64,000 nt of DNA from Lingula anatina (lineage: Eukaryota > Animalia > Brachiopoda), in NCBI GenBank assembly GCA_051362555.1, contig CM120649.1, positions 14,136,001 through 14,200,000 on the forward strand, given 5' to 3'. The position numbers and the translations under genes were made by a program. The notes beneath the pieces were generated by a model. That model ran no database searches. It was not told the origin of the DNA and saw only the letters and a list, made by a program, of their open reading frames with translations. Each line of letters starts with the position of its first letter. Within the stretch, counting starts at the first letter, position 1. This document shows positions 1 through 64,000 of this stretch, piece after piece.

Positions 1-188
1 AATGTGAGCTTTATACTGCACGCGGGATGCCTTCTTATTTCTGTATTTTAATTCAACTACTAATAAATTCAAATGAGCACGCAAATGTTAGCATGTTTAC
101 AGTCTTCTGTATCAAAACTGAATTTGTCACTGGTAAACTGCTTTGCACTTAAATTAAAATATGCTTTGTTTAAATTCAGATGCAGGTA
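1..188 (+). repeat. Dispersed duplicate of 8132-8371 (sequence downstream of S8 gene copy 1)
   Basis: 1-170 is near-identical to 8132-8302. After a deletion of about 55 bp it resumes with aaattcagatgcaggta, matching about 8355-8371. Confidence 0.9.
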
Positions 189-480
189 TCAGAGAGTAAA
201 ATGTGGTCAGTGTAAATCTGACTGGGTCCAGCTTAACGGAGGGGTACCTCAGGGGACAAAGTTAGGTCCAATCCTGTTTATAGCAATGATAAATGATCTA
301 AAAACCTGCTGCCCAGATATAAAATTTGTTGATGACACATCTATTTATGAAATTTGTCAGTTTGGCCAAAAGTCACTACTTCCACAGGCAATAGAGCAAC
401 TTGAAAATTGGGTTAGAAAAAACAATATGAAATTAAATGTAAAGAAGACAAAATGTATGGATTTTAATTTTACCAAGTAA
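186..480 (+). mobile_element. Non-LTR retrotransposon (CR1/L2-like) reverse transcriptase fragment
   Basis: Translation reads RYQRVK...GVPQGTKLGPILF...INDL...KFVDD...NNMKLNVKKTKCM, which contains the LINE RT motifs GVPQG and (Y/F)xDD. It is truncated at both ends. Confidence 0.85.
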
Positions 481-3400
481 TCTCACCTAGTAATCTCACC
501 TCTCTGAGGGAGAGAAGAGACGTTTTACTTAAGAACTTTTTTACAAAAATCAAGAATTTTAATAAGCTACACCATCGGCCAAACTATCGGCCAAACTATC
601 GGCTTTTTGTTTATTTTATCTGGCTGACCGGTGATGAATTCAGTGGCGTATTGGGGGGGGGGGGGGGGGGGGGGAGGGGGGCACATTGCTCCAATGATGT
701 TTTTGATATAAAACAATATAAGTAAATGTCACAAAGCTCTTAAAAGAGTGACAATTGACCTTGTCTCAGTGATAAATGTGCTGATGTAAAAACAATATTT
801 TTAATTTAGAACATTTTATTTTTTCTACAAAAGAAATACATTGCTCACTGGTGAGAGAATCATGAAACTAAGGGCAAATCTAGACTGCACTTCAATTTCT
901 CTTTTTAACGTCTTTGTATTTTACAAGTCCGTAAGCTGTTGTTTACTAGTAACAGTTACTCGTTACGATTAAAAAAATGACTTTGTTGTTTAGTAACAAT
1001 TAATTAATACGATTATAAAATGACCTGGCGTTATATAGTTTAAGTGCATAAACGACTTCACTTAACCATTTATCAATTAGGAGGGAAGATAAATCAACTG
1101 AATAATTTTTTTTTCTGAAGAAGGACATATTTGATATTTGTTGAAATGAAATGTAATTGTGTCATTGTCGTAGCTGAGACATTCTGATGATTTCTTGACA
1201 TTATTTTTGTTGTGACCATATGTCCTCTTGAGAGTTTCTCACAATATGATTGTATTAATTGTACAACATTTCTTTATTCGAAATTTCACTGCTTGTATCA
1301 GTAAAGGCCTTGGTCGGTACCCTCAAAATCAATAAACTCGCCTGTGTAATCTGGTTGTATGGTTCTAAAACAGGTATGTAAATGTTACCTAAAATATGCG
1401 CATGACTGACGTGACCCGGAAAGGAAAAAAGACCTAGTTCCCTGTCTGCGCATGCGTTAATGGAGGCAACGCTAAAGCCTCATTAGGATAAAATACAATC
1501 CGAGTAAAAGCGACCTGAAATGTTATGTCAAACTAAGGATGCATACTCAATGATGTAGACTTTTATCCGCATTTTATGTGTTTTAACACGCGAAAGCGTC
1601 ATTTCCAGTGTTGATCAGTGGTTTGGAACCTTTGCAAGCATAAAAGTGCTGCGAGATATTCCGAGATTTGCAATTTGGAATTACAATCTGTCATTGCTTA
1701 AGACTCACAAAGCGGTATTTGTTACCCATGGGTATGAATAGAGAGAACTGCTACATTGACGACGTCAGGTTTGAGTTTATTAACATTTATATTCCAGTGT
1801 TTCACTTTCATACAAATACAAGGGAATTTAAACTCTATTTCTCTGAATTGACCACGCGTTTACTTATTTTCTAATCTACTTTGTCATTTACATATTCAAC
1901 ATTTCCTTATAAGTAATCTCTTTTCGTCTCCTAAATCTAAAGGCCTTTATTAAAATATCATTTCCATTGCGTCATATTTGGAACATTCAAAAAGGACACC
2001 TTGCAGCTTTAATCCACGACAGAACAGTTCTTTTTTGATTGTAAAATTAACCAATTGACAAAACCCTCGTGTGGGTCGCCTTTTTCCGGTCGCCATTTTC
2101 CACTTTTGCCTAGTGCAAAAATATGTTTCGCACTAGATGACACTAAACAAAATCATACTTGCACTTATATACTCTCTACGCTTCCTATCAGTTCGATGGA
2201 CTTAATTTTTAATGTGCACTTACAGAAATTGTAACCATTTGAACATACGCTCGTTCTCAAACAGTATATTATTACACAACTGATAAAGTGGAATTTTCCT
2301 AGAGCATACATTTTATAACTCAAAACTCATTTCCTTTCTTTTTTTTAGCTTTGGTAGGATCTAGTTTCCGGATAGTTCATAAACCAAAGAATATGGGCAA
2401 GTGATTTTAATCACTTAAAAGTGCCTTCTTTCTTTTAAAACTCAAAATGCATTTTTGGCTTAATTGCTTCTGCTATTTGTCAACCAAATGTGAAAGTGAC
2501 ATATGCATACGCATGTCCCCAAGAGCCTCTGTTAAAACTCGCATATCAAAGGATACTCTGTCATAGCCAGACCTTGACAACAAGGTGTATTTATACGCAG
2601 CTAGGGCGTAAATTCCTGCAGGACATAATTTCTTTTTACACCGGCATTTTTTTGGTGTATATTTAAGTATATTCACATTCTTTTTGTTGTTTTTTTGTAC
2701 GCGTTAGCATTCAGCAGATTGTTTTTAAATATGAATATTTCCAATAGCCTCGCACGGACACACCTTGGAGACACGCCATGGATTGATTTTCCAAGAAAGT
2801 CATTTTAAATGTATGTGCACATTTCGTAACGTTTGCACCTGGTGGTTCAGGTGATAATGCAATGATGTAATAAGTGGTGTAATGGTGGATGAAAGTAAAT
2901 CAGTGCAATAGAAGTTACAAAGCTATAACTTGAATCCTCATTTGTCATATTTACTTATAAAATGCGGGCAGTCAAGTGAATGCGACTGATGCAATGAGCG
3001 GTTCAATGGTGGATTAAAGTAAATCATGCAGTGCAATAGCAGTTGCATAAATTAAATTCTCATTTGTCATATTTACTTAAGTTCTTCGTGTTTGTTTCTG
3101 CAGCCTTTTTTTCCATTTTCGAAAGATACGCAAAGAAACAGGCTGTGAGTCACAGTGAATGGCTTTTTAGTGCAAGATACAAATCAATACACCAACTCTG
3201 CTCAAGTTTGGGAAGTTTGTCTTCTGTTGTTTGGCTACCTGACACAGGTCTTGGCTACATGTTCATTCTGTGTGTGACGCTCTATGTTCTTAGCTGTCTA
3301 ACTTCCTGTTTTTGCGACTTTCCATAATTGGGCTGTACAAGTATATGTGGAAGCCTCGTATGTATGCATTCTCGGGAATATTTTAATTGGTTTCCCTTTT

Positions 3401-4214
3401 CCCCTAGCTACCATGATAACGGATATTATAAAACAGTTAAGAACCAAACCAAGATAAGAGTTCTTACACAGACATATACAAACACGCACAGCACGCACAC
3501 AATCACATACACAAACACACATCTACACACTAAATACACTTAAGTTGAAAACTAATTATGGATTCTATAAAAGAACACGTAAATGAGATTAATAGCAGTC
3601 TTCTATCAGCACCATAGCAGAATGTAGTAAGAAATAATGGAGTTGCTAATGTTTTCGATAGAAAGTCACATTACTTACCCGATCTACCACAGTATTATCC
3701 TGAGTAAATACCAGCTATTTTTGAAATCTAATTTTTCAAGTAAGAACCAAATTCGTTATCAATTGGAAAAGTTCAAATTAATTTGCGTTGTGTAACACAT
3801 GTTTCACAGAGTATACTTAAAACCCACAAGAACTTCCTTGCCTCAGCGAGTGGATTTTATATACCGGTCCGTGCACAACACTTTTATGACAATCATCAAC
3901 AAAATTATTTCCAAGTTTTTGTTTTAATTCTCCCTGTTGTATTGAACTAAGATAAAAATGTAACTAAAATATACTATACTGCATGTAGATCATACGATTT
4001 GAAAGGGAGTAATCTCAATGCACCAGAAGAAGGCCTTGTGATAAGGTTAGACCTTTGATGAGGATCAATTATTATTATTATAATTATAATTATTATTGGG
4101 GATGTACTTGATTGATTTTACTTTGATACCAAAATCTTCTTTGCCTATTAATATATTAAACACTGTTAACAGCTGTAACAGAAACTTTCGTGTTTAAGGC
4201 CCTGCCTTGCACTA

Positions 4215-4290
4215 TTAAATGGACTGAAACCAGACGTTTCGTCCTGTTTAATTTAACAAGGTGACATTTGAGAAATGTATTTAAGTCACA
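4215..4290 (+). promoter_or_regulatory. Conserved proximal promoter block of the S8 genes (also about 26381-26452 and 42948-43020)
   Basis: ACTGAAACCA and AACAAGGTGACATTTGA are invariant in all three copies, about 150-220 nt upstream of the ATG. A TATA-like TATTTAA/TACATAA follows, while the flanks of copy 1 have diverged. Confidence 0.55.
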
Positions 4291-4441
4291 GTTTCTACAA
4301 GCTTTGGCACTAACGGACTCGGTGGTATCTCGGGTTTGCTTTGTTAAAAAAGGTGACGAACGGTTCGTGATTTGTGAAGTACAAAACACTCTACTCAGCC
4401 GACAATTGTTAAACAACCAATTTGGTGGAAGAACCACAATC

Positions 4442-5964
4442 ATGAAATTTTTGCTTTTTGCCTCCGCGCTTTTCATGCTTCTCGCGTTAGAGCAGGTGCA
4501 TGCCAGTGAAAGTGAGGAAACACCGCCAGGACTGAAGTTGAAGAAGGAAAAAATCCCCAAGAACCGAAGACTAAAGAATATGAAAAGGGAAAATCCCGCA
4601 GAAATGAAAAAGATGATGAAGGCGAAAGGACTGATAGACATCTCCGAGAAGAAAGGTTTAGGTACGTAACGGACGTTTTATTTAAATAAAATATGAAGCG
4701 TGCGTAGATTCCCTGTAACGTTACTACTTGTTTATTAAATGACTCATAGTTCATTTGGCAAATCGATGATATTTATAACATCTGTTTATCAAAGTTATTG
4801 TTATCACTTTGCATTTCTTTTTTTTAGTGCCTCTAATTACCCCTACGGATGGTACAGCCGTTCCCAATGAATACATTGCCCGTCTTCTGCCTGGTGGCAA
4901 GTACGGAAGAAGTAGGTCCACAGCTTAAAAATTCAATTCCGTACAATTCAGATTTATTTCCGTACTAATGCACTAGTCCGCAGATCGAATATTTAACTGG
5001 CACGTCTTATTATTTAAATTGGCTTAGACCAAGGAGACATAAACTTACAATTTGGTACCAAACCTACACTGTAATTACTTAGTCAATACGAAAAGGTATA
5101 TCTGTTTAACTTGCAACAAATATTTTAGAAAACAAATAAAAATCCCCAAATAAAATTTTTAACCAACTTTCTTACCAAAATGAAAGTGAATTACTTGATA
5201 GATAACTTTTAAAACGAAATCAGAACAAATTACACTCTAGTATAAAATCAATTATAATCTGTATAAAGATGTGTCTTCTATAAGGTGCAGTAAGCCGTAC
5301 TTATTAGTCCTATGTTGTTTTCTATACCGAGAATCGGTAAAATAATATCTTATTTCGTAATTGATATATTCTACCTACCTATGTTACGCCTAGAATTTAC
5401 ATTTTCAATTATATTCCCTTTACAGTCCGCCGCATCCTGAAAGGAAGAGGTTCCCAACAAAGCGTGAAGTTCAACAGAAAAAGCAGCTTCGTCATTCTTA
5501 GGGATATAAATGATAGGTATGGTTTTTGTTAACTCATTCCTTTTCGATCGAGAGCATTGGTTAGGAACTAAGCGACCGTTTGATTTGGTATCATATTCAT
5601 TATTTGATGTTTGATTTTTTACAATATTAATGATATTTTCTTCATCTTTTTATCCAGTATGATTTTTCAAATATCATAGTTCAACTTTATTTGATACTTA
5701 CGTTTGGGAAGAAACTTAACACAAATTTATTTAAAATATGCATAATTTGTCCTGAAACCTGTTATTTAATTATTATCGTTACTGAAATACTTCATTTTTT
5801 TAGTGACCTTCAACTGCTTCGCCAACTAACTGACGATATTGAAGAAATCGAACAAGCTAAAAAAATGTCGCTAGAACTAAGTCATTGTGAGGGTTTTTTC
5901 CCGGCTGCTGAAACATGGGTAAATATCATCGCATGTGCATGTGCATGCATGAGTACGTTTTGAG

Positions 5965-5999
<35 letters not shown>

Positions 6000-6307
6000 A
6001 CTACTGCATACTGCATACAACCTCTTCTCTGAGTACAAGTGATTATTATTATAATTATAAGTAATACAACCACTGACCTCTACCATGAAAAAATTTATCT
6101 TGATATAAATTCCGTACTTATTATACAGAATTTAGACAGAATAGACTTCACTCCGGATGACGACCGTTTTGCTACTTGGGCGCTCGGTTCTGGTATAGAC
6201 GCATACGTCATGGACACTGGAATTAACCCTGATCACAGTGACTTTGGGGGAAGAGTTCTGCCAGGTAAGTGGTATTTAAATGAAATTACAGAAAAGAGAG
6301 AAGGAGA

Positions 6308-6381
<74 letters not shown>

Positions 6382-7168
6382 ACTTGGCACAAGACAAAAA
6401 TCGGAAAGAGAACGGTTCTCAGCAGAGTTCTTTGTTGTTTTTCCAGGATGGCACGGGAGTTATTTCTCCGATAGCAGAGACACACATGGTCATGGTACCC
6501 ATGTGGCCAGTACGTTAGGCGGCGCCACCTATGGAGCAGCCAAGAAGGTCACCCTCATCCCTGTCAAGGTATGCGACGGAAGAATATGTTCGTCTTCGGA
6601 CCTCCTGGCAGGACTGAACTGGATAAAAACACGAGTTCAACAAAACAAACGCCTATCAGTAATAAATATATCAATCGGTTTTCCGTATACTACGTATATA
6701 AACGACGCAGTGTACGCGGTACTGGACGCAGGCATCCCGGTGGTAGTCGCCGCTGGAAATGACGGCAAGGCCGATGCGTGTAATGTATCCCCGGCAAGCG
6801 TAAGCGGAGCCCTCACAGTTGGCGCTACCCAGATAGATGATACTTTGTATCAGTTGACTAACATCGGGCCGTGTGTCGATATTTACGCTCCAGGGACGAA
6901 AATAAGGGCCGCCAACTACGCAAACACCAACGGTTGGATAGAGAAAAGTGGGACGTCAATGGCGTCCCCTCTCGTCGCTGGTGCAGCCGCGGGAATGTTG
7001 CAGGTTCTGCGCGATGCTGGGTACATCAGCCAACCGTCTGTAAGCGTCGTTGATAAAGTCAGCTTTTACATCGTCACCATTGCAGAGAAGGGCACAGTGA
7101 AGGGACTCCCGTCTACGAACAACAACAATGTTATGCTTCAGACCAGCTGCATTGTTACCGGAGCTTAA
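4442..7168 (+). CDS. Secreted subtilisin-like serine protease (S8A, proteinase K / PCSK9-like catalytic domain), copy 1, about 455 aa
   Basis: Exons 4442-4661, 4828-4911, 5426-5516, 5804-5918, 6129-6264, 6447-7168, all GT-AG and phase-consistent. Signal peptide MKFLLFASALFMLLALEQVHA, I9-like prodomain (VPNEYI...IEEIEQ), triad motifs DTG, HGTHVA and GTSMASP, oxyanion AAGN. Confidence 0.93.
5969..6376. repeat. (GT)n at about 5969-5997 and (GT)n(GA)n at about 6313-6376, in S8 introns
   Basis: Directly visible dinucleotide runs. Confidence 0.95.
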
Positions 7169-8969
7169 AATCTCCATGAAACGGACTTTTCAGATTATAA
7201 ACATACCGGTGAACTACAACAGCCTATCAAAACTCTCAAAATAACTTCTTGGAAAGGTGCTTTGATTTTGCTTTCTTTATAAGGTCCTCTGAAAGATGCT
7301 TTGGCTTGAATATATGTTGAGTTAAATTTATTAGTTAAGGTGGGACTATAGTCAAATAGGGCTCATAATCACGTTTATATAGTTAAAATAATCAAACAGT
7401 AAGTCTTTAAAAAAATTCCCGAACCCCTTTTGCATTACTTTGTTCAAGTGTTATAGTACCATTAAAAGCATGTTTATAGTTGTTTAGGTGCCTAAGGAAA
7501 TCAGGGAAGCGTAAATATTTTTTGCCCCAAAAATCCCAATATTACGTGACAAGATAAACTTGGAGCTGTGTTTCAAGCATAATTAGATGTTTTGAAGATA
7601 CATTAAATGAATACAACAGGAAAAGAGCTAAGACTGTTATTTAGATAAAATCTCCAACCTGCAGTGCTACCTTAATTGAGAGGTTATTTTTACAGCAGCT
7701 TTCAATAGAACCTTGCCAGTGGAATTATGGATAAATCATGGATGGTAACCATTTTCACGGCACTAGCAATTCAGAAACAAACCAAATGAATTTTTGACTG
7801 CTAAGAATAAAATCAAAGTTGAGAATCAAGTGACAAAGATACTTTTGGACTTAAAGATATATTTAAGTGGACTATTGCCTAAACAATATTTCACAGCGGC
7901 ATGTAAAACTGCAGCTAATTTGTGACATTCTGCAATCTGTAAAATGCAGGTGTGTTAAAATTTTGACACCAATGTTTTACTATTAGCCTGGTGATATAAA
8001 TGTTGTAATAGCTTTTACATGTCATCTATTATACTCAAATACCAACAACTTATAATAACAGCAGCTTGTGTGCATTAATGTACTTTACAAGGACAGCTCT
8101 GGCGTAAAAGTGGTACTCAAGAGCTATAGTAAATGTGAGCTTTATACCGCACGCGGGATGCCTTCTTATTTCTGTATTTTAATTCAACTACTAATAAATT
8201 CAAATGAGCACGCAAATGTTAGCTTGTTTACAGTCTTCTGTATCAAAACTGAATTTGTCACTGGTAAACTGCTTTGCACTTAAATTAAAATATGCTTTGT
8301 TTAACACATTTCATCTCATAAAGCCTTGCAAAACATCGTTCTTCGGGATTATACAAATTCAGATGCAGGTAATTGACATGACTTTATATCACACAGCCAT
8401 AAAGCACTCCGTTTACATCGGCAAATCGCAGCTCTGGTCAGGGGGTCCTGACCCCGCTCCTTTTTCTGAAAAAATCACACCAATAGTCCCTTCTTGAAAT
8501 TAGAATTTTGACTAGCTGAATCACAGTTCTAAACCGTATCAAATGACACCGTTCGCTCTAAAATACCAAAAATTTTAGGGGCCCTTCAGCGGGCCCTGAA
8601 TCCCACCCCCGGGGGTGGGTGGGTGGGGGGGGGGGTGGTTTCGGGTTCGCATTCGCGGACCCCCACCCCCTTCAGATAATAGTGGATCCGCTACTGCAAA
8701 TTACTGTCACGCATGCGCCATATATAAGCTCTGACAATCTCGCTTCTAATGCAGGCCTGTAGCCAGCCATTTCAAAGAGGGGGTCTGAGAAATTGGACCC
8801 TTTACCATGAATCCTTAGTGAACATATGTCAAATCTCGGCCAGGGCGGACCTTCTTCCTGTAAGCCTTTACAGGCCTAAAACGCCCCCATCCCGGTATGA
8901 TCTTTGTGTAGATGGATGTTTTTTGTCTTTATGGGACACATTTGATATTTGATATGTTATGTATATCAG

Positions 8970-9951
8970 ATAAAACGACAGAAAAAGATGTCTTATAAAG
9001 AAAGACACTATTTAAAGATAAATTAACTCTAAATTTTCATTTGTAAAATAACAAACTGAATAAATACACCGTTAAATCTGGGGGTTGTCACGTGACCTCA
9101 CCGATGCGGACTCCGAGGGGATTCCCCTTGTAGGAAATACCATTCGTCATCCTGAACGTCAGGAAGGTGAGAGGAAGGTGAGTATAGAGGCTGGGAACAT
9201 CTTCTCCACTTTCTTTACATATCTCTCAGATGTTCATGTTATATAAGTTATCAGATCCGTTAAGTTTTGAACTCACACCACGAACAGGTTAAAACTCAGT
9301 AAGTATCTTTCGTAATTGTCGACGGTGGTGATCAGTATATACTGGGACCAAGGTTGCTGAAGGTCATGCGGAACTTATACTGTACAATCATTATAAAGCA
9401 AAATATATTTGTAAAAAGAGTCGTGTTTGATGTGAAGCATGTACGTGGTCTTAAAATAAGTTTTGAGTGACAACGATGTGTACGTTTTAAATACTAATGG
9501 TCATGAAATAATTTACGCGTTAAAGCTGCTCGCATAATGTAAGCGAAACGTGGAATTCCCACCGTCAGGAGAATAAAGATATGTTCGATCTCTCCTCCGC
9601 TAATAAAAAAGACCTGCGCCCGGTGATCGGTTTTAATAAAATGGTCAAGCTTTTGTCTCCAGATGATGTAATTGTTCTGTTTTATCGTCCTTAATTCAAG
9701 ACTGATAGCACAAATACCATTAGTTTCTCTTTGGAAACATTGTTTTTGTTTACGCGTGTTGTCAACGATGGGGACTTTCCCGTCGTCACCACCCTGCAGT
9801 TGTGATAATTGCGTCTCGGTAGCAAGCGAGTTATGGATGAGACTAAACGACAGAAGAAAGATGGCTTATAAAGAAAGATACAATTTAAAGATAAATTAAC
9901 ACTGAATTTTACTTTGTAAGATAACGAACTGAATAAAAATACCTTTAAATC

Positions 9952-9988
<37 letters not shown>

Positions 9989-10560
9989 GATGTCAAGTGG
10001 CCTCTGTCAGGGATTTTCCTAAGAAATACCTGATCAAGGTCAAATCAGCACCAGGAATATTAGTGGAGGCTGGGAATATTTCCTCGACTCACCGTTACAT
10101 ATCTCCAAGATGTACATATACTTCAAGTTATCTGATCCGTTCGGTTTTGAACTCACAACACTAACGGGTTAGAAATACTCAGTAAGTAGGACTATCGTTC
10201 GTAATTATCGACGGTGGTGATCAGCATATACATGCTGCACTCATACTTTATAATCGTGATAAAGGCAAAATATATGGATCTGTAAAAAGAGTAATGTTTG
10301 ATGTGAAACATGTGCCTGGCCTTAAAATAAGTTATGAGTGACGTTGATTTGTACGTTTTAAAAATAATTGGTTATAATTGACGCGTTAGAGCTGCCCGCA
10401 TTATGAAGGGGAAACATGGGATTCCCGCCGTCATTATATTAAGACCGATAGCACAAATACCATTAGTCTCTCTGTTTTTGTTTATGCGTGTTGCCATGTA
10501 ATGCATTAACAATCGGGACTTTCCTGTCGTCACCACCTCCCAGTTGTGACAGGTGTGTCT
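8970..10560 (+). repeat. Diverged tandem duplication (units about 8970-9830 and 9843-10560) upstream of the ANK-TIR gene
   Basis: Shared blocks include aaacgacagaa...ttataaagaaaga...tttaaagataaattaac (about 8973 and 9846), tcgacggtggtgatcag (about 9319 and 10208) and gatagcacaaataccattagt (about 9704 and 10447). Confidence 0.85.
9117..10524. promoter_or_regulatory. Cluster of NF-kB/Rel-type binding sites upstream of the ANK-TIR gene
   Basis: GGGGATTCCCC 9117-9127, GGAATTCCC 9552-9560, GGGACTTTCC 9771-9780, GGGATTTTCC 10010-10019, GGGATTCCC 10418-10426, GGGACTTTCC 10515-10524. A probable non-coding first exon ends at donor AG|GTAACT 10581/10582. Confidence 0.7.
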
Positions 10561-11072
10561 TGGTACATGCAGCAAGGCTAGGTAACTTTTTAATAAACTG
10601 ACTACCTTGGTGAATTAATTCAAACTGTGTGTCCTTAGTAGTTTGTGAAAATGCTTTTCCTGCTAAATATAAGTACCTACACCGTTATCATAATAACATG
10701 TAATTTAAATCCCCAAAGAGACACTTTCAATCAAATAATTCATTAAAGAAAACTGTTTATACATTTCGAAATAAATAATGTAGAATGTCTCAAAACTTAT
10801 TTATTTTGTTTGTTTGTTCGTGTAGTTATTTTTGTCCTGTTAAAAGGACAAGTGAAGAAAGCCTCCTTTGACAATTGACATTTTTGACGGGTATGATAGT
10901 GCCATTTCAAAATATGCATAACCTGACAAACTGTGTTTGGTCTTTATAATGTTACTATAGAATACAGATAATGACCGTTCCATCTCTTCTGTGCAAATCT
11001 CGTCTCAAGTAAAAAAAAGAAAAAAAAAACAAAAAAAAAAACACCGTGCTTGCCTTTGTCTGTTACAGATTC

Positions 11073-14000
11073 ATGACAATGAAATCTCTCTGCGAGGCTG
11101 CAAGAAATGGTGATATCAACACAGTGAGGGGTCTGTTAGAGACTGGAGTGTTTGATGTGAACCAGATATATGTAAGTTTGTCAATATTGAAATAAATAAT
11201 GAGTAGTAGTTGTCCTTATACTAACTTTATGGACGAAAATAAGTCAGTTATACATTAAGGTAAAATGGTTAGAATTTATAATGATGTAATATTTATAATT
11301 AACGAGTATGGCCGAGAAATGTACAGAACTTAGCTTATTATTTCTTTATATCATTGTTACATCGTGCAGTTTCAAATATATGATCGATGTTAAATTGTAA
11401 AAATAATTTTAATAGTATGAAAAACGTAACAGTCTAACCTCTGAAAAGTATTTACAAATAACCTATCCCCGTATATACTTTATGTATATGGTTGCACGTG
11501 GACTTTAAGGGACACATTTGATATAAGAATTATGTAGATCGGATTAAACGGCGAAAGAAAGGTGGCAGAAAAAAACTTAAAAAAGGCTTATACAGTACTG
11601 CCGCTATCATTGTGTAGAATAAGTACACGGTCGTCTGCTGTGAACGAGGGGGGCGCAAACAGTTTATTTATTTATTTATTTATGTGATTTGTAAAATGGC
11701 TGTTGTATGTTATTCTAATATCATTAATAGATTATTATAATTATGTCAAAAATCGTATGCTTTATATGTAAACATTGTGTATCCTCAGTTTGGTCGCACA
11801 CCTCTTCATTACATTGCTGATGGTGGTCACAGCGATGTAGCAGCTCTACTCATTCAGCACGGAGCTGATCCCTGCAGTACAGACAGCGTATGTATATGTA
11901 TTTGATTTGAAACATGTACTTGATTATGCAATGCATAAACATATTGCACGCAAAGTACAAAATGTTACTTCCACTCATGTAAAACCAATTATAAAAAAAA
12001 GAAAAAAATGGAAGAAAATAAGAAAATTTAAAAATGAAAAAATTAGGCCCATTATTATCCTAAAAAGCCTCCATGCTGTTATTATATATGTTTAGGTAGA
12101 CACAGTGGCAAGATTGTTGGAAAATATAATACACCAAAGTTTTCAATGATTTGTTAAATAAGTATAGCATTTTATTCTGATATCCCTATCATGTCGTAAA
12201 GTGTTATCCTTCATGTGTAAATAATGTGTATCTTCAGGATGGTGATACACCTCTTCATTCGGCTGCTCTGCATGGTCACAGCGATGTAGCAGCTCTACTC
12301 ATTCAGCACGGAGCTGATCCCTGCAGTACAGACATGGTATGTGTATGTATTTGATTTGAAATATATACTTGATTATGCAATGCATAAACATATTTCACGC
12401 AGAAAACGAGATGTTAGTTCCACTAATGCATAGCCGAAAATTGAAAAATGCCACACTATTAAATTTGGTGAGGTAGAAGTCACAACACACAATGCTTTTC
12501 AAAGATTTGTAAAATTATTACTTTATATGTAAATATTGGGTATCTTCAGGATGGTCGTACACCTCTTCATGCGGCTGCTACGCATGGTCACAGCGATGTA
12601 GCAGCTGTACTCATTCAGCACGGAGCTGATCCCTGCAGTACAGACATGGTATGTGTATGTATTTGAATTAAAATATATACTTGATTTTGCAATGCAATAA
12701 ATATATTTCACGCCCAGTACGAGATGTTACTTCCACTCTTGGATAGCCAAATATTGAAAGTGCAACACTGTTAAATGTACAGTGAAGTAGACACGGTGGC
12801 ACAATTGTGAGAAGTCACAACACACAATACTTTTCAAAGATTTGTCAAAGCATTACTGTATTTTATTCTGATATCATTAACAGATTATGCTCATGTCGTA
12901 AATTGTTATCCTTCATGTGTAAATAATGTGTATCTTCAGGACGGTGATACACCTCTTCATGTGGCTGCATTTGAAGGTCACAGCGATGTAGCAGCTGTAC
13001 TCATTCAGCACAGAGCTGATCCCTGCAGTACAGACATGGTATGTATATGTATTTGATTTAAAATATATACTTGATTTTGCAATGCAATAAATATATTTCA
13101 CGCCCAGTACGAGATGTTACTTCCACTCTTGGATAGCCAAATATTGAAAGTGCAACACTGTTAAATGTACAGTGAAGTAGACACGGTGGCACAATTGTGA
13201 GAAGTCACAACACACAATACTTTTCAAAGATTTGTCAAAGCATTACTGTATTTTATTCTGATATCATTAACAGATTATGCTCATGTCGTAAATTGTTATC
13301 CTTCATGTGTAAATAATGTGTATCTTCAGGACGGTGATACACCTCTTCATGTGGCTGCACTTGAAGGTCACAGCGCTGTAGCAGCTGTACTCATTCAGCA
13401 CAGAGCTGATCCCTGCAGTACAGACATGGTATGTATATGTATTTGATTTAAAATATATACTTGATTATGCAATGCATTAACATATTTCACGCCGAAAACG
13501 ATATGTTACTTCCTCTCATGCAAAGCCAAAAATTGAAAGCGCAACACTGTTAAATATATATATATGTATGATGAGGTAGACACGGTGAAAAAACTGTTTG
13601 AAATTACAACACACAATACTTTCCAAAGATTTGTCAAATCATTATTGTATTTTATGCTGATATCATTAACATATTATCATTATTTTGTAAAATTGTATGC
13701 TTCATATTTAAATGTTGGGTATCTTCAGTATGGCCGTACACTTCTTCATGTGGCTGCTGGGCGTGGTCACAGCAATGTAGCAGCTTTACTCATTAAGCAC
13801 GGAGCTGATCCCTGCAGTACAGACATGGTATGTATATGTATTTGATTTGAAATATATACTTGATTATGCAATGCATAAACATATTGCACGCAAACAACTA
13901 GATGTTACTTCAACTCATGCAAAACCAAACATTAAAAATGAAAAAAAAAAAAAAATGGAAGAAAGGAAGAAAATTTTAAAATAAAACATTTAGGCCTATC

Positions 14001-17000
14001 AGTATCCTTAACAGCCCCATGCTGTTATTTTATATGTTTAGGTAGATACAGTGGTAAAATCGTTAGAAGTCACAACACACAATAGTTATCGAAGATTTGT
14101 CAAATCATTGCTGTATTTTATTCTGATATCATTAACAGATTAAATCACATGGTACATTTCTATCCTTCATATATAAATATTGGGTATCTTCAGTTTGGTC
14201 GTACACCTCTTCATGTGGTTGCTTTGCGTGGTCACATCGATGTAGCAGCTGTACTCATTCAGCACGGAGCTGATCCCTGCAGTACAGACAAGGTATGTAT
14301 ATGTATTTGATTTAAAATATATGCTTGATTTTGCAGTGCATAAATATATTTCACGCCAAATACGGGATGTTACTTCCAATCATGCTTATCCAAATATTGA
14401 AAGTACAACACTGTTAAATATGGTGAGGTAGACACGGTGACAAAACTGTTTGAAATTACAACACATAATACTTTTCAAAGATTTGTAAAATTATTACTTT
14501 ATTTTATTCTGATAACATTAACAGATTATAATCATGTCGTAAAATCGTATGCTTCATATTTAAATATTGGGTATCTTCAGAATGGTCGTACACCTCTTCA
14601 TGCGGCTGCTTTTGAAGGTCACAGCGATGTAGCAGCTGTACTCATTCAGCACGGAGCTGATCCCTGCAGTACAGACATGGTATGTGTATGTATTTGATTT
14701 AAAATATATACTTGATTTTGCAATGATACACCTCTTCATGCGGCTGCTCTGCATGGTCACAGCGATGTAGCAGCTGTACTCATTCAGCACGGAGCTGATC
14801 CCTGCAGTACAGACAAGGTATGTATATGTATTTGATTTAAAATATATACTTGATTATGCAATGCATTAACATATTTCACGCCGAAAACGATATGTTACTT
14901 CCTCTCATGCAAAGCCAAAAATTGAAAGGGCAACACTGTTAAATATATATATATGTATGATGAGGTAGACACGGTGAAAAAACTGTTTGAAATTACAACA
15001 CACAATACTTTCCAAAGATTTGTCAAATCATTATTGTATTTTATGCTGATATCATTAACATATTATCATTATTTTGTAAAATTGTATGCTTCATATTTAA
15101 ATGTTGGGTATCTTCAGTATGGCCGTACACTTCTTCATGTGGCTGCTGGGCGTGGTCACAGCAATGAAGCAACTTTACTCATTAAGCACGGAGCTAATCT
15201 CTGTGGTACAGACATTGTATGTATATGTATTTGATTTGAAATATATACTTGATTATTCAATGCATAAACATATTGCACGCAAACAACTAGATGTTACTTC
15301 AACTCATGCAAAACCAAACATTAAAAATGAAAAAAAAAAATGGAACAAAGGAAGAAAATTTTAAAATAAAACATTTAGGCCTATCAGTATCCTTAACAGC
15401 CCCATGCTGTTATTTTATATGTTTAGGTAGATACAGTGGTAAAATCGTTAGAAGTCACAACACACAATAGTTATCGAAGATTTGTCAAATCATTGCTGTA
15501 TTTTATTCTGATATCATTAACAGATTAAATCATATGGTACATTTCTATCCTTCATATATAAATATTGGGTATCTTCAGTTTGGTCGTACACCTCTTCATG
15601 TGGCTGCTTTGCGTGGTCACATCGATGTAGCAGCTGTACTCATTCAGCACGGAGCTGATCCCTGCAGTACAGACAAGGTATGTATATGTATTTGATTTAA
15701 AATATATGCTTGATTTTGCAGTGCATAAATATAATTCACGCCAAATACGGGATGTTACTTCCAATCATGCTTATCCAAATATTGAAAGTACAACACTGTT
15801 AAATATGGTGAGGTAGACACGGTGACAAAACTGTTTGAAATTACAACACATAATACTTTTCAAAGATTTGTAAAATTATTACTTTATTTTATTCTGATAA
15901 CATTAACAGATTATAATCATGTCGTAAAATCGTATGCTTCATATTTAAATATTGGGTATCTTCAGAATGGTCGTACACCTCTTCATGCGGCTGCTTTTGA
16001 AGGTCACAGCGATGTAGCAGCTGTACTCATTCAGCACGGAGCTGATCCCTGCAGGACAGACATGGTATGTATAAGTATTTGATTTGACATATATACTTGA
16101 TTATGCAATGCATAAATATAAATCACGCCAAATACGGGATGTTACTTCCAATCATGCTTATCCAAATATTGAAAGTACAACACTGTTAAATATGGTGAGG
16201 TAGACACGGTGACAAAACTGTTTGAAATTACAAAACATAATACTTTCCAAAGATTTGTCAAATCATTATTGTATTTTATGCTGATATCATTAACATATTA
16301 TCATTATTTCGTAAAATTGTATGCTTCATGTGTAAATATTGCGTATCTTCAGGACGGTGATACACCTCTTCATGTGGCTGCATTTGAAGGTTACAGCGAT
16401 GTAGCAGCTGTACTCATTCAGCACGGAGCTGATCCCTGCAGGACAGACAAGGTATATGTATATGTATTTGATTTAAAATATATGCTTGATTTTGCAGTGC
16501 ATAAATATATTTCACGCCAAATACGAGATGTAACTTCCATTCATGCATAGCCAAAAATTGAAAGCGCAACACTGTTAAATATATATGTATGATGAGGTAG
16601 ACACGGTGACAAAACTGTTTGAAATTACAACACACAATACTTTCCAAAGATTTGTCAAATCATTATTGTATTTTATGCTGATATCATTAACATATTATCA
16701 TTATTTTGTAAAATTGTATGCTTCATATTTAAATGTTGGGTATCTTCAGGATGGTCGTACACCTCTTCATGTGGCTGCTATATATGGTCACAGCGATGTA
16801 GCAGCTGTACTCATTCAGCACGGAGCTGATCCCTGCAGTACAGACAAGGTATGTATATGTATTTGATTTAAAATATATGCTTGATTTTGCAGTGCATAAA
16901 TATATTTCACGCCAAATACGGGATGTTACTTCCAATCATGCATAGCCAAAAATTGAAAATGGGACACTGTTAATTATGGTGATGTAGCGCACAGGGGTAT

Positions 17001-20000
17001 AATTGTTAGAGATCACAACACAGAATATGTCCATGTTATCTATTTATCGAATTATTTTCAACTAATAACAAAAAACTAAATAATCTTCACAAAGTAATTT
17101 TTTTTTTAAATGATCAAAGGTGCCAACCCTTCAGGTTGACAATTGTTTGCATGTACTCTTACATGTTATCCAAACTGTGTGTATCACAGTAAATGAGAAT
17201 ACATTAAAACTAAACTGGGGGTGGTCACGGGATACGGCAGATCTATATGTTTTTTTAACGCGTTATTAATCCCTTTATCAACGCAAAACCTAAAAAATAA
17301 AAATAGTAAACTCTGACATATGAATTTACTGTACTGTACTCTGATATGTTAACACCCTATACTGTCTCACTTTACCTGTAATGTCATTTAAACATGTGTT
17401 TATTATAGAGTGGTATACGTCCCCGCGATCTGCTAAGGACAAACCAGGTTTTCGAAACATTTATAAAGAAATTCGAGAATGAACAAGTCCAGGTGAGCGA
17501 ATTTATTTGAGTCGTATAAGAAACTAGTAGAAGTGGTTTATATGTGTTACTGGGAATCCACGCTCCACCGATGCTCGGTTCGTAACTTTAATAAGCGTAA
17601 AAAATTCAAAGACGTTAAAATACCACTTTTAATATTAATATTACAAACTCAAGGACGGCATCTATCAAAAGCACTTAATACTTAGTGTCTTTTCTTCCAG
17701 CACTTCATTCTCATCTTGTGTTTGGAACATGTTGCTGCTACTATGACCCTTGTTGAGGCTAATGCTCTTTTCAAAGAAGACATGAGTTGCATTTCCCCAA
17801 ATGAACATGAGAACAAGAAGTTAGACAGATTAAAGAATTGGACGATCAGTCTTGGGATTAGAACTATCCGAGAGTTTAAAGCGAGATTGGCGGGTGCAGG
17901 GCATCAAAACTTGACTGGTGAGTGCTAGATAGACGGATATTGTACATGTATTCATACTGAATTGCGAGAAGAAGCACAAGAAATACAGACTGCATTTTTT
18001 TTTCATTTTCAAAGAGTGATTTCATACGCTGAAAGATTGGCAAAAAATGGACTGTACATACGATAGTTATACCTGCCTATTTTAAGCTAGATATGACAGG
18101 TCTTTACAATTTTTACGGTACCCTCTGCCAGCGACCTTTACCAACATAAGGTCATGAGTTGACAAGCTACATATCTGCTTATCATTTGTCATGTAATTCT
18201 GCGATTTGTAATGTGTACTGTGACATCTTATGTTGAATAAAGCGGAACCTGTTTTCGCTTTTGATATAAATACAAGTAAATGTCTTTTATTCTAAAATCA
18301 CAAAGCAATGCAAATGCATGCATCACATATACATCTACATAAAACACTTTTAAAGCATACAGCAGGTAAAGTCACACCCACTATCAACTGATTTACCAGT
18401 ACATTTATTTATATAGTGGCTGCTGCTAATCACTATGCCGAGATCGCCAAAAAGATTACGGACATGTCAGCCGTTTGCTACGGAACATTTTGTCAAGCTC
18501 CTTTGGCACACCGGCACATGATTTCAACGGCTGGTTGTCCCACAGAGCAGAGATGTGAAATGAGGTGAATATAGAAGCGTGTGTATGTGTGTGTGTGTGT
18601 GTGTCAAAGAGCGCAAACCTAATGCAGGGAGATTATAATTCCGCCCATAGCCTCAGTCCTATTCGTATATTAAGTGTTAAGTTAATGGTCTCAGTCATGT
18701 TTTTTGGGTGTCCTGTAATTCAGCCATGTGTTCTATACATATTGGTTAAAAAAGCAGATAGATATGTCACTGCTCTACTAATTGGAAATGGCTAACATGC
18801 ATTTTTAAAATAAATTATCCACCCCCACGCTACTACATCGCTCCAAACGACCAGTTCAGTGTACACACCATAGTTGCATACTTTATGATACGGTTTGTAT
18901 ATGTAACTCTGTACATCAATATTTCTTAACAATTATAATTTTCTTTTAAACAGAATCGGTTTTTCATGTTGTATTGATCATCTCATCAAAATTGACTCAA
19001 TATTTCTACATTCTGTGAAATAAACCTGTAGATATATTATTTCTCCACGTTAAGTGTATACCTACACTGTATAGATAAGCCAACAGTGCACTGACTGTCC
19101 TAATTATTATATATCCCCTTTGGCTCATTCCAGTATGGAGACAGATTCGTACCAATACGATGCCTACTTAGCGCACGCCAGCGACGATGAAGAGGCAGTG
19201 GACGAGGTGAGGGGACAGTTAGAGTCTAATGGAGTCCGCTGTTGTGAGCCTCCCTTGCCAGGATCAATTAAAATAAAATCCATGTGTGAATCCGTCGAGA
19301 TGGCCAAGCGTACGGTGCCTTTCTTTTCCAAAACGTCTTTGTCCGATAATGTATTTCTTAACATATGTGACGTGGCAGAATTCGAAGCTAAAAATAGGAA
19401 AGAAGACGTGGTGATTCCCGTAACCATGGACGTCGGTCCCGAGTCTTTACCACCAGTGGTCAGAGTGCGAAACTGCATAAATTTCCAGAGCCAAAATTTC
19501 ATCCCGTCATTGGTTGATGCCATTAAAGGTAAATGTTCTTAAAACACAGCGTGAACTGATGAAGAACCTTTTTCAAGTTTTAGAACTTTAAAGCGCTTAC
19601 ATAGAAATTTAATGAGCAACTTTGCTTCTACATGTACACATAATATTATTAATCATAGTTAGACACTTCATTTGAAAATATCTCTGTAACACATATCCCT
19701 ACCGCGTATTTATGTTTGTGTTTATGTGTGTGTGTGTGTGTGTGCGTGTGTGCGTGTGTGTGGAGGGGGTGCATTTACTAATAACCCATCCATAAATAAT
19801 ATATGCGTTATTTGATTAGCTTACCCTTTTTTAATGAAGCCGCTCTCCTTTTAGGACCAGCGTGTGCGCCCCTCTATGGCCAACTCCGTGATGAAAACAA
19901 AAATATGAAACAGGAGATTGCAGCAAAGGATGACATGATTCGAGAATTGCGCCAACAACTTGAAGAAAGTAGAGCATTAAACAGACGTCTGCAGGCAGAG

Positions 20001-20027
20001 TTAGAGGTTACGGCCCCTCCAAAATAA
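11073..20027 (+). CDS. Ankyrin-repeat (14x) + death-like + TIR + coiled-coil protein, about 800 aa
   Basis: Coding exons: 11073-11171, then 99-nt ANK exons starting 11789, 12238, 12550, 12940, 13330, 13729, 14194, 14581, 15118, 15579, 15966, 16353, 16750, then 17409-17492, 17701-17917, 18417-18564, 19134-19528, 19855-20027. All are GT-AG, total 2403 nt, open frame. ANK motif GxTPLHxAAxxGHxxVxxxLIxHGAD, TIR motifs YDAYLAHA...LPG...FSK...VIPV...LP, heptad-rich tail. Confidence 0.85.
11700..16990 (+). repeat. Tandem exon+intron array (about 310-465 bp units, commonly about 390 bp) with a higher-order duplication of about 1385 bp
   Basis: Each unit has gtatcttcag + ANK exon + gtatgtatatgtatttgattt. 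Exon trio 13729/14194/14581 recurs as 15118/15579/15966. Confidence 0.95.
14724..14817 (+). pseudogene. Acceptor-less ankyrin pseudo-exon
   Basis: DTPLHAAALHGHSDV...TDK with an intact donor is fused directly to the start of the preceding intron (ttgcaatgatacacct). The splice acceptor and first two codons are deleted, and read-through from the previous exon hits TGA at 14695-14697. Confidence 0.85.
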
Positions 20028-21270
20028 TTTGTCTGTGGATTACAAAAAATGAGAACTACGACTATTATAATTTTTGCCTATTTGATGTAATGTCTCTCAC
20101 TCTCTCTCTCTCTCTGGCATATGTTGTGTTACAGAAAATTTCGTTAAACTTCTCGCATTGAGTTGAAGGAGAACCACCGTTTTTCAATATCCAATATCAG
20201 ATAACCAGAAAATCTATAAATAATTAGGATTAAATGTTAGATTCACTTATTTCACTGCACGGATGGAGAATAAGTAAAAAAGTGTAAATCATTTCTTGGA
20301 AAGAAAAAAGGTTTCATAATGTTGCAGACCATAACCACTAAAGTATACAACCAGCAGTAAAATGATGGCTGATCCAGTGAATACCATGACAACGTGCTAG
20401 CCGGTTGACATAGTAAGATATTTACGCCCTACTTGAAATGAACATAATGGACTAATTTCGATGATCTATCTTGTTTGTTGTTTAATATCATATCCAGCAT
20501 TTAGAATGAATGACCAGCAAGAATCAGTGGAATATATTATGGATTGAGTATAACCATGTTGAATGAAGATATTAACAAGTTATTTCCCTAAATTGTATGA
20601 TGAATGTATTTTAATGAAACTTAATTATTTTGATATTTTCCAATCCAACAATATTATTTGTGAGAATCGTATTTAATTAAATTGTATATTATATATTTGT
20701 ATATTATCATATAATTGTGTATTGTATATTGATTATTAAGTCAAATTTTACTCAAACATTCCATATTATAGGAGGACCGAAATCCGATGTGAAATAACTT
20801 TCTGTGTTTTGTATGTGTAAAATGTGATTGTTGACCACGTGAATAAGGATTTCTTGAATGTTTGTGAGGATGTTTTCATATTGCAGAGCTAGGTGTTGCA
20901 GAACATTCTGAGGTGTGTTTAAAGATTAATTTTACGAGGTGTGCTCGACAAACGACGTTTTAGTGACGTAAAACTAATACAGCACATCGTGACTTAATTA
21001 ACGGTGGATGTGCTGATAAATGACCAGCTGATCTCTTCTACTTGCATAATGTACGTTTACAAATCATCAACAGTGAAACCTTTTATTCGAACAAGAAACA
21101 AGTTTGTAAATCGTTGAAAGAAATTGATTTTACTAGAAATATAGTAAATATTCATCTATGGTAAATGTTTTCCACTGGGCAGTGTTACCAATAGGATAGC
21201 GCTATCCAGTGTTGATGTGAGTGTGGCTGTGCATATTGTAAGTCCTTAACAGCGCTCCCTAATCACTCAA

Positions 21271-21700
21271 GGGTTTTTTGTCAAGTCCGCATTACAGTTT
21301 TCGTATCAAAAGCTATGATAAATTGTGTGGTATTACGTCCAACATCTCTAATTACATATACCAATTCATTTATGTAGTTTGCATTTAGCTATTCAAGATG
21401 GTAGATAAATATTTGCCTTAAGTAATTCATTGGAATGTGTTGTTATTATTGAGACGTTCTTATCCTGTTTTGCGATTATTAAAGTTTTTTAAGAATACGA
21501 CCGAAAAAGGTTTTTTGGCAAGTCCGCATAACAGTCTTCTTATCAAAAGCTATGATAAATTGTGTGGTATTACGTCCAACATCTCTAATTATATATACCA
21601 ATTCATTTATGTAGTTTGCATTAAGCTTTTCAAGATGATAGATAAAGTTATTTATTGAAATGTGTTGTTATTATTAAGATACTTATCCCTATGTTTTTTT
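21271..21700 (+). repeat. Two-copy tandem repeat of about 238 bp (third copy at about 38510-38700)
   Basis: caagtccgca...tatcaaaagctatgataaattgtgtggtattacgtccaacatctctaatta occurs at about 21282, 21519 and 38519. Confidence 0.85.
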
Positions 21701-24056
21701 TTTTTAATTTTTTTTCGTTTTTTTTTTATGAAATACGACCTAAAAAGAGGGGTTTTTGTTTTTCTGGTATGCCTAGATAAGATTTTCACTTGCATTTAAA
21801 TATAATTTCTATTGGACTTTATTATATAGAAGCACAGGCATATTAGACAAAGGTGTTTTAAGGTTCGGTAATATTGGCCAGCTGACATATAAACCACATA
21901 AAATGTATTCTGTTATACTTAATTGACATGCTATATATTTAACAAATTACGTATACATGTAATACCACATACAAACTTCCCATTGTAGAATATACCCTGA
22001 AAACCACAAATGTTTATATCATTTATTATCGTTATATTCTCACTTCAGATCAGGAAACATATTTTCCTATAAGTAAACCGACAATAGAATGTATAGAGAA
22101 GATATCAGAACATTGCATCGTAAAGTTTGCTAGCTGTGATGTATAACTACGCTTTCGATGATTGGTCCGTTATACACGTACTGCATCTACATTGTAGCTC
22201 ACGAGGCTACCATCTCGTTCTAGACCCAACAAATATAAAAGTTAACAGGAGTTAGATGTCGAAATTCATTTCTCAACAAAAACTGGATTTTCAAATTTAA
22301 CAAAGGATTGGTTTTGGTTTTGTACAGTTATTCTTCCATATATGATCTCTGCCCATATAACTTATGCTAAGATAATTGATCACAATTTTGCAACAGAGAC
22401 CAGGTGAAATTTCTCCCAGGGTTAAATGTATATGCTAAGCATCTAGCTGATGTTTGTCTTATTTATTGAGAAAAGACAAGTACCAAATATGACAGAAGTA
22501 ATCAAATATGCTTATTACATTAATGTATTTTCGTAAATACATTTTGTTTATACAGAATGATAAGCTCAATACAAAGGTGAGCCAATAGCGCTAGGTCTAT
22601 TTGTTATATCTTCGGTAGGAGTCAGACCTCTTAAAAGCAATGGCGAAAAAAAAAACACCCAAATACCCCATTTTCACGAGGATCAGTCAAATGGAGGCAT
22701 GACTGGTTTTCTGATGAAACAAGATTTCTTCGAGACTGCATAATTTATGTTAAGATCGGAATAAAACAGATTAGCTGAAGACTGTGAGTTGAGAAGTGCT
22801 GGATAGAGTGGTGGTTCTATTCACCTTTAGACTGCCATTCCTTTAGAAGCTTGATCTAGTTTGGTGTTTCACAGACAGCTATTACCTGAATTATGGGAAT
22901 TCTGACGACAGAAATGGTGTAAGGGCTCATTTCGGTCGTACTCTTTTGTTACAATATGGCAATGGTCCATCTCAACTTGATCGTAGAACTCAAACATTAT
23001 TCAGTGACCAGGGAAATCAGCAAGTAGACTGGTCTGTTTTTCCTGTTTTGAATCCCACTTAGCCTTGTTGGGATGATTTAGAAAATATTAGTAGGAGGTC
23101 CGGCGGAATACATGGGATAAGATGAAGTAGCCGTTCTTGTTGTGGGTGGTTATATCTGAGTAACGAAACTCCAGAAAATGGTGAAGTCATTACCTTGAAG
23201 ACGAGATAACAGAATCTGGGTTTGTAGCGGATACCCTAGATGATGATTAATTCTTAAATGTACAGTATTGCTTTTGGGTGACTCTGCTTTTCTCCTCTAA
23301 TGCCTGCTTTCTTGGGCTTGGCATTTGCATTTCTCAGTATTTTTCCACTTTTTCATAAATGTACAATTGATCACTGGAAGTTGCCCAAGCGTATAAATGC
23401 TCCCGGAATGTACTGTAACTTGAAGGTAGAACTTGGAATAACAATGAAGCACTAATGAGCTGGTTGTAAGTTACATTTTCTCTTATTTTGAACTTACTGA
23501 AATCGAGGAATCAGAACTCTTTTGGAATATTCCATCATTTGAAGCAAGAGTGTATATAATATTGACCTCCAATGTGGATATAAATAAAATTTAGTTTAAA
23601 AAATGTAATATATGAATATTGACTTTGGGTGAAATTGTCTCTGGGATTTATTGACCCCACACTTGGATAATTGACCAAGGCAGAAAATGCGAGCATAACT
23701 AAGGTGACTCATAAAATCAGTTTTTTTTAGTAAAATGGTGCAGCTCCGCATCCATATTGAATATAAGGATATGTCATTAGTAGAGATTGCAGCGCATTAC
23801 AGGAGACAGACAAGCTGGTTCGTTACGAACTGTTGAATAAATGGAGGAGAGCCTGGAAGTTTGCCCCAAACTAAGGATGCATACCAAATGATGTAGACTA
23901 CATCGACGTCAAAAACTTAACCTGACTTTATGTGTTTTAACACGCAAAAACGTAATTTTAATGCAGCGTTCAGTAATTTAAAAAGTTTGCAATTGAATAA
24001 AGCTCGAAAAAAAAAATTCCGAGGTTTTCATTCAATGGAATTACCATCTGGCAATG

Positions 24057-24361
24057 ATAACTACTGACAGGGAGCCAGAGTATTGTAGGGCATATCAAGC
24101 GTCGGCGATTTAAATGGCTCGGCCATGTACTCAGGATGGACGAGAACCGAGTACCAAAGGTAGCTTTGAGATGGACATCACCTGGAAAAAGAAAGAGAGG
24201 AAGGCCCAAGACCACCTGGCGCCGAACAGTGATGGCAGAGCTGAGGGAGGGGGACCTTACATGGGGACAGTCCAGCACGTAGCCAGAGATAGGGCCAAGT
24301 GGAAAGAAGTGACTGTGGCCTTATGTCCCACACGGGACGAAGAGCATTGATGATGATGATG
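24057..24361 (+). mobile_element. 5'-truncated RTE-clade LINE 3' end
   Basis: Translation gives KRRRFKWLGHVLRM...PKVALRW...GKRKRGRPKTTWRRTV...ARDRAKW, followed by a (TGA)n tail. It is flanked by AATG and absent at the paralogous site about 40190. Confidence 0.88.
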
Positions 24362-26572
24362 AATGGATAACACGCAGATACTGGCAGATATAACCGTATT
24401 CTATTTCAAACGTATTGGTTTGAATGGCTTGAATGGAGAGAAGTGATGCAGTGGCATTTCCCTATAAAGCGCACAGTTTATATCTCAAAATCGTTTTCCT
24501 TTTCCAAGGTTTCTTCCTTTTCAATTTTTTTTAGATCTGGCAATCTGATCAGACTGCTAGATGCACCCATTCCTTGTGTTGGCTTTTTTGTACTTGATAG
24601 AAATTTAGCAGATATTTTAAAATTATTCATTTTAGTCTTGCAAGGATACGCATTGGAGTCATGCAATGGAATAATTTCCTCTGAATTTTTTAAATATAGG
24701 TATTCGTTTCATAACATTGGCACCAAATGGATGGGGTAAAAGTTTACAGACGTGATGGAGAAAAAAAAAGTACGCAATTCAGTGGTAAATTCATGTAATA
24801 TATGTCATAAAATATGACATTATATATCTGTATGTTTAACATGTTGGCAGTCAAGAAAATACAACTTCATTTATTGTGCTGGATGATTTTTCTTTTTTTT
24901 AAGAAAGAGAGAAACTGAACAAGGCGTACACTTACTGTTTTATCTGTGGTTTTCATAATGGAAATTAATGTATCAACTCTGCTCGAAGCAGGTACGATAC
25001 TTTTTTTTGTCATCCTGTCACAGCTTCTGCCGTAGGTTTCATCTACATAGCAACCATTTACACGGGGAGTGAGATCCTGAAAATACTGTATGCTTTCAAT
25101 TAATGTGCATCGTTGCCTACCTCCTCAAGATCTAGCCTCTACCAGGGCCGCAGATTAATAATGTACACTTCTTTCTGACAGCAGATAGTTGCGTCATGAA
25201 TTAGCAAGAGACGTATCTGTGAATATGTTATAATAAATTAATATGTCATCCTAGTAGGTCACAGTACAAAAGGTAGATACGGTTCAAAATAATTACATGA
25301 CTGTTGATTTAATTAAAAAATGCACAATATCTGCGTTTCAGTGCTACTTACAGCTTCAGTAAAATGATTTTAGAAGTAGGCACAATTAGCAGGAAAAAAG
25401 GCAAAACCTAAAATCGGTGCTGCTCATTATATTAAGATATTACGACATAAGAAGACTAAAACGCTCAGTTTGTGATGAAGTTAAATTTAAATTCCGTTTC
25501 AACTGACATGTTTTAAGATCATAGGAAAAGTCACTTCCCACATCATCATTGTGCTTAGTAGGCAGCACATTCCATAGAATGAGGGTAGTCAATCAAGTAA
25601 CAATTACAAACTTAATGAGGTGCGCATGGGTACATATACAGTAACCTTTTACCTCTACCATGCTTAAAGCATTACAATTTTAGATTATCCACTGGCAACC
25701 TGGGGATCAGAGAAGTTTTATGAGAATTAACGTATATCTTCGTGAGGTTGCAGCATTTTGCACAGCCTGCATATTAAGTTATTCTGTCAGATGCTCCAGG
25801 TGGTCAGACACATGTAAGTAAGCAGTTGTTAAAGACAAAATGAGAGGTTACAAATGTTTGTATATGCTATACCATTTGGTTTTAGTTTTAAACGTGATAT
25901 TTTGTTGAATTTTTTGTGGGGCCACGGAAAACTAATTTACTTAATCATCAACTCATTATTTAATTCATATACAAATCGATAAATTACTTCAATAATTGAT
26001 TAATTAATTTTCGCGATAATATAACCCATTACTGAACTGACTTGAAAATTTAATTGAAACCACTCCATAATATTTTAGCATGATGTTCCTGAACGGTAGG
26101 CAAACGAATAAATTAACAAATAATTAACCAGTCAAATCTAATTGTTTATTACTTAGTTCCCCTAACGATAGTTAAAAAAAAAACATTGAAATCCACCTTC
26201 AACCGAGAGACTGCCCCCAAAACAGAGTGTGCGCTTATTTTATTTTATTTTACTTTACTTTATTTTATTTTATTTTATTTTACAACAAAATCGGTAACTC
26301 TGCCTTTAAAATGATTCATCACGGTGCACAACTGGAACAAATGACCCCATATCTAATAAGTTACGATTCTACCACGCGTCATTTAATGGACTGAAACCAC
26401 ACGTTTTTCGTGCTTTATTTAACAAGGTGACATTTGAAAGATGTACATAAGCCGTTGTTTCCGAAGCTTTAACTTAAACGGACTCGAGCGAATATTGAGT
26501 CTGGTACAGGTTGAACACATTCTTCAGAGCTGACCACAGTGAGACGGCCAATTTGAGAGACGAACCGCAATC

Positions 26573-29500
26573 ATGAAACTTTCTCTGTTTCTTGCCTCCA
26601 TGCTTTTGGCTCTTTTAGCGTTAGAGCAGGTCGATGCCCATGATGCCAATGATGCCAATGAGACAGACAAGATACCACCTGGAGTGAAGTTTGAGAAGGA
26701 AAAAATTCCTGAAAACCGAAGACTAAAGAACATAAAGAAGGAAAATCCCGCAGAAATGAGAAAAATGATGAGGGAAAAAGGATTGATAGACATCTCCGAG
26801 GAGAAAGGTTTAGGTACGTTTCAAACATTTGTTATTAAAAAGAAAGTTTTGTCACTTTCCAACTAGTCTAATTCAATCTTACGGCAATGTTAAAGTCTGG
26901 CTCGCCATTTGATATTTTGCTCACCATTATTGTTATGCCAATTTATGCGAAATTTATACTAAGCGTTATAAAGAATTAAACAGATAATCTCGATATGCGT
27001 GAAACACAATTCTTCATATAGCTTTGAAAATCCAATTTTAATTTACATTAAGTGTATTTATTAATGGGCATTTATAATTTTCAATATTTCGTGTCAGTTA
27101 TCGCTTAAAATGTACCAATATTTTACATGTCAAACAATTGGACTATTTGAAATTATAAGCACATTTGTGTTTCAATTATACTGCCTTTTCGTCGTTGATA
27201 TTTACTATCATGTGTGTATTTGTTTTCCATTATCATTTATATATGGTATAAGGCTTGGTATATAATATGATTAATTAGATAGAGAATTTGTTACACTTTT
27301 ATCAATATTGTGTATTTCTCATGCCCTTGAATTCTAAACCATCTAATTATCAAAGTTTTGGTTATCATTTTACATTTGCAATAGGTATTTATAAATATAT
27401 GATATCATATCGATAGCTGATTTAATAAATTTATCAAAGTTTTTGTCATTACATTGGATTTCTGGTGACACTGTTGTTTGGTGTAATTTATTCGTCAAAT
27501 GTATTTTTAATCATTAGTGTGTATTTCTTGTACCGCTGGTAAAGCCTCGGTCACAACCGGACGCACGAATTTCATTGCAGGCCGTGGAGTTCGTATATAG
27601 AGGTAGAGAAAATGTTTCAATGGAAAGGCGCAAGTCTGCCTTGCGAGTTGCAAGGGCCACGTGAGATGTTCTTTCAAGCCGGGACGCTAACTGCAAGGTG
27701 CGTTGGCCTTGGAAATTGAACTCATTTTTTGAGTTCATTTTGCTACTTGCGTATGTGGCACGCACTCAACACTTACAAGAGAATGCAATGTACGGCGAAA
27801 GCAGTTCCCTTTTGCGTCATTTTTGCTTCACACTTAAACACGCTTGTAATGACGTGCTGATGGCGAGCGTCAGTTTGCCTCCTGTTCTCCCCTTCTTTCT
27901 TTTACCTCATGCCTTCTTTTCTACTCTCTTAGATTCTTTCCCTTGTCTTTTGGAGGCATAGAATTGAGCTAAATTTGATATTTTTGTAAATTGTTGTACA
28001 CGTTGCACAATCGACGTTCATTGTCGAGGCACGAAAGTCCACCGTGAGCACGCCTTTTATACTTCAGCCGTGGGGGTGACGCACGTGCGACGCATTTTTG
28101 CTGTGCTTTTGACTTTTTACGTCAGCTGTGAGGGCGTGCGCCGTAATCAGCTCGCAAAGGGCACTTACTCCTTCCTTGTTTGCGACGTGCGTCTTGTACC
28201 ACGCACTTCTCACTTGCGAATTCCTTGCGAGGGGAGAAAGTTACGCTTGCGGCCTCGCTGTCCGCAGATTATTCGTAGAATCTTTTGGACATGTCCAATA
28301 TCCTCCGTACGCGCTAACGAACTGGAAATTTCGTAAGAAGAACCTGCGTGGGACGTGAGATTCTGCGGAAAATTTGAACGCAAACAGCCCGTAAGAGCCC
28401 GTACGGCCGGTTGTGACCGAGGCTTAATTGATATCTTGTTAATATTCTTTCTAGTGCGGCTGATCACTGCTAAGGATGGTTCTAACGTTCCCAACCAGTA
28501 TATTGCCCATCTTAAGCCTTGCGGAAAGTATGGAAAAAGTAGGTGCATCTAAAAAAAAGTTATTTCATTAGTACAATTAGCTTAATTTTAGTATCGTTGT
28601 GTACAAGACTAGAAAATTTATTTTTAAAAATCCATATACCCGATAAAAGATGAAATAAAAGAACTGGGTTACTGGAACGTATTGTCTTAACTACACGTAT
28701 ATGTATTAGGGCAATCGTATATGAAAAGTATTTAGGGTCTGATCCCTACATGCCATGTGAAACAAATTTTAGTATTGTTATCAAAAGTTATCAATTTTTG
28801 GCAAAAAAGTGAAATAATCGACCAAAGGATATTTTCAAGACTGTCTGTAAAGACACTAAATTTCTAATACATATTCAGTCTATGTGTTTTTTTCATGACA
28901 TATAGCTTAGTACTGTTGTGACCGGATTAGGGTTATAGTCGAAGTATTGGGGTTGGTATATGGAACGAATGCCATCTGTACAAAGTAATGGGGAATGCAT
29001 CGTGGTTTCTATCGGAATAACAATGTTGTGCAATGTTCTGTATTTATGCCGCAGAGAAGCACCAAAGAGACAAGTTCAGATAAGTTCGTAACCTAGTCAA
29101 TTATTTATTACTAAACGATACATTTCTTTACCCAACCAAAATATTTTTGTGAGACAAATTTAAAGCCTCCCCCCCCCAAAAAAAAAAAAATAACAATAAC
29201 TAAACCCAATTTCCACCCAAATAGATGGCGAAAATCTAGGGCGATTAATCTGAAAACGAAATAAGTAAAACATATACATGTAAGCACATAACAAATTATT
29301 ACCTGCTTGTGGATGAGTCCGCTCTCTGGTGCAAAGTGCTATCACTTTTATTTACCAAAATCGATTACTAACTAATCGATTTAACATCCATTTCAGTTCG
29401 CAAAATCTTGAAAGGAAGAGGTTCCCAACAAAGAGTAAAGTTCAACAACAAAGATAGCTACGTCATACTTAGGAATATAAGTGCTAGGTATGATATGTGA

Positions 29501-29674
29501 GGTCATTCCTTATCTGTGGTTCAGCTTGTAATGGCAGTTTTATTTACGAAATGACTGTTATTCAGAATTTGCTTCATAATATCTTCATTTATACATTGTA
29601 TTTTTATCCAATGTGATTTAAAGATATCACATTAAAATTTTATTAATTTGTATGTTTTCCGGAAGACATTCCAC

Positions 29675-29727
<53 letters not shown>

Positions 29728-31404
29728 CCATATTTGTGTGTTATGTTTTACCGTTGCTAATGTACTTCTTATTTTCACCAGTGACCTCCAAAAGCTTCGC
29801 CAACTTACTGACGTCTTTGATGAGATCGAACAAGATAAAAAAATGTCGTTTGATCGAAGTCATTGTGAAGGATATTTCAGGGCCGACACTACATGGGTAA
29901 CTGTTTCTCTCTTCAACAGACCCTTATAGCTGTTGTACTAGTTCCTTTATTGGTTGAAGAACATTTAATCAATTTTACAACAGCTATAGGGGACTGTGGT
30001 GGAGAGATTGTCAGTTTAAGAGAATTCATACTCGTATTTTGTTTTGTGCGCTTGTATTATTTTTTAATGTTGCATATTTTATCTGATTCACCAAGCGACT
30101 ATGTACAGCTCTCCTTGGCTCCTTTCCTTCAATCTCTTTCATGACTGCAGATGGTATTGTGTCATTTTACTTAAGTATAGAAATGTTGTAAGAAAAATAT
30201 ATACAAGGCTATACAGATCTCCGTCAAGGACAGGCCATAACAAACGAATTTGTTTTTTTGATGCCTGGATTTTGTGATATTGCCATCAAGCCATTTCCTC
30301 CTAACTGTCTATCTTTTTCATCAGACTATATATATTTTGGTTAATAAGTCAAACTAAAGCCTATTTAAACGATATCCTGCGGCAGAGAAATGATTTATAT
30401 TGATATGACATCGCTTCTTTTTGATTCAGAATTTAGACAGAATAGACTATTATTATTGGGATGATGACCGTTTTGCTACCTGGGCGCTCGGTTCTGGTAT
30501 AGACGCATACGTCATGGACACTGGAATTAATCCTGATCACGCTGACTTCGAAGGAAGAGTGTCATCAGGTATGTGAAATTAAACAGAATATACATGACTA
30601 GGAGGTGGGCGGAGAGAGATAATGAATACAAAATTAGAAGAAAGGAGCCCTATCCTCGTCATTTTTTTTAAAAAAAATATTATTTCAGGCTGGCATGCAA
30701 GTCGTTTTTCCAATAGCAGAGACTACGATGGTCATGGTACCCATGTGGCCAGTACCTTGGGAGGTAAAACGTATGGAGTAGCCAAGGAGGTGAACATCAT
30801 CCCAGTCAAGGTATGCGACTCTGAAATCTGTTATACTTCGGACATCGTGGAAGGACTTTACTGGATAAAGTCAAGGGTTCAACGATACAAGCGTCTATCA
30901 ATAGTTAATATGTCACTCGGTGGTCCGTATTCATCCTATATGAATAACGCTGTATACGCGGTATTGTATGCAGGCATCCCAGTGGTAGTCAGCGCTGGAA
31001 ATAAACGCAAGGACGATGCATGTGATTATTCCCCGGCAAGCGTAAGGTGGGCCCTTACAGTTGGCGCCACCAATGAAGATGATTACGTGGCTTCATTTAG
31101 TAACATCGGACATTGTGTCGACATTTACGCTCCAGGGACGAATATAAGGGCTGCCTACTACGCACACAAGTACGGTTGGCTTGAGATGGGTGGGACGTCA
31201 ATGGCGTCCCCTCTCGTCGCAGGTGCAGCCGCAGGAATGGTGCAGGTTTTCCGCGACGCTGGGTATTATAGAGTCCCGACGGTAAGCCTTGTTGATGACA
31301 TCAACTATTATATCATCAAGTTTGCAGAGAAGGGCACAGTGAGGGGTCTCCCGTCAACAAACAACAACAATGTTATGCTTCAAACCATGTGCCTTACTAC
31401 CTGA
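26573..31404 (+). CDS. Secreted S8A proteinase-K-like protease, copy 2, about 461 aa
   Basis: Exons 26573-26813, 28455-28538, 29397-29487, 29782-29896, 30430-30568, 30689-31404. Same phases as copy 1, with DTG, HGTH, SAGN and GTSMASP intact. Confidence 0.93.
27543..28424. mobile_element. Non-autonomous PIF/Harbinger-like TIR element in S8 copy 2 intron 1
   Basis: Perfect 18-bp TIR agcctcggtcacaaccgg / ccggttgtgaccgaggct, TAA target duplication, absent at the paralogous site about 43832. Confidence 0.88.
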
Positions 31405-33640
31405 ACCTGACCTCCCAACATTCTACGAATGAACGATAAACAAACTAGATGACTGCAGTAGCTTCTTAAAACTTTCCTTTAATATATCTTCCTGGAAATG
31501 TGGTCTGCTTTCAATGTTTCTAATAGTTAATTGTCACAGTTTTTTTTTTTTTTTGGTAATATGTTTTAGGAAGTAGTGAGGTTAAGAAATCTACAGTAGT
31601 TATAATAGGAGTTTCTTAGCGGAATGCTACAGGTAGGTTGGAACACTTCCTTCTGCACTGGTTATATTAACAAGCATATCAACTGCTTAGAACGTATAGA
31701 ACCAGAATACACAGATGTGTTTGGAGCTTTAGATTTATTTTTAATGGACTATCGTCTAAACAAAATATCCCGTCTACAAGTTTTAAAACTCGGTGTTTTT
31801 TGACGTCAAGTATTTTAAGGGTGCGGGGTGATACTGATGATGTTAGAACGTTTGCATGTCATCTATTATTCACGAATATACACAACCTTTTAGTGCAGCA
31901 GCCAGTTTGCATTAATCTAGCTTCACTGATATAGTTTGAAAAGGCGCTTCTAACTCTCAATAGCGATATTCCACTTGTGAAATTAAATGTGAGATTTATA
32001 AAGCACGCTAGGTGGCGTCTTATTTCTGTCCTGTACTTCAACTGCTAATAAAAAAAATGCACGCAAAAGTTTGTAATTGTAACCTTTTTACTTTTCTATC
32101 GACACTGAATTCTGTTGTGCAATTGAAAGACATTAATTAAGTGATACATAAAAATATAGCCTATTTGTTAAATGCCTGCAGTTTTGATACAAAAGATCGA
32201 AATTCAAGATCACACAAAGATGCGGTTACTGTAGACCGCTAGGTGCCATTGATTTCTACCAGAAGACCATAGAGTAACAACAATGATTAATAATGACAAT
32301 AACAATTGTAAAAGAATATTTTGGAAAGTATCTTCAAAGGAATAATATGCTGAATAGTCGAGATTTTACTAGACACGATGCCGAGATAAGTTTAAAGGGA
32401 TACTTTACTCCTTCAATCCTTTTTGATATTATACTATATAGCTAACTAACAAATAAGACAAACACAAAAAGATTCATTCAAGTCTCGTGTGACATTAAAT
32501 GATACGAAGTCTCCTATCTAACAGAAATACTTACGACGTTTCTAACACCCAAAATGGCGAGAGGTAAAATTCTTCGTGTTTGAGAAGATTTGGCCACAAC
32601 TATCTTGACATCCGGTGTGTGGCGATCGTGTAAACAGAACGATATTTAACATGTGTAAAAGTACAAAGATAATTCAAGTGATTATGTTTATGACAAATTT
32701 TAACCGCAACGCTTGAAATATACTGCATTTTCCTATTATGTATTTGAGTAAATTGGACATTCCTGCTAATTCGTAACTTTACAGCGTTTCAGTCCAGGCT
32801 TCTGAGTAACACGTGTACATAGACTTTAATCATATGCATGAAAAAATCTGCAATTTGAACATCAGTTTAAAAGGTATAAAAAAACCATATATTAAAAATT
32901 AAGTTATGCATGCAAATGTCTTTTTTTAATAACATGTTACCGAAAGTTTCATTTATTATTGTAATTTGTCCCGAGAGGAATTCATGGTGTACTTCTTGAC
33001 TTGAAAATCATATCTAACAGGGTCGCATTCATCCAGACGTCTAGGCTTTCTCAATAGCTTCTCATGAGATGTGAAATCTATGCTCATCTGAAGCAATACA
33101 TTCCTTGGACTTATGATGACGTTATACACTGTTAAACTGCATTATGCTCGTCATATGTACCACAAGAAAGTCTTGCACTTCAGTCTGCAAATAGGATCAG
33201 CGGTTTCAACTGTCACTATGCTTGCACAAAACAGACGAAAACATCTGCCTTTAACATTTTCTCATATTATATTTCAATTCTCAAAATTTCGTCAACCCCG
33301 AAAATAGTGCTATATAAGACATTTTTAACGTGTTTCATTTGTGCCTAGTGTTGCGGACGAGACGGTGATAGAAGCAACAAGAACGAAGAAAATAAATAAA
33401 TAAATAATTTAATAGCGAATAAATGGTTACAAAAAATTGAATGAAAATAAAATTAAACCAAATCGAAATGGATCGCTGTCGGTTGGACTGCTATCGAGAG
33501 ATACCACTGTCGTAAGCCGCCGGGATGACTGCTGGGCCGTGGGCAGATGAGTGGCGCAGGAGTCGAGTAGACCGATATCGAGCCGCCGGGGTGACCGTCG
33601 AGTCTTGGGCAGATGAGTGGCGCAGGAGTAGACCGCTGTC

Positions 33641-34024
33641 GAGCCGCCGGGGTGACTGCGGAGTCGTAGGCCGGTGCGAGGCGCTGGAGTGAACCGCTGC
33701 TGTCGAGCCGCCGGGGTGACCGCGGAGTCGTAGGCCGGTGCGAGGCGCTGGAGAGAACCGCTGCTGTCGAGCCGCCGGGGTGACCGCGGAGTCGTAGGCC
33801 GGTGCGAGGCGCTGGAGAGAACCGCTGCTGTCGAGCCGCCGGGGTGACCGCGGAGTCGTAGGCCGGTGCGAGGCGCTGGAGAGAACCGCTGCTGTCGAGC
33901 CGCCGGGGTGACCGCGGAGTCGTAGGCCGGTGCGAGGCGCTGGAGAGAACCGCTGCTGTCGAGCCGCCGGGGTGACCGCGGAGTCGTAGGCCGGTGCGAG
34001 GCGCTGGAGAGAACCGCTGCTGTC
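33641..34024. repeat. 64-bp GC-rich minisatellite in the BEL 3' LTR (6 units)
   Basis: Unit gagccgccggggtgaccgcggagtcgtaggccggtgcgaggcgctggagagaaccgctgctgtc starts at 33641, 33705, 33769, 33833, 33897 and 33961. Confidence 0.95.
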
Positions 34025-34209
34025 GAGCCGCCTGTCGTTGCTACAAGCTGTGGTCGTCGGAGTGTGTCGATGCCGCACTGCATACCGCTGTAGATAACGT
34101 CCAGCTTATATAGCAGCTGGACGCAAAAAACTGCTCAGTTACGGTGTTGAATGCGTTCACTATTGGCAGAGTTCATTAAGTAGGGAAGTTGAGTAACTGT
34201 CGCTGACAT

Positions 34210-36857
34210 ACCCCCTCGCAGTAATACGACTAACTGGAAGCCTCTGTGAAACATGGACTCAATGTCTGCAGATAAACCAATGGATCCCCGTCGGAAGTTC
34301 AGTAGAACTGCTTTCAAACTGTTGAGGAGGTCTGGACCTGTAAGTAACTTGTCGTTCAGCGACGTCCCTGCATATCTGGCTGCACAGTCTTGAACGACTC
34401 TGGTCTTATTCGAAGTGTAAACGTCATGATGCGGCAAATACCAGGTGATGGGGCTCTGTGTATGGACTTCACTGTCTGTCATCTTTCTGGCATAACCTTT
34501 CTCCAGCCATGTGTTGATGATTTCAGAGTAGCTGCGGGATCGCTCTGGATTGGTTCTCAACTTGCGGCACAGGGACTGGTAACGCTTGAGAGCCGTTACG
34601 TAGTTTGAGGGTAAAACTGTATCTTCGTTTTTCCACAGCATTGGAACCGAGTAACGTCCAGATTTATAGCTGGTTTTCTGGTCAAGCTGGCTCTGGGCAT
34701 GTCTGTCATCTACGGAAGTTGCTGCATTGCCTTCAAACTTGCAACCAAATGATTCTGTCGTGAAAAATTTCTCAAGTTGATCAGCATCCCCTCTGTCAAT
34801 GGACTTGAAACTAGCGTGGAGGACGTGAAGACGGTGTTGTTTCGTAGTCGGGTCTGCCAATCTTCCAAGAAGTGACCAACCAAGACCAGTCTTTATAGCT
34901 ATGGGAGTTCCCGGAGGACCACGTCTGATGTCTGTCTGGACCATGATGTCAGGTACATCACCACCGATTAACAAGCCAATATCAGGGCAGTCTGGTAAAA
35001 CATCTTTCAGATCTCGGAGGTGTGGCAAATTGTTGATCTTGACGGAGCGTTGCGGGGGTATTTTCAACTTGTCTACCGCCCATGCCTGCTGGACTGGGAA
35101 AGAGGCATCATTGTCTTCAATGGCTGAGGAAATGGTGAAGCTGACTAGCTGTGCTCGCTGGCAATCTTCATCTCGAGTTACTGTTCCCATCTGTAGGATC
35201 TCCATTGGACCAGACAAGTTGAGCTGACTGGCTAAATCACGGCGTATCATAGTTAGTTGGCTTCCACAGTCTAGTAAGGCACTAGTGTTGATCTTCTCAC
35301 CGGTGGGTGACATCACGATCACAGGAACAACTTGCAGATAAACTTCAGAATTAGGATTTTGCGTAGCAAAGGATCTCTTGGGTTGAGCTTTTTCAGTTGC
35401 TGACGGGGCCTGTACTTCTGCCTGCACTGCACTGGAAGATACACACGTGGACCGAGGGTGGTAAACTTCCTGTGGGACGCCATGGAGAGTTGTGTGATGT
35501 CTCTTGTTGCAATTATCAGCTCTGCAGCGCCCAGGGGAGGTACAATCAGATGCAATGTGTCCTGGCCGTAGACAATTCCTGCAAAGTCGATGGGAATTGA
35601 CGCATTCAAACCGTTTCTTTGTTGTCATTGCTAGATAAAGTTCACACTTGTAAAGTGCATGGAGACATCCACAAACAACACAGGTGGACTGCGAAGAGGG
35701 TCTCGAAGATGGCGTCTTGGAGAATGGATGGTCAACAGGTTTTCTCTCCTCAGGAACAGGCTGAGTAGTGTGAAAGGAGGACGCTTTACGACTTCTGGGT
35801 TGAACCGTCTCATAAACATCTTCTGCGAGGAGTGGATCAAATAGTGAAGTTACTCTGTCTGATAACCAGCCTTCCAAATCTTCTAGAGTTGGTTCGTGGG
35901 TTGCTCGCAGAATACGGCAGCACTCAGCCCAACGTTCTCTCATACGTAGTGGGAGGCGAAGTGTACAACGTCGTACCGTGTCCAAATTCATGACGTCTGC
36001 TTGATAATTCATCCGCTTTAGAACAAAAATACAGTCTCGGATGTTGACATAAAACGATTCAAGTTGTACCTGGTCCCGGTCCTTGATTGTTGGGCCATCT
36101 GTCACTCGTTCCAAAAATGCTCGGGCCACCAGCGATCTATGTCCGAATCTGTGTTTTAGAGCTTTCAAGGCTATGGCATATGCTGCACCATCGATTCCAT
36201 ATCCCGCGATATGTTGTTTTGCTTGACCAGTTACACTGCTCTGTAGTAACCACATGCGCCGGGTATCCTTAAAATAGGGTTGCTTGTGTACTTCTTCGTA
36301 AAATAGTTCAGCAAACCTTGGCCAGTCTAGTGCAGACCCGTTGAATGGCGATATGGAGGCTCGCGGAGCATCCTTCTCGAACATGCACTTCAGAAGTAAT
36401 TCTTCATAAGACTTGTCTGAATCACTGGGTGTGGCTAAAACAGTCTCACTATATGGAACAAGTTCATCAATCCATGCGTCTATTGGGCTGGGGTAGGTGC
36501 GACGGGAACATCATGGACTTGAGGCTCTTGGGATTGAGGCTGTTGAATTGGCTGCGGCTGTTCCTTGGTCACTTGTATAACCTCGGAGATTTCTCCCAAA
36601 CAATCTGCGCAGGTTTCTTCAACGTCAGCAAACCAGATCTGGGCGTCTGTGATGGCCGTTTCATCTTCCAGAATGTCGATGTATTTCAAGTTAGCAGTTT
36701 CGCATTCCTTTTTTAGAGTAGTTATTTCGTCTTTCATCTCCGACAACCGATGTTTTCTAGTGGATTCATCGTGGATGAGCTGTCTTGCTTTCAGCACACG
36801 TTTAGTGAAGGCAGCCAGGCGTCCGGTTCTTGCGGCTTTCAATCTCCGTTCATCCAT
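34210..36857 (-). pseudogene. BEL/Pao gag-protease-partial RT polyprotein, frameshifted and truncated
   Basis: ATG at 36857 (MDERRLKAAR) with a frame break near 36480-36560. Triple Cys-His knuckles (CVVC..H..C, CRNC..H..C, C..C..HH..LH), protease LLDCGSQ, and RT start WYLPHH...DCAA...SLND.LLTGPDL...ADIESMFH. It then jumps at about 34245 to the element end, so the rest of RT, RNase H and integrase are missing. Confidence 0.88.
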
Positions 36858-37182
36858 GCCGTAGGTGTTGAAATCCGGCTCGCGAGACCAATGTTGCGGA
36901 CGAGACGGTGATAAAAGCAACAAGAACGAAGAAAATAAATAAATAAATAATTTAATAGCGAATAAATGGTTACAAAAATTGAATGAAAATAAAATTAAAC
37001 CAAATCGAAATGGATCGCTGTCGGTTGGACTGCTATCGAGAGATACCACTGTCGTAAGCCGCCGGGATGACTGCTGGGTCGTGGGCAGATGAGTGGCGCA
37101 GGAGTCGAGTAGACCGATATCGAGCCGCCGGGGTGACCGTCGAGTCTAGGGCAGATGAGTGGCGCAGGAGTAGACCGCTGTC

Positions 37183-37749
37183 GAGCCGCCGGGGTGACTG
37201 CGGAGTCGTAGACCGGTGCGAGGCGCTGGAGAGAACCGCTGCTGTCGAGCCGCCGCGGGGTCGTAGGCCGGTGCGAGGCGCTGGAGAGAACCGCTGCTGT
37301 CGAGCCGCCGGGGTGACCGCGGGGTCGTAGGCCGGTGCGAGGCGCTGGAGAGAACCGCTGCTGTCGAGCCGCCGGGGTGACCGCGGAGTCGTAGGCCGGT
37401 GCGAGGCGCTGGAGAGAACCGCTGCTGTCGAGCCGCCGGGGTGACCGCGGAGTCGTAGGCCGGTGCGAGGCGCTGGAGAGAACCGCTGCTGTCGAGCCGC
37501 CGGGGTGACCGCGGAGTCGTAGGCCGGTGCGAGGCGCTGGAGAGAACCGCTGCTGTCGAGCCGCCGGGGTGACCGCGGAGTCGTAGGCCGGTGCGAGGCG
37601 CTGGAGAGAACCGCTGCTGTCGAGCCGCCGGGGTGACCGCGGAGTCGTAGGCCGGTGCGAGGCGCTGGAGAGAACCGCTGCTGTCGAGCCGCCGGGGTGA
37701 CCGCGGAGTCGTAGGCCGGTGCGAGGCGCTGGAGAGAACCGCTGCTGTC
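37183..37749. repeat. 64-bp minisatellite in the BEL 5' LTR (8 full units + one 55-bp unit)
   Basis: Units start at 37183, 37247 (short), 37302, 37366, 37430, 37494, 37558, 37622 and 37686. Confidence 0.95.
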
Positions 37750-37969
37750 GAGCCGCCTGTCGTTGCTACAAGCTGTGGTCGTCGGAGTGTGTCGATGCCG
37801 CACTGCATACCGCTGTAGATAACGTCCAGCTTATATAGCAGCTGGACGCAAAAAACTGCTCAGTTACGGTGTTGAATGCGTTCACTATTGGCAGAGCTCA
37901 TTAAGTAGGGAAGTTGAGTAACTGTCGCTGACACCTAGTTTCACTTGATCTGTAATAATCTTCAACGTG

Positions 37970-38363
37970 TTATTTGAACTTGTGTTCTTGTAAGGGGGCG
38001 GCAAGTGTCGGATCAGGAAGAGGCTTGGTGAACCCGTCCTTTCCTTGGAGCCAGAATGTCTGCTGAGAGTCTATCTAGTTGTTCAAAGTTACTGCATATA
38101 TAGATACATGTGAAAGTATTTTGATTAACTTGTATCCGTAACGCTAAGTGAAAGAATAAAGAACATAGAATCAATACGGAAGCCAACTTATACTAAACAA
38201 GGAAAATCGATTATAAGGTGATAATGCCAGTGTCTGCAAATGAACGTCACTGGACAAGAATTACCTAAGCCGTTAGACTTCAAACGAGAGGCAGTGTTAA
38301 CCGTATCTCCAAATAAACAGTATCTAGGCATCTTCAATCCGACTACGCCTGCCACTACGGGAC
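37970..38363 (-). pseudogene. Duplicated 3' fragment of the guanylyl cyclase gene (last three exons, two partly deleted)
   Basis: 38265-38363 encodes [33 protein letters not shown]. The penultimate exon is reduced to about 13 nt, the last exon lacks its acceptor, and no upstream exons are present. Confidence 0.9.
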
Positions 38364-41230
38364 CTACAAAAATGATTAACTCATAGCTTCTAAAATGTGT
38401 TAAAATGTTGTATCACATTTACATATTAACATGTATCTTCGTAATTTTCCTCGGTAGCTTATATGTTTTGCGTTTTTAAAAGTTTTTTTAAGAATACGAC
38501 CGAAAAAAGTTTTTTTGGCAAGTCCGCACTACAGTCTTCTTATCAAAAGCTATGATAAATTGTGTGGTATTACGTCCAACATCTCTAATTATATATACCA
38601 ATTCATTTATGTAGTTTGCATTTAGCTTTTCAAGATGATAGATAAATATTTGCCTTAAGTTATTTATTGAAATGTGTTGTTATTATTACGACACTTATCC
38701 GTGTTTTTTTTTTTAATTATTATTTTTTTGTGTGTTTTTTTATGAAATACGACCTAAAAAGAGGGGTTTTTGTTTTTCTGGTATGCCTAGATAAGATTTT
38801 CACTTGCATTTAAATATAATTTATATTGGACTTTATTAAACAGAAGCACAGATATATTAGACAAAAGTTGTTTTCAGGTTCGACAATATTGGCCAGCTGA
38901 CATATAAACCGGAATAAAACAGATTAGCTGAAGACTATGAGTTGGGAAGTGCTGGATAGAGTGGTGGTTCTATTCACCTTTAGACTGCCATTCCTTTAGA
39001 AGCTTGATCTAGTTTGGTGTTTCACAGACAGCTACCACCTGAATTATGCGAATTCTGAAGACAGAAATGGTGTTAGATCCCATTTCGGTCGTACTTTTTT
39101 GTTACACTATGGCAATGGCCTATCTCAACTTGATCGCAGAACTCAAACATTATTCAGTGACCAGGGAAATCAACAAGTAGACTGGTCTGTTTTCCCTGCT
39201 TTGAATCCCACTGAGCGCTGTTGGGATGATCTAGATCGTATAAGTTGGAGCATAGAGGACCGGCGGAGTACACAGGATGAGGTGAGGTAGGCGTATACCT
39301 GAGCCACCAAGCTCCAGAAACTGGTGAAGTCACTACCTCGAAGATGAGATAACACCATCTGGGTTTGTATAATATGACTAATTGATAATGACTCTGTGAA
39401 TACATATCATTGAACAGTATTGCTTTTGGGTGACTCTGCTTTTCTCCTCTAATGCCTGCTTTGTTGGACTTGGCATTTGCATATCTCAGTAAGTTTCCAC
39501 TAATTCATAAATTTATTATTGATCACTGAAAGTTGCTCAAGCGAATAAATGCTCCCGGAATATACTGTAACTAGAAGGTAGACATGAAATTACAATGAAG
39601 GACTAATGAGCTGGTTGTAAGTAACATTTTGTCTTATTTTGAACTTATTGAAATAGAAGATTCAATACTCTTTTAGAATATTCCATCATCTGCAGCAAGA
39701 GTGTATATAATATTGACCTCCAATGTGGATATAAATAAGATTTAGTTTAAAAATTGTATTATACGAATATTGACATTGGGTGAAGGCGGCTCGGGGATTC
39801 GGGGGTTTATTGACCCGACACTTGGATAACTGACCAAGGCAGAAAATGCGAGGATAACTAAGATGACTCATAAAATCAGTTTTTTTAGTAAAATGGCGCA
39901 GCTCCGCATCCATATTGAATATAAGCATATGTCATTAGTAGATATTGCAGCGCATTACAGGAGATAGACAAGCTGGTTCGTTACGAACTGTTGAATGAAT
40001 GAAGGAGAGCCTGAAAGTTTGTCCCAAACTAAGGATGCATACCAAATGATGTAGACTACATCGACGTCTAAAACTTAACCTGATTTTATGTTTTAACACG
40101 CAAAAACGTTATTTTAATGCAGCGTTCAGTAATTGAATAAAAGTTCGAGAAAATTTCCGAGGTATTCATTCAATGGAATTACCATCTGGCAATGGATATA
40201 ACACGCAAAAACTGGTAGAAATAGCCTTATTCTAGTTAAAATGCATTGGAATGAATTGCTTGAATGGATGAAGTGATGCGGTGACCTTCTTTTAAAGTGT
40301 ACAGGTTATAACTCAAAATTGTTTTCCTTTTCTAAGGTTGCTTTCTTTTCTAATTTTTTTTAGATCTGGCAATCTAGCCAAATTCCTTTATACATGTAAC
40401 TATGTATGCGCCCTTTCTTTTATTGGCTTTTTTGTACTCGATAGAGATTTAGCAGATATTTTAAAATTATTCTTATTAGCCTTGCAAGGATATGCACTGG
40501 AGTCACGCAATGGTATAATTTCCTCTGAATTTTTTAAATATTAGTCTTCATTTCATAACATTGGCACCAAATGAATGGGGTAAAAGTATACAGACGTGAT
40601 GAAGAATTTAAAATTACGCAATTCAGTGATAAATTAACGTAATATATATGTCATAAAAATATGACATTGTATAATTGTATCTTTAACCTGTAGATAGTCT
40701 AGAAAATACAACTTAATTTATTATGTTGGATGAGGCACGAGTTTTCTTTTTTTAAGAATCAGAGGAATTGAACGAGGCGTTTTGTCTGCGATTTTCATAA
40801 TAGAAATTAATGTATCAACTCTGCTCAAGTCTTTGAAGCAGGTATGGCACCTTTTTTGTCATCCTGATTCAGCTTCTGTCGAAGGTTTCATCTACATAGC
40901 AACCAATCCTAAAAATACTGTCCGCTTTCAATTAATACGCATCTTCCAAAGGGCTATCCTCTACCAGATTAATAATGTTCACTTCTCTCTGACAGCAAAT
41001 GACTGTATCATGAATTAACAAGAGACGTGTCTGTGAATATGTAATAATAAATCAATCTGTCACGCTGGTGGGTCAAAGAAAATACGACTTAAAACCAGTA
41101 TTTTTGTTAAGTTGATTTAATATAAAACTGCACAATTTCAGTACTACTTACAGCTACAGTGAAATGATTTTAGAAGTAAAATTAGCAGGGTTAAGACAAA
41201 GCCTAAAAGTTATGGCCTAAATGATATTAA

Positions 41231-41705
41231 GAGATCATTCCCAGAAACTAGCTTACTAGCTTTAGATCGAACTATCTCAGAGCGGGTCCTCGCTAAATTG
41301 CAGTCGACTTTAGCGGCTTAGACTGCATTCCCATAGATTGAGATCGACCCATCTGGATCAATCTAACTCCCTGGGGGTTCACGCTAAATTGCTGTCAGTC
41401 GAGCGCGCACGAAAGTTAATTACCCCCTTACAGGTTTTAGTAGGCGGGACAGACATTTAAGCCGGTTAAGCTGACAGTAATCCACGGGGATAGATGAATC
41501 TAAAATCTGTGGGAATGCAGGCTTAGATGTCTGTAACGCCTACGTATACTGAACCTGAAAGGGGGTAATCAATTACCGTTTAGCAGCTTTAGCAGCTTTA
41601 GCAGGCGAACCAGACATCTTAGCCAATTAAGCTGAAAACAATTTAGCGAGAAACCCTGGAGATGGATCGATCCTCTTAGATCGATTAAGGGATGGGAAGC
41701 TAGTC
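41231..41705. mobile_element. Putative nested Harbinger-like MITEs (inner 41321-41522)
   Basis: Inner element TTA|gactgcattcccatagatt...aatctgtgggaatgcaggc|TTA. Outer element TAA|gagatcattccca...tgggaagctagtc|TAA with a degenerate TIR. Absent from unit A. Confidence 0.55.
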
Positions 41706-43139
41706 TAAGATGATGATAAAATCTGATACGCGTCTTCAATAGCTTTCCGTTGTCATGACACCATGACAAGTGCTAGTCGCAGGCCAATACGAAAGTCAAG
41801 GTGACAGACAAAACAGTTAGAATTCAAGGCGAGCACTGATGCAGGCGGTGGAAGGGGGGGGGGGTCCGGACATAATTTCTGACAGTCTTCCAAATTATCT
41901 TTGTTGATCCATTCTTCATTTTTGACCGTCTTTCGACAAGAAAATTTTTAAAAATTAGATACCCATCAATGTAAAATTGAAAAATCTAACCGTCTTCCGG
42001 AAGACCTAGATATGAAGACATTACAAAATTATAAAGCCAAGTTAAGGATGAAGTTAAATTTAAATTCCGTCTCAACTGACATGTTTTAAGATCATAGGAA
42101 AAGTCACTTCCCACATCATCATTGTGCATAGGCAGGCAATTCCATAGAATGAGGGTAGTTAATCAAGCAGCAATTACAAACGCAATGAAGTTGGCTGTAA
42201 CATGGGGACATATACGGCTAACTTTTACCTCTAACATGGTTAAAACTAAACAGTTTTAAAGATTATCGTATGGCAAGCTGAGGATCAGTGAAGTTCTATG
42301 AGAATTAACGTATATCATGTAGTCTCCGTGACGGGTGCGTTGCAACATTTTGCACAGCCTGCATATTAAGTTACTCTTTGAGATGCTCTAAGTGGTCAAA
42401 AACATGTAGTAAGCAGTTGTTAAAGACAAAAAGAGACGTTACAAATGCTTGTATGTGCTGTACCATGTCGTTTTAGTCTTAAACGTGATATTTTATTGAG
42501 TTTTTTGTGAGGCCACGGAAAGCTAATTTACTTATTTATCAACTCACTAGTTAATTAATGTACTAATCAATTAACTACGTTTTGATTAATTTAACTTCAC
42601 GATGATGTAGCCCATCACTGTTCAGACTTGAAAATAAAATCAAAATCACTCCATTATTTTTAGCATGTTATTCCTAAAATGTAGGAAACTAAATAAAATT
42701 ACAAATAATTACCTGTCAAATATAATCCCAGTAATCAAACTTGGTCCCAGTTTCTTAAAATCCCACCAAAATCAACCTTTAACCGAGATACTGCCCCCAA
42801 AGCAGAGCGTGTGCCTGTTTATTTTATTTCAGTCTATTTATTTATTTTAAAACAAAATCGATAACTCTGCCTTTAAAATAATTCATCACGGCGCACAACT
42901 GGAACAAATGGCCCCATATCTAATAAGTTACGGTTCTACCACGCGTCATTTAATGGACTGAAACCACACGTTTTTCGTGCTTTATTCAACAAGGTGACAT
43001 TTGAAAGATGTACATAAGTCGTCGTTTTCGAAGCTTTAACTTAAACAGACTCAAGCGAATATTGAGTCTGGTGCAGGTTGAATACATTCTTCAAAGCTGA
43101 CCACGGTGAGACGGGTAAGTTGAGAGACGAACTGCAACC

Positions 43140-45101
43140 ATGAAATTGTCTCTATTTCTTGCCTCCGCGCTTTTGGCTCTTTTAGCGTTAGAGCAGGTGG
43201 ATACCAATGATGCCAATGATGCCAATGAGACAGACAAGATACCACCCGGAGTGAAGTTTGTGAGAGAAAAAATTCCCAAGAACCGAAGACTAAAGTACAT
43301 GAAGAAGGAAAATCCCGCAGAAATAAGAAAGATAATGAAGGAAAAAGGGCTGATAGACATCTCCGAGGAGAAAGGTTTAGGTAAGTTTCAAACATTTGTC
43401 AAGCAAGAAAATGTTATATTCCAAGTAGAAGTAGACTTAGTCATTCTGAGGACAAAGTTAACCAAAGTCTGTCACATTGGGCGAGTGGGCGGTGGCTCTC
43501 CATTTAATTTTTTCTCAACATTATTGTTTCTGTTGCAAACATTATACCTCTACCAAATTATGCTTAATTTATACTTAGCGTTAAAAAGAATTTTGATTTT
43601 TTTGAAAAAGAAAAATTCCATCTGCTTGAAACGCAATTCTTCATATCGCTTTGAAAATCCAATTTTAAATTAAGCACTACTGGGTTTTTATATATAATTG
43701 TACTACCAGCACTATCATATTGATATTTGATTTAATAAATTTATCAAAGTTTTAGTGGATTTCATGTTGTTCGGTGTTATTTATTTGTCATAAGTATGTT
43801 AAATCAATAGTTTGTATTTCGTGTACCGCTGGCGATTGATATCTTGTAATTATTATTTCTAGTGCGGCTGATCACTGCTAAGGATGGTTCTAACGTTCCC
43901 AACCAGTATATTGCCCGTCTTAAGCCTTGTGGAAAGTATGGAAAAAGTAGGTGCACCACAAAAAAGTTAGGAATATTTCAGTTAGTACAATTAACTTAAT
44001 TTTTGTATCGCTGTGTACAAAGAAGACTAGAAAATTTATTTTAAAAATATCAAAATACCTGATAAATGATTAAATAGCCCCGCACGAAAATGCAGTAGTA
44101 TCGAAGTAGCAAAGAAGCATTAACGCAGTAGAGGTGTGGAGCATATTTGCAGTAGAAATGCAGTATAGCGTACTGCAATTCTACTTCAAAAATTACATAG
44201 GGTTGTACAGAGGAGGAGCGTTAATGCAGTAGATTAGCAGCATGATAGAAGCATGTTTCAATTATGCTAATTAGCTCCCACATCGAAGTAGATTTGAAGC
44301 ATGTTTGCAGTATAATTGCAGTAGTCTACTGCGCTGGAGTATCTACTTCGTTTTTGTGCGGGGCAGTACTGGGTTACTGGAACGTATTGTCTAAAACTAC
44401 ATGTATATGTATTAGGGGAATTTTATAGGAAAAGTGATTAGGGTCTGATCCCCATATATCACGTGGAACAAATTTTAGTATTGTTATCAAAAGTTATCAA
44501 TTTTTGGCCCAAAAAAGTGAAATAATTGACCAAAATGACGTTTCTCAAGACTGTCTGTAGAGACACTCAATTTCTAATACCTACTCAATCTGTGTATTTT
44601 TTTCATGACGTATATAATTTAGTAATGTTGTGGCAGGATTGAGTGGGTTCCAATGTGATTTAGTTCAGGTTAGGGTTGTACTCGAAGTATTGGGATAAGT
44701 GTATGGAACGAATTGCATCTGCACAAAGAAATGGGGAATGCATTGTGGTTTCTATTGGATTAAAATATGTGTGCAAGACACTGTATTTATGCCTCAGAAA
44801 AGCACAAAGGAGACATTTTTGTAACCTAGTCAATTATTTATTACTAAATGATACGTTTTACCCAACCAAAATATTTTTGTGAGACATATCTAAAGCCAAA
44901 TTTGAAAATTAAACCCAATTTCCACCCGAATAGATGGCGAAAATCTAGCAATTTATCTAAAAACGGAGTAAGTAAAACATATACATGTAAGCGTATAACA
45001 AATTATTACCTGCATGCGGATGTGTCCACTCTCTGGTGCAATGTAGTGTTACCTATCACTTTTATGTACCAAAAATCGATTATTAACCCTTATCTTATAA
45101 T

Positions 45102-45172
<71 letters not shown>

Positions 45173-45716
45173 AGGCCCAGTCCCGATCCAGGTATATTCT
45201 AAATCCATTAATCTCAATATGGCATAATGCGTTAATTGTTAAAAGCAGCACAACTTTATATATCAACTAATTTACAGGTTAGAAGACGGTTACCAGTAGA
45301 TTACCAGAGTTTCACTTGTAAGTAGATACAAAAAAATAACATTTTGATATGGGAAATTTATCATATCATGTAACAAGGTCACCAGTCCCAATTCAGACAG
45401 ATTCATATATAATTGAGCATAATTTGCATTTTTAAAAGCAGGATCTAATAAGAAAGGTGCATGTAATTAATTTACAGGTTAGAGACTAATTTACAGATGG
45501 AGGCCAGTTTGTGTTAGTGTCCTTTGCAGTGGTATATTCGCTAATGGTTTAAATGGAATATTCCATTTCATCTGCTTTCTTTGATCAAGTTATATGGCAA
45601 TCAGACCTTACTTACAAGTGGAACTGAAGTGGATATGGAATTTTGCTGCTTTTAACAATTTATGCATTATGCCATATTGGGACTGGAATTGAGAATATGC
45701 TTGGATTGGGAGTCTG

Positions 45717-45781
<65 letters not shown>

Positions 45782-47837
45782 TTGTACAGTTACAAAAACA
45801 ATGTCGATTTTACACCCATTTCAGTTCGCAAAATCTTGAAAGGAAGAGGTTCCCAAAAAAGAGTGAAGTTCAACAACAAAGATAACTACGTCATACTGAG
45901 GAATATAAGTGATAGGTATGACATGTAAACTCATTCCTTACCAACTAAGGCTTTATTTTAGTTCCGATTATAATGTCATTTTTATTAACGTAATAACTGT
46001 TATAAAGAATTTGATTTTTTTTTCACATCTTTAATACAATACATGTATGTACAATATCTTCATTTACATATTTATGCAATTTTATTTTACAGATACCACA
46101 TATAAAATTTATCAATTTTAATTTTTTTTGCGGGAGACATTCCACACAAACGATCTTTATTTATATATATTTATTTATATAGTCCGACTTGTGTGTTGTT
46201 TTACTGTTGCTGAAGTTTTTCTAATTTTCAACAGTGACCTCCAAAAGCTTCGCCAACTTACTGACGTCTTTGAGGAAATCGAACAAGATAAAAGAATGCC
46301 CCTTGGTCGTAGTCATTGTGAAGGGTATTTCAGGGCCGACACTACATGGGTAACTGTTTCTCTCTTCAACAGACCCTCCTAGCTGTAGTATTACTTTCTA
46401 AATTGGTCGATTGTCATTTAACCAAATTTAGAACAGCTATAGGGGACTGAGGTGGAGAGTTTGTCAGTTTGAGAGAATTCATACTCGCATTGTGTTTTGT
46501 GCGCTTGTATACCTTTTTAACGTTTCATAGTTTATCCGTCAAACTCCTTTCTGAGTACACATTGCTATGTGTCATTTTTTATAAGTATGTAAGTGTTTTA
46601 AGAAAAGATATAATATAAGGGATAAAATCTCAGTTTAAGATAGGCGAAAAAATTAATGTTATTTCGATACTGAAGACCTGGATTTTTTTACATTGTTATG
46701 ACTTCTTTTCCTTTTAACTATCTTGAATTGTTCATAAGATTTTTTATATTAATGCATGATTTACTAATTAACAGTCAATTAATCAAACTAAAGACTATAA
46801 AATGATATCATGTTTTGGTAGAAGAAGGATTCCTATTGATATGGCGTTGCTTCTTTTGATTCAGAATTTAGACAGAATCGACTATTATTATCGGAATGAT
46901 GACCGTTTTGCTACCTGGGCGCTCGGTTCTGGTATAGACGCATACGTCATGGACTCTGGAATTAACCCTGATCACGCTGACTTCGAAGGAAGAGTGTCAT
47001 CAGGTATGTGAAATTAAACAGAATATACATGACAAGGAGGTGGGCTGAGAGAGATAATGAATACAAAATTAGAAGAAAGGAGCCCTATCCTCGTCATTTT
47101 AAAAAAAAATTGTTATTTCAGGCTGGCATGCAAGTCGTTTTTCCAATAGTAGAGACTACGATGGCCATGGTACCCATGTGGCCAGCACCTTGGGAGGTAA
47201 AACCTATGGAGTAGCCAAGGAGGTGAACCTCATCCCCGTCAAAGTATGCGGCCCTAAAACGTGTGATTATGCGGACATGGTGGAAGGACTTTATTGGATA
47301 AAGTCACGTGTTCAAAAATACAAGCGTCTATCAGTTGTTAATATGTCAATCTGGGGTCCGTATTCATCCTATTTAAATGACGCTGTATACGCAGTATTGT
47401 ATGCAGGCATCCCAGTGGCTGTTATCGCTGGTAATGACGACCAGGAAAATGCATGTTATAAATCCCCGGCAAGCGTAAGATGGGCCCTCACAGTTGGCGC
47501 CACCGATGAAAATGATTACGTGGCTTCATTTAGTAACATCGGACATTGCGTCGACATTTACGCTCCAGGGACGAATATAAGGGCCGCCTACTACGCACAC
47601 AAGTACGGTTGGCTTGAGATGGGTGGGACGTCAATGGCGTCCCCTCTCGTCGCAGGTGCAGTGGCAGGAATGTTGCAGGTTTTCCGAGACGCTGGGTATT
47701 ATAGAGTCCCGTCGATAAGCCTTGTTGATGACATCAACTATAACATTATCAAGTTTGCAGAGAAGGGCACAGTGAGGGGTCTCCCGTCAACAAACAACAA
47801 CAATGTTATGCTTCAAACCATGTGCCTTACTACCTGA
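43140..47837 (+). CDS. Secreted S8A proteinase-K-like protease, copy 3, about 461 aa
   Basis: Exons 43140-43380, 43863-43946, 45825-45915, 46235-46349, 46865-47003, 47122-47837. DSG, HGTH, IAGN and GTSMASP intact. Confidence 0.93.
44078..44363. mobile_element. MITE with CCCCGCAC termini and internal GCAGTAG-like repeats
   Basis: TIR ccccgcacgaaaa / ttttgtgcgggg. Absent from unit A (about 28660), with a second, inverted copy at 63231-63546. TSD not resolved. Confidence 0.82.
45170..45718. mobile_element. MITE with imperfect TIRs of about 90 bp embedded in (TA)n
   Basis: Left end tcccgatccaggtatattct...caatatggcataatgcgttaattgttaaaagcagca mirrors right end tgctgcttttaacaatttatgcattatgccatattg...agaatatgcttggattggga. 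Long (TA)n lies on both sides (about 45104-45169 and 45719-45778). Absent from unit A. Confidence 0.8.
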
Positions 47838-49373
47838 ACCTGACCTCCCAACATTCTACAAATGAACGATAAACATACTAGATGACTGCAGTAGCTTCTT
47901 AAAACTTTACTTTGATATATCTTCCTGGAAATGTGGTCTGCTTTCAATGTTTCTAATAGTTAATTGTCATAGATTTTCTTGGTAATATGTTTTAGGAAGT
48001 AGTGAGGTTAAGAAATCTACAGAAGTTATAATAGGAGTTTCTTAGCGGAATGCTACAGGTAGGTTGGAACAATTCCTTCTGCGCTGGTTATATTAACAAG
48101 CATATCAACTGCTTAGGACGTATAGAACCAGAATACACAGATGTGTTTGGACCTTTAGATTTATTTTTAATGGACTATCGTTTTAACAAAATATCCTGTC
48201 TACAAGTTTTAAAACTCGGTGTTTTTGACGTCAAGTATTTTAAGGGTGCGGGGTGATACTGATGACGTTAGAACGTTTGCATGTCATCTATTATTCACGA
48301 ATATACACAACCTTTTAGTGCAGCAGCCAGTTTGCATTAATCTAGCTTCCCTGATATAGTTTGAAGAGGCGCTTCTAACTCTCAATAGCGATATTCCACT
48401 TGTGAAATTAAATGTCAGATTTATAAAGCACGCTAGGTGGCGTCTTATTTCTGTCCTGTAATTCAACTGCTAATAAAAAAATGCACGCAAAAGTTTGTAA
48501 GTTTAACGTTTTTACTTTTCTATCGACACTGAATTCTGTTCTGCAATTGAAAGACATTAATTAAGTGATAAAATTATAACTTATTTGTTAAATACCTGCG
48601 GTTTTGTTACAAACCTCGCAATTCAAGATCACACGAATATGCAGTCATTAAAGACCGCTAGATGGCATTAATTTCTACCTCACGACCGTAGAGTAATAAC
48701 GATGTTTAATGATGACAATAACAATTGTAAAATAATATTTTGGAAAGTATGTCCGAAGGAATATGCTGAATAGTCGAGATTTTACTAGACACGATGCCGA
48801 GATAAGTTTCATGGGATACTTTACTCTTTTAATTCTTTTTGATATTATACTATATAGCTAACTAACAAATAAGACAAACACACAGAGATCCATTCAAGTC
48901 TCGTGTGACATTATATTATACGACGTCTCCTTTCTAACCGACATACTTGCGACGTTTCCAACGCCCAAAAAGGGGAGAGGTAGAATTCTTCGTCTTTGAG
49001 GAAATTTTACCCCAAGTATTCTGACATACAATGTGTGGCGATCGTGTAAACTGAACGATATTTAACATGTGTAAACGTACAAAGGCAATTCAAGTGATTA
49101 TGTATATCACATATTTTAACCGCAACGCTTGAAATATATTGCATTTTCCTATTATGTATTTGAGTAAATTGGACATTCCTGCTAATTCATAACTTTACAG
49201 CGTTTCAGTCCAGGATTCTGATTAACACGTGTACATAGACTATAATCATAAGCATGAAAAAATCTGCAATTTGAACATAAGTTTAAAAGGTATAAAAAAC
49301 GATATATTAAAAATTAAGTTATGCATGCAAATGTCTTTTTTAATAACATGTTACCGAAAGTTTCACTTATTAA

Positions 49374-50412
49374 CCCTTAAGTGACCGAGTGGGGTCATTT
49401 ACGACCCCAGCCATATGATTTAATGTGCCATCTCTTTATTTTTTATTCGAATTTTCTTTCCTTGCAGAGTTTGTCAGTCTACTTATCCTTCACACTTTCA
49501 CAGTTTTTTTGTAGGGATCAACCAATTAGTGTGGCGTATTACATCAAAAATTCTTGTGGGGTCATTTATGACCCCAAAGAGAAGCATTGGTTTTTACATA
49601 TTAGTTTTTAAATTTTATTCAAATGTTTTGCCCAAGCAACACTGACAGGAAAATGTCACATGCATGTGCTTCATGCAACCAGCCAGTGTGCCCAAAACAT
49701 AGGCACAAATAAGTGGTTTGTGAAGATTGTGCTTGAAGTGTTACTAATAGTGCATCGCTGAATCTAATCTCAGTAGCTTAATTTGTTGGAACTTGTTCTC
49801 ATAACTGGGTCTCTCATTTTGACGGTTACAATTTTCGGGTATTTCTGAAATCTAAATAATTCTGTCGATATCATATTATACATATATTAACAAATTGTCT
49901 GTGTGGATTTTGTTTTATACACAGCTGATGTAGTAACATACATGTAGGTTGACTGAATGTGTTCTGAGTAGTATGACTTCCTTACCAGCATTAGGGTATT
50001 TCCTACTCAGCAAGTCAGCTAATTATTCTTATTGAAGTTAGCAGGATGCTATCTCAACATAAATCAAAATATTTTTACTCAAAGTAATTTTGTAATGTAC
50101 TTTTTTCATTTAGTGTGGCAAATAAAAAGAGAAATATTTCTGCAAGTGAAAACTGACAAGGACTGTCTAAATACCGGTGTAATGTTGTTCTTAAAATGTG
50201 TGCTTGGTTATTTCATGCAATAAAAGTATTATTACCAAATACTTATTACATTAGATCATTATAAAATACTTGTCTTAAATCCTGGGAGTAGTATGGGTGT
50301 GATAAAGCATCAACAGCCTTTTATAATAAGGACCCCTGTAGAGAGCACAATGGGGTCATAGATGACCCCACTTGGTCATTTCAGTCAGTAAAATAGCTTG
50401 GTCTCTTGAGGG
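49374..50412. mobile_element. Non-autonomous piggyBac-like element
   Basis: TTAA|CCCTTAAGTGACCGAG...CTTGGTCTCTTGAGGG|TTAA. Subterminal palindromes tggggtcat..a.gacccca at about 49390, 49557 and 50351. Empty site at about 32955. Confidence 0.85.
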
Positions 50413-50841
50413 TTAAAGTAATTTGTCCCGAGAGGAATTCTTAGTGTACTTCTCGGCTTGAAATTCATAAATAACAGGGTCGTATTCATCCAAGCGCGTA
50501 GGTTTTCTCGATAGTTTCTTATGAGATGTGAAAACATTTGTCCATCTGAAGCAATACAGACATCTTCATGGACTTATGATAACATTATATACAATTAAAT
50601 TGCATTATGCTAGTCATGTGCACCACAATAAAGTCTGCTACTTCAGTCTGCAAATAGGATCATTGGTTTCAACTGGCACTTTGCTTGTACAAAAACGGCG
50701 ACAACATCTGGTTTCAAGTTTTCTCATGTTATATTTTCAATTCTCAAAATTTCTTCGAGCCCCAACGTAGTGCTATACAATACATTTTAACGTGTTTCAT
50801 TTGTGCTTGGTTTTATTTGATCTGGTGCACTCCTCAACGTC

Positions 50842-51077
50842 TTATTTGAACTCGTGTTCTTCTAAGGTGGCGGCAAGTGTCGGATCAGGAAGAGGCTTGG
50901 TGAACCCGTCCTTTCCTTGGAGCCAGAATGTCAGCATGGGATCCTTGCCCTAGATTGAACATAAAAGACCACACTGTCAATATGATTCACAATAGACTGG
51001 AAGATACCTCGTAACTTGCAACGCACCGATTTGAAATTAATTCTGCTGAGAGTCTATGTAGTTGTTCAAAGTTACTG

Positions 51078-51139
<62 letters not shown>

Positions 51140-54100
51140 CATGTGAAAGTATTTTGATTAACTTTCACTGCATACGACTCTTAAAAAACAATTTGGCAGG
51201 CAGACGGTATAAAACATAATCCAAAAGGCGTACCTTCATTTGTACCTCTCCTCTGGCTTCCAGTGTGAAGCCACCTATCACTTCCAAAAGATTGGCCGTG
51301 GTGGGACTGACATGTATCCGTAACGCTAAGTGAAAGAATATAGAACATAGAATATAGAACATAGCATCAATACGGAAGCCAACTTAGGCTTCGTTCACAT
51401 GCAATGTCTATTTTCTAAATTCTATTTTCTATTCGCGCTATCTTATGATCACGGTCTGTGCACTGAATATCCCGCCGCGTAATTACTGGCAGCGCGAGCC
51501 AGTTACTTATCGTAACTTATAGTAACTGGCTCGCGCTGCCAGTAATTACGCCGCGGGATATTCAGTGCACAGACCGTGATCATAAGACATACCGAAAATA
51601 GAGAATAGAATTTAGAAAATAGACATTGCATGTGAACGAAGCCTTATACTAAACAAAGCAAATCGATTATAAGGTGATAAAGCAGTGTCCGCAAATGAAC
51701 GTCACAGGACCGAGTACAACACTTACCTAACCCGTTAGACTCCAAACGAGAGGCGGTGTTAACCGTGTCTCCAAATAAACAGTATCTCGGCATCTTTAAT
51801 CCCACCACGCCTGCCACTACGGGACCTACAAAAATGATTAACTCATAGTTTCTAAAATGTGTTAAAATGTTGTATCACATTTACATATTAACATGTATCT
51901 TCGTAATTTTCCTCGGTAGCTTATACTGTAACAAGGTTGGTTATGTCAAGATCATCTCTTCAATCACTCCACCAACACAAACCATTGCTGTAATGTATTA
52001 ACAGTAATGGTATAATAATAGTGAACACGCACTTTAAACATTTTTAGCGAAGATTTCAGTAAGATTATCATTATGAATTATACAACGATATTCAAAATGC
52101 TAATTATGCGTATATACTTGAGAGTTAATATCTTGTATATTTGAACATACCACTTATTAGTCAATGTACCTGTATGTATCCCTATTCGAACTTGTAACTG
52201 CTTCCCGGGCCTGTGCTTGATCTTGAAACCGGAGAGAGAACTGAGAATGTCCAGGGACATGGTGGCTATCTCCCCGGCATGCTGGTGCCCGTTACGATGA
52301 GGTAGCCCGCTAACGACCATGTAGGCGTCTCCTATCGTTTCTACCTGGAATTAATGGTGCAAGGAGGTTGTTAAATGCCAATATCAATAACATACACATT
52401 GATTTTGTTATTATTATATTATTACTGAACTAAATATAATGTTTTTTTTTTATTCCTGTATTATATTATTCCAAACAGCCTTCTGATGTATACCTTGAAT
52501 CAAGTATGTGTACATGGGACTATAAGTCATGTTCCCATATTGTTGATTTTAGTTCATCAGTGTTAAAGGTATGTTGATGTATTTTTACAATAAACATGAT
52601 ATTGTGGTGCCACCCTTCACAGGAATTATTCAATGTGGCAGCATAAACAATAGGCAGGGTTTTTTTCCTACCAACGCCTCTAGATTAACCCCTAAATGAG
52701 ATTACAGTGCTACCAGATCACCTTCTCAATGTAATTATGTAATAAATGTTAACGTAAGCCTAAATACTTAAAAGATATATTGTAACCCGGCTGGTTACTT
52801 AATCCTGAGCGGGTAGCAAACTTGAAAACACCGAAGACATCAATGGTAGCTCATGAAGATCTTTATTTGCTGACGGGCTACAATCTGGCACGCAGGCAGG
52901 GACAGTCACGACGATCTCCCGGGGTCTCTTTCCCACTAACTGAGAAGCCCTCATTTTATAGGGAATCGCTCTAAGTCCTGCGTGTCCAATCACTATCACT
53001 AAATGTGTGTAATTTATAGGAATAATAAGGGAACTAAAGGTAACATACGTGATTAATAGGAAGTATCAGAAAACTAAATACAGGGACTATATTACATTTC
53101 ATAGTAGCCCTGAACACGGATATGTTCTCCGGGTAGGAAGGTTACATAACGCTCGGACCTGGGAATGGCCTCAACTGAAATTTCCCCAGGTGTAGTGACT
53201 GTTTTTGGTGGAAGAGATCAAAAGAGCGAAATGACTATAATGAGGCCAAAGTATTTCTACAATTTTAGAGTCGGCACCGGGTTTCCATTTTCTGTCATCT
53301 GAAAGGGGTGTATCTTCAATTACTTAAATAAATTACTCTACTGAGATATTTGTTTCTAATTTTGGTTTCTCTTCCGTGATTGAAAATGTGATTTAAAGGC
53401 AGAGACAAATTGTATAACACTACCGTGTTATATGACCTTCCGTCCGCGAGAAGTTTGGCCTCCGGCCAAAACAAAAACACTAGAAAACACTTAAAAACTA
53501 TAAGTAAAGAAACACAACAAAAGTGGTTAAGTTGATAACAGTTGGAGATTCCTGGCGTGGACAAATGACCATCAAATAAAGAATCACGTTCAGGAGTGCG
53601 GCATCATAAAAGATAGTAATGGAAAATAGACGTGATTAAAAATAAGGACATCTCATATACATATTTATAGCTAAGTAAAGTCCATTAAACCAGTATACAT
53701 TAATATGCATTAATAAAGAGTGACACAATAAACACTAGAAATAAACATCAAGTAAGTTCATAACGAAAAATGCATTTAACCGGTAAAATACTATATCCAA
53801 AGAGTTAAGGAATAGGCATGAAATAAGGTTGTTATATGTCGCAGAATAAACTTTGCCCCTACAATAAATATGTCTTTGATATAGTACTAAATCATTAAAT
53901 TATTAAATTATTAATCATTAAAAAGCACGAAAAACGTGAAGACTGAAGGCAAGAAGTTACCTAAACAAGAATATCAAGTGCTTCAATCCGCAATTTATAT
54001 AGGAAATAGTTATACCCAATGACTTTAAAAGGGACAAAGAAAGTTGGGAGACTCTTTACGGTAAAATCAGGCATGGTTAATTCATACGTATGAGACCAAA

Positions 54101-57100
54101 ATTCAGCGGAAGGCAATATCTTCCCTATAGGTGTAAATACATATGGTACCGTAATTAACGCGGTGGATAACTTTATCTTCATGGTATAACGCTTTCGTAA
54201 CGGGTATCATCATCATCAACAAGCTGACTATGCAAATCTTCGGCAGTAACTTAAACCTAGACAGAGGTTTCGATGGTACATACTGTGAGGTGACTCTCAT
54301 GCGTGCATCAGTTTCATCTTTTGAAGAGATAAGTGCGTGTTAGTAGAAAGTAGAGTAGCCGGCTCAGATGAAACGGATGACGCTAGGAATCCCTCATGTG
54401 GGCCCACTAGTATGTAAATCATCTAATTTCGAATTTGGTACTGATAATTACTATGAACATGTGTGCGTGTCACCGAACGCACGGAGAATCTCGAGCGCCC
54501 GAACTGTTATCTTCATGTCGCAAATACGTGTTTAAGGTGCATGAGCGCGAAACTGTAACATTAATCTTTGAAGTACTTGTCTAATCAAACTTTATCGCAA
54601 TTTTCATAAGAATACATAGCATGTGGAATAGATGCTAAAGGGACGGCAATTGTTTCTTAATCACTGCTATAATAAGTTCGTGACGTACCGCTGATTACCG
54701 TATGACCAGGAAAATCAGTAGGGGTAGAATAAACCATGATATAACAGGTTTAAAATATCACATTGAAATAGCTGGGACCGTTAAACTCGAAATAGGTCTA
54801 CGTAGAATAATAACCATGCCTAATGAAGGGACTTATCTTTTGCGACTTTTCCCACTGAGGGTTTTATGGATATGGAATTCTCTGATCAAGGAAGGCGCAA
54901 CGTTAAAGTGGGGCTCCCAAGTTGGGGTATATCCTTTCCACTTCACTAAGTAATGTTTGACGCCGCGTATGTTTTTACACTTCAGTAGCTTTTCAACATC
55001 GAACCATTCATCGGGCACTGGGGGTGGCTCATCAGCCGGTGGTGCCGGGGCAGGGTCAGCCTGATTGGGAATGGGTAACGGCTGCTGTGGTCTCAAGGGG
55101 CGATCTTGTGGATCTTTGTACAATTTCAACCGATTGGCATGAATGGGTGACGGGTGCGCTTTGTTATTTTTGCAGTCACGCAACAAAAATGTATAACTAG
55201 ACACTCTGTCTGTTATGTAGTAAGGTCCAACAAATTTTGAAGTCAATTTGGGGCTCTTTCCCGGTTTGACACGTGACCACTTCAACAATACTCTGTCACC
55301 TATATGGAAAGGGGGCGGATTTGCTGTGCGGTCAAAATTACGCGTGTATTTTCCTTGTGCGCGTAATCTATTGTCGTGGGCTATCTTTCGTGCTGTTTCC
55401 AAATTTCTTTGAATATTGTCAATGTAATCTTCTACGGAGGAAGGCAAGTGATCCGGGGGTTTCAGAATGGACTCAAGGGGGGTGTTCATTTCTCTCCCAA
55501 ACATTAAATGAAAAGGGGAAAACTCGGTCGATTCTGTAGCTGGCGTTGCTCTGAGAGCCATCATAACTCCTGGAAGAATGGAAGGCCAGTTATCCTGGGC
55601 TTCATTGCAATAAATTCTAAGGGATTGCGCAATGGATTGATTGTTTCTTTCAACGACTGCGTTTGAGGCCGGGTGATAGGCTGAGGTTAGTGAACGTTTG
55701 ACATGAAACAGGTCACTCAATGTCTGGATCAACAGGGACGTAAAATTCCGACCTCTATCGGACACAATCACTCGGGGCGCTCCAAAACGACAAAAGATTT
55801 CAGAGTACAAAACGTGAGCTATTTCCTCAGCAGTTTGAGTTCTGAGAGGGAACGCTTCTGGCCAAGCTGAGAAAGAACAGACCACTAAAAGAATATACTT
55901 GTAACCTTCTGTCGATTTAGGTAAGGGACCCAGTATGTCCATATGTAGTCTGTCCCACACACCTACAATGGGAAGGGGTTGTAACGGAGCAGGCCGTTGA
56001 CCGTGATGACGTTTCGCCTTTTGACAGGGTTCACATGTTTTGACATATTGCATAATTTCAGAGTACATGCGAGGCCAGTAGAATCTGTGCCTGATCAACT
56101 CATAACTCCTATCAAAGGCAAAATGAGCACCTGCTGCTAAGCTATCATGATATGCGTGTAAAACATCATCCCTGTAAGGTGTAGGCACCGCTAATTGGCG
56201 TATAATTTTCTTGTCTGCCAAACTAGCGTTCTTTGATCGAGGTTGATAAATATGGAACAGGAGATCACCATCCATTATGTACTGGTCAGACTCATAGACC
56301 GTTTTCCTCGCCAATTTGGGATCGCTAGGTAGCGTGTCTGTCTCAAGGTAACTGATTATGTGTTGAAAATCAGCGCATTGTCTTTGAGCAAGGGCTAATT
56401 GAGATAAACTATCTTTGTCTGAGTGACTAATAGCGGAGAAAACATCAGGTTGTGTTTCACTAATGATCTCAGTAAGGATATGAACAGTAGATGACGGAAT
56501 TGGAGGTTGCTCAACTATGGTGCGCACGGGCGCCTCGTTTTCATCTTTGGCTTTCCCTAGCAACGGGGAATCATCATCGGTGACTTTGGGGACTGGGGCA
56601 TCATAATCTCGGCGGGACAAAGCGTCAGCGGGATTTTTGTCACCAGGGCGATGATGAATTGTGTAATCATACTCTTGTAAAGCTAAGGCCCATCTAATCA
56701 AACGAGGGGTAGTATGCTTAACTTGTTTCAGCCATTTCAAAGCCTGATGATCTGTGTAAATGACGAATGGCTGATTCAGTAGATACGTTTGATACGTTCT
56801 CACTCCTTCAAGCACAGCTAAGCATTCAAGTTGCGTAATTGGGTACAGTTTCTCAGCTGGAGTTAATGAGCGGCCACCATAGCATATGACCGTTTCCCTT
56901 CCTGAATCATCTAATTGCCCTAATATGTAACCAAGAGCGTGACCTGACGCATCAGTCGTTAGGATGAAAGGTTTGGACATGTCGGGGAACTTCAGAATAG
57001 GCGGGTTAATAAGCCTATGCTTGAGTGTGGTGAATGCTGTTTCACACTCCTCTGACCATTGAAATTTCACATCTTTTTGCAACAATGCATTGAGAGGTTT

Positions 57101-60100
57101 TGCAATAGTGCTGAAGCCTTTGATAAATCGTCTGTACCAATTACAGAGACCAAGAAAACTACGCACTTGCTTGACATTTTTGGGTTGTGGGAAAGTTTTC
57201 ACAGCTTCCGTTTTGGAGGGGTCAACTTCAATTCCTTGTTTTGAAACGTAATGACCGAGATAAAGTACTTTAGGCATGGCAAATGTGCATTTGGATGGTT
57301 TTAATTTGAGATTCGCCTGACGAAGAATATGGAAGACTTCTTGGAGGTGCAAAAGGTGTTCCTCGAATGTTTTTGAGTATGAAAGGATGTCATCGATGTA
57401 AATGATGACTGATTTCCAATTTAGGTGCCGAAATAAGTTGCTCAAAAGGTACTGATACGAAGAAGGAGCATTTTTCAAACCAAACGCCATACGTTTGAAC
57501 TGATATTGACCACTATGCGTAACAAAAGCTGATTTTTCCTTTGAATCGTCAGACAAACCTACCGTCCAAAAAGCTGTATTGATGTCCATAAGGGAAAAGT
57601 AGGTAGCTTTGGAGTCGGCAACAGAGTCAAAAATGTCCTCTAAACGAGGGAGGGGGAAGCTGATTGTTTTGGTAACGGCATTCAATTTCCGATAATCAAT
57701 AGCAAATCGAAAATCACCCTGTTTCTTTTTCACTAGGACCACGGGGCTACTCCAAGGTGAAGTAGATGGTTCTATGATATCGTGCCGTAGCATCTTATCT
57801 ATCTGACGATCAATCTCTGCTTTGGCTTGAGGACTGGCCCTATAAAATCGTTGCGCAATCGGAGGATGCCCATCTGTTTCAATAGTATGTTTGTAGAGGG
57901 GAACGTGACCAATTTCAGATAAATCTGAGGCAAAAATGTCTTTGTTGCTACCAATAAGACATAACAGTTGATTCTGCTGATTTTGAGAAAGATGAGTGAG
58001 ATCAAAGGGAATGCCGAGAGAGAGAGCCGCTTGCTTGTTTTGAGGGGAAGCAGGAGGGATTGGAGGGGCGGGGCTGGAAGTGAAATCAATTTGATTTACC
58101 ATAGATGAATCAATACGGGACGCTTTGGCCAAAATAGTATTGCGACGTATTGTGATAGCATTAGGAGTCACATTTGCCATACGGTAAAAGCAATATCGCG
58201 TTGACAAAGCATTCACTGAAGATGCGCCTAATAACGTAGAAACAATGTTGGTCGGTTCCAATAAAACAAGAGTTGACACTTGGGATTTTAGGTGAACGCG
58301 AGAGACATGCACACGTACTAATTGTTCCGTGTGGGGCGCAATGGTGACAGTGGATGTATTGCGTGCGAGGCCCAATTGGTCAGAAACGGTAAAGGGGACT
58401 GTAATGTCGGGGTTACGCAAGATCAATTCCTGGGTGGACAAATTGAGAGTGGCTCCATGATTATGGAGGAAATCAAGGCCCAAAATAGCAGGACGAGTGA
58501 GTTTTGGTATAACTTGAAAATTGTGAGTAAATTTTGCTTTGCCAATGTAAAATTGGACACGTAACACACCTAAAATATTTTGGGATACACCACCTACGCC
58601 TATAATCGTTTTCAAATGAGAAGGCGGAGCTAACTGAGATAGTGAAATACCCATTTTATGCAAAACGTCTTTTGATATACATGAAACAGAAGCACCTGTA
58701 TCTACCAATGTGTCTATTCTACAGTTTTGTGCCGAAATAAAAATAGAATTTTGTTTAACAGAATTTGACAGTGTACCGACAGCCTTTTCGTTTTTTCGTG
58801 CTTTTAACCGTCATTGGCGCCTACCAGAACGGCAGACCCTAGCTAAATGACCAATTCTACCGCAATTTCTACACGTTAAATGAGAAGCGGGGCAAAATTT
58901 ACGTAAATGCGACATACCACAGCCGTTACAGCTTGGTGTCTCTTGATTCATGGCAAATTGTCTGTTTCCTCTGCGATTCAGCTGTCTGGCTCCAGCACGT
59001 CCCTGGAATCGAGGGGGTGGAGGTCCATTGTGAGAGCGGCGTGGTTGCTGGAATTGCCCGTGTGGAATGTACTCAGGGTACGCATTCTGAAAATGAGTAG
59101 AGGGGGGTTGGCGCTGAAAATTGGGGTTCTGGGGATATGTCGCCGTAGGCTGCACAGGATTTACTGTGGCCGGTGTCGGGGGAGAAGTTGACAGTTGTGA
59201 AATCTTTTCCTTGATTTCGGACAATTGCGTGCTTAGGGCCGTTAACGTGGCAGATGGCGACGATGAAGGTTGAATGGCTGTTTCCGCCTGGCGTGCGCGT
59301 GCGATGAGTTCTTCGAAGGTATGGGGCTCATGTTGCGCTACAAACGGTCGTACTTCAGGTAGCAGACCGTGTAAAATGGCTTGAATTGCTTGTTCTTCTG
59401 GCAGTTGAACTCTAGCCGCCTCTCGTCGCATTTCTGCAATATAGTCCTGGACTGGTTGGGACGGAGATTGAGTTTTGTGGAAAAGATTGGACACTGCCAC
59501 CCATTTTGCGCTTTCAGTTGGCCGAAAGCGACGGGTGAAGGCCAATTCAATTGTTGTCATGTCACGGCGGTGCTCTTCTGGTAATGTATCATACCAATCA
59601 AGGGCGGCCCCACGCAACAGTAGAGGGAAGGCCGAACGTTGTTGTTCGTCTGACAACCCTCTGTATGCTGCGTAATTTTTAAAATGGGCTAGCCAACGAT
59701 TGTAATCTTCGTGCGTTGAACCTGTGAATTTCTCAGGCATCAAGTGCGAATCGGCCGTCATATTATCAGCGTGGGCAGGCGGTGGGGGACGTGGGGGGAA
59801 TTGGTGAATTTCTGGCAGAATCTGCGGGCGTGGAGCTCTCAGTGTCGGAAACGCTGCTCTCTAAAGGCTGAATAACAGTGGGGTCGGTGATATCGTTGAG
59901 TTGCGATAATGCTGGTGAAGCGGAGCGGGAAGAAGTCGGTGAGGTGTGTGCCGACGGAGGAGACGTTGGCTCTTTAACGGGAATCGACGTACGTGACTCA
60001 CCTGCCTTTTTGTGCCTGGTATTTGCTAACGGCGTCGACCAATAGTTTTCTGGCCTGGAAAACATGCGGGGACGTTGCTGTTGGCTCAGCTGCGGGAGAA

Positions 60101-63100
60101 GGAATCAACCGTGTTCTCCACCACCTTGTAACCCGGCTGGTTACTTAATCCTGAGCGGGTAGCAAACTTGAAAACACCGAAGACATCAATGGTAGCTCAT
60201 GAAGATCTTTATTTGCTGACGGGCTACAATCTGGCACGCAGGCAGGGACAGTCACGACGATCTCCCGGGGTCTCTTTCCCACTAACTGAGAAGCCCTCAT
60301 TTTATAGGGAATCGCTCTAAGTCCTGCGTGTCCAATCACTATCACTAAATGTGTGTAATTTATAGGAATAATAAGGGAACTAAAGGTAACATACGTGATT
60401 AATAGGAAGTATCAGAAAACTAAATACAGGGACTATATTACATTTCATAGTAGCCCTGAACACGGATATGTTCTCCGGGTAGGAAGGTTACATAACGCTC
60501 GGACCTGGGAATGGCCTCAACTGAAATTTCCCCAGGTGTAGTGACTGTTTTTGGTGGAAGAGATCAAAAGAGCGAAATGACTATAATGAGGCCAAAGTAT
60601 TTCTACAATTTTAGAGTCGGCACCGGGTTTCCATTTTCTGTCATCTGAAAGGGGTGTATCTTCAATTACTTAAATAAATTACTCTACTGAGATATTTGTT
60701 TCTAATTTTGGTTTCTCTTCCGTGATTGAAAATGTGATTTAAAGGCAGAGACAAATTGTATAACACTACCGTGTTATAATATTAATGGTATGTATAGAAT
60801 CTTTACTGCGATTATTCACCTAATGGTTAGTTATCACACGTCAATTTACCTTATAGACGTCGTAGTTGTCTATCACGGCATCGAAACAGGTGTACAGGTC
60901 GTTCAGTAACATCACAACCTAATATAAAACGAAATAATGGTCTTAATATAGACTTTTGAATACTACATCTTGCACATATGTGTTATATCGTATTAATTGT
61001 TGCAACACCGGCAAAAATGATCAAATTATACCGTATTAGCACACGATGATACATAAAGCAACAAATAATAATAAAAATGTAATATTATACATAATATGTT
61101 ATCCCTATTATTTTGAACCAATATGTACAAACTTCGCCTCTGACGTAATGTTGTGGAACATGGCGTCACGTACATTACTGCGACGTGACTTTACCTCAAG
61201 TGGAGTACTCTCTGAGGCCAACTTCGTAAACCCGACAATATCCGAGAAGTAGACTGTTACTTCCTGGAAGGCCACGGGATGGACTGGCTTGCCAAGCTTG
61301 AGTTCTTCTGCTACTGATCTAGAAAAAAGAAATAGGAAACATCACGCAAGCACGAAACAATTCCTTGAGCATTTAATGTAGATTCCTTCGCTTCTTTTCT
61401 ATCGATTTTCATGTTTGTTGCGTTTTGTTTTGTAAGCTGGTATAACAGACACGACTTTTAATTCAGAAATAATTATCGGAGATGTCACTTAAAAATAAAC
61501 CTTATTTTAAATTACGTATATTCACTGTAAAAAAACGTAATAAGAAATACCTAGGTAACATTTGATAGAGCAAGGCGTCAGTTTTCTTCTTCTCGTCCAC
61601 GAGTTGCTGTGTTCTTTGTTGCACGACGATTTCGAGATCGTTGGCGTATTGTTCCATTAACTCCAGCATATTGTCAATGAAATGCAATGACCTGGAACGA
61701 AAAAAAAAGTGTTTGTGCGTGCATCACTTATATAAGTACTAATTATTCTACAGAATGAAAAGAATGCCACGCCCTTTAAATACATATCTGACTCTAACAG
61801 CTCACAAATATCGGATATTTTAGAGAACGAGTATGTAACCCATTAGGGACGACAAACGAGGCACGCTGAGAAGTGAGTGACGCAAGTTTACTTCTTGCCA
61901 GAAAGAATTTCGTCATTTGGATTGCTTTCTTTCTGAGGAGCTTTGTTTAGGGGGAAATAATTTCAGAAATATTACTACCACTTCTACTGCTAATACTGCT
62001 ACTACTAATAATAATAAGATGAGATAAAGAAGAATAATGCGAGAAAGAAACAAATGTGATCACTGCAGAGAATGAATGTAAGCATTTCATGTATCGTATC
62101 CGTATCTCATGCAAAAGAACAGTTAAGTCCAAGTTGACCTTCCCATCTAAATTGTTCACGCTACCGCCTAGTTTAAGCGTACCTCCCTCCGTTGGCTTCT
62201 TTGAGCTTTTTCAGGATTTCCTCGGCACTGGGTCTGGAAGCAGGTCCTTCCTGCCAGCAGAGATTCATCAGAGAATACATAGCTGCAGAACATGACTCCT
62301 GAGGAACTTTGGGACGGTACACTGGACGGATGCCCTCCTTGACAAGTGTTACTATGCCTGAAAGAGCAAGTTTTTGCACTGAGTGATTTTAATCATTTCA
62401 AGTGTTCATTCATATATGAATAAAGCAATTTTTCTTCAGTCAACGACTGAATATTGAAATAATTTACATATCCAATATTTCCATGCGTAACAGAGCATTT
62501 TCATCAGGGAATGAGGCTACTTAGGTAAAAAAAAACTCTATCCAAGAGATACTTATTAAGAATTTGATTAAGGGAAAATAATGCTTTATTCTTATAACAT
62601 AACACAGCTGATGAAATTCTTCTCTGACTTCCATTCATATATAATTATACATAAGTTATGTTAATCTTGGTGTTTAGGGGTAAAACCTACAGTAGTTAAT
62701 ACGCATGGTAGACCAGCTTTCTTACACATATTAGATGGTGGTAGGAAACCTAGTTACTAATTGAAATGACGTACATGCACATGCATCTTCACTTTACCAG
62801 GTGGGACCATCACTCTAAGTGCATTAAAACATTAAAATGTACAATCAAAATGTATCAACCAAATCAGTCCACGCTAATTTTGTAGGTTTTGCCGTGCTTA
62901 TAAAGTAGACAAGATTGAGTTTAGAAAAAGTGAACCTTTTGTACCTTCCTTTCTACCTAAGTTGTACTTACCTCTTGGTTCTAAGTCGCTCTCCGTACAA
63001 TATGGCCCCCCTCGTAGGACGATCTCCTGTAGTATGATGCCAAAGGAGTACACGTCGCCTTTCTGGGTACCGCAACATTCAGGACTGGTATTGCGCAAGA

Positions 63101-63844
63101 GTTCCGGTGCTGTCCACAGAAGAGCTGAACAAAATTGAAATTGTTATTACAATCATGCGTTGTAACAACCGCAAATTCAACAAACCACAAAAGCATCAGT
63201 ACAACCAATATGCCTTTATTGCCTGATGATCCCCGCAAGAAAACGCAGTAGATACTCCAGCGCAGTAGACTACTGCAATCATACTGCAAACCGCAGTAGA
63301 CTACTGAAATCATACTGCAAACATGCTTCAAATCTGCTTCGATTTAGGAACTAATTAGCATATTTGAAACATGCTTCTATCATGCTGCTAATCTACTGCA
63401 TTAATGTTCCTCTCTGTACAAAGCTATGTACTTTTTGGAGTAGAATTGCAGTAGGCTATGCTGCATTTCTACTGCAAATATGCTCCACACCACTGCTGCG
63501 TTAATGCTTTTTTGCTACTTCGATACTACTGCATTTTCGTGCGTGGAGTAACAGAGCAACATATTTTTGTGTTTGTCTATTTGGTGCCTTCTTCAATGAA
63601 ATTGAGTAGACGACATTTTTTGTCTCAAAATGGTATTTTGTGAGACCTGCCCCAAGCACAATTGTAGTTGATAATGCTTACATGCATATTTTTTGTACGT
63701 GTCTGTGGTTGCCTCTTCTCCAAGTCTTAACTTCCATAGGCCATAGTCTGTGAGTTTACACACCCAGCGGCTGTCCACAACACAGTGGGAACTCTTAAGG
63801 CGACCATGGACGCGCAGCGGACTCTTGTGGAGGTAGATTAGTCC
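50842..63844 (-). CDS. Receptor (transmembrane-type) guanylyl cyclase, natriuretic-peptide-receptor-like, 3' part (continues beyond window end)
   Basis: Exons (minus strand) 63844-63682, 63124-62972, 62357-62183, 61691-61551, 61318-61195, 60918-60850, 52344-52170, 51825-51727, 51325-51234, 50949-50842 (TAA), all phase-consistent. Kinase-homology motifs [16 protein letters not shown] and [10 protein letters not shown], hinge MEQYANDLE...LLYQMLP, cyclase motifs [24 protein letters not shown] and [16 protein letters not shown]. Confidence 0.95.
51387..51643. mobile_element. Palindromic Tourist/Harbinger-like MITE in a guanylyl cyclase intron
   Basis: 257-bp near-perfect foldback ggcttcgttcacatgcaatgtc...gacattgcatgtgaacgaagcc with TTA TSD. 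Empty site at about 38188. Confidence 0.92.
53961..54317 (-). pseudogene. env-like remnant of the Gypsy element
   Basis: Splice acceptor at 54318 with a TACTAAC branch point. Hydrophobic signal [16 protein letters not shown], then IHRVNYGT / frameshift / [24 protein letters not shown]. The remainder is lost. Confidence 0.6.
54833..58810 (-). CDS. pol: Gypsy Pol (PR-RT-RH-IN-chromodomain)
   Basis: Open from the codon after the gag stop. Motifs LVDTGA and ILGLDFL (PR), SPWSSP...DYRKLN...YIDD (RT), TDAS...TDHQAL...ADALSR (RH), HHCC plus D,D,E core, GPY, and a terminal chromodomain. Confidence 0.95.
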   Translation of the reverse strand, partial: RLKARKNEKAVGTLSNSVKQNSIFISAQNCRIDTLVDTGASVSCISKDVLHKMGISLSQLAPPSHLKTIIGVGGVSQNILGVLRVQFYIGKAKFTHNFQVIPKLTRPAILGLDFLHNHGATLNLSTQELILRNPDITVPFTVSDQLGLARNTSTVTIAPHTEQLVRVHVSRVHLKSQVSTLVLLEPTNIVSTLLGASSVNALSTRYCFYRMANVTPNAITIRRNTILAKASRIDSSMVNQIDFTSSPAPPIPPASPQNKQAALSLGIPFDLTHLSQNQQNQLLCLIGSNKDIFASDLSEIGHVPLYKHTIETDGHPPIAQRFYRASPQAKAEIDRQIDKMLRHDIIEPSTSPWSSPVVLVKKKQGDFRFAIDYRKLNAVTKTISFPLPRLEDIFDSVADSKATYFSLMDINTAFWTVGLSDDSKEKSAFVTHSGQYQFKRMAFGLKNAPSSYQYLLSNLFRHLNWKSVIIYIDDILSYSKTFEEHLLHLQEVFHILRQANLKLKPSKCTFAMPKVLYLGHYVSKQGIEVDPSKTEAVKTFPQPKNVKQVRSFLGLCNWYRRFIKGFSTIAKPLNALLQKDVKFQWSEECETAFTTLKHRLINPPILKFPDMSKPFILTTDASGHALGYILGQLDDSGRETVICYGGRSLTPAEKLYPITQLECLAVLEGVRTYQTYLLNQPFVIYTDHQALKWLKQVKHTTPRLIRWALALQEYDYTIHHRPGDKNPADALSRRDYDAPVPKVTDDDSPLLGKAKDENEAPVRTIVEQPPIPSSTVHILTEIISETQPDVFSAISHSDKDSLSQLALAQRQCADFQHIISYLETDTLPSDPKLARKTVYESDQYIMDGDLLFHIYQPRSKNASLADKKIIRQLAVPTPYRDDVLHAYHDSLAAGAHFAFDRSYELIRHRFYWPRMYSEIMQYVKTCEPCQKAKRHHGQRPAPLQPLPIVGVWDRLHMDILGPLPKSTEGYKYILLVVCSFSAWPEAFPLRTQTAEEIAHVLYSEIFCRFGAPRVIVSDRGRNFTSLLIQTLSDLFHVKRSLTSAYHPASNAVVERNNQSIAQSLRIYCNEAQDNWPSILPGVMMALRATPATESTEFSPFHLMFGREMNTPLESILKPPDHLPSSVEDYIDNIQRNLETARKIAHDNRLRAQGKYTRNFDRTANPPPFHIGDRVLLKWSRVKPGKSPKLTSKFVGPYYITDRVSSYTFLLRDCKNNKAHPSPIHANRLKLYKDPQDRPLRPQQPLPIPNQADPAPAPPADEPPPVPDEWFDVEKLLKCKNIRGVKHYLVKWKGYTPTWEPHFNVAPSLIREFHIHKTLSGKSRKR
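58811..59761 (-). CDS. gag: Gypsy Gag
   Basis: 316-aa ORF with PEKFTG...[10 protein letters not shown], an MHR-like Q...QPVQDYI, and zinc knuckles CNGC..H..C and [14 protein letters not shown]. Confidence 0.93.
   Translation of the reverse strand: MTADSHLMPEKFTGSTHEDYNRWLAHFKNYAAYRGLSDEQQRSAFPLLLRGAALDWYDTLPEEHRRDMTTIELAFTRRFRPTESAKWVAVSNLFHKTQSPSQPVQDYIAEMRREAARVQLPEEQAIQAILHGLLPEVRPFVAQHEPHTFEELIARARQAETAIQPSSSPSATLTALSTQLSEIKEKISQLSTSPPTPATVNPVQPTATYPQNPNFQRQPPSTHFQNAYPEYIPHGQFQQPRRSHNGPPPPRFQGRAGARQLNRRGNRQFAMNQETPSCNGCGMSHLRKFCPASHLTCRNCGRIGHLARVCRSGRRQ
59766..60065 (-). CDS. Gypsy leader ORF (99 aa, S/P/T-rich) whose first 21 codons form the predicted env leader exon
   Basis: ATG 60065 lies just after the PBS, and the ORF ends 4 nt before the gag ATG. 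It contains the consensus donor CAG|GTGAGT at 60002/60001. Confidence 0.55.
   Translation of the reverse strand: MFSRPENYWSTPLANTRHKKAGESRTSIPVKEPTSPPSAHTSPTSSRSASPALSQLNDITDPTVIQPLESSVSDTESSTPADSARNSPIPPTSPTACPR
63231..63546. mobile_element. MITE, same family as 44078-44363 (inverted)
   Basis: Reverse-complement match over the whole length, with a small internal duplication. Confidence 0.82.
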
Positions 63845-64000
63845 CTAGAGGTTAAAAAACGAATTTAATAAGACAAAGAGAATCATGAACGCACATGTAT
63901 CAGGGAGCGTTCAGATACCTCCATCGCACTAGCTAGATGGATCCAACTCTGCGGCGATTTCACTTAAGTGCAGTCAATGTAATCGCTTTTATTGTTTAAC

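Follow-up and report, generated by a model that had tools for sequence, protein, structure and literature searches.

The window, a 64,000-nucleotide stretch of the Lingula anatina genome, carries on its forward strand a gene whose coding model spans 11073-20027, with an ankyrin array forming its front part. The model is open over 800 amino acids, has only GT..AG introns, and comprises an N-cap, 13 ankyrin repeats, a C-cap, a death-like domain, a TIR domain, and a coiled coil. The N-cap coding exon (11073..11171, 99 nt), similar to those of paralogues, runs from the ATG to a phase-0 donor. Ankyrin exons 1–8 (11789..14679), each of 99 nt in phase 0 and separated by repeated introns, are followed by a 39-nt intron stub joined to an acceptor-less 14th repeat copy (14680..14817), a block duplication containing exons 9–11 (14818..16064), and exons 12 and 13 (16353..16848), whose joint is present in run X8. 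The intact exons start at 11789, 12238, 12550, 12940, 13330, 13729, 14194, 14581, 15118, 15579, 15966, 16353, and 16750. As an earlier, sequence-only reading of the locus had proposed, there are 13 of them behind the N-cap; all have AG/GT ends, and each is symmetric phase 0 in our gene model. The three exons scanned all exceed the Pfam cut-off for ankyrin PF00023 (38.9–45.2 bits vs 21.1), and the repeat register agrees with that of DARPin chains.

The sequence-only reading stopped short of the 3′ part, where the gene continues to 20027 with death-like and TIR domains. This part comprises a C-cap exon (17409..17492) with an identical translation in RefSeq protein P0002, a death-domain-like helical exon (17701..17917), an exon encoding the end of the helical domain and a linker (18417..18564), the TIR exon (19134..19528), and a last coding exon with the stop codon (19855..20027). 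The last exon is a predicted coiled coil, forming a long helix in models and giving only weak matches to coiled-coil families in the Pfam scan. Over its C-terminal part, the product matches a Lingula anatina protein with ∼99% identity. We found no signal peptide and no clear transmembrane helix in the 800-amino acid model (maximum 19-residue hydropathy 1.77).

The most striking feature of the array is the distribution of its variation. The six most diverse codons among the 13 exons are 11, 12, 1, 3, 8, and 33, and the residue sets at these positions match those listed earlier. Their diversity (0.44) is well above that of the introns (0.15) and the framework (0.06), and when intron triplets were drawn 100,000 times for each of three exon subsets, none reached it. 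Identity among repeats is 0.87 in the framework and 0.32 at the variable positions, and codons 4, 6, 7, and 13, interspersed among the variable ones, are invariant. The introns between copies are highly similar, as described (mean p-distance 0.147). The framework, described as near-identical, is homogenized but not wholly fixed, since exon 15118-15216 has six framework amino acid differences from its twin.

The classic randomized positions of DARPins, 2, 3, 5, 13, 14, and 33, presumably correspond to exon codons 33, 1, 3, 11, 12, and 31. The equivalence of variable and randomized sites proposed for codons 33, 1, 3, 11, and 12 holds, whereas codon 31 is invariant; the summed diversity of the six classic positions is matched by only 85 of 1,107,568 six-codon sets. 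The top six codons coincide exactly with positions 2, 3, 5, 10, 13, and 14, which are the ones randomized in a published ankyrin library (PMC3308923). It is this library numbering that places them on the ankyrin binding face, and together with diversity above the intron rate it bears out the predicted location of the variable sites. However, the same source states that library diversity was modeled on natural ankyrin repeats, so that the match alone is weak evidence. The weight rests instead on the excess over introns and on an allele comparison described below.

Our own M1a/M2a fits gave likelihood ratio statistics of 37 and 40, with ω about 11 at codons 8, 11, 12, 33, and 1 or 3. The prediction of dN/dS above 1 at variable sites is borne out in direction, but its size is inflated by recombination among 33-codon repeats. 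A signal of selection on the concave face is found with a recombination caveat, the face being assigned through the library numbering (PMC3308923). Framework ω was fitted near 1 because the synonymous sites of the exons are homogenized as well. At the variable codons synonymous diversity is also raised (pS about 0.3; third positions 0.35), so part of the excess may represent old differences kept from conversion, not fast substitution, and the introns, partly homogenized themselves, are an imperfect neutral clock.

In a rival explanation, the gene encodes a housekeeping multi-site scaffold or undergoes neutral churn, conversion homogenizing the repeats while six positions vary through the tolerance of the ankyrin fold alone. 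The same positions vary in most ankyrins, and natural repeats served as the model for the library (PMC3308923); constraint could be loose, one copy being broken and half of one exon degenerate; and in the framework pN (0.060) does not fall below pS (0.044). Tolerance, however, predicts diversity no higher than that of introns, whereas that observed is three times above it. The invariant codons between variable ones and the face differences in a probable allele also argue against this explanation, which is already disfavored and which we regard as quite unlikely.

Several features point to gene conversion and unequal crossover, as had been suggested from the array's organization. Four gametes occur at 10 of 78 site pairs, consistent with mosaic repeats. 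Exons 4 and 5 arose by a recent duplication of one unit, the copies showing 4 differences over 390 nt, and 14818..16064 is a recent three-unit duplicate of 13429-14679; here 14 differences are spread over 1247 nt, with half of them (7) in one exon half. Protein P0002 differs from the window gene at positions 8, 11, 12, and 33 of one repeat and elsewhere at 2 of 338 residues; from this comparison it is probably an allele, although it could be a very young paralogue instead. The phase-0 symmetry would matter mainly because crossover between the similar introns could then add or remove whole repeats while keeping the reading frame. A search of 11000-17600 with a recombination-signal (RSS) motif found no RSS-like site. 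We rejected an assembly artifact as the source of the broken copy and of exon 15118-15216, because X8 contigs contain both with 0 differences, including the junction of the acceptor-less copy, although X8 has its study code in common with the best DNA source and may not be independent of it.

RNA evidence, taken from same-label runs, indicates that the gene or close relatives are transcribed and spliced as modeled, an expectation of the original proposal. Three 3′ junctions are covered, namely C-cap exon to helical exon (17701; 11 reads), exon 18417..18564 to TIR exon (16 reads), and TIR exon to last coding exon (21 reads), in addition to repeat-to-repeat joints. X18 reads are mostly 90–95% alike and may therefore derive from paralogues. 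Runs X12, X13, and X15 have almost no depth on exons, and their peak at 17500-17580 was rejected as a gene signal because it lies within an intron and its ends are loose at either side.

The RNA data also bear on the possibility that combinatorial splicing is the main diversifier, with cells leaving out varying sets of the 13 symmetric exons so that one gene yields many binders. All exons are in phase 0 with near-identical splice sites, and exactly 99 residues, or three repeats, separate RefSeq isoforms X1 and X2 of the paralogue LOC106150616, although such isoforms within repeats can be mapping artifacts. The acceptor-less copy (14719-14817) must itself be skipped for a full-length product, its 39-nt stub introducing an in-frame stop if retained. 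Against this, among the 15 of 49 X8 joints listed, all 5 canonical GT..AG repeat-to-repeat joints fit neighboring exons, within a short side of 22–30 nt, and give no sign of the exon skipping suggested earlier; apparent skips were rejected as ambiguous. X8 contigs lose rare variants, short-read contigs cannot resolve repeat-exon splicing, and none of the X8 pieces listed covers the whole array. Dscam-like docking sites were not found among the 25 of 183 inverted repeats listed, which are weak and AT-rich (72–85%, 20–29 nt). We consider splicing unlikely to be the main diversifier.

The TIR_2 match lies well above its Pfam cut-off (39.9 bits vs 28, E 6.9e-10). Among solved TIRs, the family profile is nearest to metazoan TIR-STING (E 3.6e-20) and scores TIR-STING and TLR2 above MyD88 (E 6.6e-10); phmmer with the TIR exon alone matched no PDB chain. 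One column, aligned with a Glu of 6WT6, is Ile in the window gene and P0002 and Glu in 7 of 12 TIR-bearing relatives. We take this column to be the catalytic Glu position of helix C, so that the window gene lacks the residue that marks an enzymatic TIR. TIR NADase activity depends on this Glu (10.64898/2026.04.20.719644). The mixture of Glu-bearing and Glu-less TIRs suggests that the family includes both enzyme and scaffold members.

The middle domain, which gives no direct Pfam Death match in the window gene or family proteins, is likely a death domain. Its profile matches P0027 (E 2.3e-5) over the Pfam Death domain of that protein, and the two top-listed Atlas structures are death-domain proteins, with TM scores of 0.50 and 0.54 that fall under the tool's bar. 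The single-sequence fold of P0002 is poor (pLDDT 43.5), and for the fold of the paralogue P0005 (pLDDT 85.6) searches were filled by ankyrin matches. Pfam scans of the non-repeat exons and 12 family proteins revealed no NACHT, NB-ARC, or ROC-COR domain, and the 800-amino acid model leaves no room for a NACHT or NB-ARC domain.

The family includes at least 13 Lingula loci with 0–13 repeats each, and within four paralogues variation again falls at these repeat positions. When relatives beyond Lingula were sought by profile, the results were swamped by ankyrins or consisted of one LRR-TIR protein, a weak hint that the family may be lineage-restricted. No title or abstract listed in our literature searches described the family or its architecture, and the listed papers searched for it made no mention of it, although a paper on Lingula immunity may list the architecture; nothing relevant was found on 99-nt ankyrin exons. 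Exons the size of one repeat are also known from vertebrate ankyrin genes.

Because a variable ankyrin array precedes a TIR domain and, between the two, a likely death domain, we favor, with reasonable but incomplete confidence, a model in which the gene encodes a cytoplasmic immune sensor and in which selection, together with conversion and unequal crossover in the germline, diversifies the predicted binding face. The candidate receptor role proposed earlier thus gains an immune-type output, immune function itself being inferred. The ankyrin groove would bind a foreign or damage-marked protein, and binding would cluster the molecule, perhaps with help from the coiled coil. A signaling or cell-death complex could then be nucleated by the death-like and TIR domains, which follow one another as in MyD88. 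The window copy may act as a scaffold or modulator rather than an NADase, since it is without the Glu that is kept by most paralogues and that would make those NADases.

The diversity could also serve self/non-self or symbiont discrimination, or the guarding of host proteins, instead of pathogen binding, with the diversification mechanism unchanged. Fungal variable-repeat NLRs include allorecognition genes (PMC4986451), and our data show selection for diversity, not its cause; a cytoplasmic protein that has outputs of TIR and death-like type and belongs to an expanded family nevertheless fits pathogen-driven turnover at least equally, and we judge this alternative quite unlikely. A more ambitious extension of the sensor model, an anticipatory intracellular repertoire of ankyrin-death-TIR receptors whose exons are reshuffled between generations and skipped (or somatically recombined) within the animal, seems to us doubtful. 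If it were true, each animal or cell would show many DARPin-like binders wired directly to TIR signaling, in a cytoplasmic parallel to VLR or Dscam.

The proposed sensor resembles fungal NLRs with highly conserved ANK repeats (Podospora Pa_3_8560 and Pa_2_8180). There too, ankyrin repeats that are almost identical evolve in concert, the selected sites lie in the hairpin and inner helix, and the array is linked to a death or signaling effector (PMC4986451). High internal repeat conservation is set there at 85% by T-REKS; our framework identity of 0.87 was obtained by another measure. Repeat-number polymorphism between individuals also characterizes this type of NLR, compared with a variation of 0–13 repeats between paralogues in Lingula. 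In contrast to those NLRs, the Lingula gene has an animal host, lacks a NACHT or NB-ARC switch, and carries its repeats at the N terminus, each on its own exon.

Brown-algal exon-shuffled receptors have in common with the Lingula gene the shuffling of symmetric exons that each encode one repeat, the presence of inactivated copies, evolution under diversifying selection, and a candidate immune role. They differ in having LRR or TPR rather than ankyrin repeats, phase 2 (ROCO) rather than phase 0 exons, and ROC-COR or NB-ARC rather than death-like and TIR domains; alternative splicing of repeat exons is reported for them, compared with one annotated case, in a paralogue, in Lingula. MyD88 likewise has a death domain and then a TIR in one cytoplasmic chain, but not the variable binding array and coiled coil of the Lingula protein. 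ANKDD1A-like proteins and the Lingula ANK-Death proteins P0027 and P0122 share the ankyrin array, C-cap, and death domain (Atlas leads under 0.9), but have no TIR and less homogenized repeats (framework identity 0.73 in P0027 vs 0.87).

We therefore view the gene as an animal, NOD-less form of the fungal and brown-algal variable-repeat receptors, with a presumed immune function. Few fast-diversifying intracellular receptors are known in invertebrates, and here one animal gene joins the fungal strategy of concerted, face-variable ankyrin repeats to the brown-algal strategy of one repeat per symmetric exon, wired to death-like and TIR output without a NOD switch, in a directly testable receptor family. 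Designed ankyrin libraries (PMC3308923) likewise vary these six positions within a constant framework closed by N- and C-caps, whereas the Lingula array is natural, germline-encoded, 13 repeats long, and fused to signaling domains. Nature and protein engineers thus reached the same six positions, making the family a natural source of binder statistics.

The array in the ankyrin-TIR gene (11073–20027, +) comprises 14 repeat copies, located by motif scan at 11789–16848. Thirteen are 99-nt exons bounded by AG and GT, confirming the 13 intact ankyrin exons described in the sequence-only reading, whose residue sets at the variable positions are also correct. The remaining copy (14719–14817) is broken, lying 39 nt past the preceding donor with its acceptor and first two codons gone and a 2-nt overlap at the junction. 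Each of the three repeat exons scanned scores above the Pfam threshold for Ank, and their register agrees with DARPin chains.

The array is part of a larger gene, in which six non-repeat coding exons close an 800-residue open frame and every intron is GT..AG. The model starts with an N-cap exon and the 13 repeat exons, followed by a C-cap exon (17409–17492, +), a helical domain (17701–17917 and part of 18417–18564, +), a TIR exon (19134–19528, +; TIR_2, E 6.9e-10) and, in the last coding exon, a predicted coiled coil (19855–20027, +). Lingula anatina LOC106163266 matches the TIR exon at 99% identity, and its RefSeq protein (P0002) is modelled with identical junctions all the way from the final repeat to the stop. 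The helical domain has no direct Pfam match. A profile of 12 family members matches a Lingula ANK-Death protein (P0027, E 2.3e-5) across its Pfam Death domain, and death-domain proteins also occupy the two leading Atlas structure rows, both below the tool's bar. The helical domain is thus probably a death domain in degenerate form. Inspection of the protein sequence reveals no signal peptide and no clear membrane helix. Immediately upstream of the gene is a tandem duplication (9187–9567 and 10066–10433, 76% identity), and near 10583 lies a donor-like site that may be part of a first exon without coding sequence.

Ranked by nucleotide diversity, repeat codons 11, 12, 1, 3, 8 and 33 are the top six, although codon 20 ranks above codon 33 once the first exon and near-duplicates are removed. 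These correspond to DARPin positions 13, 14, 3, 5, 10 and 2, and the chance of a given six-codon set is 9e-7. Five of the six positions of the classic DARPin randomised set vary in the window repeats, exon codon 31 being invariant. PMC3308923 describes a library randomised at exactly our six positions (2, 3, 5, 10, 13, 14), which form one exposed surface. This match alone shows little, because libraries of this kind imitate the variability of natural ankyrins. The introns provide a stronger test: the six codons reach a diversity of 0.44, compared with 0.15 for the 277 intron columns and 0.06 for the framework. In 100,000 draws, sets of six intron triplets never reach 0.44, and the same holds when the exons are de-duplicated to sets of 8 and of 7. 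The variable sites thus lie at predicted binding-face positions and exceed the intron level. In our own M1a/M2a codon fit, made on two trees, the LRTs were 37 and 40 and omega came to about 11 at codons 8, 11, 12, 33 and 1 or 3; the dN/dS above 1 that had been anticipated there is recovered, but in fits inflated by recombination and multi-nucleotide changes, with framework omega near 1. Synonymous diversity is raised too at the variable codons (pS about 0.3 versus 0.04), and some of the excess may consist of long-standing differences protected from conversion by selection. Whether through fast change or shielded old differences, selection keeps the repeats different at the predicted face. Neutral repeat churn or a fixed scaffold is an improbable reading beside the intron comparison.

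Recombination between repeats, also proposed earlier, is supported by four-gamete pairs, a diversity gradient and duplications. Of the 78 informative site pairs, 10 show four gametes, some of them involving two-base differences at codons 3 and 12, and sub-repeat patches have therefore been exchanged. Diversity is 0.04 at framework four-fold sites, 0.07 and 0.10 at exon-adjacent intron ends and 0.17 mid-intron, the exon-ward uniformity that exon-centred conversion would give. A single unit was duplicated recently, its copies differing at 4 of 390 nt, as was a block of three units, with 14 differences in 1247 nt, 7 of them within half of one exon. These seven, at 15167–15216, are also present in contigs of sequencing run X8, and the introns flanking that exon are about 99% identical to their twins; the cluster is either a conversion patch or a local mutation burst. 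Between P0002 and the window, the repeat differs at positions 8, 11, 12 and 33, and no window copy has the P0002 residues at 8 and 11; of the 338 residues downstream of the repeat, just 2 differ. On this alignment P0002 would most simply be an allele with a different last repeat, or else a very young paralogue. Reads and contigs hold extra junction variants at positions 33, 1, 3 and 8, in no window copy, which probably come from paralogues; run X1 contains window-identical pieces alongside look-alikes several percent different.

Of four RNA runs compared over 16700–20200, one (X18) covers the exons. Three of the modelled junctions are supported, by 11, 16 and 21 of its reads, and it also has joints running from a repeat-exon end back to the same exon's start; the death-to-linker and last-repeat-to-C-cap joints are absent among its best 15 of 18 joints. 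Run X8, labelled 'DNA?', we infer to be RNA-like because of its GT..AG joints and near-empty introns. Transcription of the gene or of close relatives is thus supported by splicing at three 3′ junctions, in reads mostly 90–95% alike to the window. The intronic stretch 17500–17580 is deeply covered by each of the four RNA runs, with loose ends at either side, and is probably a short dispersed element that many transcripts carry.

Contigs of X8 hold exons 13330–13428 and 15117–15216 and the broken-copy junction with 0 differences from the window. Both introns downstream of the broken copy are also present, a retention that hints at poor splicing there; the intron stub, if retained, has an in-frame stop. 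Eight joints are found among the best 15 of 49 X8 rows, five of them GT..AG: four resemble skips and the fifth is a neighbouring pair. Each skip-like joint also fits a neighbouring exon pair across its 22–30 nt short side. The other three carry codon 32–33 letters found in no window copy, therefore represent other repeats, and were rejected as skips. Contigs lose rare forms, so some skipping may still occur, but splicing as the main diversifier seems unlikely; RefSeq isoforms of the paralogue LOC106150616 differ by exactly three repeats, a lead only towards exon skipping.

In a search of P0002 against 1.84 billion representatives, all 10 full-length relatives looked up carry Lingula anatina names. 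With E below 0.001, the middle-domain profile matches 17 of the 251 proteins collected (13 loci by accession); 12 of them are its own training rows, and two are MetaClust members without a name that belong to Lingula clusters. Repeat number ranges from 0 to 13 across the family, and repeat frameworks of the paralogues group into subfamilies. In four paralogues with at least five repeats, the within-array mean difference is 0.76–0.80 at the six positions and 0.18–0.27 elsewhere. One relative (P0004) has N- and C-caps with zero internal repeats, and another (P0001) has tandem TIR-coiled-coil units. The confidently predicted fold of the paralogue P0005 (pLDDT 85.6) appears as an ankyrin solenoid, a helical bundle, a TIR-like α/β domain and a long helix. 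The solved TIR nearest to that of the family is a metazoan TIR-STING; related TIRs also occur in Lingula proteins of TIR-STING and TIR-TPR type (P0022 and P0043). At the TIR-STING helix-C Glu column, 7 of 12 TIR-bearing family rows have Glu and the window gene has Ile. Animal TIR activity requires a catalytic Glu, according to a preprint (10.64898/2026.04.20.719644), and the window copy would be a non-enzymatic family member.

Considered together, these data favor, with reasonable though not strong confidence, a cytoplasmic sensor with a predicted target-binding groove. Target binding by the variable groove would cluster the protein, and the death-like and TIR domains could then recruit partners, as MyD88 does. 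Array diversity would likely arise in the germline through conversion, crossover and selection, with phase-0 exons preserving the frame. The output may be immune, as the sequence-only reading suggested; a recognition role aimed at non-pathogen targets, which would use the same variable groove, seems quite unlikely. Fungal NLRs with conserved ANK repeats work alike, as described in PMC4986451, but the Lingula gene is without a NOD domain; brown-algal exon-per-repeat receptors share the build (PMC3341825 and PMC11378527), whereas the Lingula repeats and outputs differ. The gene belongs to neither class, and is distinguished by its exon-per-repeat layout combined with a TIR. Among the titles and abstracts listed by the literature searches, none describes the family.

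The gene is located between the first two of three related secreted subtilase genes (4265–7168, 26543–31404 and 43119–47837, all +), with Peptidase_S8 on both catalytic exons scanned of the three. A segmental duplication relates 21274–33344 to 38458–50806. An ORF encoding DUF1759, zinc-knuckle and protease domains (33349–37933, −), flanked by duplicated 64-nt tandem repeats, belongs to a Bel/Pao-type retrotransposon. Gag and a long pol ORF with protease, RT, RNase H, integrase and chromodomain (54833–59860, −) constitute a chromovirus-like LTR retrotransposon, and the domain scan places a guanylate cyclase catalytic domain exon at 52078–52350 (−).
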